In this document: one piece after another, positions 1-64,000 of the stretch
Layout of the letters: each line of letters opens with the position of its first letter
Position numbering within the stretch: position 1 is the stretch's first letter
From: Takakia lepidozioides
Taxonomy: Eukaryota > Plantae > Bryophyta
Reading direction: 5' to 3'
Assembly (NCBI GenBank): GCA_030704615.1
Contig: CM060734.1
Span: 44,144,001-44,208,000 of the forward strand
DNA length: 64,000 nt
Program-made: the position numbers and the translations under genes
The notes under the pieces: model-generated
Database searches by the model: none
The model's input: only the letters and a program-made list of their open reading frames with translations
What the model was told of the DNA's origin: nothing

Positions 1-830
1 GTTGAAGGAGATGCAGTCATTCGCAATGAGGACAACCCTCAACCGTCTCGAGGCTTTTCGAGTTGAGAAGACTATCAGACCCTACCTTAGTTTTCTTTAG
101 TGTTCAGTGAGCGAGAGATAGGGGGGAGTATTGCTTTGTCTCTACCTGGCAGAAATAGGAGGAGGGTTAGGTTAGAGCGAGCTACTAGTAAGCTGGGACA
201 AAGGTTGGGTGTCGAGGTTTCCTGTTTCTGGACATAGATATACCTCCTACACCTTATCATCATGTAGAGCGAGGCACTTTGAGAGAAGTCTGGCAGTTGA
301 TAACATAGATCAGGATTAGTCTTGCTTGGGGTCGGGCTTCTATCTTCTCCTCCATCTCTGTACTAATTTTCATTACCTTGTACTTGTAGGTTGCCAAAGC
401 CTCTCTTGGTGGAGCCATTCCTTTCCGGGGTTTTGGGCTAGGCTATTCTGCAGGTCAGTATTGCATCTGATTTTTTGGTGTGGGGTGTTGATGTTTTGAT
501 TTCTGTGTTGGGGTCCCACGCCCAACACCTGCATGCTTGACTGTGCGCCACGTTGGTTTTGTGTGGGGCGCTTGCTTTCATAGGGATTAGGCCGGATTTA
601 TCACCGGTCAATCCTAGAGTATGCTGTCGGTGGTGAGGCTGAGTGATGACCAACAAGAACCACCAGTGTCTAATATTCTTGGTGAAGCTGGGTTTATGAC
701 CAACCAACCATGATTCTTCTTGGGCGGTGGATTCAGGTGCCAGGTGCCCTGAGCCATTGGGATATGACCCTTAACTTCAACTGTGCCCACCCTTGTCCTA
801 TTATTAGTACTAGAGCCTTATAGTGTCACG
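1..830 (+). repeat. 3' part of the 5' LTR of copy A (runs off the window start)
   Basis: Non-coding stretch ending TGTCACG (824-830), an imperfect inverted match to the 3' LTR start TGTGGCA, followed directly by TGG (831) as expected at a PBS. No overlap with the truncated 3' LTR to confirm. Confidence 0.5.
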
Positions 831-1034
831 TGGAGGAGGTGCACATTGTGAGTGTCATTACGGGAGTTACCCCAGGGTTTTGAGGGGAGAAGTTACGGCT
901 ACAGGCAGTAACAGTGAGAGTGGGTCACAAGACGAGGTAATTCGGTTCAGACCACCTTCAAACCAGAACCACCCTCAACTTATACTGTAGAGTCAACACA
1001 GACTCGGAGGCTTTTTCAACGGTGTGCAGTTTCA

Positions 1035-2330
1035 TGTCGCCATTGTGTGGTGATGAACATGGAGGAGATGTATAGAGCTACCAAGGGGCCTCGTAGGTCC
1101 TCTGGAGCTGTGGGACCAATCGAGTTGGATGATCTTTATCCAGGAGTTCGACAGCTGGTGTGATTTTGCAGCAGATTCGCAATCCACAGCTATTCACCCC
1201 ATTCATGGGGACGTTAAGGACTGTTCCACATGTTGGAAGGCCCGCCTATGGACGATACCACGAGTTCAGGCGAGGACATGAAGCAAGAGATTGAGGAGTG
1301 GAGGATTATTTGGTCACCTGACTACGTCTCCATTACTCGAGGCACGACGCGACCAGTAGCTCATCGTACCAATAGCTCCACTAGGCCAGGCACTAGTAGT
1401 GGAAGCGTAGTGCTGGACTGGTACTGGTCTAAACCTGAGTGGTCCAGTTCAAAAGTTGCCACTACTCCTCCTGCCACGACTACAACACATGTGCCTAGAT
1501 TCAACCCCAATGGTGGAGTTCTATCCCGGAGTTGCGGAGGAACTACCAAGGTGTATCGGACAGAGAAGCATGCGAAGTTTGCAAGGACTTCGCAGCGCAA
1601 ACCCAGTGATAGCTTGCGAGAGGCGTACACTCGTATGAGGCGCTGATAAGTGTGACCCAAGGGTACTGAAGCTCAGGCAATCCAGTTTTGGTATGGAATT
1701 TTGGACAAGGAGCTCAAGAGAAGGGGGGCGAGATGGAACCCTGTTACAAGCAGCCCAACCCACATTAGCAATGTGTTTCTGCTGGCTGAGCGGATTGAGC
1801 TCAACATGGTGGAGGAACGATTGTTACAATTGGATTTGGCAAGGACAATGCCTGCAAGCCTGGGCACAGCTGTTAGCCCACAGGCAGGCACAAGGGACTC
1901 CCACAATCGTTTGTCAGGTCCAGGGGGGCAAGGTTGCCACACCTAACCAGTTCCATGGACAATTACAGGGGTAACCTCAGGTGCTGAAATGCCCGTGGCA
2001 TCTTTTGCAGGCCAACAGCACCAAGGGTGATATGTTGGACATGTGAAGGACTCAATGTCCAAAAGAGATTGCCCGAGAGAGTGGCAAAAGGCCGGCACAA
2101 GCAGCAGCCTTCACAGTTGCAGTGTGGGCATTGTGGCAAGTTATGGGCATGGAGAATGCCCATGTTATGACTTGCTCACTGAATTGCGCCCAAAAGAGCC
2201 AGTTCCAAGGGACAATGTTGTGGCCGGGGGCGAGGTGGACCAGCCCCAGAAGGACTAGGTGGTCGGGCACGAGGTGCAGGCCAGGGCAAGCTCCACATGG
2301 CCAAAAGTGACTCTGATGTCAGGGTGTTGA
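1035..2330 (+). pseudogene. gag: gag of copy A, multiple frameshifts
   Basis: Position upstream of protease; degenerate zinc-knuckle-like motifs (ICWTC...KRDCP near 2030-2075; CGHCGK.GH..C near 2120-2165). Confidence 0.6.
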
Positions 2331-3099
2331 CCAAGGCCTGGCCAATCGTCTTCAGCAGCTAGATCATAGGCTCGCTGCCATGGCTATAGCTCAGGCGTAC
2401 CAGGCTCCCAGGCGGGATGGTCCACCTCCTGCTCCTGAGGGAAGAGATATGGGAGGCTGGGATTCATTTCGAGAGCAGCACTTGACCATTAAAGTTCAGG
2501 TGGGAGTCCTGCAAAAGCCGGGGAGCTTCGAAGAGCATGCAGGACACGATTTCGAGCCACGAGGTGCAGAGGTGGAATTGGATGCACGGCGTGGGGAGGC
2601 CATACTGTCAGGGGCGAGGCTTCCTCAGTCATTCACTTGGCGGAGACAGTGACGCCCCACCATGGCACCTAGTTCTCGCCGACTGTTACCGGGAGGCGGA
2701 GGTTACTATGCCATTGGGGAGAGCTACACTGCAGCACTGCACGCGTGCTATCCAAAGGCTAGTGCAGCCGGTGTGTTATTGGGGGCAGCCCCTCTGGTGT
2801 CAAGCCCCACTGTTCAACTCGGCAACCATGATTGCGCAGCACCCGGGGGGGGTAAGGCCATTGCACTGTTCAAACTCTATCATCAACACTGCACAACACA
2901 AAATAGAGTGGGGGAGGTCACTTCATTTCTGCGGAGTTAGTGGGAAGGTTAGTGGCAGAGGATCCTCGATTTGAGTGTCCAGACTGCTACGGATCTAGCG
3001 CCTGGCAAGCTTGCAAGCTGCCAGGTTGACGGAGCTGCCAGCTAGCCAGCCTTTGAAGCGCGCCATGGTGACACCTGGAGTTTTGTCTTGTTAGACAAC

Positions 3100-3540
3100 C
3101 AGGGAGGCATTATCACTTATGAGTGGACCGGCAGGCAAGAAGTACCGGGCCACTGGCTGGTCTTGTTGGACTCGGGAGCTCAGCCACTGATGTTGGGCAG
3201 AGCTGGCTATTGCAGGGTTTGGGACCTCATGGAGGCATATTGAGCCTTATCCTTTCCTATATAGACATCTCTGGGAGGATCAGAGCAGCGCTCAGGGCAT
3301 GACACGGCATCAGATTGGCCATTATCTGCAGCCAACTCCGTATCACCTATCGCTGGCTCAGTGATAAAGCTGGCCAAGGCTTGTGACAGCCGCGGTCTCT
3401 TATTATGTCCTCGTTGGTGGGTCAATGTTATACCCCATGGGCTTCAAAACCCTGGTACTTTGGGAGGAGTCAGCATCCTACAGGCCTGGATGGCAGTCAG
3501 GCGATGGGTCGTCGTGCACAGCTCCCTGTGACATTCATTG
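3100..3540 (+). pseudogene. Retroviral-type aspartic protease domain of copy A
   Basis: GTC TTG TTG GAC TCG GGA GCT CAG = VLLDSGAQ (DSG at 3169-3177); downstream YYVLVGG resembles the ILG motif. Confidence 0.8.
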
Positions 3541-3934
3541 GGGGTATAGCGGCTGCCCAGCGGGGCAAGATTGCCACACTAGCCGCCTTTACACAGCTTT
3601 TGTTAGTTGGCCTGGAGAGTTGCTGACAGGCCAATCCCATGGGGCAATGTGCCCCATCCATCAGAGCAGGATTACATTGATGGAGTGATGCCACACTCCG
3701 GGGGGTAGGATGGACTCAACTGTTTTCGGGTTGCCCTCCCATCCGGTTTCTCCCACATTCTTATGTGGGGTCACGAGCACAGGATTTGCAGCAGGTTGCT
3801 ATCGACGGGTGCAACAAGCCTAGGTCGAGGCTTTTGTACCGTCAGGAGGAGGAGGAGAAGTGCGGTATTGCACCCGTACCACCTCAGTTGTCACATTGGA
3901 TACCACACCTATTGTGTGGCAGTATCCGGATGAA

Positions 3935-4900
3935 GGCATTTGCCTTCTGACTTGTTTGGGGCGGATCAGCACCGGATTGGCCGCTTTGCTACAGGCAGGT
4001 GTGCGGACAGGCGTTACCTGCATGTGGAGAGGGATGAGACTGCACGACGCGTCTCACTGCGCCATGTTGCTCAGTTGGGTCACGGCAGTACCCGTGTTTT
4101 GTTGCCAGTGTCTGCAGTTCGTGGATAACCAACGGGCCTTGCTAGCAGACATTTCGTTGTTGGGGGGCGCCAGATTTGGAGGCAGGTTGGCTCCATTGAT
4201 CTGGTAGTGGCAGGTTGGCCCTGCCAAGGCATTCATCAGCCGGCATTGCAATGGATTGCGAGACTCAAGGACGGTGTCTGTTTTGGAGATGGTGCAGTTT
4301 TTGCGCCACTTGCAGCTTCATCAAGCTGTATCACCAGCATACATCTTGGAGAATGTGCCACTGATGGGCGATTCTCGGCCAGGGTGATGGCCAGTGTGCA
4401 TCAAGTCCGGTCGTTGCTTTGGTCAGCAGTGCTGCTTGATGCAGCTGCAGTGGGATCACGGGCTCATCGTCCACGGCTATGGTGGACTAACTTGATGCCA
4501 CCCGCACTGCACTCAAGTGTGCATTTGATGGGGTGGGAGCGGCCACCACCTCATAGTGGACAGTATTTTGGACACAGGGAGGCAGTCTCAACGTGTGAGA
4601 CATGATGACCGTTCGCCTTGGCAATGGTCAACAGGGTGGGTCAACCACGAGCAGCATTACCTACACTGCTCAGCTTCCCAGGATCCCATTGCTTTTCGGG
4701 ATGGTGGACCTGGCCTCCTGTGGGATGCTCAGTTGCAAGCAGTTATTGGAGCCTAATGTCGACGCGCGCGAGCGGGCTATGGGGTTTTTCCACTGGGACC
4801 CGAAACGGCTTGTGCCTTCCTTTCTGAGGCATCCACGGCGTCAAGTGTTGGGGGCAAGCAATGGATCTCAATTGCTTGACCTGGATTAGAATCAGCTTGG
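3935..4900 (+). pseudogene. DNMT3-like C5-cytosine methyltransferase domain, copy A (many indels)
   Basis: Clearly homologous at DNA level to the near-intact copy at 17088-18040; DLVVAGWPCQG, YILENV, DAAAVGSRAHRPRLWWTNL, ERAMGF and LGQAM-like segments visible in shifting frames. Confidence 0.88.
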
Positions 4901-5339
4901 ATATGGCTGAGCAACGTAGAGGGCGGAGTGCACTTACCTTGACGGTCTCTCTGCTCTGCCTACCGAGACGGTACAGCAGCAAGTGGGGGGGTGAGCCGGT
5001 GAGACCACGGGTTGTAGACATCCATGGCACACGTGGGAGGTGCTCGAGGTCCAGAGGGAGTTGGCAGCCAAGACAGCTGTGATGGAGATATAGGTTTTGG
5101 ATCTTCTTCTCGGTTGAGGAGGTTCTCATGATGAGATGATGGGGCAGGATTGAGGCCTTGTCATTGACTGAGCAGGAGGGAGTACTGCTCAGAGGTTTGC
5201 AGCATAGCAACACGGGAACGCGTCCTCTACCTCTAAGCCCACGAACTTAAGGTTGCAGTTACGGAGGACAATTGGGAGCCTGACATTGGACATATTGTCA
5301 CCGGAGGAGAAGACACGTATACGGGGTTCCTGAGGGCTT

Positions 5340-6710
5340 ACAAGGAATTGCTTTGCGTTCAGTTTGAAGGACTGGGAGCACTGAAGGGTCAAGAGATCCG
5401 TATTATAGTTGGCCACTGACACGCCAATCTTTCGGAGACCCTATAGATACAGTGACATGGAGAGTCTTTGATTCAGATGAGGACTCAAGATCTCTGGGAG
5501 GCAGGTTTGGTGGAGCTCTCTGGGTGGAGAGTATGCTTCAGCCACAATGATGTCAGCTAAGAAGGATGTCTATGGCAATTGGACGGAGAGACGTATGTGC
5601 GGTGATTACCAGCTGTAAATCGTCAGACCAAGTCCAATAGGTATGCCATGCCGACACCAGAGGAGATCTTTGATGCCATTGGGCATTCCAAGGTCTTTAG
5701 CACGTTGGATTTACGATCCGGATATCACCAGTTGCCGATCAAGGAGGCGGATAAGCAAAAGACGGCATTCTGAGGGATCAATGAGCACGGGAAGGATTGC
5801 CTATACCAGTGGCGTTCTTACCATTTGGGCTTAAAAACGCTCCCGCTGAGTTTCAAAGAGTCATCGACATGATTCTAGCAGGGGCGGAGTTTGCTCGGTG
5901 CTACATAGATGACATCAACATCTTGAGTGCTACGGTGGAGGAGCATGAGAGACACCTTTAGGGGGTATTTGAGCGCTTGAGGGCGCACGGATTGAAGTTA
6001 CATCCGGGAAGTGCAAGTTTTTTCACAACCCAGATTGAGTATCTGGGCACATGATATATCCTAGAGGATTGGGGGTACAGCAGACTAAGGTAGAGTCCAT
6101 TGCATCAGGTTCCACGCCCCACGGATGTGAGCCGAGTTCGAGCTTTCATCATGGGGTTAGCAAACTATTACAGACGGTTTGTTAAGGGATTCAGTGCCAT
6201 TGCAAAGGCTCTAACCAAGCTGACCAGGTGGACCAAGAGTGGCAGTGGGAAGATGAGCAGAACAACAAGCTTTTTTCAAGAGCTCAAGGCGAGGTTGACC
6301 TCGGCGCCCTCTTGAGACGACCTATCAGGGGCTTCCTTTTCAGCTGCTGCATACAGATTGGCGCATGCTGGGGCTTGGAGCGGTGCTCACACAGGTGGAT
6401 GATGAGGGAAGAGAGTTCGTAGTGGCTTATGCTAGCCGCTCGAACAATGCTGCAGAGTCTAAGTATAGCTCATATGAGGGAGAATGCTTAGCTGCAGTGT
6501 GGTCCGTGGCACACTCAGGTGCTATCTATACGGCAATCTCTTCACCCTTGTCACGGATCACCAACCACTCAAGTGGTTGATGGAGTCAGACAAGCTTACG
6601 GGGAAGCTTGCACGGTGGGCACTCATCCTTCAAGAGTATGACTTTCAGGTGGTGCATCGACCGGGTTTGATCAATCGCAATGCTGATGGGTTGAGTTGCA
6701 ATCCATGCAC
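5340..6710 (+). pseudogene. pol: Reverse transcriptase and RNase H, copy A
   Basis: RMCGDY, LDLRSGYHQ, PFGLKNAP, YIDD (5902-5913), LGAVLTQ, AYASRS, EGECLA, TDHQPL, NADGLS. Confidence 0.92.
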
Positions 6711-6999
6711 GAGCCAGCAGGATGACACTGGAGCTCGGTGGCATGGTGAGACAGACGAGGAGATGGTGGCCGGATGGCATGCATCTGCATTTCTGTGTAT
6801 CGTGGCAGCGGAAGGCCAGGTTGGACCTGCAACAGGGATGACTGTAGATCAAGTGTCTGAGGACCCTGAGGCCAGCAATGAGCAAGGTGGCGCCAAAGAT
6901 ATACATGAGGAATCAGTTGTGTTGGACTACCTCCGCACTGGAGACACTGATGCCACTATGACTGCCAAGGAGAGGGATCGGATCCTACAACAAGCCAAG

Positions 7000-8350
7000 A
7001 GGTTCAAGTGGGAGGGGACACACCTGCTCCGAGTGTGGGAGGATGGTCGAGTGAGGATTGTGCCTCACCCAACACAGCGGGCACGGTTACTGCGGCATGC
7101 CCACGAGGAGTTGGGGCATTTTGGGGTGCGACGCACCCATAGCCTACTGTAGGGGCAGTATTGGTGGCGTGGTATGCAACACAGAGGTGCAACAATTTGT
7201 GGCTAGGTGCATGGTGTGGTGACAGGGTGCGTGCTTCATTCAACGCCCCTACTCCACAATTGCACCCTCTTCCGATCATGGGATTGGGCTACAGGTGGAG
7301 TCTTGACTTCGCAGGGCCGTTGCCACTGACCATCGCGCCACAACAAGTACGTGTTGTGATGGTAGAGCACTTCTCCAAGTGGATTGAATTGGTTTCATTG
7401 CCTGATAAGGCTAGTGAGGGAGCTGCATATGCATTCTTGGATTGTGTGCTTAGCCGATTCGGTGCTCCAGCTGAGGTACTCACGGACCAAGGGAGAGAGT
7501 TCTTGGGGAGTTTCAGGCTTTGTGTGACAAGGCCTTGAGACCACCGACCACCGCACCACTTCTCGGGATCATCCTGAGGCCGATGGCTTGGCAGAGAGAG
7601 TTGTTCAGACAGTAAAGAGGGGTTTGCGCAAGTATGGCTTGCAGAAGGGACACCTAGGAGATTCGGACCTTCAGTTACCCTGGTTAGCCATGGGCTACAG
7701 GTTCAGCAAGCAAGCATCACTTGCCTCCTTCTCACCATACTTTCTTCTCTTTGGCCGAGAGCCGGATTTGCCTACACTCCATTCCCAGAGAAGCTGCTAC
7801 ACAGTTCTTAACCTTGACGATCCGGACGTGTGGGCACGTGCATGTGAGCAGCGTGCAGAGTTGTTCAAGAGAGTCATGCCCATGGCTTTCGAGAACCTTG
7901 CCATTGCACAACACCGTGATACGTTGAGGTATGCTACCATACGTGTGGGGGCTATCGTCCTGGGGTTCGGAGATTCAACCCTGGTGACTATGTCTATCTG
8001 CAGCAGACTGCTCATACGACCCTGGATGTGATTGAAGGACGTGTTATTTTGAGGGTTCGAGAGGTCTTGCCCTCAGGCGTCTTGGTCTTGGAGGGTCGGG
8101 ATGGCATAACTTGGAAGGACCATGTGCGTATTGTACGCCATGTCACCTTCCAAATGTCATGGCAGGATTGATCCAAACCTGGCAGTGGTATCTGCAGGTT
8201 TGAGGTGCATGTTGTGTGGGTCTGCTAAAGGGCCAGCCACCATGCTGGTGTGTGATCGATGCTCTAGAGGTTGGCATATGGGATTGCTTGACTCCACCTC
8301 TTGAGATGGTTCCGGATGGGGATTGGTTATGTCCACATTGCATTGGATAA
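7000..8350 (+). pseudogene. Integrase with C-terminal PHD finger, copy A
   Basis: HEELGHFG zinc-binding region, WSLDFAGP, TDQGREF, AERVVQT; then CMLC...CDRC..GWH.(C)L.PPL..VPDGDWLCPHC and stop at 8348-8350. Confidence 0.88.
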
Positions 8351-8610
8351 GGGGAGTGGATACAACCATGGAAGGCTAACAAGAAATGCAAGGCCAAGCT
8401 ACTAGGAGACCTTGAACACACGAGGTCCTGGCTCAAGTTCACAGATTGCAAGACGGCGACTAATGATGGGGCTACTCTTGTACCCGGCCTCTTGGTCTAT
8501 AGAGTTTGAGTGCAATAGGGGCAGTGATAGAGGACTTAGTACGGCTGTGGCTATTACATCTTGTAGCTATCTGGAGGTAGAGGGACCTACCCACCAGCTA
8601 GGGGGGCGAT

Positions 8611-9055
8611 TGTGGCAGACTACTTTATTGTGCATATATATGTGGTGTGGTTTGGACAGCGATGTAGTTGTGTAGCGATATGTATGCGCATGACAGCTGT
8701 CAAGTTAAATAAGCACAGTGTGAAAAGAACTAGAATAAAGCTTGTTATTTATATTTAACACTTGGATTTAGGTCAAGTGTTAAATCAGGTGTCAAGTTTA
8801 GTTTGACACCTGAACGGCCTTATCTTCACGAGAGCGGCAGTCGCGTAGCTCATCTCTCTCGAGTTGAGCCTGCGCGACCGAGCTCCTTCATCGTTTAGGA
8901 CTGAGTATGCTCATGATGGTAGTGTAGGTTGTTGTGGGGTGGAGTCCCCACAGCTTGGGGTGCCCCTGGCTCGACTTCTATTTTAACGAGTGATAGCGAT
9001 GGATTTCATGTTGTTTCTGGTGTGAACAGTGTGTCTCTTAGCTTTTTCTTATCAT
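8611..9055 (+). repeat. Truncated 3' LTR of copy A, preceded by a polypurine tract (AGGGGGG, about 8600-8606)
   Basis: TGTGGCAG starts a few nt after the G-run; the segment 8699-9055 recurs at 15292-15645. Confidence 0.7.
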
Positions 9056-9239
9056 TGTGGCAGACTACTTTATTGTGCATATGTGGTGTGGTTTGGACAG
9101 CGATGTAGTTGTGTAGCGATATGTATGCGCACGACAAATCCTCCATGGGTCATGACACAAGGTCAAGGACAATGTGGTGGGGGCACCTTCTTCTTCGACC
9201 TATTTCACCCTATTTTTCCATCTCATCAAGCACCTCAAC

Positions 9240-11660
9240 CATGACCACAGCTTCTAGAAAGGATCAAGAGAGGGAGTCCACAATGCCTCTTCTGGCACTT
9301 CTGGGCATGTGATGATGCTTTGTGAGGCAGGCAGACTGAAAGATGAGACTTTAAACCAAGGAGGCATTTCAGCAGATTCAGATACGTATGTCTGTCTCGT
9401 ACATAAGTGCATCAAGATGAAAGGCCTTGAAGCTGGAAAGCAGGTGCACACTCACATTATCCAAAGTGGATTTAGCCAAATGTTTTTCTCCTCAACACCC
9501 TTGTCGACATGTATGTTAAGTGCGGGAGCATCATGGATGCTCACCAAGTGTTCAACAGAATGCCTCAACCATCTTTGATCACTTGGAAATGTTGGCAGAA
9601 TTTACCATGCATGGGTGTGGTACGAATGCTTTAGAGACCTATGAGCAAATGATGCACGAAGGGGTGAAGCCCAACCACATCACGTTCGTTTGCGTTTGCA
9701 ATGCGTGTGCAAGCCTGGGAGCCCTAGAAAAGGGGAAAGAGGTCCATGATGAGATCGTCAAAGCTGGAATTGTACCAGATGTCATTTTGAACACTGCCCT
9801 GGTGGACATGTATGCCAAATGTGGGTGCATTAAGGATGCAAAGGCAGTTTTCAACAGTATGCAGGCTGAACAGGATGTGGTGTCGTGGAGCGCGATGCTT
9901 GCAGGGTATGCACAGCAGGGAGGCTTTGGAGACCTATGAGCAAATGATGGGGGAAGGGGTGAAACCGCCCACATAACGTTTGTGTGCGCAAGTGGAAGCC
10001 GCAGCAGCAGCAGCAGCGGCGGCACAATTGATAAAATCAAGCATTGCTAATGCAGGCACCTTCTTCAACACATTTCATCCTGTTTTTCCCTCTTATCATA
10101 ATCGGCCCTAAATATCCATATTGAATTCTGCAAGTTAGCTGGTTGATTGAATCTTGATAGTTTGGAGTGACTTTGACATGATACTCCCAAGTGACAACAT
10201 GAAAGTATCCTGAAAGAGGTAACAGAGATGAGGAGAAACTTTGGAATGAATACTTTTCTGACCCCAGTCAATGGTGGGACAACCGAGGCAAAAAGGTGAA
10301 TGCCTGTCAGATTACCTGTCATTCTGAACACTATGGCTAAACGAGATGTGGTGTCGTGGATTGTGATGTTTGCAGGGTATGCATAGCAGGGGTGCGGGAT
10401 GGAGGCTTTGGAGACCTATGAGCAAATGATGGGGGAAGGGGTGAAACCGCCCACATAACGTTTTTGTGCGTTTGGAGTGTGTGTGCAAGCCTGGCAGCCT
10501 GGAAAAGTGCAAAGAGATCCATGGTTGCATCGTCAAATCTGGAATTGTACCCGGTGTCATGCTGAACACTGCCCTGGTGGACATGTATGTCAAATGTGGG
10601 TGCATTAAGGATGCCAAGGGAGTGTTTGACAGTATGGCTGAATGAGATGTGGTGTTGTGGAGTGCGATGATTGCATGATATGGACAGCAAGGGTGCGGGA
10701 TGGAGGCTTTGTAGACCTATAAGCAAATGATGTGTGAATGGGTGAAGCCCAACCACATCACATTTGTTTGTGTTTGCAGTGTGTGTGCAAGCCTGGCAGC
10801 TCTGGAAAAGGGGAAAGAGGTCCATGGCGACATCTTCAAAGTTGGAATTGTACTAGATGTCATCCTGAAGACTGCCCTGCCAAATGTGGGTGCATTAAGG
10901 ATGCGAAGGGAGTTTTCAAGACTATGGCTGAATGAGATGTGGTGTCATGGAACTCAATGCTTGTAGGGTATGCACAGCAGGGGCGCGGGATGGAGGCCTT
11001 GGAATGATGTGTGAAGGGGTGAAGCCTGACCACATCACGTTTATGTGCGTTTGCACTGCGTGTGCAAGCCTGGCTGCCTTGGAAAAGGTGCATGATTGCA
11101 TTGCCAAAGCTGGAATTGGGACAACCAAGGCAAAAAGGTGAATGCCTGTCAGATTACTTGTCATTCTGAACACTATGGCTGATCGAGATGTGGTGTCGTG
11201 GATTGTGATGTTTGCAGGGTATGCACAGCAGGGGTGCGAGATGGAGGCTTTGGAGATCTATGAGCAAATGATGGGGGAAGGGGTGAAACCGCCCACATAA
11301 CGTTTGCAGTGCGTGTGCAAGCCTGGCAGCCTGGAAAAGTGCAAAGAGGTCCATGGTTGCATCGTCAAATCTGGAATTGTACCCGGTGTCATGCTCAACA
11401 CTGCCCTGGTGGACATGTATGTCAAATGTGGGTGCATTAAAGATGCCAAGGGAGTCTTTGACAGTATGGCTGAACGAGATGTGGTGTTGTAGAGTGCGAT
11501 GATTGCATGATATGCACAGCAAGGGTGCGGGATGGAGGCTTTGTAGACCTACAAGCAAATGATGTGCGGAGGGGTGAAGCCCAACCACATCACATTTGTT
11601 TGTGTTTGCACTGTGTATGCAAGCCTGGCAGCTCTGGAAAAGGGGAAAGAGGTCCATGGT
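9240..11660 (+). pseudogene. PLS-class PPR gene fragments (N-terminal leader plus P-L-S triplets); internal duplication 10275-10830 / 11118-11660
   Basis: Repeated [24 protein letters not shown] / HITFVCVC.ACASL.ALEKGKEVH / DVILNTALVDMYAKCG motifs with stops and frameshifts. Confidence 0.9.
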
Positions 11661-11778
11661 CTGGGTGTCAGTACATTGAATGAAAACATCAGTTTAACCC
11701 TCGTAGGTGTCGCAAATGCTATGAACAAAAGAGCTGGACAGAGTACTTTTCTCATGTGTGGGTTTTCTTTAATGACAG

Positions 11779-11912
11779 ATGGAATTTGAAGACTGGTTGA
11801 AGCAAGGAGATATAAAGAGTACAATATGCGAGGAAGTTCAAAGAGAGTGTCCTGACATCTTGGTCATGGGAAGCCATAGCCCATTGGTCATGGCTTTGGC
11901 ACATTGCAACGG
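11779..11912 (+). pseudogene. Universal stress protein (USP)-like exon fragment
   Basis: After a ...ACAG acceptor-like site: MEFEDWLKQGDIKSTICEEVQRECPDILVMGSH...GHGFGTLQR, matching the plant USP pattern W.K.GD.K..IC.EV....PD.LV.GS.G.G. Confidence 0.65.
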
Positions 11913-12579
11913 AATTGCATACTCTATCGACTAGCAGCCATAGTGTTTGAATGATAATCAATACAACTTGGTGTCTATATATTTCTGGCACGATATTCAC
12001 AAACTAAAAAGTTCCCTGAGCATTGCTGTCGAAATTTCTACCAATTGTGGGATGATGGCATTTGCATTCTTATTAACCGCGAGAAAGAAATACATTTTTT
12101 GGATTTACTATGTTTTTTTTATGATCTGTCATAGGTATGCCTATAAGAGTTTCTAGAGTGGGTTCATAAGACATAACAGGGATGGAGGATGCCTAATATG
12201 GACTTTGTCAATGCCCATGCAAGTGAATTATGAATCCAAATGTGACAAGAGTAGTTTGTTATTAGTGAGTCAACCAGTCATGTGTTGTGAAGGGCCATTG
12301 CTGGCCCAAGACTGCTTACTATTTGCCACTTGACAAAAAATATTTTGATAAAATTCCCCAAAAATATGATTGGTCGTAGGGCTCAAGGTTCACTTAAGCA
12401 TTTTGATTGGTTCAACTTTGGCAACACTATGCCATTCTTCTTGAGCAAAACAACGAAACAGGAGATGTGTATTTTACATTTTTTTTTATCCCTGCCCGGA
12501 CTGCCTGCCCGAGAACGGCCAATACACCAAATTTTCCCAGAACGTGCCGGGTCTGCCCGGTTCTTGAAGTTGTTGCAGC

Positions 12580-13112
12580 TCTTAAACTGCAGGAGCTCTG
12601 CATTTTCCGCCATCGTTCACCTTGCAACGAACGTTGATAATCCTTGTGAGGCTTAATTAGGCGGCTTCCCAATCACTGACGACGTTTCTTCTTCGATTTG
12701 ACTCTCCTGGTAAGACCAAGCATTTCTGATCCTCCTAGTGGGAAACTTCTTAAGCTCCATAGATCATAAACAGCATTTCAAACATTTTTGTGTATCGACA
12801 GCCCTCTTATCTGCTGCAATGGATGTTTGAGTGCAACAAATTCTTGGCAGTTCTTGAACTGCAGGAGCTCTGCGTTTCCCGCCATCATTCACCTTGCAAG
12901 CTGAGAGCTCTCAGCAAAGACCGTGGCTTTCCCTCATTTTGTCATAGGTAGTACGAACGTTGATAATCCTTGTGAGGCTTAATTAGGCAGCTTCCCAATC
13001 TCTGACGACGGTGCTTCTTTGATCTGACTCTTCTGGTAAGAGTAAGGATTTCTAATCCTCCTAGTGGAAAACTTCTTAAACTCCATAAATCATAAACAAC
13101 ATTTCAAACATT
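12580..13112. repeat. Imperfect tandem duplication (about 12580-12788 / 12850-13112; second copy has an insertion of about 50 bp)
   Basis: Shared CTGCAGGAGCTCTGC...ACGAACGTTGATAATCCTTGTGAGGCTTAATTAGGC...CATTTCAAACATTT. Confidence 0.85.
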
Positions 13113-13332
13113 TAGGTCTGAGTTCAGCAAGCAGTTATGCGAATGTTTGCTTGTAATAGGAAAGAGAATGGGCAGAACCAACACCAAAAGAAATGTGCAA
13201 ATTCTTCTTGTTTCAATATGATTGAGGGATCTTGTGTGTATGTTGTCTCTTTGATTGTCACAAGTAATTCACTAGTCAACGCTGAGATTGTGGTGGTGCA
13301 GTCCGGGCTCACATCTGTTTGTGATGTGGTCA

Positions 13333-13814
13333 GTGGCCACTGCCTGAGACAGGTAGACATCCCTGGTACCCACAAAAAAATCTGTATCAAACATATCATG
13401 TCTGTCATGACACTTTAGAGGTACTAGAAAACAAATGCAGTTGTCTCATATGGCAAGATCAACAAGAAAAAAATAAACAAACAAGTTGTTGGACACAAAT
13501 GTATATCGAACAAGGAAATCACACCAATTAGATGATGACTTGACATATGTGTGTTGGCAAGTAAATCACAGAAGGAATCATTCCAAAAGTATCTGCAGAC
13601 AAGCATTGTACACCATCAACTTGCATCGGCTCTTGGAAGTGGAACAGGTCGATCAACAATAGGTACACAAAAATCCAGCTTATCCTGATACATTAAAATT
13701 TAGCTTTTGATGATTTGAGTCTGGCCATTGCCTGAGACAGGCAGACATCCCTGGTACCCACAAAGAAACTATAACAAACCTGTCATGTCTGTCATGATAC
13801 TTTAGAGGTACTAG

Positions 13815-13865
<51 letters not shown>

Positions 13866-14115
13866 CTTCGGCCTAAACCGGCGTAACTAAGAGCCACTTC
13901 GCCTTACGGCTACTGCCCCCTCTCGGGGGTGGGCCCTATTACTAGAAAACAAATGGAGTTGTCTCATATGGCAAGATGAAGAAGAAAAAAACAAACAAAC
14001 AAGTTGTTGGACAAATGTATATCGAACAAGGAAATCACACCAATCAGATGATGACTTGACATGTGTGTGTTGGCATGTAAATCACATGAGGAATCATTCC
14101 AAAAGTATCTGCAGG
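13333..14115. repeat. Imperfect direct duplication (about 13333-13598 / 13722-14115)
   Basis: Shared GCCTGAGACAGG.AGACATCCCTGGTACCCACAAA...GGAATCATTCCAAAAGTATCTGCAG. Confidence 0.85.
13821..13939 (-). mobile_element. Short retroposed insertion (SINE or LINE 3' end) with (TC)n tail and 12-bp TSD
   Basis: TACTAGAAAACA at 13809-13820 and 13940-13951; the empty site is seen in the paralogous copy near 13422-13433; (GA)n at 13821-13862. Confidence 0.8.
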
Positions 14116-14794
14116 CAACTGGTGTACTAAACACTCTCACAACAGGCACTTGTCTTATGTCCTTTGCCCTATTTCACATACCTTGTGTTTTATTGTAAAA
14201 GTTGCAAAATTATGATATATCTCAGAAAGTTGCAAATAGTGCCTCGGTTACTAGGAGAATATTTGAAACTGAGGTAAGAAGAGTATGGAATTTAAGGTCC
14301 CTGTGTTTGGTTGCCTAGCATCACATGCACATTATAGCAATTCTGACTGGACAGTTGCTGCTTTAATACTCGCACTTAGGACTACATGAGGCAATTAGCA
14401 GGGCCTTCTAGATCCTGGCCCTTCTTTCTTACCAAAGAAGAGAAAAAGATAGACTTTGTAGCACTTTCTCTTGGCCCCATACGAATAGCCTACTAGCATT
14501 AGCCCGTCTCTCACCAAAATCATTTCATAAGCTGGAAAATCTGCATCCAAGAAACGGGACTTTCTAAATGCATATGACGAGCATGACTAGTCCACATAGG
14601 TTGTTTCTTCCATCCACCAACTAGAGCTAAATTCATTTGACACAATCATGACTAGCCAGTAACCGTGCATCTGCAACAGTAAAACTTACCTGGTAGTTGC
14701 CCGAGCCGCATCCTAGCCCAACAGTGCCCAGAATGTAGTTTCCATCAACTGACCCCACCATCTGATCTTGAATTCATCTTGAATTGTACCAAGG

Positions 14795-15285
14795 TTGCAA
14801 TGTGTGTGCAAACCTGGGAGCCCTGGAAAATGGGAAAGAGGTTTGTGGTGACATCGTCAATGCTGGAATTGCATCAGATTCATCCTGAACACTGCCCTGA
14901 TGGACATATGCCAAATGTGGGTGGATCGAGGATGCGAAGGGAGTTTTCAACACTGTGGTTGAAAGAAATGTGGTGTCGTGGAACGCTATGCTTGCAGGGT
15001 ATGCACAGCAGGGGCACGGGATGGAGGCTTTGGAGACCTATGAACAAATGATGGGGGAAGTGGTGAAGCCCTCATGGAGTGCAATGATTGCAGGATATTA
15101 AAGTGGATAAGAGCCTTCTTGACGCCAAATGTGGGAGCGGAAAAGATGCACGTCAGGTTTTCGACAAAATGCCTGAACGAGATGTGGTCTCATGGACTGC
15201 CATGATTACAGGATATGCTAAGCATGGCTATGCTGAAGAGGCTTTCAAGATACAAGCAAATGGAACTGGACGCGATGACACCGAA
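14795..15285 (+). pseudogene. PPR fragments (two pieces)
   Basis: Degenerate L-S-P motifs, then AKCGSGKDARQVFDKMPERDVVSWTAMITGYAKHG. Confidence 0.8.
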
Positions 15286-15291
15286 CAGGGC

Positions 15292-15645
15292 GTCAAGTTA
15301 AATAAGCATAGTGTGAAACTAACTAGAATAAAGCTAGTTATTTGTATTTAACACTTGGATTTAGGTCAAGTGTTAAATCAGGTGTCAAGTTTAGTTTGAC
15401 ACCTGAACCGTCTTATCTTCACAAGAGCGTCAGTCGCGCAGCTCATCTCTCTCGAGTTGAGCCTGCGCGACCGAGCTCCTTCATGCTTTAGAATCTGAGT
15501 GTGCTTATGTAGGGGTATAGGTTGTTGTGGGGTGGAGTCCCCATAGCTTGGGGTGCCCCTGGCTCGACTATTATCTTAAAGAGTGATGTTGATGGATTTC
15601 ATGTTTCCTGTGTGAACAGTGTGTCCTTTCAAGCTTTCTATCACT
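15292..15645 (+). repeat. LTR fragment of the DNMT-Gypsy family
   Basis: Close match to 8699-9055, including the twin inverted repeats. Confidence 0.8.
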
Positions 15646-16572
15646 CGAGAGAGATGACTCTATCTAGTTTTAGCTAGATATGATGTTTTTGTTTTTTTAA
15701 GCATTATTATAATATAGCTTGGTCACGGGGAGCAGAACAGGAAGGCGGAAACCATTCGAAGTGTTGCTGCAGCAGTTCAAAGCCAACAATAATCGGCCCC
15801 GGGGAAGCCCGTTTGTTTGAGGCTGGTGGAAGCATTTGCAGGGGTCGCCTACACATTCTCATTTGGAGTGTGCGCTGCAGGTAATCTTGTTGCGGTGGGG
15901 TCCCTGGTGTCAAACCAGGCTGTTGCGGTGGTAGGAGGGTCAGCGTGGCCGCGGCGGATGGTTTTGCTGTAGAGCTCGCGATTCCCAAGCGCGGTGGAGC
16001 AATATGTTGAAATTCCAGTAGTGCAAGCGTCATGAATGTGTGTTGCAGGTTGATTGGGTGGTTGATGGACTTGCGCCTCCGTGCAAGAATCTGAGAGAGA
16101 CACAGATTACTTGCCATGGCAGCTACATAGGGGAGAAAGTGACCTTGAGGATGAATATAAGAAGGGATATGCTCTGGAAGTCGCTTTCGCTCCTCAATAA
16201 TTTCTAACGCAGAGAGTAGAAACAGCGTGTCATTTTAGTACCCGGCATGAAGACGACCGAGGTCGTGGCTCTGGCCTGACCCCCTACAGTAAGCAGGAAA
16301 TATATCCTACTTACAATCCCGGGAACAAATGGGTAAGAGCTTCGAAGGCTGGCTCAGATCGTTTGAACTTTGGACGGTCTGCAGACATAGTTCTTGTTTT
16401 CGAGCAATGTGGCAGACAGCTGCTGTCATTCCAGCCGAGAAGGTGGATGTGATGTCCATGTAAGCATTAACTATTCACAACCTACAACGTCTTCGTAGTC
16501 CACAGTCGACTATTTGCCGTTCTCTTTCTGCCGCGGTTGCCAAATTGACCCGGCGATTAGGAGGCTGAAGCT

Positions 16573-16668
16573 ATGGCAGGAGTTGAGACAGACCATGACG
16601 CACCAGCCATGGTAGTGTCTGAAGGGAAGACTGTTGCAGTTATCATGGTCGGCGGTCCAACAAAAGGC
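16573..16668 (+). pseudogene. First-exon fragment of a mannose-1-phosphate guanylyltransferase alpha (GMPPA / KONJAC-like) gene
   Basis: MAGVETDHDAPAMVVSEGKTVAVIMVGGPTKG; the VAVIMVGGPTKG motif is characteristic of the plant GMPP-alpha N-terminus, and homology stops there. Confidence 0.75.
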
Positions 16669-17018
16669 GATCCAAAATCTCTTTGGTAGGTGGTGTGGAG
16701 CCATTCAGGCTATGAACGTGCGGCTCGAACTTTACCAGCCGATCAATGACCCGGCATGGGGCAAGATGCCAACACTAGCCGCCTTTACAGCTGCAGTTAG
16801 TTGGCCAAGAGAGTTGCTGGAAGGCAATGTCCATGCCGAGGATGTGCCACCTCCCGCAGAGCAGGATGACATGCATGGTACGGCGGAGTTGCCTGCCATG
16901 GTTGCTCACACTCCATTATGGGATACGAGCAATGATTTGCAGCAGGCTGCTGATGGACGGGTGCAACAAGCTTGGGTAGAAGCTTTCGTACCGTCAGGAG
17001 AGGAGGAGAGTGCGGTGA

Positions 17019-18266
17019 TTGCACCAGGACCACCCCAGTTGTCGCCATTGGACATCACACCTCTTGTGTGGCAGCGCCCGGATGAAGGCATATGCCTTCT
17101 GGTTTGGCGGGATCAGCACGGGATTGGCTGCAGTGCTGCAGGCAGGTGTACGAGTTCGATGTTACCTGTATGTGGAGAGGGACGAGACTGCACGACGCGT
17201 CTCACTGCGCCATGTTGCTCACTTGGTACAGCAGTACTCTGAGCTGTTGCCAGTGTCTGCAATTCGTGGATACCAACAAGCCTTGCCAGCAGACATTTCG
17301 TTGCTGGGGGCGCAGGATTTAGAGCAAGTTAGCTCCATTGATCTGGTAGTGGCAGGTTGGCCCTGCCAAGGGCATTCATCAGCCGGGCATGGCAATGGAT
17401 TGCGAGACTCGATGACGGGTCTGTTTTGGGAGATGGTGCGGGTTTTGCGTCACTTACAGCTTCATCAAGATGTATCTCCAGCATACATCTTGGAGAATGT
17501 GCCACTGATGGGTGATTCTCGGGCCAGGGTGATGGCCAGGGTGCATCAAGTCCGGTCGTGGCTTGGGTCAGCAGTGTTGCTGGATGCAGCTGCAGTGGGG
17601 TCACGGGCTCATCATCCACGGCTATGGTGGACTAACTTGATGCCACCCGCACTGCTCAAGCGTGCATTTGATGGGGTGCAGCGCCCAACACACCTCACAG
17701 TGGACAGCATTTTGGACACAGGGAGGCAGTCTCAACGTGTGAGACACGATGACCGTTCGCCTTCGGCAGTGGTCAACAGGGTGGGTCAACCACGAGCAGC
17801 TTTACCTACACTGCTCAACTTCCCAGGATCCCATGCGTTTCAGGATGGTGGACCTGGCCTCTTGTGGGATAGTCAGTTGCAACAATTAGTGGAGCCCAAT
17901 GCTGACAAGCACGAGCGGGCGATGGGTTTTACCACTGGTACCACGGCGGTGCCATCTCTTTCTAAGGCATCACGTCGTCAGGTGTTGGGGCAAGCAATGG
18001 ATCTCAATTGCTTGACCTGGATTATCAGCTTGGCTATGGCTGAGGAGCGCAGAGTGCGAAGTACACTGCCCTTCATGGTCTCCCTGCCTACCGAGACGGT
18101 ACAGGCAGCGAGTGGGGGCGAGCAGGTGAGGACCACGAGGTGCAGGCCGCATCCATGGCACACGTGGGAGGTGCTCGAGGCTCATAAGGAGTTGGCAGCC
18201 AAGGCGGCGGTGATGGATCAGGTTGGGGATTTTCTCGGGTTGAGGAGGTCCTCAAGGATGGGATGA
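17019..18266 (+). CDS. DNMT3-like C5-cytosine DNA methyltransferase domain of pol (domain about 17088-18040; frameshift just before motif I)
   Basis: Motif I FGGISTG, II YVERD, III ADI, IV AGWPCQGHS (Cys codon 17364-17366), VI YILENV (17493-17501), VIII RAHHPRLWWTNL, IX ERAMGF, X LGQAM, all in one frame. Confidence 0.92.
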   Translation: MHQDHPSCRHWTSHLLCGSARMKAYAFWFGGISTGLAAVLQAGVRVRCYLYVERDETARRVSLRHVAHLVQQYSELLPVSAIRGYQQALPADISLLGAQDLEQVSSIDLVVAGWPCQGHSSAGHGNGLRDSMTGLFWEMVRVLRHLQLHQDVSPAYILENVPLMGDSRARVMARVHQVRSWLGSAVLLDAAAVGSRAHHPRLWWTNLMPPALLKRAFDGVQRPTHLTVDSILDTGRQSQRVRHDDRSPSAVVNRVGQPRAALPTLLNFPGSHAFQDGGPGLLWDSQLQQLVEPNADKHERAMGFTTGTTAVPSLSKASRRQVLGQAMDLNCLTWIISLAMAEERRVRSTLPFMVSLPTETVQAASGGEQVRTTRCRPHPWHTWEVLEAHKELAAKAAVMDQVGDFLGLRRSSRMG

Positions 18267-18457
18267 TGGGGCAGGGTGAGACATTGTCACTGACAGAGGA
18301 GGCAGTGGTCACTGCTCAAGAGGTTGCAGCATAGCAACCACGGGACCCTTCTACCTCTAAGCCTGCTGGACTCAAGGTTGCATTCACGGAGGACAACTGG
18401 GAGCCTAATGTTGGACCTATAGTCACCTGAGGAGAGAGACGACGTATACGGCGGTTC

Positions 18458-20200
18458 TTGAGGGCTTACAGGAACTGCTTTGCCTTCAGTTTGAAGGACT
18501 TAAGAGCACTGAAGGGTCAAGAGATTCGCATTGAATTGGCTACTGACACGCCAATCTTTCGGAGACCCTATAGATACAGTGACATGGAGAGGTCATTGAT
18601 TCAGATGAGAACTCAGGACCTTTGGGAGGCTGGTTTGGTGGAGCTATCTTGGGGAGAGTATGCTTCAGCCACAGTGTTGCCAGCCAAGAAGGATGTCTAT
18701 GGCAATTGGACGGAGAGACGTATGTGCGGTGATTACCGGCTGTAAATCGTCAGACCAAGTCCAATAGGTATGCCATGCCGACACCAGAGGAGATCTTTGA
18801 TGCCATTGGGCATTCCAAGGTCTTTAGCACGTTGGATTTACGATCCGGATATCACTAGTTGCCGATTAAGGAGGCGGATAAGCAAAAGACGGCATTCTGG
18901 GGGATCAATGAGTACGGGAAGGATTGCCTATACCAGTGGCGGTTCTTACCATTTGGGCTTAAAAACGCTCCTGCTGAGTTTCAAAGAGTCATGGACAGGA
19001 TTCTAGCAAGGATGGAGTTTGCTCGGTGCTACATAGATGAAATCATCATCTTGAGTGCTACGGTGGAGGAGCATGAGAGACACCTTTTGGGGGGTATTTG
19101 AGCGCTTGAGGGCGCACGGATTGAAGTTACATCCGGGAAAGTGCAAGTTTTTCCACAACCAGATTGAGTATCTGGGTCACATGATATATCTTGGAGGATT
19201 AGGGGTACAGCAGACTAAGGTAGAGTCCATTGCACAGGTTCCACGCCCCACGGATGTGAGCCGAGTTCGAGCTTTCATGGGGTTAGCAAACTATTATAGA
19301 CGGTTTGTTAAGGGATTCAGTGCCATTGCAAAGGCTCTAACCAAGCTGACCAAGGTGGACCAGGAGTGGCAGTGGGAAGATGAGCAAGAACAAGCTTTTC
19401 AAGAGCTCAAGGCGAGGTTGACCTCAGCGCCCATCTTGAGACGGCTTATTAGGGGGCGTCCTTTTCAGCTGCATACAGATTGGAGCATGCTAGGGCTTGG
19501 AGCGGTGCTCACACAGGTGGATGATGAGGGAAGAGAGTTCGTAGTGGCTTATGCTAGCCGCTCGAACAACGTTGCAGAGTCTAAGTATAGCTCATATGAG
19601 GGAGAATGCTTAGCTGCAGTGTGGGCCGTGGCACACTTCAGGTGCTATCTATACGGCAATCTCTTCACCCTTGTCACGGATCACCAACCACTCAAGTGGT
19701 TGATGGAGTCAGACAAGCTTACGGGGAAGCTTGCACGGTGGGCACTCATCCTTCAAGAATATGACTTTCAGGTGGTGCATCGACCGGGTTTGGTTAATCG
19801 CAATGCAGATGGGTTGAGTCGCAATCCATGCACGAGCAAGCAGGATGACACTGGAGCTCGGTGGCATGGTGAGACGGACGAGGAGATGGTGCCCGGATGG
19901 CATGCATCTGCATTTCTGTGTATCTTGGCAGCGGAAGGCCAGGTTGGACCTGCAACAGGGATGACTGTAGATCAAGTGTCTGAGGACCCTGAGGCCAGCA
20001 ATGAGCAAGGTGGCGCCAAAGATATACATGAGGAATCAGTTGTGTTGGACTACCTCCACATTGGAGACACTGCAGCCACTGTGACTGCCAAGGAGAGGGA
20101 TCGGATCCTACAACAAGCCAAGAGGTTCAAGTGGGAGGGGACACACCTGCTCCGAGTGTTGGAGGATGGTCGAGTGAGGATTGTGCCTCACCCAATATAG
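18458..20200 (+). pseudogene. pol: RT and RNase H, copy B
   Basis: ORFs 18458-18745, 18859-19101 and 19055-20200; the RT motif reads YIDE at 19030-19041; RNase H HTDWS, LGAVL, TDHQPL. Confidence 0.92.
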
Positions 20201-20204
20201 CGGG

Positions 20205-21144
20205 CACGGTTAGTGCGGTATGCCCACGAGGAGTTGGGGCATTTTGGAGTGCGACGCATAGCCTACTGTAGGGGCAGTATTGGTGGCGTGGTATACACAC
20301 AGAGGTGCAACAATTTGTGGCTAGGTGCATGGTGTGTGACAGGATGCGTGCTTCATTCAACGCCCTTACTCCACAATTGCACCCTCTTCCGATCATGGGA
20401 TTGGGCTACAAGTGGAGTCTTGACTTCGCAGGGCCGTTGCCACTGACCATGCGCCACAACAAGTACGTGTTGGTGATGGTGGAGCACTTCTCCAAGTGGA
20501 CTGAATTGGTTCCATTGCCTGATAAGGCTAGTGAGGGAGCTGCGTATGCATTCTTGGATTGTGTGCTTAGCCGATTCGGTGCTCCAGCTGAGGTACTCAC
20601 GGACCAAGGGAGAGAGTTCTTGGGGGAGTTTCAGGCTTTGTGTGACAAGGCCTTGATAGACCACCGCACCACTTCTCGGGATCATCCTGAGGCCGATAGC
20701 TTGGCTGAGAGAGTTGTTCAAACAGTAAAGAGGGGTTTGCGCAAGTATGGCTTGCAGAAGGGACACCTAGGAGATTCGGACCTTCAGTTACCTTGGTTAG
20801 CCATAGGCTACAGGTTCAGCAAGCAAGCATCACTTGCCTCCTTCTCACCATACTTTCTTCTCTTTGGCCAAGAGCCGGATTTGCCTACATCCATTCGCAG
20901 GGAAGTTGCTACAGTTCTTAACCTTGACGATCCGGACGTGTGGGCACGTGCATGTGAGCAGCGTGCAGAGTTGTTCAAGAAAGTCATGCCTATGGCTTTC
21001 GAGAACCTTGCCATTGCACAACACCGTGATACGTTGAGATATGCTACCATACGTGGTGGGGGCTATCGTCCTGGGGTTCGGAGATTCAACCCTGGTGACT
21101 ATGTCTATCTGCAGCAGACTGCTCCCACGACCTTGGATTGTTGA
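20205..21144 (+). pseudogene. Integrase, copy B (C-terminally truncated)
   Basis: HEELGHFG, CMVC, WSLDFAGP, TDQGREF, AERVVQT, SPYFLLFG. Confidence 0.92.
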
Positions 21145-21229
21145 ACACTCCCTCCGCATCCTCAGTTAAAACCCTTTCTTCACAACCATATCTTGGTGAG
21201 CTACTCTTTGAGTGCAGACCCCAACTGCT

Positions 21230-21700
21230 CTACCACTGGTTGGGATAGGCATCCCTATATCTAGCATCCTCCTCCCTTGTTAGATGACATACAGTGGTGT
21301 CTCTAACACGAGCATTCAATAGTTTTCGAGCAAGTCTATCTTTAGAAGTGGGTTTTCTCTGCAACAAGGCTGTCAAGCCCCCCCTAGTCTTCTTCTTCCC
21401 CCCTTGCCCATATCCACTCCCACTAAAGGGATCTTCTAACTGATCATTTAGGGCCTCCTCCAGTCCTTGAGCAGTGCGGGCTATTGCAGCTGACCTCAGC
21501 ACAGCTTCATTGTGCTCTCTGTCTCTCCGAGATTGTGCTCGCCGAGTTGAGCCCCTCTCCTCTCTCTTTCATTTAGCATCGACTTCTTCTCTCTCTCTCT
21601 CTCTCTTATATTTGCAACTGCCTGGGCAACTATGGCTCCGACTACTGCCTCTTTGGAGGATTCATGTTCTATCAGAGACTTGACATCGCTACCCTCTACT
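21230..21700 (-). pseudogene. UVSSA: C-terminal exon fragment of a UVSSA (UV-stimulated scaffold protein A) homolog
   Basis: AQAVANIRER...REHNEAVLRSAAIA...RKPTSKDRLARKLLN...LTREEDARYRDAYPNQW*, matching my recollection of the plant UVSSA C-terminus (..EHN.AVLR.AA.., ..FPNQW); frameshift in a GA run. Confidence 0.7.
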
Positions 21701-21794
21701 CCTCAGTCTGCAGCATGGGTACTTAGAGACATGCAAACACAAATGAAGACAGCGAGCGAGAAAGAAGCAGCAGCGCGCGCCCGTGAGTGACAAG

Positions 21795-22135
21795 TTCGGG
21801 CAGTTCGGGCAGACTCGACAGAATTTGACGACGAAACGTGGCGACGAAACGTGCAACGATGATGTGGCAACGATGACGCGGTGACGAGAATGTGGCACTT
21901 TGGCACCCTATTCCTGCTCTATGCTAAACTAGCTTCCGACCTTCGGTCGTCGCTAGAACTAGGGCTTCGAGTTGCTCCGCACTACTAGCGACAAAATCTG
22001 AGAACTATGTTCAATTTTTCACCAAAAAAAGGGCTGGGTCATCCCCGCGGTGGTACATGCAGATATCCCGTGTTTTGTTTTTTTCTGGAAGGAAAATGGT
22101 GGATCTGCATTTCAACATTCAATTTTCACAAGCGC
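21795..22135. repeat. GACGA/CTAG-hairpin repeat, copy 1 (possible non-autonomous rolling-circle element end)
   Basis: CGGGCAG x2, GACGACGAAACGTGG repeats, hairpin CGACC-TTC-GGTCG, four CTAG; homologous to 29060-29385 and 58850-59030, and partly to 49395-49490. Confidence 0.7.
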
Positions 22136-22682
22136 ATCAATCAATATCAACATACCCAAATACCCTTACATTCACTGTATGAACTTTCAAGCATCCACCA
22201 TGGGATTGGATCTTGGTGGGTTAAGGCTAGCTTTTGACAATATTCATGCAAGTTCATCAAGGGCTCCATCCAAAGCCACACCACGAGAAACAAACAAACA
22301 TGTCCAAATTTAAGATGCTGAACAAACTTGTGCACAGGGCTGCCCCTCTCATCAAGCTCATTAAAATTCGTATTCACTTCCATCTTCAAGCTTTGGAGAA
22401 GCTCCACCACCCAAACCCAGAATTAGGACAGCACTCTGATTTCCATCCACTGTCACCAGAATCAGTCAAAAATCACCCCTTCGGTCAAGTGCAATTATGG
22501 GCTGACTTTCCACCTATGCCGGGTAAACCCCACTATCATTTCCTGTGGATTTATGGCACAGGAAATGCACTCAACAGTACATCATGGTCAATACTTTCGG
22601 GAAATGGTGGATGGTGTGAGTAGCTAAGTCACAGATCAATGAATGAAGCAAGACACTCGCATCTTTCCAAGAAGACATCCTT

Positions 22683-25174
22683 TCACCAGTAATCACCACA
22701 AGAACAAATCCCATCTTCAAAGTGGTGAAAGCGGTTAGCGTCCCGTACAACAATTGCTCGGCCAACAATCTTTGAGATGAATTTGGTGGAGGTGTGGCAG
22801 TCACCACACACTCGAAGATTCTTGATGAGACGGAGAGGCGTCCTAGGGGTCGTCTGATCAGCCCAAAACCAATGGCCAGCTTCTCACTGTGGTGGCAAAG
22901 AGAAAATTCCTTTTCATCCTCCCCACATCATGCAATACAAAGCGCCTGTCAGGCACATACCCCGCCTCCTTCATCTTCCCAGACAATCTTCTCAGCTCAG
23001 CATGGATTTCCTTAATTCTGGGATGTAACTTGTCATCTACAACGAAGGTGTGCACCCTGTTGCAAACCTCAATGCAGCAGCGACCTGGCTCCTTTTCAAC
23101 CCCTCTGACCGTCATCATTTTTCTGACCTTTACAGTATCAACCCACCTGCCAGCTGCAGCATAGATGTTTGATAGCAACATAAGTCGCGGCATCCTGTTC
23201 ATTCCACTTGAGGATAGATGTTGCCGCACGTTGAGCCATCTCTACATTGTCATGGATTCTGCAGGCACTAAACAAGGCCTTCCACACCACAACATCTGGA
23301 TTGATTGGCATTTTATTAATCAAGTCCACTGCCTCATCCAGTTGTCCCGCACGTCCAAGAAGGTCCACCATGCAGCCAAAGTGCTATACTGTCGGAGTGA
23401 CACCATGATCTTGAATCAGGGAATCGAAGTAGCGTCTACCTTCATTCAGAAGGCCAGTGAGGCTGCATGCAGAGAGAACACATACTGCTTCAAGCCGCTC
23501 TTTTGCATTCCTTCAAATAGTTACAGGGCCTCCCTATGACAACCATGCTGTGCATATCCTGCGATCATTGCATTCCACGACACCACATCTCATTCAGCCA
23601 TATTGTCGAACACTCCCTTTGCATCCTCCATGCACCCACATTTGGCATACATGTCCACCAGGGCAGAGTTCAGGATCACATCTGGTACAATTCCAGCTCT
23701 GACGATGTCGCCATGCACCTCTTTGCCCTTTTCCAGGGCTGCCAGGCTTGCACACACACTGCAAATGCACACAAACGTGATGTGGTCGGGCTTCACCCCG
23801 TCGCACATCATTTGCTCATAGGTCTCCAAAGCCTCCATCCCACGTCCCTGCTGTGCATACCCTGCAAGCACCGCACTCCACGACACCACACCTCGTTCAG
23901 CCATAGTGTCGAACACTCCCTTTGCATCCTAGATGCACCCACATTTTGCAAACATGTCCGCTAGGGTATTGTTTAGAATGACAGCTGGTACAATTCCAGC
24001 TCTGAAGATGTCGCCATGGACCTCTTTCCCCCTTTCCAGAGCTGCCAGGGCAGTGTTTAGAATGACATTTGGTACAATTCCAGCTTTGACGATATCCCCA
24101 TGCACCTCTTTGCCCTTCTCTAGGGCTGCCAGGCTCGCACGACGCCACATCTTGTTCAGCCATAGTGTTGAACACTCCCATTGCGTCCTAGATGCACCCA
24201 CATTTTGCAAACATGTCCACCAGGGTATTGTTCAGAATGAAATCTGGTACAATTCCAGCTCTGAAGATGTCGCCATGGACCTCTTTGCCCCTTTCCAGAG
24301 CTGCCAGGCTTGCACACGCATTGCAAACGCACCCAAACGTGATGTGGTTGGGCTTCACCCCTTCTCCCATCATTTGTTCATAAGTCTCCAAAGCCTCCAT
24401 ACCACGTTCTTACTGTGCATACCCTGCAAGCATTGCGTCCAATGGCACCACATCTCGTTCAGCCATAGTGTTGAAAACTCCCTTCGCATCCTTAATGCAC
24501 CCACATTTGGCATACATGTCCACCAGGGCAGTTTCCAGAATGACATCTGGTACAATTCCAGCTTTGACGATGTCACCATGGATCTCTTTCCTCTTTTCCA
24601 GAGCTCCCCGGCTTGCACACGCATTGTAAACACAAACAACTGCGATGTGGTTGGGCTTCACCCTTTCGCGCAGCATTTGCTCATAGGTCTCCAAAGCATT
24701 CCTACCACACCCGTGCTTGGTAAATCCTGCCAACATTATGTTCCACATGATCAAACATTGTTGAGGCATTCTGTTGAACACTTGGTAGGCATCCATGATG
24801 TTCCCACACTTAACATACATGTTGACAAGGGAGTTGAGTAGAAAAAAAATTGACGTGAATCGACTTTGGATAATGTGAGTGTGCACCTGCTTTCCAGCTT
24901 CCAGACCTCCCATCTTGATGCACTTAAGCAAGAGATAAGCATACGTATCTGAATCTGCTGAAATGCCTCCTTGGTTTATAGTCTGTAGAGCCTCTGCCAG
25001 TCTGCCTGTCGCACGAAGTATCTTCACATGCCCAGAAGGGCCAGAAGAGGTATTGTGGACTCCCTCTCTTGATCCTCTTTCAGAAGCTGTGGCCATGGAT
25101 GAGGTGCCTGATTTCATCAACTGTGCCACTGCAACTGCTGCATTCAGTTGACCATCTACCCAGAGAGACCACAT
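22683..25174 (-). pseudogene. PLS-class PPR-DYW gene (C-to-U editing factor type), frameshifted
   Basis: Leader, P-L-S triplets, E domain (CMVDLLGRAG..WKALFSACRIH), PG box variant [41 protein letters not shown]; stop at 22683-22685. Confidence 0.92.
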
Positions 25175-25184
25175 ATAAAGGTGA

Positions 25185-27700
25185 TACTGTCCGGCTTCAA
25201 GCCGTTCTTTTACATTCCTTCAAATAGTTGCAGGACCTCCCTATAACAACCATGCTGGGCATATCCTGCGATCATTGAATTCCACGACACCACATTTCGT
25301 TCAGTCATCCTGTCGAACACTCCCTTTGCATCCTCGATGCACTCACATTTGATATACAGGTCCAGCAGGGTAGTGTTGACATCTGGTACAAATCCAGCTT
25401 TGACGATGTCACCATGGACCTCATTGCACCTTTCCAGGGCTGCCAGGCTTGCACAAGCATTGCAAATGCAAACAAATGTGATGTGGTTGGGCTTCACCCT
25501 TTCGCACATCAATTGCTCATAGGTCTCCAAAGCCTCCATCCCGCCCCTTGCTGTGCATATCCTGCAATCATCGCACTCCACGACACCACATTTCTTTCAG
25601 TCATACTGTCGAACACTCCCTTTGCATCCTCGATGCACTCACATATGACATACATGTCCAGCAGGGCAGTGTTGAGGATGACATCTGGTACAAATCCAGC
25701 TTTGACGATGTCACATGCATGGACCTCATTGCACCTTTCCAAAGCTGCCAGGCTCGCACACGCATTGCAAATGCAAACAAACGTTATGCGGTTGGGCTTC
25801 ACCCCTTCGCACATCAATTGCTCAAGGTCTCCAACGCCTCCATCCCGCGCCCTTACTGTGCATATTCTGTAATCATCGCCCTCCACGACACCACATCTCC
25901 TTCAGCCATACTGTCGAAAACTCCCTTTGCATCCTCGATGCACTCACATTTGACATACATGTCCAGCAGGGCAGTGTTCAGAATGACATTGAGTACAATT
26001 CCAGATGTGACATGTCACCATGGACCACTTTGCACCTTTCCAGAGCTGCCAGGCTTGCACACGCATTGCAAATGCAAACAAACGTTATGCGGTCGGGCTT
26101 CACCCCTTCCCCCATCATTTGCTCATAGGTCTCCAAAGCCTCCATCCCGCCCCTTGCTGTGCATATCCTGCAATCATCGCCCTCCACGACACCACATTTC
26201 TTTCAGCCATACTGTCGAAAACTCCCTTTGCATCCTCGATGCACTCACATTTGACATACATGTCCAGCAGGGCTGTGTTCAGGATGACATCTGGTACAAA
26301 TCAGCTTTGACGATGTCACCATGGACCTCATTGCACCTTTCCAGGGCTGCCAGGCTTGCACACGCATTGCAAATGCAAACAAACGTCAACAAGCTTCTCC
26401 TCATCTATGTTATCTGTTTTTGGATACTTTCCTGCTGCCACATCGGCAGTAACTTGTCAAAGTCACTCCTAACCACCAAAGATACACCCAACGAGCTAAC
26501 TTACAGAATTCAATATGCATCTCAAACTCCCTTGCTCAGTTTCTCACCAAACACTGTATGATAAGTGGCATGTTAGCAAGAGCAGTTTCCAGGACGATAT
26601 TTGGCTCAATTCTGGTTTTGATAATACCAACATGGATCTTTTTGCCCTTTTCCAGGTCTGCCAGGCTGCCACATGCATTGAGAACGGAAGTGAATGTGAC
26701 TTTGTCCAGTACCCACCCTTCCCATATCATTTGCTCATAGGTCTCCAAGGTGACCACACCCTTGCTGAGCATATCCTGCAGCAATCATCGCACAATGAAA
26801 CCACATCTCGTCCAGCCATATTGTCGAAAACTCGACGGGCCTCCTTCATGCTCCCGCACTTGGCCTACATGGCAGCAAGGGCAGTCTCTAGAATGACATT
26901 TGGTGCAATTCCAGCTTTCAAAATGTCAGCTTGGACCTGTTTTCCCTTTTCCAGGGCACCTATGCTGGCACATGCCTTGAGAGTAGAATGAACGTGACCT
27001 TGGAGGGCACGGCCTGCTAAGACCAAGCTTACTCTCCCAAAAACCTCATGAAGAATACCAAATCATGGTACCGAACGAGCTAACTTACAGAATTCAATAT
27101 GCATCTCAGGGCTGAGTCTGATGAGAGGGCAAAACAGGCTGAAATAGGTCGAAGAATGTGCCCTCGCCACATTGTCCTTGACCTTGTGTCATGACCCATG
27201 GAGGATTTGGCCGACCATCAACCCAAAAGGACCTCTTGTGTGTGCTGCTTGTGCCTGTAGTCAGGTAATGTCGGATTGGTATGTAAGAACCACCACGGTG
27301 CAGCTGAGCAGGCAGAGATTGAACTAAGATTTGCAGGCTGGACAAGGGTGTTGAGTAGAAAAACATTTGTTGTGAATCCACTTTGGATAATGTGAGTGTG
27401 CACCTGCTTTCCAGCTTCCAGACCTTCCATCTTCATGCACTTAAGCAAGAGACAGACATACGTATCTGAATCTGCTGAAATGCCTCCTTGGTTTGAAGTC
27501 TGTAGAACCTCTGTCAGGCTGCCTGCCGCACAAAGTATCTTCACATGCCCAGAAGTGCCAGAAGAGGCATTGTGGACTCCCTCTCTTGATCCTCTTTCAG
27601 AAGTTGTGGTCATGGTTGAGGTGCCTGATTCTATCAACTGTGGCGCTGCAGCTGCTGCCTTTAGTTGACCATCTACCCATGTAGGTTTATTGTCCACCCA
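25185..27700 (-). pseudogene. Further PPR triplet arrays (25185-26390, 26545-27010) and an N-terminal leader module (27345-27700)
   Basis: P-L-S motifs in several ORFs; leader SERGSREGVHNASSGTSGHVKILC. Confidence 0.85.
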
Positions 27701-29059
27701 CACACTATCCCTGCTCCTTAGCTATCCATGCCTCTGCACAAATCATACATACATCCTTGCCTTGCTGCTATCAGCTGACAATGACAGCCTAGATTTGTTC
27801 TAGGAAACACCCAACTCAACTTATCACTCTAGTTCCTATCCTCAATTGCATCTACTACTCTCTGTAATCCAACAGGCATTCACCTTTTGCCTCCATTGTC
27901 CCACCATTGACTGGGGACAGAAAAGTATTCATTCCACAGCCTCTCCTCGTCTCTGTTACCTGTTTCTGGATACTTCCCTGTTGTCACATTGGCAGTATCA
28001 TGTCAAAGTCACTCCAAACTATCAACGGTTCACTCAACCAGCTAACTTGCAGAATTCAACATGAAAATTTAGGGCCGATTGTGATAAGAGGGAAAAACAG
28101 GGTGAAATGTTTTGAAGAAGGTGCCTTCATTAGCAGTGCCTGAATTTGTCAATTGTACCGCTGCTGCTGTGGCTTCCAGTTGACCATCTACCCATGCAGG
28201 TTTCTTGTAGTTATCCTTCCACAGGGAATCATAGGTGATCTGGAGCTTGAAATCCGGTCCTCTTGGATGAATCTGGACCCACATCTCAGGGTCGAATCTG
28301 ATGAGAGGGCAAAACAGGCTGAAATAGGTCGAAGAAGAAGGTGCCCTCACCACATTGTCCTTGACCTTGTTTCATGACCCATGGAGACCTGCTAGCAGCT
28401 GACACTGACCAACCCAATTCTGAATTGCATCTGCTTCTCTCTGTAGTCCAACAGGCATTCACCTTTTGTCTCCATTGTCCCACCATTGACTGGGGTCGGA
28501 AAAGTGTTCATTCCAAAGCTTGTCAGGGCCGAGTCTGATGAGAGGGCAAAACAGGCTGAAATAGGTCGTAGAAGAAGGTGCCCTCACCACATTGTCCTTG
28601 ACCTTGTGTCATGACCCAAGGAGGATTTGGCCGACCATCAACCCAAAAGGACCTCTGTGTGTGTTGCTTGCGTCTGTAGTCAGGTAATGTCCGATTGTAT
28701 GTGAGAACCACCACGGGTGCAGCTGAGCAAGCAGAGATTGAAACATGGCCTGCTAAGACCAAGCTGATTCTCCCACGAACCTTGTAAACATCAGGAAGAA
28801 TACCAAATCAGGGTACTAAGAGCCCCCATTTGCAGGATGGACAAATTTCTTCACATCGTACATTAAGAAAAGCCACACCTTGCTATTGTAGTTGTCCCAC
28901 CATCTGCTGCGAGAGCTCCTGCTGCGTACTCATAATCTCTGAACGTCTCCATCTGCGAATCGCGATCGGCCTGTAAAACCCCTCCTGCGGTTCAAGAAAT
29001 CAAGACGCGGGGCAGTTTGGGCAGTTTCGAAACACTTGGCGCGAAATTCTATTGGCGTT

Positions 29060-29385
29060 TCCCGGGCGGGCAGCTCGGGCAAATTCCAAAGAATTTGACG
29101 ACGAAACGTGGCGACGAAACGTGACAACGATGACGTGGCACTATGGTACCCTATTCCTGCTCTACGCTAAACTAGCTTCCGACCTTCGGTCGTCGCTAGA
29201 ACTAGGGCTTCGCGTTGCTCCACACTACTAGCGACGAATTCTGAGAACTAAGTTCAATTTTTCACAAAAAAAATGGGTGGGTCATCCCCACGGTGTTACA
29301 TGCAGAGATCCCGTGTTTTGTTTTTTTCTGGAAGAAAAATGGCGGATCTGCATTTCAACATTCAATTTTCACAAGCCGCATCAAT
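29060..29385. repeat. GACGA/CTAG-hairpin repeat, copy 2
   Basis: Near-identical to 21795-22135, including the adjoining flank of the PPR unit. Confidence 0.75.
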
Positions 29386-29401
29386 CAATAACAACATACC
29401 C

Positions 29402-31304
29402 TGGGAGGACTTGGTATCATAGACCCTCTTGCTCAGACTACCTCCATTCTCGCAAAGTGGGTTCCCAGGATTTTCACAAATCTTTCAGCCCCGTGGAGTC
29501 TACTTGTTCGCCATCATGTCATGGATGCAACACCCACATCTAGAGAATGGCCTAAATCCCTTCGCTGGATCGTGCAAGGTAAAAGTTCATTCAGAACTCA
29601 TCCTTTGGGCTCCAAGGCTTGGCAATCTATATGGGCTGCATGGGTTCTATTGAGAAACTCCCTCTATCAAACCATGCCATCCACCTTGGAAGAGGCCTTG
29701 CGTCAGCCGCTTTTTGCAAACTACAACTCCGATTCAGAGGTGCTATTATCAGGTGCTAAAAAATGGAGCCATTGGGAGATGGCTGGAATTTCGCATTTTT
29801 GCCATATCTGGGATCCTCCTAGCTTCCTCCCCAAAGACCTGGTCACCTCCCACCTCTCTTCCAGAAGGGCAGGGGCTTGGGATTCTCTGATTAAAGAGAT
29901 ACCCCAGCTTTGGACTTCTTTTCCCTCCGTCCAGGATGCACCAAGGCTACTTCCTGCTTGGCTTGGGAAAGGTGCCCCCGAGTCTGCGCAGGTGACCCTC
30001 TACGCCATATCTCGCCATGGCAGCACTCTAGCGGGCTGGCAGTTTCAGGCTGATAGGGTTGGGGGCTTATACCATCCATCGTTCAAGTATCTACAAGAAG
30101 AAGGTCTATTTGCGATTAGAGTGTTCTGCAGGATTACGGGAGCATGCAATCCTTCGCCGCCTCCCAATATCAAACACTACTCTAGTTCTTTCTGTTGGTT
30201 CCTGAATGCACCGGTCACACAACTTCAATTTGACCCTGCAGAGTGGAACTGGATGTCAACCCCTCACAAACCCTTCTTTAGCTATTCGGTCAAGCTTGGT
30301 TACAATTTGCTGAGACCCCCGGCTCTCTTCTCTCACAAATGGAATGCTAAGTGGGAGCATCTTCCACCGCCCTCAGTGAATTGGCTCATGGTTTGGAAGG
30401 ATGTTTGGAGAAAACAAAGGGCTGCAAAAAGATGTGGATTTCTATGGAAGATTGTCAATCGTATCTTGCCAGTTTTCGTGCACATTTCGGATCCCCAGCT
30501 CCCCTGCTCAATCTGTAACTCGAATGGTCCAGAGACCATTGAGCATTGCCTGATTCATTGCCCTCTGGCCTCTCTAGTATGGGCTGCTGTTAAGAGATTT
30601 TATGCTCACTGGTCACTGGACTTCTCTTCCCAGATTTCCGTTTTGCTCTTGAACATGCACAATGGTGCTTACTGGAGTACATGCCCTCTCTGGATAGCAC
30701 TTTGTGCCCACACCTTGTGGAATATCTGGAAATGTAGGTGCTCTTGTGTTTTTGAGGCTAAGGTACCATGTGCTAAGATAGCATTGTATCGAATTCATTC
30801 CGACCTTATGACTAAAGCGAGAAAATCTTGGAGCGTTTTGTGTGCAGTTGCTGCCAGAAGCTCTCAGAACAAGAGGTTGCAACTATTCGTTGACTTTGAT
30901 AAGTCCTGGGGAAAATGAGGCATTCTGTGCACAAGAGTTTCAGACTCATCGGTTGTCTGGAACAACCAACTCCCGCCATGTTGGCAGTTCACGTAGTGCC
31001 CAACAGTCAGCTGAGCCTGAAGACTCTGACGTCAATTGGCGCCACAAGCGCTCTCTTCGGAAGGGCAAGTCCAAGGCGCATCTTTCCTTCGCCTCTTCCA
31101 GGCCTTAGACATCCCCCACCTGCAGCGCTCTTATCCTTAGCCTCTGCAGACTTCTTAGTTTTGGTTATGGGGCAAAGCTCATTTATCGTCCTCATGGTTT
31201 CCTAGTGAGGTTATTTTTTCCTCACTTTCTTTGTAATCCGTTTTTTTGAAATAAATTCTAAAGGGCCTCAGTTCCCTGTTTTTATTTTATTTATTTATTT
31301 TTTA
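29402..31304 (+). mobile_element. 5'-truncated L1-type LINE (ORF2 C-terminus, 29521-30918) with 9-bp TSD
   Basis: zf-RVT-type motif FLWK...CSIC....ETIEHCLIHC..A..VW; TSD AACATACCC at 29393-29401 and 31305-31313; empty sites near 22149 and 53875. Confidence 0.9.
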
Positions 31305-31580
31305 AACATACCCAAATACCTTTACATTCACTATATGAACTTTCAATCATCCACCGTGGGATTGGATCTTGGTGGGTTAAGGCTAGCTTTTGACAATATT
31401 CATGCAAGTTCGTCAAGGGCTCCATCCAAAGCCACACCACGAGAAACAAACAAACATGTCCAAATTTAAGATACTGAACAAACTTGTGCACATGGCTACC
31501 CCTCTCATCAAGCTCATTAAAATTCGAATTCACTTCCATCTTCGAGCTTTGGAGAAGCTCCACCACCCAAACCCAGAATT

Positions 31581-34229
31581 ATAGCAACACATAAGTCGTG
31601 GCATCCTGTTCATCCCACTTGAGGATAGATGTTGCCACACATTCAGCCATCTCTACATTGCCATGGATTCTGTAGGCACCAAGCAAGGCCTTCCACACCA
31701 CAACATCTGGATTGATTCGCATATTATTAATCAGGTACCTTGCCTCATGTAGTTGTCCCGCACGTCTAGAAGGTCCACCATGCAGCCAAAGTGCTTTACT
31801 GGCAGGGTGACACCATGATGTTGACTCAGGGAATCGAAGTAGCGTCTTCCTCCATTCAGTAGGCCAGTGTGGCTGCATGCAAAGAGAACACATATAAAGG
31901 TGATATTGTCCAGCTTCAAGCCATTCTTTTGCATTCCTTCAAATAGTTGCAGGACCTCCCTAGGACAACCATGCTGGGCATATCCTGCGATCATCGGATT
32001 CCACGACACCACATTTCATTCAGCCACATTGTCAAATACTCCCTTTGCATCCTCAATGCACCCACATTTCGCATACATGTCCACCAGGGCAGTGTCCAGA
32101 ATGACATTTGGTACAATTCCAGCTTTGATGATGTCACCATGCACCCTTTGCCATTTTCCAGGGCTGCCAGGCTTGCACAAGCATTGCAAACGCACACAAA
32201 CGTGATGTGGTCGGACTTCACCCCTTACCCATCATTTGCTCATAGGTCTCCAAGGCCTCCATCCCGCGCCCCTGTTGTGCATATCCTGCAAGCATGGCAT
32301 TCCATGACACCAAATCTCATTCAGCACTTCATCCGCATCCTTGATGCACCCACATTTGGCATACATGTCCACGAGGGTATTGTTCAGAATCACATCTGGT
32401 ACAATTCCAGCTTTGGCGATGCAACCATGCACCTCTTTGCCCTTTTCCAGGGCTGCCAGGCTTGCACACGCATTGCAAACGCACACAAACGTGATGTGGT
32501 TGGGCTTCACCCCTTCGCACATCATTTGATCATAGGTCTCCAAAGCCTCCATCCCAAGCCCCTGCTGTGCATACCCCTGCAAGCATTGCATTCCAGGACA
32601 CCACATCTCGTTCAGCCATGGTGTTGAAATTAACTCCCTTCGCATCCTTAATGCACCCACATAAGGCATACATGTCCACCAGGGCAGTGTTCAGGATGAC
32701 ATCAGGTACAATTCCAGCTTTGACGATGTCACCACGGACCTCTTTCCCCTTTTCCAAAGCTCCCAGGCTTGCACACGCATTGCAAACATAAACAAATGTG
32801 ATGTGGTTGGGCTTCGCCCCTTCGCACAACATTTGCTCCTAGGTCTCCAAAGCCTCCATCTTGCACCCTTGTTGTGCATATCCTGCAATCATCGCACTCC
32901 ACGACACCACATCTCGTTCAGCCTTACTGTCGAACACTCCCTTCATACATGTCCACAAGGGTATTGTTCTGAATGACATTTTGTACAATTGCAGGTCTGA
33001 CAAATGCACCCACATTTGGCATACCTGTCCACCAAGGAAGTGTTCAGAATGACATCTGGTACAATTCCAGCTTGGATGATGTCACCACGGACCTCTTTCC
33101 CCTTTTCCAGAGCTCCCAGGCTTGCACACGCATTGCAAACACAAACAAATGTGATATCGTTGGGCTTCGCCCCTTCGCGCAACATTTGCTCCTAGATCTC
33201 CAAAGCCTCCATCTCGCACCCTTGCTGTGCATATCCTGCAATCATCGCACTCCACGACACAACATCTCGTTCAGCCATATTGTTGAACACTCCATTCATA
33301 CATTCTGAATGACATTTTGTACAATTGCAAGTCTGACAGTGCACCCATATATGGCATATCTGTCCGCCAGGGCAGTGTTCAGAATGACATCTGGTACAAT
33401 TCCAGCTTGGACGATGTCACCACGGACCTCTTTCCCCTTTTCCAAAGCTCCCAGGCTTGCACACGCATTGCAAACACAAACAAATGTGATGTGGTTGGGC
33501 TTCGCCCCTTCGCGCAACATTTGCTCCTAGATCTCCAAAGCCTCCATCCCGCACCCTTGCTGTGCATATCCTGCAATCATGGCACTCCACGACACCCCAT
33601 CTCGTTCAGCCATACTATCGAACATTCCCTTCATACATGTCCACAAGGGTATTGTTCTTAATGACATTTTGTACAATTGCAGGTCTGAAAATGCACCCAC
33701 ATTTGGCATACCTGTCCACCAGGGCAGTGTTCAGAATGACATCTGGTACAATTCCAGCTTTGACGATGTCACCACGGACCTCTTTGCCCTCTTCCAGGGC
33801 TGCCAGGCTTGCATAGGCATTGCAAACGGAAACAAACGTGATGTGGTCAGGGTTCACCCCTTCCCCCATCATTTGCTCATAGGTGTCCAAAGCCTCCATC
33901 CCGCGCCCTTGTTGTGCATACCTTGCAGTCATCGCACTCCACGACACCAAATCTCGTTCAGCCATACTGTCAAACACTCCCTCCGCATCTTCGATGCACC
34001 CACTTTTTGCATACATGTCCACGAGGGTATTGTTGACAATCACATCTGGTACTATTCCTGCTTTTGTGATGCAACCATGCACCTCTTTGCCCTTTTCCAA
34101 GGCTTCCAGGCTTGCAAACGCATAGACGTGATATGGTCGGGCTTCACCCCTTCCACCATCATTTGCTCATAGGTCTCCAAAGCCTCCATCCCGTGCCCCT
34201 GCTGTGCATACCCTGCAAGCATCGCGTTC
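31581..34229 (-). pseudogene. PLS-class PPR gene with E domain but no DYW; interrupted by the Gypsy insertion and continuing at 47479-49020
   Basis: P-L-S triplets and E motifs; the PPR sequence resumes after the TSD at 47474-47478. Confidence 0.88.
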
Positions 34230-35208
34230 TGTTAGAGGACTGTCTGGGACTTAGACACTTATACGGGATCTGTAGGGTACCCTTAATTTTTGCACAGACT
34301 GAGACCAACAGGAGCCTTAGGGGTGACAACAGCGCACTGTAGAGGGGGGTTACACAGTCCGTCACAGTCCAACACAGCCCACACAGCCACACAGCCAGTC
34401 ACAGTCAGCACAGCTCGTCACAGCCCAACACAGCCATCACAGCCAACACAACCCGTCACAGCCGACACAGCCACACAGCCAAACACAGTCGCACAGCCAG
34501 TCACAGCCCGTCACAGTTTCACACAGCCAGTCACAGCTTGACACAGCTGTCACGACCATAGGGAACGGAGAGCAGGACAGGGAACGACTGTAGGGAACAA
34601 CACCTGCAAATGGAACATGTTAGTTCACGGACGACGGTTAGTGAGGGAAACGGTTAGAGCCACGGGTAGGAAGCTAAAGGGAGAAGCAAGGACTGAGAAG
34701 GGGGATTCTTGGAAGCACTTCACGGGGAGGACTTCTTGGTCATGCATGAGAGGGGATCGGGCGGAGAGCAGGAACGGAAGCAAGCATGGAGAGCACGGTG
34801 AAGGAGGAGAGATGACTAGTAGATGCTTGTTATATGCAAAGCTGTAGTGATATTGTAGAGCAGATTAGAGACACAATGGCTTCGGCCTGATACCTGATAA
34901 ATCATAATCTGATACTTATACGATACAATCACACTGTGTAGAGAGATCTGAGTGAAGCTGTGGAATGAATGGATGAGTTGATAGAATCCGATAGATTGAT
35001 GAAGCAAACTGATACTTAATTATCAATAACCAGGTAGCTAACATGAATGCGGAAAGGAAAACAAATAGGAAACACCCCCATGATACACTAGCTGTAGGTC
35101 ATGACTGATTGTTCTGAGCGGGCTGAGTACTTAGAGATTTCCAACTCTTCTATCTTGGAGTTTCCGCCTCGGATAGCGAAGGGATGGGTGAGTAAAAGCC
35201 GCGCGACA
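34230..35208 (+). repeat. 5' LTR (979 bp) with CACAGC-rich microrepeat
   Basis: TGTTAGAGG...GCGCGACA; near-identical to 46438-47473. Confidence 0.97.
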
Positions 35209-36530
35209 TTTGGCGACCATACTGGGGAACTGAGTCATGAACAACCAGATGTGACAGGCATCTGGTGGGATCATGGTGGTTGGACCATTAAAGAATTTGA
35301 AGTGAATCAAATTCCCTGTGGAACGAAGGAAGAAAGATTGTCCAAACAATTCTTTCAAAGGTTCTTGGAATTGCCAGACGGTTGTAAAGAAAATATTCTT
35401 AAGCGAGTGCATGATGCTGATCCGGAATGGGGTCTGGAGAAAGGAGTGATAAAGATTTATCAGGTAGCCTGTAGAGGAAGAGCACGTTGGTTACCAACGT
35501 TGGTTTATGTGATAGCATTGCTATCCATTAAGCGAGTAGAGTTTGAAGGCTGGGAAGAAAGAAATGTGAATGTTTATACTCATATGCATGAAGAGCTTGT
35601 ACTGGTAAAGAATTGGATTCCAAAGGATATTTTGTGGATCAAACTCACACCAAGAACAGCTTTCCAGACTTGTTTGCCATATGGTTATATGGTAACGGAG
35701 ACTTCAAGTATAGCCAAGGATGCATTGAAGCTTGAAAGAAACCCAGGCATATACGAGAGATATTACAGGAGAGAGTTTTGGTTATTGCCACATTGAAAAG
35801 AAATGAAAGACATGGGACATGAGTGATGAAAGAGAAGCTAGACGCCAGAGATATTCAGCAAAAAGAGAAAGCTATCTGAAAGCTAATTATCCATATCTTT
35901 GGGAGAGAGGAATAGACATAGGGGAATCATCTGGACCTCTCACACCATTAAGATCAAAGAGTACATCACCCATACCGGAAGAACTAGAGTTGGATGCCAC
36001 TCCTTCTGTTTCTTTGCAAGAAAGATTAAGGGAATTGGTACAGGAAGAAGATCAATCACGAGGTGAAAGATCTGAGGTACATCCCTGGATAAAAGATTTG
36101 ACAGAAATCTTTGATAAGAGTTGGCATGGAACACCAAAAGCAGGAACTCCAGTTTCTGAAGCGGAAGGTGAAGAAGGAGAAGAGGATGTGGCAGAGCCAA
36201 CGGAGAGTTCAGACTCTCCAACACCATTACAGTTGAGTTACATGAGTGAAGAAGAAACCCCAAGGGCAGAACTTGGAGGATGAAAACAGAGAGAAGAAAT
36301 TGGAAGAGGAAGAATATGAAGAAGTAGACCCAACAGCTGAGGTTGAGACTACAACCAGGACATCCCAACCCGTTGGACCTGGATCAAGTGGAGCACTTGG
36401 ATCACAGGCCAACGAAGGTGTCGGCTCAGGGGGATCAGGCGGGCGGCCTGGATCTGGCTCTGGGGGGACAGGGAGTGTGGGAAGTAGTGCAACTGAAGCT
36501 GGGAATACTGTGAATATCGTGGGCCAGTAG
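35101..36530 (+). other. Extra coding region upstream of the gag core (ORFs 35101-35796, 35819-36283, 36246-36530)
   Basis: Three abutting ORFs in different frames with protein-like composition; no recognisable family. Confidence 0.5.
35211..35228 (+). promoter_or_regulatory. Primer-binding site, tRNA-Arg-like
   Basis: TGGCGACCATACTGGGGA, 2 nt after the LTR; resembles the TGGCGACTCCACTGGGGA Arg-type PBS. tRNA identity is inferred. Confidence 0.75.
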
Positions 36531-36610
36531 CAGGGAGTGCTCAAGGGCCACCACTTGGTGGAAGATCCACCACAAAAACAACAGGTCCAGAAGGACCAGC
36601 ACCAGCAAAG

Positions 36611-39334
36611 GTGCCAGCACCTGTCAATGGGCAGAAGGTAGGGCCACAGATGGCGTTACAACCAACACGGGCAAAACCACCCTTTCCAATATATTCAGGA
36701 AAATGGGATCCCCATGTACACATTAGCCAATTTGAGCACATGTGTATAGTGAACAATGAGAATGGCGATGATGCCAAGATGAGATTGTTTCCTTGTTCAC
36801 TTATCAAGAAAGCAAGTAAATGGTATGCAAGATTCCCTGATAATCATTTTCTAACATGGAATGGCTTGAGTACAGCATTTCAAAATAGGTTCAGGACAAG
36901 TAAAACTGAGGATGAAGTGTATGGAAGTTTACAACAATTAAAGCAAAAGAAGCATGAAACTGTTGAGGAGTATATGGAAAAGATGGAATTGATGATGAAA
37001 AAGCTGGCTGCAGTACCAGCACCCGGTTTACAGAAGACTTGGTTTGTGAGTGGACTAAGACCAGAGTTGCAAAAGAAAGTGGATATGTTACCCCATAATA
37101 CAGTGGAGGAGGCATTTGAAACTGCAAACAGAATTGAGCAATTGGGAATGCTCAGGAGAGAGAAAAAGGATGATGAGGACTCTGAGGATGAGTCAGATGA
37201 AGAAGAAGAGCAAGAACTAAAAAGGAAGAGTAAGAGAAAGGAGAAGTTGAAGAGGGATAACTATGAAAAAAGATTGGAAGAAATCTTGAAGAAGTATACC
37301 ACAGAGGCTGCAACACATTGGAGGAAGGGTGTATGGTGTGCAAAGTGCCAGAATGAAGGCCATACCACCACAGAATGCCACATGAAGGAGAAACACTGTA
37401 CTATCTGTAAAATGGATAACCATTCTACTGAGAATTGTTACTACAACATAAGGACAGCTGCAAGAGAACCTAGGCAAGTAAGGGTGCATCAGGTGCAGCC
37501 CCAACCAAGAAGAAACAATGATTAGGACCACTATGGTAGGTCTGGTGGTTATAACAATGGCATGGAAGGGAGAGGTAATTCAAGAGGAAATTACCAAGGA
37601 AATTCCAGAGGCAACTATCAGGGTAATCCAAGGGGGAATTACCAGCCCGGGAGTCAGGATTACAGAAATAATCCAAGAACAGACCAAGGGCGAAGACCCA
37701 ATGGTGCAGAACTATGTTACTATTGTAATCAGCCAGGACATCGCAGGGCAGCCTGTTCATTCTGGATAAGACACCAGAATGAGATGAGAGCTCCTGTGAA
37801 TGAGGGCCCAGTGGTGGCAGCTCACATGGTTAGGCCATGTGTTGTACCAGAAGTAAGTACAATGATAGTAACCAGAAGCAAAGCCAAACTAATACCTCCA
37901 GTAGCTGAGGAAGATGATGATAATGAAGATGGCAGTGATATGCCTGAAGATGAAGAGACTTGGAAAGATGAGAAGGAACTGCACAAGGAAGTGGCAGATA
38001 CTATAAGGGAAATGCAGAAGAGTACTGATATTCCTATGGAAGATTCCTCTGATTCTGATGGAGAAGAAGAAGTGAGTGAGGATGAAAGGAAGAAAGAAGA
38101 TGCAGGCATGCAAAGTAATGAAGAGACTTTGGCTGAAGTAATATGCCAGACCAAAGCAGAGATTACCATTGGACAGCTATTAGCTGTGGCACCTTATTGT
38201 AGGCACAGGCTGTATCAAGCAATCAATCGAATTGCCCAGGAGACAGGAAACACAGACCTGAACAGCAAGGTGACCAGTTATAATGTGAAGCTGGAAGGGC
38301 GAGAAACAGTCATGGACTTTGATGATTCTATGCCAGTAATCCAATTGAGAATTGGAAGCACAGAACTAACTGATGTACTGATAGATGGAGGTTCTGGAGT
38401 GAATATCATGACAGACCAATTAAGAAAGAAGCTTGGTCTAAGTAACATGAAACCAGCCCCATTTACAGTAACAATGGCAGATCAAAGAAGTGTACAGCCA
38501 TTGGGATTAATAAGAGGAGTTAAGATACAGATACAGAAGATGATCTTTATGATCACAGTAACTGTGTTGAAGATGGATGAAGTCATGGAGGCTTACTCCT
38601 TATTATTGGGACGTCCGTGGCTGAAACAGGCCAGGGTATTCCATGACTGGAATTCTCAGTTACTAACCGTGCATAATGGGATACACGAGATACAAATTAC
38701 CACAAAGAAATCTAGTAGATTACCTGCTACAAGAAGACCTCGAGGAGTCAGAGAGTATGACTGGAAAGGAAGACTGGATGAGGAGCAGGAAGCTACCCTA
38801 TTTGCTGCACACCCAGAGTGGGAGCAGGTTGCAGAGATGCGGCTGGAAAGCCTAAGTTGTTTAAGATGTATCTGTTGTGGTGTAGTGACAGCAACACCAA
38901 CTGAAGAGGAAACCAGCAGTTACCCATCACATTTCTATGAAGAAAGAGAAGGAGAAATGGAAATCCTAGAGGAACCAGCCACTGTGAGCTTACAGGATGA
39001 AGTGGTGACTGGTTGGACAATCACAGCTGATGAGCAGGTGAGGGAAGTGAATGTGGGAACTAAAGAGGAACCGAGGATGGTGAAAGTAGGAGCTGATTTG
39101 GAGCCGGAATTCTTTGAAGAAGCTAAAAGCTTGTTCATCAAATACAGAGATGTATTTGCTTGGAGCTATGAGGATCTAAAAGGGATACCACCTGAACTCT
39201 GTCAGCATAAGATTGAACTGGAACCAGGGTCAGTACCAATCAAGCAGGCGAGGTACAGAATGAATCCCAACTACGCACAGAAGGTTGGAGAAGAGATTAA
39301 GAAGTTGGCTGAGGCTAAGTTATATACCCAATAG
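36611..39334 (+). CDS. gag: gag and protease (ORFs 36611-37525 and 37562-39334, frameshifted)
   Basis: Retrotrans_gag pattern (LFPCSL..KA.KWY, LKQ...ETVEEY, F.SGL.PEL); CAKC..GH....C, CTIC...H....C and CYYC..GH....C knuckles; protease LIDGGSGVN (Asp codon 38384) and LLGRPWL. Confidence 0.9.
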
Positions 39335-41800
39335 AGTATACAACTTGGTTGTCACCCATTGTTATAGTTCCCAAGAAGAATGGTAAACTAAGAGTATGTG
39401 TGAACTACAAGAAGCTGAATGCTTGTACGAAGAAAGATCCTTTCCCTTTGCCATTCACAGAAGCAGTATTGGACACTGTGGCAGGCCATGAGATGTACTC
39501 ATTCATGGATGGTTTCAGTGGTTATAATCAAGTGCAAGTGGCAGAAGAAGATCAAGGAAAGACAGCTTTCATCACAGACTGGGGTGCTTATGCATACAAA
39601 GTCATGCCTTTGGACTTTGTAATGCACCAGCAACCTTTCAGAGAGTAATAAGTGAATCTTTTCATGAGTATCTGGATGATTTCATGCAAGTGTTCTTGGA
39701 TGATTTCAGTGTGTACAGCTCTAAGAATGAGCACTTACATAAATTGGAGTTATGTCTGGCCAGATGCAGGATGAGAGGTCTGGGCCTGAATCCAGAGAAG
39801 TGTACTTTCTGTGTGAACTCAGGGGTGCTTCTGGGACACATTGTGTGTAAGAAGGGACTTCTTGTGGATCCCAGGAAGACAGAGTCCATTAAAGCCTCTC
39901 CACCACCAGTGAATGTTAAGAGTTTAAGGAGATTCCTTGGGCAAACCAGTTATTACAGAAGATTTGTCAAAAGGTATGCACAAATAGCAGCACCATTGAG
40001 CAAGCTTCTGAAGAAAGATGCAGTGTTTGCCTGGACAGTTGAATGTCAACAGGCGTTTGAGGAACTTACACTGTCAGTAACAACTACACCTGTGCTGATT
40101 AACCCTCACTGGCATGTAGTATTTCATGTTCACTGTGATGCATCAGGAGAAGCGTTGGAGCGGTGTTAGCCCAGAATGTTACAGGAAATATAGATTCACC
40201 TGTGTACTATGCTAGCAGGTTGATGAACAGTGCTGAAAGGAACTATAGCACAACGGAAAGAGAAGCATTGGCAATGATCTATGCAGTGAAGAAATTCAGG
40301 CATTACCTGTTGGCAAGAAGTTTATGTCTATGTGGATCACCAGGCTCTGATATACCTGGTAAAACAACCTCTGATAAGCGGAAGAATAGCAAGATGGTTG
40401 ATAATCTTGCACGAGTTGAGTTCGAGGTTGTTACAAGCCTGGGAGACTGCATCTTGTGGTGGATCACTTGTCACGGTTATCAACAGGAGAACCAGCCACA
40501 GGAATAGATGATCAATTACCAGATGCGAGTCTATTTGCAGTGGAGGTGCAGGGAAGTGCAGATGACGGTTAGATTGGCAGTGGCCAATCAGATACTACCT
40601 TGCTCATGGTCAGTGCCCACCTAGTTATGGTAAGGAGCAGAGGAAGAGAATCGCTATCAAAGCTTTACCTTATACTATGGTAGGAAGCAGAATGTATAAG
40701 CTAGGACCTGATGGAGTACTAAAACGATGCTTGTACCACCATGAAGTAAATAAAGTTTTGGAGGAAGTTCATAAAGGAGTGGCTGGAGGTCATTTTGGAG
40801 AAGAGACTACCAGTAGGAAGATACTACTCGCAGGTTACTGGTGGCCTACTTTGTTCAAAGATGTACATAGTATTGTCAGAGTTGTGATGAATGTCAGAGG
40901 CTAGGACCTTTGCAGAGATCTGGAAGGATGGCCTTGCATCCTACAATGCCTACGGAACCATTTCAAAAATGGGGACTAGACTTTGTTGGACCGATTAACC
41001 ACCCAGCCAAGAATACAGGAACAGGTACATAATTACAGCCACTGATTATACTACGAAGTGGGTGGAAGCTAAAGCTTTGAGGACAACTCAGCCAAGTCCA
41101 CAGCAAGGTTCCTGTATGAGAACATACTTACACGATTTGGCTGTCCCTTAGAATTTATCAGTGATCAGGGAAGTCACTTCATAAATGAGACCATTGAATT
41201 ATTGACTAAAGAATTCATGATTGTGCATAGGAAGAGTACAACATATTACCCACAGGGTAATGGGCAGGCAGAGGCTACCAACAAAATACTATGTACTATC
41301 TTGGCTAAGATAGTCAATGCAAACAGAACGGATTGGGATACAAAGCTGCTGACAGCTTTGTGGTCATACAGGACTTCATATAAAGTCACCACTAAGTATA
41401 CACCATTCCAATTAGTTTATGGTATGGAAGCCTTACTTCAGTGGAATTCCTGTTTACCTACCATGAAACGGAGTGGGGAAAGAGAATGGAATTGCAAGAT
41501 CCATTAAGGTCCGGAAACAATGAATTAATACCATTTGGAAGAAGTCTGCTGATGCAGCTGATAATATGACCAAATTAGATCAAGAGGACGAACGTTTTGA
41601 CAAAAACAATTAAAAACTGTTAAGACGGGAGATTTGGTTCTATGGTTGCAGAAGAAGGGAAAAATTAAAGCTTCTAAGCTTAAATCACCATGGAAATGAC
41701 CTTATGTCATACAAAAGATGTATGATAACAACACCGTCATGTTACAAACCATTAACAAAGAGATGTTGGGAAGAGTCAATGCCAATAAGTGAAGGGGTAC
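39335..41800 (+). pseudogene. pol: RT, RNase H and integrase, multiple single-base frameshifts
   Basis: SPIVIVPKKNGKLRVC, DGFSGYNQ, FLDD (39693-39704), HCDASG, NYSTTERE, GGHFG, WGLDFVGP, SDQGSHF, YYPQGNGQAE. Confidence 0.93.
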
Positions 41801-42846
41801 AGTGGTATCCATGACAAACCCATTGCATCATGATTTGCATGTTGAAACGCAAGAGCAGACACGGGCTGCACTAGTGTTACCAACGGAGTATGGAGCACTT
41901 GTCGCTAGGGCAAGCATATATGACCAGGGCGGGCAGAACAAGCGTGACACAGCCTATCACAGCCTATCAAGACGAAACACAACCTATCACAGCCCAGCAC
42001 AGCGCAACACAGCCTATCACAACCTACCACCGCGTGTCACAGCCTATCACAGCTTACCACAGTGCATCACACCTATCACATATCACAGCGTACCACAGTA
42101 TGACACAGCCTGTCACAGCTCAACACAGCCTACTAGAATTACACGATCCATAGAATCAGTGACAGGTGGGCGCACAATAACTTCAGGAAAATGGCTGATG
42201 GAAGAAAAGACGGAAACCAGTTTAAAAATAGACACGTCGAAGTTAGGACGCGACACACAGCTGAGAAGGAAGTGCAAGAACAGGTATCATCAAGAAAGAG
42301 GACAAGAATGGCCGTCAAAATACCTAATCAGCGCGTCAAATTGGATGAAAGGCGGGCCCATTAATGAATACGGAAAAAGGGGAACGGAACAAACGGCAAG
42401 TACAGAAAAACGAAATTCTTGTCACATATGTGATCCTAGTGGACTATCCAGCAGGGAAAGTCCACTAAAGAAAATGAAATCTAAAATCCAGTCACACAGC
42501 GGTTACAGCCAATAGAAAGCCAGAGAAAGGATCAAGAAATTGGAGGGAAATTAAGCGCAAGAGACGGCGTCGTTCTGAGTAACGGGCGTCTCGACGGGAC
42601 AGACCATCAATGCTATAGCTTGGAAACTATGGAGAACTAACAGACTATACGCTCGCAATATTATACTGACGCAGTGGCATAGACACGAAAGAATAGAGCG
42701 GAGCTTTTTCTCTTGATCGATGCTTGCAAGCCCCGCAGGCTTACAAGAAATTACCCATAGCTTTTTTGTGGCAACCATACGTTTATACTTTGGCACTACA
42801 GGCATTTCTGCAGTTGTTACAGCCAAAACATTTCTGTGGATCTAAA

Positions 42847-45800
42847 ATGAAGAGAGTGAGAGGAATGGAGGAAATCAGGGTGAAGAGCACCACAATTCTG
42901 CAAGAAACAAACGATTGCTACCCACAGGCGATACAGATACTGAAGGAGTTGAGATTGCAAGGATTGCAAAGCATAGATTGGACATTGCACCATAGACAGT
43001 ACATGTTACAATTCTTGCAGAACTTTGAGCCAAAGACAGGAACAACAACGGTGAAGGGAGTTGAATTAGTAATTACTCCCCTATACCTCCAGCAATTGTT
43101 TCGATTGCCAGCAGGTCAGGTGCATGTGGAGGAGCACAGGGCAAGACTGCAAATAGGGACTTATTCCAAGAAGGGAGTTTCTTTAAAACTCAGGGTTATG
43201 CTTGTACCAAGGCCATGTACCCAGGCGGGCTAAAGGAGGTAGGCCAGGTATTGAACGTCTGATTGCCATGAAACAGAACCAACAGTATTTGAGCAGATCC
43301 TTCACGGAGGAAATACTCAAAGCCCTGAAAAGAACAAGAGGTAGAATGGGCGGACATAATGTACAATGCACTGGTAGAGGAGATGAAAAGATTACAAGGT
43401 ACTACCGCAAAGTCTCCTATCATAGTGTCTGGCCCAATCATTGCTCAAATAATTCTTGATTCTGGCATACTTGATGCACAAGAAAGAAATGAGATGGAAG
43501 TGTTTGAGCCAGAAACCACTGCAATGGAAGAGCAAGGCTCTTCACACAGTGAGGGTGGACTAGCAGGGCAACCCGAGACTAAGAGGCAGAGACGGGGAAA
43601 GACTGTAGTGGCGGATCCACTGGCTTCACGGATTCCGCATGATAATGTTTCCCAAGCTCATGTGCAGGAAGGGGCACAGCAGCACAGAGAACTGCTATTA
43701 CTGGAAGCAGGACCTTCAGAGAGAGAAGAGGAAGTTACTTCAGTATCACAACCATCACAGCCAGCTGATCGGCTTGTCACAAGGTTACAAGTTGTCCATG
43801 CAGCTCAACCAGAAATAATTGATTTGGAAAAAGAAGGATTAGATATTCCAACTACAGAACAGATAGTGGCAGAAATTGCGAAGGGGGACCTTCTCTATGA
43901 ATATTCTGGTCTGGTCAAGGAGACAAAGATTCCAGAGGTGCAACAGTTGCCCAATGGAAATCCTGAGGTGCATATAATACACACACCTGTGTCGGAGGTA
44001 CCACAGGTAGAAGGTCATGACACTGCAGCACCGGTGATAGATGAAGTGGTTCAGGAAGAAAATCTGGTGGGACAATGGCCTAAGTGGTTCGTGAGACATC
44101 ACACTGTTGAGGATCAGGGGGAACAGCAGCAACCTCACCATGATTACCCTCAACAGGCAATGCTGATGAGTTCCATAGGCAGGACACTTAATTTGTTGGG
44201 GACTTATGTCAAATCCCATGTTCCAACTACCCAATTGACAGCCTTGAGAGAGGAACTCAGGAAGGAGTTTGAGGCTCGACTAGCCACTAAGTGTGCAAAC
44301 AAGGTCGATGAGGAGGTCACTCTCAAGATGCAGCAGGACTTGGAAAATACAGAAGCGGCTTTGCAATTGGCCAAAGAACAATTGATTGAGGCAGGCCTCG
44401 CGCAAGACCAGTTGCACGAAGCACATAAGCAACAGCTATACCAAATGCAGGTACAACATGAAAGCAAGTTGCAAGAAGTGAATGCACTACATACGGAGTT
44501 GCAGACAGTGCATGACAGGATGGCGATACAATGTGCTACATTCACAACTATGCTTGACCAATCTACAAAAGAAATAAACAGTCAAGCGGAAAAATGTACG
44601 AAAACAGAAGAAGAGAATGTTGAGCAAATGAAACTCATTGTCGATATGAAGAATACAATCTGTCGCAATGAGGATACTTTCAAGCAATACAGGCAGATTG
44701 AAGCTGATCAAGAGAAGCACATCCTGGAGTTGCAACAAACGATCATGGCCAATAGAAAGGAAATCACGGTCAATAACAAGGCTTGGAAGGAAGCCAATAA
44801 TCTACTTGCTGCCTATGCGAATTTGGTTGAACCTCATGCGAAGCGCATGGAGGCTTTGCAACAGCAGTTAGAAGTGTACAAACTAAGAGAGGAGCACACT
44901 CTCAGGGGAACCACAAGCAACTTGGTGGATAACAGCCTTATGCAGGTTTGGTTAGCATAAGGGCCAGTGGAGGGCAAAGCACCACGAAAGCTCACCCAAA
45001 GCGAGATGAATGAGCTCAGACTGCAAGTGCAGAACATTGCCACAACTACTATAGACAATGTCTATAGTAGGATAGCAGAGTTACAGGAGGATGTAGATGG
45101 ACTGCAGACTCAAGTGGAGGACCTCACTTCAAATATCGACAAAAGAGCCTATATCCCTCAGGAACAGCTAATGGCTTCTTATTTGAAAGCCAGAACTTTG
45201 GTTTTTCAGTCTTCACAGGAGGTGCAGGAGATGCCAATGATACAAGAGCCAGTACCACCAACACCACAACAAGTCACTGTACCAGTAGCTGAACCTGTTG
45301 TTACTACAACCACACCACAGCCACAACATCCTGAGGTATGGGGCAATGCTGCTTTTAACCCACCTAAAACTCCAGCTGCAAGGGAGTACAGTAGGGCTAT
45401 GATTATGCCCTTCAACCAAATTCCCATCATGTTGGATTTGGCTTGGAAAGAATTTAGTCCTCCGCAGTCATTCGCACATTACTACCAAATCATGCGTATT
45501 TGGCTGCCAGTGGCAACTAGGACTAAGTTCTTCCGAACAATCGACATATTGAGGATCATCACTTTGCACAATACTGGCATGAGGCAAGTACAATGTTGAA
45601 GGAATTAATTGCCTTCCAAGTTGTACATGGATTCATTTATACCAAGACCAAGGAGGTAGCAAGTATTGTCATGGGATGCGGGTTATACTACGTTGCTTGT
45701 TTTCTGGTACGTTATCACATTGAGCAGCATAAGATGCAATCGCGCTTTCTGAGTTATTCCAGTGGGGATCATTGGGTTTTACCTTCAGTGCCACCTCATA

Positions 45801-46399
45801 TGTACCTATATGAGGCAAAAGTTATGATGCAAAGGGATTCTCAAATTCGTTCATGGTTTCAAGCGGCCTGGAACAATTTGTCAACACAGAAATTCGGCAT
45901 TGATGATATTTTCTATAAGGGACATGTGGCATGTAAATACTTGCACGGTGCACAAGTAATTGGTACCCCACTCACCTGGACAGACAAGGAGCTCAGTGTC
46001 TTCACCAATTTTGCTGTTCAGCGTTTACAGCAACTTGTAAAATATAAACTTCCAGACATGGTAGGACAACATTGTATGCCCCAGAGGATTCCACAAAAAC
46101 TTCGACAATTAAAACACCTGAGAGGCGATGAGGATTCTGATACAACTGTTTCTTCAGCGAATTCTTTTGACATGGGAGAAGACTATGCAATTCAGATGGC
46201 AGAGAAGAAGCGACGGGGGTCTCATATGCCTGAAAGGTTACCTCGATATCAGCCTCCAGAGGGCCTCACTTATCCGGGTAGTGTTCAAACATCTCCGTCA
46301 ACCAGTGACAGACCTCGGGCTCGTACACACAGTCCGCCACGAAACTCTCAACGTCAGAAAGGTGCTCACTCACAAAGGTTTGCTAATCGCAATCAGTAA
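42847..46399 (+). other. Long extra sense ORF 3' of pol, broken by two to three frameshifts and one in-frame stop; central coiled coil
   Basis: ORFs 42724-43233, 43202-43459, 43359-44960, 44967-45599 (same frame as the previous ORF, across one TAA) and 45593-46399; E/Q/K/L heptad-rich middle. Confidence 0.75.
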
Positions 46400-46437
46400 A
46401 CCGTGAGGACACGACTTTTGGAGAGGGGAAGGGGTAA

Positions 46438-47473
46438 TGTTAGAGGACTGTCTGGGACTTAGACACTTATACGGGATCTGTAGGGTACCCTTAATTTTTG
46501 CACAGACTGAGACCAACATGAGCCTTAGGGGTGACAACAGCGCACTGTAGAGGGGGGTTACACAGTCCGTCACAGTCCAACACAGCCCGTCACAGTCGTC
46601 ACAGCCGACACAGCCACACAGCCAGTCACAGCCGACACAGCCAGACACAGTCAGCACAGTTTGTTACAGCCCAACACAGCCATCACAGCCAACACAGCCC
46701 GTCACAGCCGACACAGCCACACAGCTAGTCACAGCCCGACACAGCCAAACACAGTCGCACAGCCAGTCACAGCCCGTCACAGTTTCACACAGCCAATCAC
46801 AGCTTGACACAGCTGTCACGACCATAGGGAACGGAGAGCAGGACAGGGAACGACTGTGGGGAACAACACCTGCAAATGGAACATGTTAGTTCACGGACGA
46901 CGGTTAGTGAGGGAAACGGTTAGAGCCACGGGTAGGAAGATAAAGGGAGAAGCAAGGACTGAGAAGGGGGGATTCTTGGAAGCACTTCACGGGGAGACTT
47001 TTGGTCATGCATGAGAGGGGATCGGGCGGAGAGCAGGAATGGAAGCAAGCATGGAGAGCACGGTGAAGGAGGAGAGATGATTAGTAGATGCTTGTTATAT
47101 GCAAAGCTGTAGTGATATTGTAGAACAGATTAGAGACACAATGGCTTCGGCGTGATACCTGATAAATCATAATCTGATACTTATACGATACAATCACACT
47201 GTGTAGAGAGATCTGAGTGAAGCTGTGGAATGAATGGATGAGTTGATAGAATCCGATAGATTGATGAAGCAAACTGATACTTAATTATCAATAACTAGGT
47301 AGCTAACATGAATGCGGAAAGGAAAACAAATAGGAAACACCCCCATGATACACTAGCTGTAGGTCATGACTGATTGTTCTGAGCGGGCTGAGTACTTAGA
47401 GATTTCCAACTCTTCTATCTTGGAGTTTCCGCCTCGGATAGCGAAGGGATGGGTGAGTAAAAGCCGCGCGACA
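46438..47473 (+). repeat. 3' LTR (1036 bp), preceded by PPT GGAGAGGGGAAGGGG (46420-46434)
   Basis: Matches the 5' LTR, with a longer CACAGC array. Confidence 0.97.
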
Positions 47474-47478
47474 CGTTC

Positions 47479-49020
47479 CATGACACCACATCTTGTTCAG
47501 CCACAGTGTTGAAAACTCCCTGCAAGCATCGCGTTCCACAACACCACATTTCATTCAGCCATATTGTCGAACACTGCCTTTGCATCCTTGATGCTCCCAC
47601 ATTTGGCATACATGTCCCACGAGGGCATTGTTCAGAATGACATCAGATATAATTCCAGCCCTGACAATGTCGCCATGGGCCTCTTTGCCCTTTTCCAGGG
47701 CTGCCAGGCTTGCACACGCATTGCAAACGCACACAAACCTGATGTGGTTGGGCTTCACCCCTTCCTCACGTCCCTGCTGTGCATGCCCTGCAAGCATCAC
47801 GCTCCACGACACCACATCTCATTCAGCCATATTGTTGAAAACTGCCTTTGCATCCTTAATACACCCATATTTGGCATACATGTCCACCAGGGCAGTGTTC
47901 AGAATGACATCTGGTACAATTCCAGCTTTGACGATGTCATCATGGACCCCTTTTCCAGGGCTCCCAGGCTTGCACACATATTGCAAACACAAATGAACGT
48001 GATGTGGTGGGGCTTCTTCCCTTCGTGCATCATTTGCTCATAGGTCTCCAAAGCATTCGTATCACACCCATGCTTGGTAGATCCTCATCTCTATTATCTA
48101 TTTTTGGATACTTTCCTGCTGCCACATGGGCAGTTACTTGTCAAAGTCATTCCAAACCACCACAGATCCACCCAACGAGCTAAATTACAGAATTCAATAT
48201 GCATCTCAGGGCTGAGTCTGATGAGAGGGCAAAACAGGCTGAAATAGGTTGACGAAGAAGGTGCCCTCACCACATTGTCCTTGCTTTTCCAGGGCTCCCA
48301 GGCTTTCATACGCATTGCAAACACAAACAAATGTGATATGGTCGGGCTTCACCCCTTCCACCATCATTTGCTCATAGGTCTCCAAAGCATTCGTACCACA
48401 CCCATGCGCCAACATTATATTCCACGTGATCAAAGATCGTTGAGGCATTCCGTTGAACACTTGGTGAGCATCCATGATGCTCCCGCACTTAACATATATG
48501 TTGACAAGGGTGTTGAGTAGTCTGCTAAATCCACTTTGGATAATGTGAGTGTGCACTTGCTTTCAAGCTTCAAGGCCTTTCATCTTGCACCTATGCAAGA
48601 GACAGACGTACGTATCTGAATCTGCTGAAATGCCTCCTTGAAAACTGCCTTTGCATCCTTAATGCACCCACATTTGGCATACATGTCCACCAGGGCATTG
48701 TTCAGAATGACATCTGGTACATTTCCAGCTTTGACGATGTCGCCATGGGCCTCTTTGCCCTTTTCCAGGGCTGCCAGACTTGCACACGCATCGCAAACGC
48801 AAACGAACGTGATGTGGTTGGGCTTCACCCCTTCCCCCATCATTTGCTCCTAGGTCTCCAAAGCCTCCACCCCACATCCCTGTTGTGCATACCCTGCAAG
48901 CATCGCGCTCCATGACACCACATCTCATTCAACCTGCATATTGTTGAAAATTGCCTTTGCATCTTTAATGCACCCACATTTGGTATTTGGGCTTCACCCC
49001 TTCGCGCATCATTTGCTCAC
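47479..49020 (-). pseudogene. Shuffled PPR fragments
   Basis: P-L-S motifs interleaved with leader/UTR modules. Confidence 0.85.
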
Positions 49021-49534
49021 TCGCATGTACCTCTGTTTACCAACTTTAAAAGTCTCGAGGCTGAGCCAAACGCCCGGGCCCTTTTGGGGCCTAGTTATTG
49101 GGCAAACCATACACAGCAGGTTGATGCTTGTTAAAGGGATTTCTAGAGGATATCTGGAAAACCCGGATCAATTGTTTATTCCAAGGTAAGTATTACTACG
49201 GGAAAACCACCATAGATCCACCAACAAGCTACTTGCAGAGTTCAACATCAGAATTTAGGGATGACTCTGATAACAGGATCTCAGGGCCGAGTCTCATGAG
49301 AGATAAAACAGGCTGAAACAGGTCGAAAAAGATGGTGCCCTCACCACATTGCGTGAAACCCCTCCGCGCTCGAGCACGCCCTTCCCCGCGCTGCTTTTCG
49401 GGCATTTTGGGCAAGTTCCAAAGAAATTGACGACGACGATGACGTGTCTACGATGACCTGGCTACGATGTGTGGCGACGATGATAAAATATGGTGGCCCT
49501 TACATGGAACGTTTAGATGTGTCTAATTTAAGCT

Positions 49535-50276
49535 CTACCAAGCTATGCTTTTGCTCCAGTTGTCGTCATTCAACTCTGTCTCCTTTCGTGCTTTGGCCAA
49601 CAGTTTGACCCCTTTTAGTTGGAATGAAAGCCCGTGTTTCTTGTGACGAAAATTCATCCAATATCGGATGTTACACTTGACTGCAACGAGATCCCCTGAA
49701 CGTACGGATTCTCCATCCATTTTTTGGCCATTTTCGTTAAGGACTTCTATTGTATTGTATATCTCATCGTTGTTTGTTTTTTGATGTTTGTTGTTACCGG
49801 ACGTCGAGCCAGAGTTGTTTGCGTTAGTTTTTAGGAGCTTTTTCGTGAAGCTCATGTTGTTTCCACCCATCCACGTCATGTCCTCGCCTCTCCTCCTTCA
49901 ATTATTGAACCATTCTGTATTGTATTTGCGTAGTCGAACAAGAAATGGCTGTCTTCTTTCAATATTGTGAATTTTGCATCTTTTAGTTCTTTGGCGAAAG
50001 TCACGAATCTGTAATTCCCGGTTTTGCCAAGGTAGGGAATTTTGCAATATCTACGAAGATTGCTATTTCTTCACGGTCCAAAGGGACGTTCCACCAGGTG
50101 TTGTGGAAGTTTGTACTGTAGGGCAGGCGCTTCCATGTGTTCCCCACCTTTAGGGCATGATGGTAATTGGACGTGAAACTGTCGTATATCACGTTTGCCA
50201 TGTCTTGGTGGGTTATTTCCTGGATTTGTTGGTCTGTTACAGTGTCTATTGTGTTGGCTATTTCTGACGTTGACAT
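49535..50276 (-). pseudogene. Hypothetical protein (about two frameshifts); C-terminal half resembles an OB-fold ssDNA-binding protein
   Basis: MSTSEIANT..., IPYLGKTGNYRF..FAKELKDAKF, ...VRSGDLVAVKCNIRYW....GLSFQLKGVKLL...DDNW...W*; AT-richer than the flanks; (GA)n upstream at about 50298-50339. Confidence 0.45.
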
Positions 50277-50295
50277 GGTTGTTTGTATGTATGGT

Positions 50296-50340
<45 letters not shown>

Positions 50341-50849
50341 AGGGGCAAATGAAAGTATATATCGGTGGGTTTTTTAAGAGAATTAAACCCTAAGAGTGCG
50401 ACTTTAAAATTAATCACGCTAATCTATAGAACAGTGGCTTTTTCTCTCAGACCGAGGTTGATGCTACACTGCTTTGCTGGGAAGTTAGGTGCAAAGTGCA
50501 ATGTAACATTATGTTATACTCCTCCGCTTCACCTGTACCTGGAAGCATCATTCGATTAGGGACCCTCTCACAATCGGTTATGTTTTTAGCAGCAACACCT
50601 AGTGAAGACGAAAGGCCTAGTCCATTGATGTTTGATTCAGGCCCAGCTTTGCTGATTGAGGAATTCCAATAGAAGATGGCCCTTCACTTCCTGCTCACAA
50701 TTGTTTTGTTCCTATCATAAAACCAGAGAACCTCACATCAGAACGTATAGGCTTACAAATACATACAGATCCATGTGCACTTTTTCAGTGCTCAAAGACT
50801 GGCACAGGCATCAGAATATACATGAGGTTCACCTACCAGGCATCACCCA

Positions 50850-53530
50850 TTCACAATCTCCAAAGCCTCCCTGCCACACCCAGTACATAAACAAAGTACA
50901 CATAAGTTCCTTGCTTTGCATCCTCAATGCACCCACCTTGGGCATACATGTCCACCAGGGCAGAGTTCAGAATGACATCTGGTACAATTCCAGCTTTGAC
51001 AATGTCACCATAGACCTCTTTTGACCTTTTCCAGGGCTGCCAGGCTTGCACAAGCATTGCAATCACACAAAAACATGATGTGGTTGGGCTTCACCCCTTC
51101 CCCCATAATTTGATCATAGGTCTCCAAATCCACCATCCCACGTCCCTATTGTGCATACCCTGCGATGCCCCTACTGGTCTTGTCCGTGTCTTGACATGAC
51201 ATTAATATCTTCCCTCAGTCCCATCACGATGTGGAGAGAGAGGAAGTGAGAGAGACACACAAACGTAATGTGGTTGGGCTGTGAATTTCCTTTGGCGCAT
51301 CCTTGGCGTGAATCCACTTTGGATAATGTGAGTGTGCACCTACTTTCCCACTTCCAGACCTTTCATCTTGATGCACTTAAGCAAGAGACAGACAAACGTA
51401 TCTGAATCTGCTGAAATGCCTCCCACATTAATTGGCATACATGTCCACGAGGGTATTGTTCAGAATGACATCTGGTACAATTCCAGCTTTCGCGATGTCA
51501 CCATGCACCTCTTTGCCATTTTGCCCGGCTTGCACATGCATTGCAAATGCACACACAAACATGATGTGGTTGGGCTGTGAACTTCCTTTGGCGCATCCTT
51601 GGCGTGAATCCACTTTGGATAATGTGAGTGTGCGCCTATTTTCCCGCTTCCAGACCTTTCATCTTGATGCACTTAAGCAAGAGACAGACAAACGTATCTG
51701 AATCTGCTGAAATGCCTCCCACATTAATTGGCATACATGTCCACGAGGGTATTGTTCAGAATGACATCTAGTACAATTCCAGCTTTCGCGATGTCACCAT
51801 GCACCTCTTTGCCCTTTTCCAGGGCTGCCAGGCTTGCACAGGCATTGCAAATGCACACACGTGATACGGTTGGGCTTCACCCCTTCGCACATCATTTGCT
51901 CATACGTCTCCAAAGCCTCCATCCCGCGCCCCTGCTGTGCATATCCTGCGAGCATCGCACTCCACGACACCACATCTCGTTCCGCCATATTGTCGAACAC
52001 TCCCTTTGCATGCTCGATGCTCCCACATTTGGCATACATGTCCACCACGGTATTGTTCAGGATCACATCTGGTACGATTCCAGCTCTGACGATGTCGCCA
52101 TGCACCTCTTTGCCCTTGCCCTTTTCCAGGGCTGCCAGGCTTGCACACGCACTGCAAACGCACACAAACGTGATGTGGTCGGGCTTCACCCCTTCCCCCA
52201 TCATTTGCTCATAGGTCTCCAAAGCATTCGTACCACACCCATGCTTGGTAAATCCTGCCAACATTATATTCCATGTGATCAAAGATCGTTGAGGCACTCT
52301 ATTGAACACTTGGTGAGCATCCATGATGCTCCCGCACTTAACATACATGTTGACAAGGGTGCTGAGGAGAAAAACATTTGGCGTGAATCCACTTTAGATA
52401 ATGTGAGTGTGCACCTGCTTTCCAGCTTCCAGGCCTTTCACCTTGATGCACTTATGCAAGAGACAGACATACGTTTCTGAATCTGCTGAAATGCCTCCTT
52501 GGTTTAAAGTCTGTAGAGCCTCTTTCAATCTGCCTGCCTCACAAAGCATCTTCACATGCCCAGAAGTGCCAGAAGAGGCATTGTGGACTCCCTCTCTTGA
52601 TGCCTGGCTCCCTGGTAAAGGGCAAGAGGTGCATGGTTGCATCACCAAATCTGCGAAGGGAGGGCTCGACACTATGGCCGAACGTGATGTGGTGTCGTGG
52701 AACACGATGCTTAGTGCACTTTGGCTGCATGGTAGACGCAATGAGCATAGGAACTAGTGTGATAAGCTGAGTTGGGTGTTTCCTAGAACAAATCTAGGCT
52801 GTCATTGTCAGCTGTTAGCAGCAAGGCAAGGATGAATGCATGATTTGTGCAGAGGCATGGATAGCTGAAGGAGCAGGGGTAGAGTGTGTATACAGAATCA
52901 TCCAAGAGGGCTAGATTTCAAGCACAAGATTACCTATGATTCCCTGTGGATCAATAGCTACAAGAAACCTGCATGGGTAGATGGTCAACTAAAGGCAGCA
53001 GCTGCAGCGGCCCAGTTGATAAAATCAGGCACCTCAACCATGACCACAGTCTCTGGAATCCCCTCCCCCCTTAGCACATCATTTGCTCATAGGTCTCCAA
53101 AGCCTCCATCCCGTGCATACATGTCAACCAGGGCAGTGTTCAGGATGACATCTGGTACAATTCCAGCTTTGACGATGTCACCATGGACCTCTTTCCATCC
53201 CGCACCCTTGCTGTGCATAGCCTGCAATCATCGCACTCCACGACACCACATCTCGTTCAGCCATACTTTCGAGCACTCCCTTGGGATCCTCGATGCACGC
53301 ACATTTGACATACATTTCCACCAGGGTAGTGTTCAGAATGACATCTGGTACAATTCCAGCTTTGACGATGTCAGCAGGGACCTCTTTCCCCTTTTCCAGA
53401 GCTCCTAGGCTTGCACACGCATTGCAAACACAAACAAATGTGATGTGGTTGGGCTTCACCCCTTCGCGCAGCATTTGCTCCTAGGTCTCCAAAGTATTCC
53501 TACCACACCCATGCTTGGTAAATCCTGCCA
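50850..53530 (-). pseudogene. PPR fragments with a tandem duplication of about 299 bp (about 51257-51850) and an inverted segment (52602-53060)
   Basis: ORF 51794-52348 P-L-S; leader 52394-52600; plus-strand PPR and leader piece at 52602-53060. Confidence 0.85.
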
Positions 53531-54345
53531 AGAAATGAGGGGGAGTTGAACCCCCTTTTCCCAATATGCAGACACTTCCACACGTGATGAGACACCTCAA
53601 ATCCATTCACACTTGACAGCAGCGAGGCAACAGGATCAGAGCTTGTTCTGGAGGACTATGCATATTCAACAAATGCTTCAGAACCTGCAGGAACAAAAAC
53701 TAAAATTACAAGCTGGACCAGAGAGAGAGAGAGAGAGAGATAAAGAGAAAAACCAGAGCAGTTTTTTGGCTTGTTTGAGATTGGCAGCTCAAGTAGTTAC
53801 CCCCAACCTTGAACTCCAACATGCAAAAACCGATGTTTATAGTGTGAGGCAGTCAAGCCGCATCAATCAATAACAACATACCCAAATACCCTTACAATCA
53901 CTATATGAACTTTCAAGCAGCCACCATGGGATTGGATCTTGGTGGGTTAAGGCTAGCTTTTGACAAGTTCGTCAAGGGCTCCATCCAAAGCCACATCACG
54001 AGAAACAAACAAACATGTCCAAATTTAAGATGCTGAACAAACTTGTGCACAGGGCTGCCCCTCTCATCAAGCTCATTAAAATTCCTATTCACTTCCATCT
54101 TCAAGCCTTGGAGAAGCTCCACCACCCAAACCTAGAATTAGGACAGCACTCTGAGTTCCATCCACTGTCACCAGAATCAGTCAAAAAACACCCTTTCAGT
54201 CAAGTGCAATTATGGGCTGACTTCCCACCTATGCCGGGTAGACCCCATGATGGTCAATACTCCCAGGAAATGGTGGATGGTCTGAGTAGCTACACAGATC
54301 AATGAATGAAGCAAGACACTCGCATCTTTCCAGGAAAACATCATT

Positions 54346-55716
54346 TCACCAGTAATCACCACAAGAACAAATCCCATCTTCAAAGTGGTGACAGCGGATA
54401 GCGTCCCGTACAACAATTGCTCGGCCAACAATCTTTGAGATGAATTTGGTGGAGGTGTGGCAGTCACCACACACTCGAAGATTCTTGATGAGATGGAGAG
54501 GCGTCCTAGGGGTCGTCTGATCAGCCCAAAACCAATGGCCAGCTTCTCACTGTGGTGGCAAAGAGAAAATTTCTTTTCCTCCTCCCCACATCATGCAATG
54601 CAAAACGTGTGTCAGGCACATACCCCGCCTCCTTCATCTGCCCAGACAATCTTCTCAGCTCAGCATGGATTTCCTTAATTCTGGGATGCAACTTGTCATC
54701 TGCAACGAAGGTGTGCACCCTGTTGCCAACCTCAATGCAGCAGCGACCTGGCTCCTTTTTAACCCCTCTCACCTTCATCATTCTTCTCACCTGTGCAGTA
54801 TCATCCACCTGCCAGCTGCAGCATAGATGTTTGATAGCAACACATAAGTCGCGACATCCTGTTCATCCTACTTGAGGATAGATGTTGCCGCACATTCCGC
54901 CATCTCCACATTGCCATGGATTCTGCAGGCACCAAGCAAGGCCTTCCACACCACAACATCTGGATTGATGGGCATTTTGTTAATCAGGTCCACTGCCTCA
55001 TCCAGTTGTCCCGCACGTCCAAGAAGGTCCACCATGCAGCCAAAGTGCTTTACTGTCGGAGTGACACCATGATCTTGACTCAGGGAATCCCAGTAGTGTC
55101 TTCCTTCATTCAGTAGGCCAGTGTGGCTGCATGCAGAGAGAACACATATAAAGGTTGTCCAGCTTCAAGCCTTTCTTTTGCATTCCTTCAAATAGTTGCA
55201 GGACTTCCCTATGACAACATGTTGGGTATATCCTGCGATCATCGCATTCCACATCTGGCATACATGTCCACAAGGGTATTGTTCATAACCACATCTGGTA
55301 CAATTCCAGCTTTGGCGGTGCACCCATGCCCTTTTCCAGGGCTGCCAGGCTTGCATACACACTGCAAACGCACACAAACGTGATGTGGTTGGGCTTCACC
55401 ACTTCCCCCATCATTTGTTCATAGGTCTCCAAAGCCTCCATCCCGTGCCCCTGCTGTGCATACCCTGCAAGCATTGCGTTCCACGACACCACATCTCGTT
55501 CAGCCACAGTGTTGAAAACTCCCTTCGCATCCTCGCGATCCACCCACATTTGGCATATATCCATCAGGGCAGTGTTCAGGATGACATCTGGTGCAATTCC
55601 AGCTTTGACGATGTCATCATGGACCTCTTTCGCCTTTTCCAGAGCTCCCAGGCTTGCACATGCATTGCAACCACAAACAAAGGTGATGTGGTCGGGCTTC
55701 ACCCCTTCACACATCT
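54346..55716 (-). pseudogene. Second PPR-E-DYW copy (5'-truncated, frameshifted)
   Basis: [34 protein letters not shown] (stop 54346-54348); downstream flank 53860-54345 is paralogous to 22132-22682. Confidence 0.92.
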
Positions 55717-56362
55717 TTTGCTCCAAGATAGTGCTGCTTACTACCCTTGCTAGGCAGCATCTTGCATTCAATAGGATTCTTGTGCACTCTACATGCTAAA
55801 GGCCGAGGGCCTGAAAAGAGAGAAGGAAAGGATTGGCCATACATTCAAGCTAACAGTGAGAGATGTTCTCTCAACAATGTTCAGTTCATAGCGCTAGAAA
55901 AGGAGAACCCTGCACCTCTAGGGTTCATGAGCTCTGCCATGCTTTATGGAGTCATTATAAGGTGCATGGCCGATGACCTCTCAAGTACTGCCACTTCAGC
56001 AGGATTCCCAAGGTAGCAGCTTCAAGGAACCTATGGATCTCATGCCTTTTCCTTAAGCATGATAGAGATGCAGAAACTGCACAGTTTGGTGAGGCATGCA
56101 AGATAAGTATGCCTGCAGACCGTGGTGGTAAGAACCCTCCACACCCGATATATGAAGCGCTCAAATTTTGTACCCAATCAGCAGTGTACAGAATATTATA
56201 CCTGTAGCCATTACCCTACATATTTTAGAAGGTTTGGATCTTTGTGAGGATGAAGATAGCACGGTCAAAATACAGAAAGAGTTCAACATTCTCACCTGAT
56301 TTAGGAAGTGTTCACAAACCTATAGATATTGTCACACCTGAAGTGAGCAAAATATGTAACCC

Positions 56363-57368
56363 TCAAGTTATATATTTAAGGATGATCGGATCATTCTGGT
56401 CCTGCTCAAAGTACTCTCGCCCGATTAAGTTTTCGACTCGCTGCTTGATCACCATTTCAAAATTAGGCTTGGAGAGCATGCCCACAAATTTTTCCATACA
56501 CTAGAACGAGTTGCGGGTGTGACAAAACTTTCCGACTCTTCATGACACGCATAATTGCTGCATCAATGGCGTAGTGCCTATCCTTGTACACATTGTGTAT
56601 GGCTGTCTTCTTCTCATCTAAGGGTGGCAAGGGAATCTTGACCCGACTCATCTCTTGAGTGAAATTGGCATTGAATTCAAACCATTCTGTCTCTCCCACA
56701 GGTTCTGTACCAGGGGTTTTCTTCAGAATCTTGTAGTTGGCACGTAACAAAGAATGAAGCAATCTGAGAGTCTCACCATTTTCTAGATTCACTTGCCTCT
56801 TAATCTCAGAGTAGCTCAACCTGTCTGATACGTTGAATAGCAGAAGAATTACAGCCTGATAGGTGGAAACAATGAGCTCAATGGGCTTGGCATCAAACAT
56901 TGCGCTTGTAATACATGAACCTAAAGAATATATCCACCTCAACTTCCGACGCTTTTTTGTTGTCTCGTGGAACTCATTGAACACTTGAACACATTCAACC
57001 ATCTCTAGAGGCAAAGCAAGGTCCGAAGAACTGTACCTCGGCCAGAACCTGGAGGTGAGAACTTTCACTGAAAAATCAATTTTCGAGGTCCTGTTTGAGG
57101 TAGTTACATTGTGGGCTACATAATCCTCGAACAGGCTGTGGTTCTCCTCTGCCAGAACTGTGAGGTCTGTGATCACGCCCTTCATTTTGGAGGAATATTG
57201 TTCACCCCATTGTTGCCTCAATTTCATCAGAAAGCTGGTCATGACTGACATTGGCGGTTACATTGGTCAAGAGTCTGCGAGCCAATTTCTTCCTGCATAA
57301 TTCTGCAAAGTGGTCCTTGTCAATATTGATGTACAGAAGAAGTTTTATCATCTTTTGAATGGTCTCTT
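56363..57368 (-). pseudogene. CUL1: Intronless cullin-1-like C-terminal fragment (probable retrocopy)
   Basis: DKDHFAEL.RKKLARRLL, F.VKVLT...WP, RKLRWIYSLG, IELIVSTYQA..LLLFN, DRHYAIDAAIMRVMKSRK (neddylation motif), IKQRVENLIGREY...KYIT*; two frameshifts, no introns. Confidence 0.9.
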
Positions 57369-57369
57369 C

Positions 57370-58660
57370 AACTGCTGCGCAGCGCCTTTAATTGACCATC
57401 TACGCATGCAGGTTTCTTGTAGCTATTGATCCACAGGAAATCATACGTAATCTTGTGCTTGAAATCTGGCCCTCTTGGATATCTGGACCCACACTCTATC
57501 CCTTCTCCTTCAGCTATCCATGCCTCTGCACAAATCATACATTCATCTTTGCCCTTGCTGCTAGCAGCTGACAATGACAGCCTAGATTTGTTCTAGGAAA
57601 CACCCAATCACACTAGTTCCTATGCTGAATTGCGTCTGCTACTCTCTGTCATCTAACAGGCATTCAACGTTTTGCCTCTGTTGTCCCACCATTGAATGGG
57701 GGCAAAAAAGTATTCATTCCAAACCCTCTCCTCATCTTTGTTACCTGTTTTTGGATACTTTCATGTTATCGCATTGGCAGTATCATGTCAAAGTCACTCC
57801 AAACTAGATTCAGTCAACCAGCTAACTTGCAGAATTCAACATGGAAATTTAGGACTGATGGCATGAAGTTCTTCTAGCAGACATCCCAACCCTACTTATT
57901 ACAGTAGTTTCAATTCTGAATTTCATCTGCTTCTCTCTGTAGTCCAACAGGCATTCACCTTTTTGTCTCCATTGTCCCACCAGTGACTCGGGTTGGAAAA
58001 GTGTTCATTCCAAAGCTTCTCCTCATCTCTGTTATCTGCTTTTGGATACTTTCCTACTGCCACATCGGCAGTCACTTGTCAAAGTCACTCCAAACCACCA
58101 CAGATCCACCCAACGAACTAACTTACAGAATTCAATATGCATCTCAGGGCCGAGTCTGATGAGAGGGCAAAACAGGCTGAAATAGGTTGAAGAAGAAGGT
58201 GTCCTTGACCTTGTGACCCATGGAGACCATCAACCCAAAAGGACCTCTTGTGTGTGCTGCTTGTGTCTGTGGTCAGGTAATGTCGGATTGGTCTGTGTGA
58301 ACCACCACGGTGCAGCTAAGCAGGCAGAGATTGAAACACGGCCTGCTAAGACCAAGCCGACTCTCCCAAGAACCTTGTAAACATCAGGAAGAATACCAAA
58401 TCATGGTACTAACAGGAGCCAAGAGCCCACATTTGCAGGATGGACAAACTTCTTCACATCGTACAGTCTCCAATGCCTCCATCCCACATCCATGCTAGGC
58501 AAACCCTGCGACCATCAGATTCCAAGAGACTAATTTCGCTAAGCCATACTGTCGAACACTGCCTTTGCATTCTTCACACTTGGCATACATGTCCACCACA
58601 GTAGTGTCCAGAATGATAGTTGGCGCGATTCCAGCTTTCAATGGCAGCATGGACCTCTCT
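57370..58660 (-). other. PPR-gene 5' leader/UTR modules and a short PPR fragment
   Basis: Homologous to parts of 27060-28860 and to 52760-53000. Confidence 0.75.
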
Positions 58661-58849
58661 GGAGCTTGAAATCCGGCCCTCTTGGATGAATCTGAACGTA
58701 TTCATTCCAGACCTTCTCCTCTCTCTATTATCTGTGAAAAAGGTTGTGCAGCATGTAGGATCTCCCTCCGAGATCGGTGTGAGACACCCCTCCATGCTCA
58801 ACCACGTTGGGGCATCATCGTCGCTTCCCCGCGCTGCAAGACACGGTTA

Positions 58850-59030
58850 TTTTCGGGCAGTACGGGCAGATTAAAAAAATTGACGACGTACGAAACGTGG
58901 TGACGAAACGTGGCGACGATTACGTGGTTACGATGAGATGGCTACGAAACGTGGCGACGATGATGTGGCACTAAGGCACCCTATATCTGCTCTACGCTAA
59001 ACTAGCTCTCAACCTACGGTCGTCACTAGA
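58850..59030. repeat. GACGA/CTAG-hairpin repeat, diverged and truncated copy
   Basis: CGGGCAG x2, GACGACG repeats, CTGCTCTACGCTAAACTAGC...GGTCGTCACTAGAA. Confidence 0.7.
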
Positions 59031-59580
59031 ATTTATGTGTATATTGTGAGCCCCAGCAGACTACCTTATGTGTTTTGTGGGCCCAGCAGACCAGCTTGTG
59101 GGGTAGACGACTGGGCGGGTCCCCTCCCACCCTCCGCGATGCCAAGTAATAGAAGTGCCTGGGGAGTTGAATGCCTTGACAGCCCTTTGTGGATCTCCAA
59201 GCGACGGCCCACCCGGGCCTCCCCTGGGCGACCCACCCTCCGTGGTCGCTTCGCCGACCCGCGGTTCAATACATGAATGGCCGAATTACATGATCCCCAA
59301 AACCCATGCAGTCCACATGCATGCATCCTCATACCCATGCATCCACCCCATCCATGTCCAACCCACACATGAACTGCACATGCCTCATTTATGGAAGGTA
59401 TTTGAAATTCAAATTTCAAAATTGAAAATGCAAGAAGGCTGCGGTTGTTCCCGCCCTGACATCTGTACATTGAGGTGAAGAATTGGAATCTTGCATCTCA
59501 CCGTCTTCTATAATATTTTGCTTCCAAATACGTGCGTTCTGCTTCCATTTCGAACCACTACACTCTCGTGTACTGCAAGC

Positions 59581-60693
59581 ATGGCCACCGCCCCATTGCC
59601 AAATGTTGTTGCTCCTCGCTTGGTTGCAGAATTGCGAATTGTCGTGCAGACCCCTTCCCCAGGCACGTTCACACACCATGTATTGATGTGGAGGTCGGGC
59701 CCAATGGCATGGAGGTGCACCTGACTATAGGACAGCCGATGTCACGTTCATTCCATGGGATTGGGTTGATGACTTTATTGCAGGAGAGTCGGCTCGCTCA
59801 GATGCCCCTTGTAAGTTCACCAAACAACGACAATTTGTCACCCATGAAGGTGCCCTGCACACTCCACTGATCAACAGCTGTTTACAAATGACAAGGTGAT
59901 TATCTACAGTCCTTTGACATATTTCTGCAATGGTTCGTGCATGTCAACAATGCATGTCTCTGAACCTCTGTCGTTTCTCTAATGCTATGCTCGTTTCTGC
60001 TTCAGGTACCATTGCTCTTACAGTCCTACAAACCATTCCATGGCCGTTATGCAGATCAGAAAAGACAGGCGGCCCAAAAATGAAAACGACCTCCTCCGAA
60101 AAATCCACAACAACAGATGTCAACTGCGTCTACGTCTGGAATAGCCGAACCGAAACCAAAGCAAAGAAGAATAATAGGGAAGAAAGTCCAGGGGAGGGCA
60201 TCAAACGAGGTTGTACATGCCGATTCATAGTAAAATAGTGCTATCTTGATCCCGGAATCGCTATGTTGGTGTACTACCAGAAGAACCACGTCAATAGACA
60301 TAGTGTTCATGTTCACGGGCCTTCCTATGAGAAATCGCGGCATGCTATTGCACCTCATTAACGACATGAGACTAGTGTGGATCCTACACCAACTACGCCT
60401 AGGTCTCTCTATTAACAAAATAATGGCGAACCACACAAAAAGTGAAAGACATCATGGAAGGCGGGTTGGAGGTTACCCGAGATACGTTCTTGTTGTCGCA
60501 TGATATCAGAAACATTGTCAACAGACTTTCAATAGACCTTACGTTCCAAGTAATTATACATGGATCCATGATATGATGATTTGCTGTCGTACCTAAACTC
60601 ACAATTGCTCCCATATTGTTACAGTATCCATTATACACCATGATGGTCTTCGATCAGTGGCTGAATGGAATTCCAGTGGCATATGTTATCACC
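59581..60693 (+). pseudogene. MULE/Mutator-type transposase N-terminal part (plant SWIM-MULE family), with introns, truncated
   Basis: VQTPSPG.F...LMWR, FIPWDWVDDFIAGES, YHCSYSP, KRGCTCRFIVK, HVN...VHG, SIDLTF, YPLYTMMVFDQWLNGIPVAYVI. Confidence 0.75.
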
Positions 60694-62149
60694 AATGTTG
60701 GACCGGTATATAGGTCTTGGGCGGGTATCAACTAAGGTAAGGGTAATGGTATGAAGGATCATACCAGGCGGGTACCTACAAGGGCAAACCTAGCAATACC
60801 CTGGTGGGGTAGGATACATGGACTTCTAGAACCCTGGCGCAAAACATACCAGTCGGGTCTTTTTCCTCGCGCTACCACTCCAATACCATGCATGCGTCGG
60901 TTGAGGGACAGGATGCAGGAGTAGTTTGAGGTTAGGGATACTAACTACATATAGCGTTTCAAGAGGGCACTTCAATGAGGATGAGTTACAGGATGCTAAT
61001 ATGTTTGAAGAGGAGTAGATGAAATGCAATTTGTAGTTTCTACTCTTAAAGAGTGATAGAGAAGAGTTAAGGGCTATTTGGGATATTTTTCAATATTGAA
61101 ATGGGCTATTTGAACAGTTGAAATGACCATTTGAATAGTTGAAATCTTAATATGATTTAAAGGGCCTCCATCCATATTTTATATTTTTAATTATTTTTAT
61201 TTTTAAGAGAAAGAATTGCACTAGTGTATCTGGTACCAGACCCTGGCACATACCAGGCTGGTATGACTTTTAAAAGTTTGTTTAATACCAGGTACAATGG
61301 CACTTTCTGTGTGGTAAAGACAACAACTTATGGCCGATGTGTCGTTTCATTTTGCAGGCATGGTATGAAGTCGTGTTTTCGGACCATGCCCGATTTGGAT
61401 GTTTCCGTGGCAATTCATACAAATCCTATTAACAGGTCGTCATCTATGTCTGCAATGAAGTTGGCTTGGAGCAGTAGGGCAAGCCTCCATGTTTGGGGAG
61501 GATACATGTATGTAGGTTCTTCTCGTCGCATCTGGGTAACAATGAATCCTTCTTGAGGTTTTGGGGCTACTATTCATTAGCAAGCACTTTGCTGATATGG
61601 GTTTTGGCAATTTTGTGATGCTTCATATTCGTGTCCCCCACCGATGCACTCTTCATTCCACTAGTATTCTTTTCTGAAATCCACATAACTGCAGTCCATG
61701 GGATGCCCCTTGTATGTATGGAGAGTTATCCATGTCGGACGAGCACTCCAAATGCAATGCAGGTAGTCCTAATGTGTAATGTGAAATCCATATGAGTATA
61801 TCATTACATAAGAGTACATGACCGATTTGAACATGAAGACAACCACACCAGAATCTTGTATTGCAGTCATGTATGCGGTGTGGCAACACACAGGGACGTA
61901 TGAGACAGCCCAACAACCTTTTTATTGAACATGTGTGAAGCACTCTTTCGGATTACAAATGGCTTCATGTCAATGAGGACACACTGAAATACAACTACAG
62001 AACAAAATGTGAAGATCATGCTATAGTGGACTGACATCAAAGAACTACACAGGAAGAAGGAATAGTGGGTAGTCGTCCTCGTTAGGCACGACAGTCTTGT
62101 GGACATTGGGCAGCCCATGTGGAGTGTGCCCTTTCAACTCCATTTCCAC

Positions 62150-63020
62150 CATACGTTGCATTTCCAGCCTCTTGTGAAGAGCATCTTCCACAGGAAACCA
62201 CGTCTTGTCAAACTGCGCATTGCAAACAAGCACAAAGACGATTACTAGGAAAGGAGGGCACAACACATATGAGACAGCCAAACTGTAGCAGCAAAAATCC
62301 AGAGGTCTTACCGGACCCACCCCATTTGGACGGGGATCAACAAACGTTTCATGGAGGTACATGTCAATGTAATGGGTGCAAAAGTAACCACATTCCCAAT
62401 TCGAAGGTTGTTGGGGTACAAGAGGCCACAACCACCGGGCTGAGGAACATGCCCACTTTCATTCAGGTGATGCATGAACATGTCGCATAGCACTGCCCAC
62501 AATTTGGCCACATCTTAGTGGAGGTGACAATCATGTGAGTTCTAGATAGAGTTGAGGTGCAGGAATCTGTGAGCCTCCAGAATAAGCACGCTCCAGTGGG
62601 AACTACAAAACAACTTGCAATATGTGAGCATGTAAAAAACATGTATGTTGAGACATACACACTATAATGGATGGGATAGGGACTTCATATGCAATGTTGG
62701 AAACAACAAATGGGGATGAAGTCTACTAAAAAAAGACGGGCACAATAAGAGCACGAATGCCTGAAACCATCAAATTCCGAAAACCTTTGCCCTCCTTCCA
62801 TGTTTTTATGGACTCACCTGTACTACCATACTTCTTACAATGCTCTCAAAGTCCCATCCAAGTAAAGGAATGCAAAGCTACATATGTACATGTAACATGG
62901 TGGGGAATAGATAAGCCCTTCCAGGTAATCCAAAAAGCTATCATTCTATCACTACTCCAACCCCTTGGATCTTGAAGATTATCCATGTCTTCCAGGCGCA
63001 AAGGCACATGCTTAGCTGGC
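62150..63020 (-). pseudogene. Ulp1/C48-type SUMO-protease-like gene with introns, degenerate
   Basis: LRLEDMDNLQDPRGWSSDRMIAFW, SHWSVLIL...LHLNS (His; Asp position reads Asn), VPQQPSNWECGYF (Gln, Cys). Confidence 0.75.
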
Positions 63021-63567
63021 ACATTTGTGAAGAACCACACATCAGTGCTTCTGTTACTGCCTTGTCCATGCCGCCTCCTGCCAAACAAATACGGAATCCC
63101 CGAACTGCATGAATAATGGTTTTTGCCTTACGGTGAATTGGTTGGTAATGCCAAAATTTAGTCGGACCAGACCTTTTATTCAGGCCCTCACAAGTTGGGA
63201 AAACACATGTACCGTACATGATCCACCTACCATGCACACAACTGAACCACACCATTACATAGAAATGGTATGTAAAGATTTGCATAAATTCAGCATTGTT
63301 CAATGTTTGGTAATAGAAACAAGAAGAAGCTGATTATTAGTAAGAAGTTGTTCATTTGTGGCTCTGGCTGTGGTCCTTATACAATAACATGATGGGAATT
63401 GTACCATGTAAATGGAAGAAACGAGGGGTTGATTGCGGTGTTGAACTCACAATATGTCCTCCATGGCCTTATGCAAGCTGCGGACATAAAACGTGGACAA
63501 GAGCATTAGTTTGTTGCAATGAATGGATGTCCTTGACAGAATTAAGTCCACACATCAAAGAGCAAAA

Positions 63568-63936
63568 TCAGGTGATGTAAATGAGGAAAGAATTAGCACA
63601 TGATATATGGTGGTTTTGCATTTCCGCCCCAACTCTTCTGTTCTTCAGTTTCCTATTTACTTCACGACAACCATTAATCCTGTGAACATTCAGTTTTTTC
63701 TTATCTTTGTAAATAATGTGGCAGTAGATACATTTGTATGGTTTCCTGTGGTGATCACCAGGTTCTTGAACGCGGGCCTTGGAGCGCACCTCGCAAATGA
63801 GGTCGTCCCACTCGCCAGTATCATATCCCTCATGGTATTGGCGCCTATTCTCTGTCATTGTGCTTCGCTTCACCATAGTGATGAGGTAATGAGGTCTGCA
63901 AAATGCAAATGCAAAAGAATGGCGGTCATTACACAC
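63568..63936 (-). other. Exon with a C2H2/C2HC-like zinc finger, possibly the N-terminus of the Ulp1-like gene
   Basis: KPYKCIYCHIIYKDKKKLNVHRINGC. Confidence 0.5.
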
Positions 63937-64000
63937 ACCTGTTACAACCCATATGTCCTCACAAAGCCAAATACATGGAGTTTGAATCCACGAACCCTAG

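Follow-up and report, generated by a model that had tools for sequence, protein, structure and literature searches.

Why a transposon would carry an enzyme that silences it has been an open question since 2018. The sole Gypsy case described before is KnitGypsy-Dnmt3, a low-copy family in one alga (Klebsormidium nitens) that has an unpermuted Dnmt3 domain in a Gypsy element, DIRS-like repeats and a Ka/Ks under 0.2. Its methyltransferase produced no methylation in yeast, a result called inconclusive in the same paper, and human DNMT3B also failed in that assay (PMC5890265). The question is raised again by an open stop-to-stop frame of 415 codons on the forward strand at 17019-18266 of the window, by which we mean the whole 64,000-nucleotide stretch of DNA analyzed here. 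This frame, taken from the list of open reading frames, contains FGGISTG, ERD, ADI, GWPCQ, ENV, PRLWWTNL, ERAMGF and LGQAM in linear order, and the original prediction described it as a near-intact DNMT3-like methyltransferase carried by a transposon within a Gypsy pol, and as the best candidate for a new system in the window.

The 17019-18266 frame was matched by PF00145 (E 1.1e-11, 45.2 bits, cut-off 22), and a single-sequence search of the PDB gave DNMT3A as its best match. A 24-sequence profile searched against the PDB also returned DNMT3A as the top match (E 1e-23), whereas DRM-type entries matched at 6e-12 or weaker over part of the profile only and bacterial enzymes at 1e-7 or weaker. 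The AlphaFold model of 17103-18023 (pLDDT 86, pTM 0.86) matched DNMT3A, DNMT3B and DNMT3C first (E 1.5e-14, TM about 0.7), and about 20% of the residues aligned by structure are identical to DNMT3A. By sequence, profile and fold the window methyltransferase is a genuine DNMT3-like domain, and the Pfam and structure comparisons suggested with the original prediction agree with it on this point. The prediction that the domain is not circularly permuted like DRM also held; a DRM-type enzyme was rejected on the linear motif order and the weaker, partial profile match. A chance reading frame was rejected because the PF00145, PDB and fold matches lie far beyond chance, and bacterial or phage methylase contamination was rejected as the named relatives are proteins of liverworts, mosses and green algae encoded on contigs of chromosome size. 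A search of IMG/VR with the window element gave 0 matches. In the domain the catalytic Cys codon lies at 17364 and ENV at 17493. Across the 24 sequences (35-72% identity) conservation reaches 90% or more at Pro-Cys, at Glu-Asn and at the two motif VIII arginines, and motif I and the motif VIII RxR are whole in the relatives of the window domain; the motif numbering and the role of the motif VIII arginines are presumed here to apply to it. The coordinates of the features are collected in Table 1.

Table 1. Features of the two element copies in the window.
Feature	Position	Strand	Remarks
Fuller second copy	1059..8356	+	gag, protease, DNMT, stop, RT, RNase H, integrase, PHD
Polypurine tract-like run	8596..8608	+	AGCTAGGGGGGCG, directly 5' of repeat B
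3' end of second copy	8609..9136	+	B-A-B
5' terminal repeat A of window copy	15291..15637	+	89% identical over 350 nt to 8699-9045
Protease-to-DNMT linker remnant	16758..17102	+	frame 2; match to second copy begins at 16758
DNMT3-like C5 methyltransferase domain	17103..18044	+	frame 3; Pfam, PDB, profile and fold matches
Conserved stop TAG CAA CCA	18332..18340	+	RT frame; TMV-type readthrough context
Reverse transcriptase	18398..19370	+	broken: stop at 18428, frameshifts near 18739 and 19089
RNase H	19373..19762	+	PF17917 E 4e-36, PF17919 E 2.5e-32
Integrase (H2C2 and core)	20248..21138	+	PF00665 E 2.9e-14

The domain is carried by a transposon, as predicted, and lies between the protease and RT of a Ty3/Gypsy element. 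The family order is gag-protease-DNMT3-[stop]-RT-RNase H-integrase-PHD, which contains the Ty3/Gypsy order protease-RT-RNase H-integrase; a tyrosine recombinase had no match in intact frames and an rve integrase was found instead. The nearest named proteins were from Calypogeia (72% identity), Marchantia (70-71%) and Sphagnum (67%), and these, with the PPR-DYW remnants that fill the window, make a bryophyte host likely, probably a moss or liverwort. Relatives of the family at 60-72% identity occur in Marchantia, Calypogeia, Riccia and Sphagnum. By protein search we obtained 166 relatives comparable in length and 72 that were longer, and a profile recovered 51. In the proteomes of liverworts and peat moss such domains carry annotations as host DNA methyltransferases, and DNMT3 counts can be too high as a result. 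The family is very abundant in the host genome, with a read depth in run X1 of 3e5-1.3e6 over the element versus 222-260 over low-copy flanks, depth being no copy number. One subfamily has long tandem repeats between gag and protease (L038:271-1299, L039:7480-8511 and L040:7725-8707).

The profile search also identified K. nitens KFL_009030040, in which the DNMT precedes RT, RNase H and integrase; its identity to the window copy is 44% for the DNMT and likewise 44% for RT-RNase H. From its species and domains we infer that this is a copy of KnitGypsy-Dnmt3. The 13 rows with DNMT before RT, which include the window copy, Marchantia and Klebsormidium, formed one branch in a DNMT tree of 96 rows (SH-aLRT 97) and in an RT-RNase H tree of 39 rows (SH-aLRT 99). 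Both were quick SH-aLRT trees with no bootstrap; the RT-RNase H tree, for which 25 of the 83 second-architecture proteins were drawn at random and a single long-branch outgroup was used, gives no root or event order. The shared branch and its matching inner order in both trees indicate that the DNMT domain was inherited together with the RT, and both trees support common descent of the window copy and the K. nitens element. Among P0162-P0359, a second and larger architecture, RT-RNase H-DNMT-integrase-PHD, was present in 83 of the 90 long proteins with both domains, and the position of the DNMT has changed within the lineage. Named relatives with DNMT ahead of integrase and PHD included one from Cymbomonas (P0189), a Chromochloris-labelled protein (P0173) also contained the DNMT, and the profile matches with E up to 1e-30 fall into 614 clusters at 50% identity.

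The claim of a new system was therefore not upheld, as the same design is that of KnitGypsy-Dnmt3, which is 44% identical and on the same branch (PMC5890265). Both families have a DNMT upstream of RT in a Gypsy coding region, DIRS-like repeats and purifying selection; the window family differs in its land-plant host and very high abundance. In PMC5890265 the KnitGypsy-Dnmt3 DNMT is placed in the Pol ORF, whereas in the window family it is behind Gag-protease and before the stop. The palindromic junction, purine tract and 4-bp duplications described below are features of the window family that are absent from the portions of PMC5890265 available to us, and what is new relative to those portions is the land-plant spread with high copy, the conserved stop, and the split ends with their junction. 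Its species table lists Physcomitrella and Selaginella and has no entry for Marchantia or Sphagnum. The name "streptophyte Gypsy-DNMT3" comes from a 2026 preprint (bioRxiv 10.64898/2026.05.21.726589), which, like PMC12344493, mentions the streptophyte elements by citing the 2018 paper. Our literature search, which had Repbase and subscription journals outside its scope, found no report of a land-plant Gypsy-DNMT3, of the stop or of the junction, and the supplementary trees of the preprint and PMC12344493 may include land plants. SymbioDIRS-Dnmt3 of Symbiodinium also has a Dnmt3 in a retrotransposon with A-coding-B-A-B repeats and methylates CG de novo in yeast (PMC5890265), but it is a tyrosine recombinase element, while the window family has a DDE integrase and target duplications. 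Host DNMT3 of non-seed plants (PpDNMT3b, PMC6453930) and animal DNMT3A/B share the fold and linear motif order; the window DNMT differs in lacking introns and host accessory domains and in lying within a retroelement. PMC6673714, PMC11982613 and PMC6453930 served as background only.

The DNMT-RT linker was compared in 41 metagenome loci, 25 of which reach the RT; with the two window copies these gave 27 linkers from about six subfamilies, several of the loci being duplicates of the same insertion. TAG or TAA followed by CAR was found between DNMT and RT in 27 of 27 loci and in the RT frame in 25, and TAGCA was invariant inside the poorly conserved linker. The stop was followed by the full CARYYA in 9 of the 27, by CAACCC in 17 and by CAACAC in one; as a background, CARYY was seen at 1.1% of all codon positions of the elements. 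In L003, L018, L019 and L022, the four loci with the least decay, the stop is TAG, long open frames flank it and the second frame begins at the codon after it; in L018, 1369 codons with protease and DNMT are followed by 1047 that encode RT, RNase H, integrase and PHD. Many long database proteins stop 78-163 residues past motif X. The original placement of the domain in pol has to be amended: the domain closes the Gag-protease frame, before the conserved stop. In 25 of the 27 loci the DNMT shares the RT frame yet lies on the other side of this stop.

UAG CAR YYA is the type I (tobamovirus) readthrough motif according to PMC3542737, and PMC3441728 describes stops between gag and pol as rare among LTR elements. 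The TAG CAA CCA at 18332 and the CAGTTA and CAATCA that follow the stop in distant subfamilies resemble TMV-type readthrough (PMC3542737); the differences are that the stop separates Gag-protease-DNMT from RT, that a large subfamily has CAACCC and that readthrough here is putative. It is likely that most ribosomes end at the stop and that few read through. Termination after the DNMT would yield Gag-protease-DNMT in bulk and occasional readthrough would yield RT-RNase H-integrase-PHD, and the conserved stop predicts the stoichiometry of the enzyme.

Selection on the DNMT was evaluated by dN/dS on single-frame stretches of 14 copies. Between subfamilies dN/dS was 0.09-0.18 in 19 of the 20 computable pairs and 0.23 in one, with most of these dS values near saturation. 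The unsaturated pair L018/L019 gave a DNMT dN/dS of 0.12 at a dS of 0.27. RT-RNase H gave 0.04-0.07 and decayed sister copies 0.42-0.66. These values, far below 1 between subfamilies as the original prediction called for, show purifying selection on the family DNMT.

The locus is best explained as a decayed copy of a high-copy Gypsy-DNMT3 family whose active members probably make DNMT at Gag level and probably methylate their own cDNA. Self-methylation of element cDNA was proposed in PMC5890265. An enzyme packaged together with the cDNA is indicated by the place of the DNMT behind Gag and protease, by its conserved catalytic residues and by the selection on it. We slightly favor a course in which the protease would free the DNMT inside the particle, the DNMT would methylate cytosines of the fresh cDNA so that the copy arrives marked, and the PHD finger would direct integration according to the state of the histones. 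Against cDNA self-methylation stand the null result with the algal domain in yeast and the lack of excess CpG loss. CpG o/e was 0.55 and 0.51 in the two DNMT copies, 0.20 in the other window Gypsy and 0.46 in the whole window, and by this one comparison the two copies had no sign of extra CG methylation.

Fusion behind Gag and protease is an established means of packaging in retroelements. This placement argues against a DNMT that acts on host chromatin (the locus of the element, its target site or host DNA elsewhere) and damps or reshapes silencing, as does the position between RNase H and integrase in 83 of the 90 long relatives, where the enzyme would travel with the integration complex. 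In favor of action on host chromatin, expression at Gag level would presumably exceed the need of one cDNA for enzyme, accidental action on the host methylome and a gain from slower transposition are discussed in PMC5890265, and the host-type DNMT3b of moss methylates heterochromatic CHH and CG de novo (PMC6453930). We consider this explanation unlikely. A DNMT retained for a function other than catalysis, for instance to bind or shield cDNA, or one that no longer matters in land plants, would fit the null result in yeast (PMC5890265), the absence of excess CpG loss and a DNMT dN about twice that of RT-RNase H. The at least 90% conservation of Pro-Cys, Glu-Asn and the motif VIII arginines in the 24 sequences and the dN/dS of 0.09-0.23 speak against it and make it improbable.

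Cytosine methylation by a DNMT made at Gag level, our preferred reading, is joined to readthrough and to a circular intermediate, and both could be replaced if translation of the RT depended on splicing or re-initiation and the split ends arose from DIRS/PAT-like template switching on linear DNA with no circle. We give this combination little credence. Re-initiation would be served by an in-frame ATG at codon 3, two codons past the stop, in the CAACCC subfamily (17 of 27 loci), but in neither L018 nor the window copy does a Met precede the conserved start of the RT, which excludes simple re-initiation in these two. Several Marchantia gene models fuse DNMT to RT, and relatives P0160, P0210, P0158 and P0159 have no stop, which counts against the readthrough reading; the Marchantia model P0126, which joins the two domains without the linker, favors splicing or re-initiation. 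The lone stop of the four intact loci, flanked by open frames, is unlike an intron.

Template switching draws its support from the repeat layout, which is that of DIRS-type elements. A-coding-B-A-B was complete in L016 (A at 1679-2018, coding region, purine tract, B at 10239-10350, then A and B to 10805), and the window has B-A-B at 8609-9136 and A at 15291. Two full identical LTRs and a tRNA primer site were absent, the ends being split into A and B-A-B, and no TGG as part of a tRNA site was found after A in the window or L016. The termini are TG..CA: A begins TGTCA in nine loci (seven distinct flanks) and B finishes GACA. L016 is flanked by AAGG on both sides and L015 by CACA, and these 4-bp target duplications were seen in the two insertions with both ends, each window copy being without one end. 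The inner B|A junction of the window at 8692-8701 is a palindrome, GACA-GC-TGTC, and GACA-nn-TGTC is present at this junction in the window, L016, L018 and L022, which are 4 of the 10 loci passing the PHD. The other six comprise two that end too early, two that stop after the first B with no A-B behind (L009:6946-7057 and L011:11703-11814, the A-coding-B type) and two (L038 and L039) that have the B repeat pair and lack the motif. The palindrome-bearing loci stem from subfamilies with saturated dS, and the retention of this two-base-spaced CA..TG palindrome argues against template switching. A purine run was found ahead of B in 7 of the 10 loci. A global count of GACAnnTGTC (23 versus 5.6 expected) was dropped as it was inflated by a DNMT-coding site of related copies.

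The integrases of HIV-1 and foamy virus are reported to cleave palindromic circle junctions (PMC1905944, PMC1180852). In the family studied here the A-coding-B-A-B ends, the TG/CA termini and the palindrome suggest integration from a circle. We lean marginally towards a true LTR of B+A, with cDNA that would close into a circle and an integrase that would make a staggered cut at the internal B|A junction. A two-LTR circle would give A-coding-B-A-B and a one-LTR circle A-coding-B, and A-coding-B could also form from B-to-B recombination. The circle intermediates are a proposal drawn from the end sequences, and DIRS-like template switching is an alternative for the split ends. The end structure predicts a circle-junction integration route for which the same literature search found no report in LTR retrotransposons. 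The complete scheme, in which a widespread Gypsy lineage of green plants packs a DNMT3 by a leaky stop, pre-methylates its cDNA, integrates by circle-junction cleavage and may shape bryophyte methylomes, is tentative and, taken as a whole, doubtful. If it is true, intact Marchantia copies make packaging, pre-methylation and circle integration testable in a model plant; Mp4g09160 and Mp8g17980 of Marchantia polymorpha are close relatives with long open frames, and with them the question enters a model land plant.

The window copy itself is not near-intact as had been claimed. Homology to intact Marchantia Mp4g09160 (P0124) runs in frame 2 up to 17101 and in frame 3 from 17103. This switch at 17102/17103 means that the first 28 codons of the 17019-18266 frame are off-frame, that motif I is cut, its first residues being lost at the frameshift, and that 17019 and 18266 are not gene ends. 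A one-base indel near 18229 puts the tail off-frame, and it ends at a stop at 18264-18266 while the family stop is at 18332. The copy differs from 23 relatives at six columns with a conservation of 85% or more, and the changes include three near-invariant residues. At 17613 the opening Arg of the motif VIII RxR is replaced by His, where 22 of the 23 others have Arg, and two changed residues lie at 17907-17912 immediately ahead of ERAMGF. The frameshift and the His leave the copy without a complete motif I or RxR.

Gag, protease and PHD are absent and the RT is broken. Repeat A at 15291 sits in a PPR-gene remnant and begins CGTCA where the family start is TGTCA. It is followed by about 1 kb of low-copy DNA up to 16758, where depth in run X1 steps from about 250 to 4e5, and tblastn matched residues 771-884 of Marchantia P0124 to 16766-17101. 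Within this low-copy DNA 16626-16670 reads KTVAVIMVGGPTKG, which we take to be the start of GDP-mannose pyrophosphorylase alpha; Pfam gave no match to this piece, which is too short, and contigs of runs X1 and X9 span 16029-16667. The element is cut off at 21138, ahead of the PHD finger, and other runs have loose ends at 21138. Contigs of X9, which may be an RNA run, span several parts of the element and cross the 18332 stop colinearly, with a hole at 17354-17781; they were given no weight either way as to expression. The window copy is a decayed, doubly truncated fossil with no working enzyme as part of an element. Domestication of this copy as a host DNMT3 gene through the in-frame ATG at 17082 is very improbable and was rejected: the DNMT frame is stop-free for 307 codons with the ATG just upstream and the RT and integrase frames are broken, but motif I is cut, near-invariant residues are changed, pN/pS against the second copy is of similar size in DNMT (0.29), RT-RNase H (0.39) and integrase (0.42), and RT-RNase H is also open for 381 codons, an open length expected of a young fossil.

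The second copy has its DNMT at 3949-4911 and its stop at 5205 and aligns to 16758-21138 at 90% identity, with 86 gaps in 4505 nt. It carries many frameshifts or one-base indels relative to all other contigs, which may be old decay or assembly error. Its PHD was placed by tblastn, and Pfam gave no match to the 43-residue PHD piece. At its 3' end, B at 8609-8695 is followed by a two-base spacer, A from 8698 to about 9053 and B at 9054-9136, the two B repeats being 94% identical. An unrelated Gypsy remnant at 39319-41438 (the one with a CpG o/e of 0.20) contains RT, RNase H and integrase at about 24-40% identity, and no DNMT match was found near it. Both window copies lie beside PPR-DYW remnants. 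PLS-type PPR arrays, many of them frameshifted, occupy 9200-15300 and 22500-58200 on both strands, with DYW-like ends at 22571-23241.
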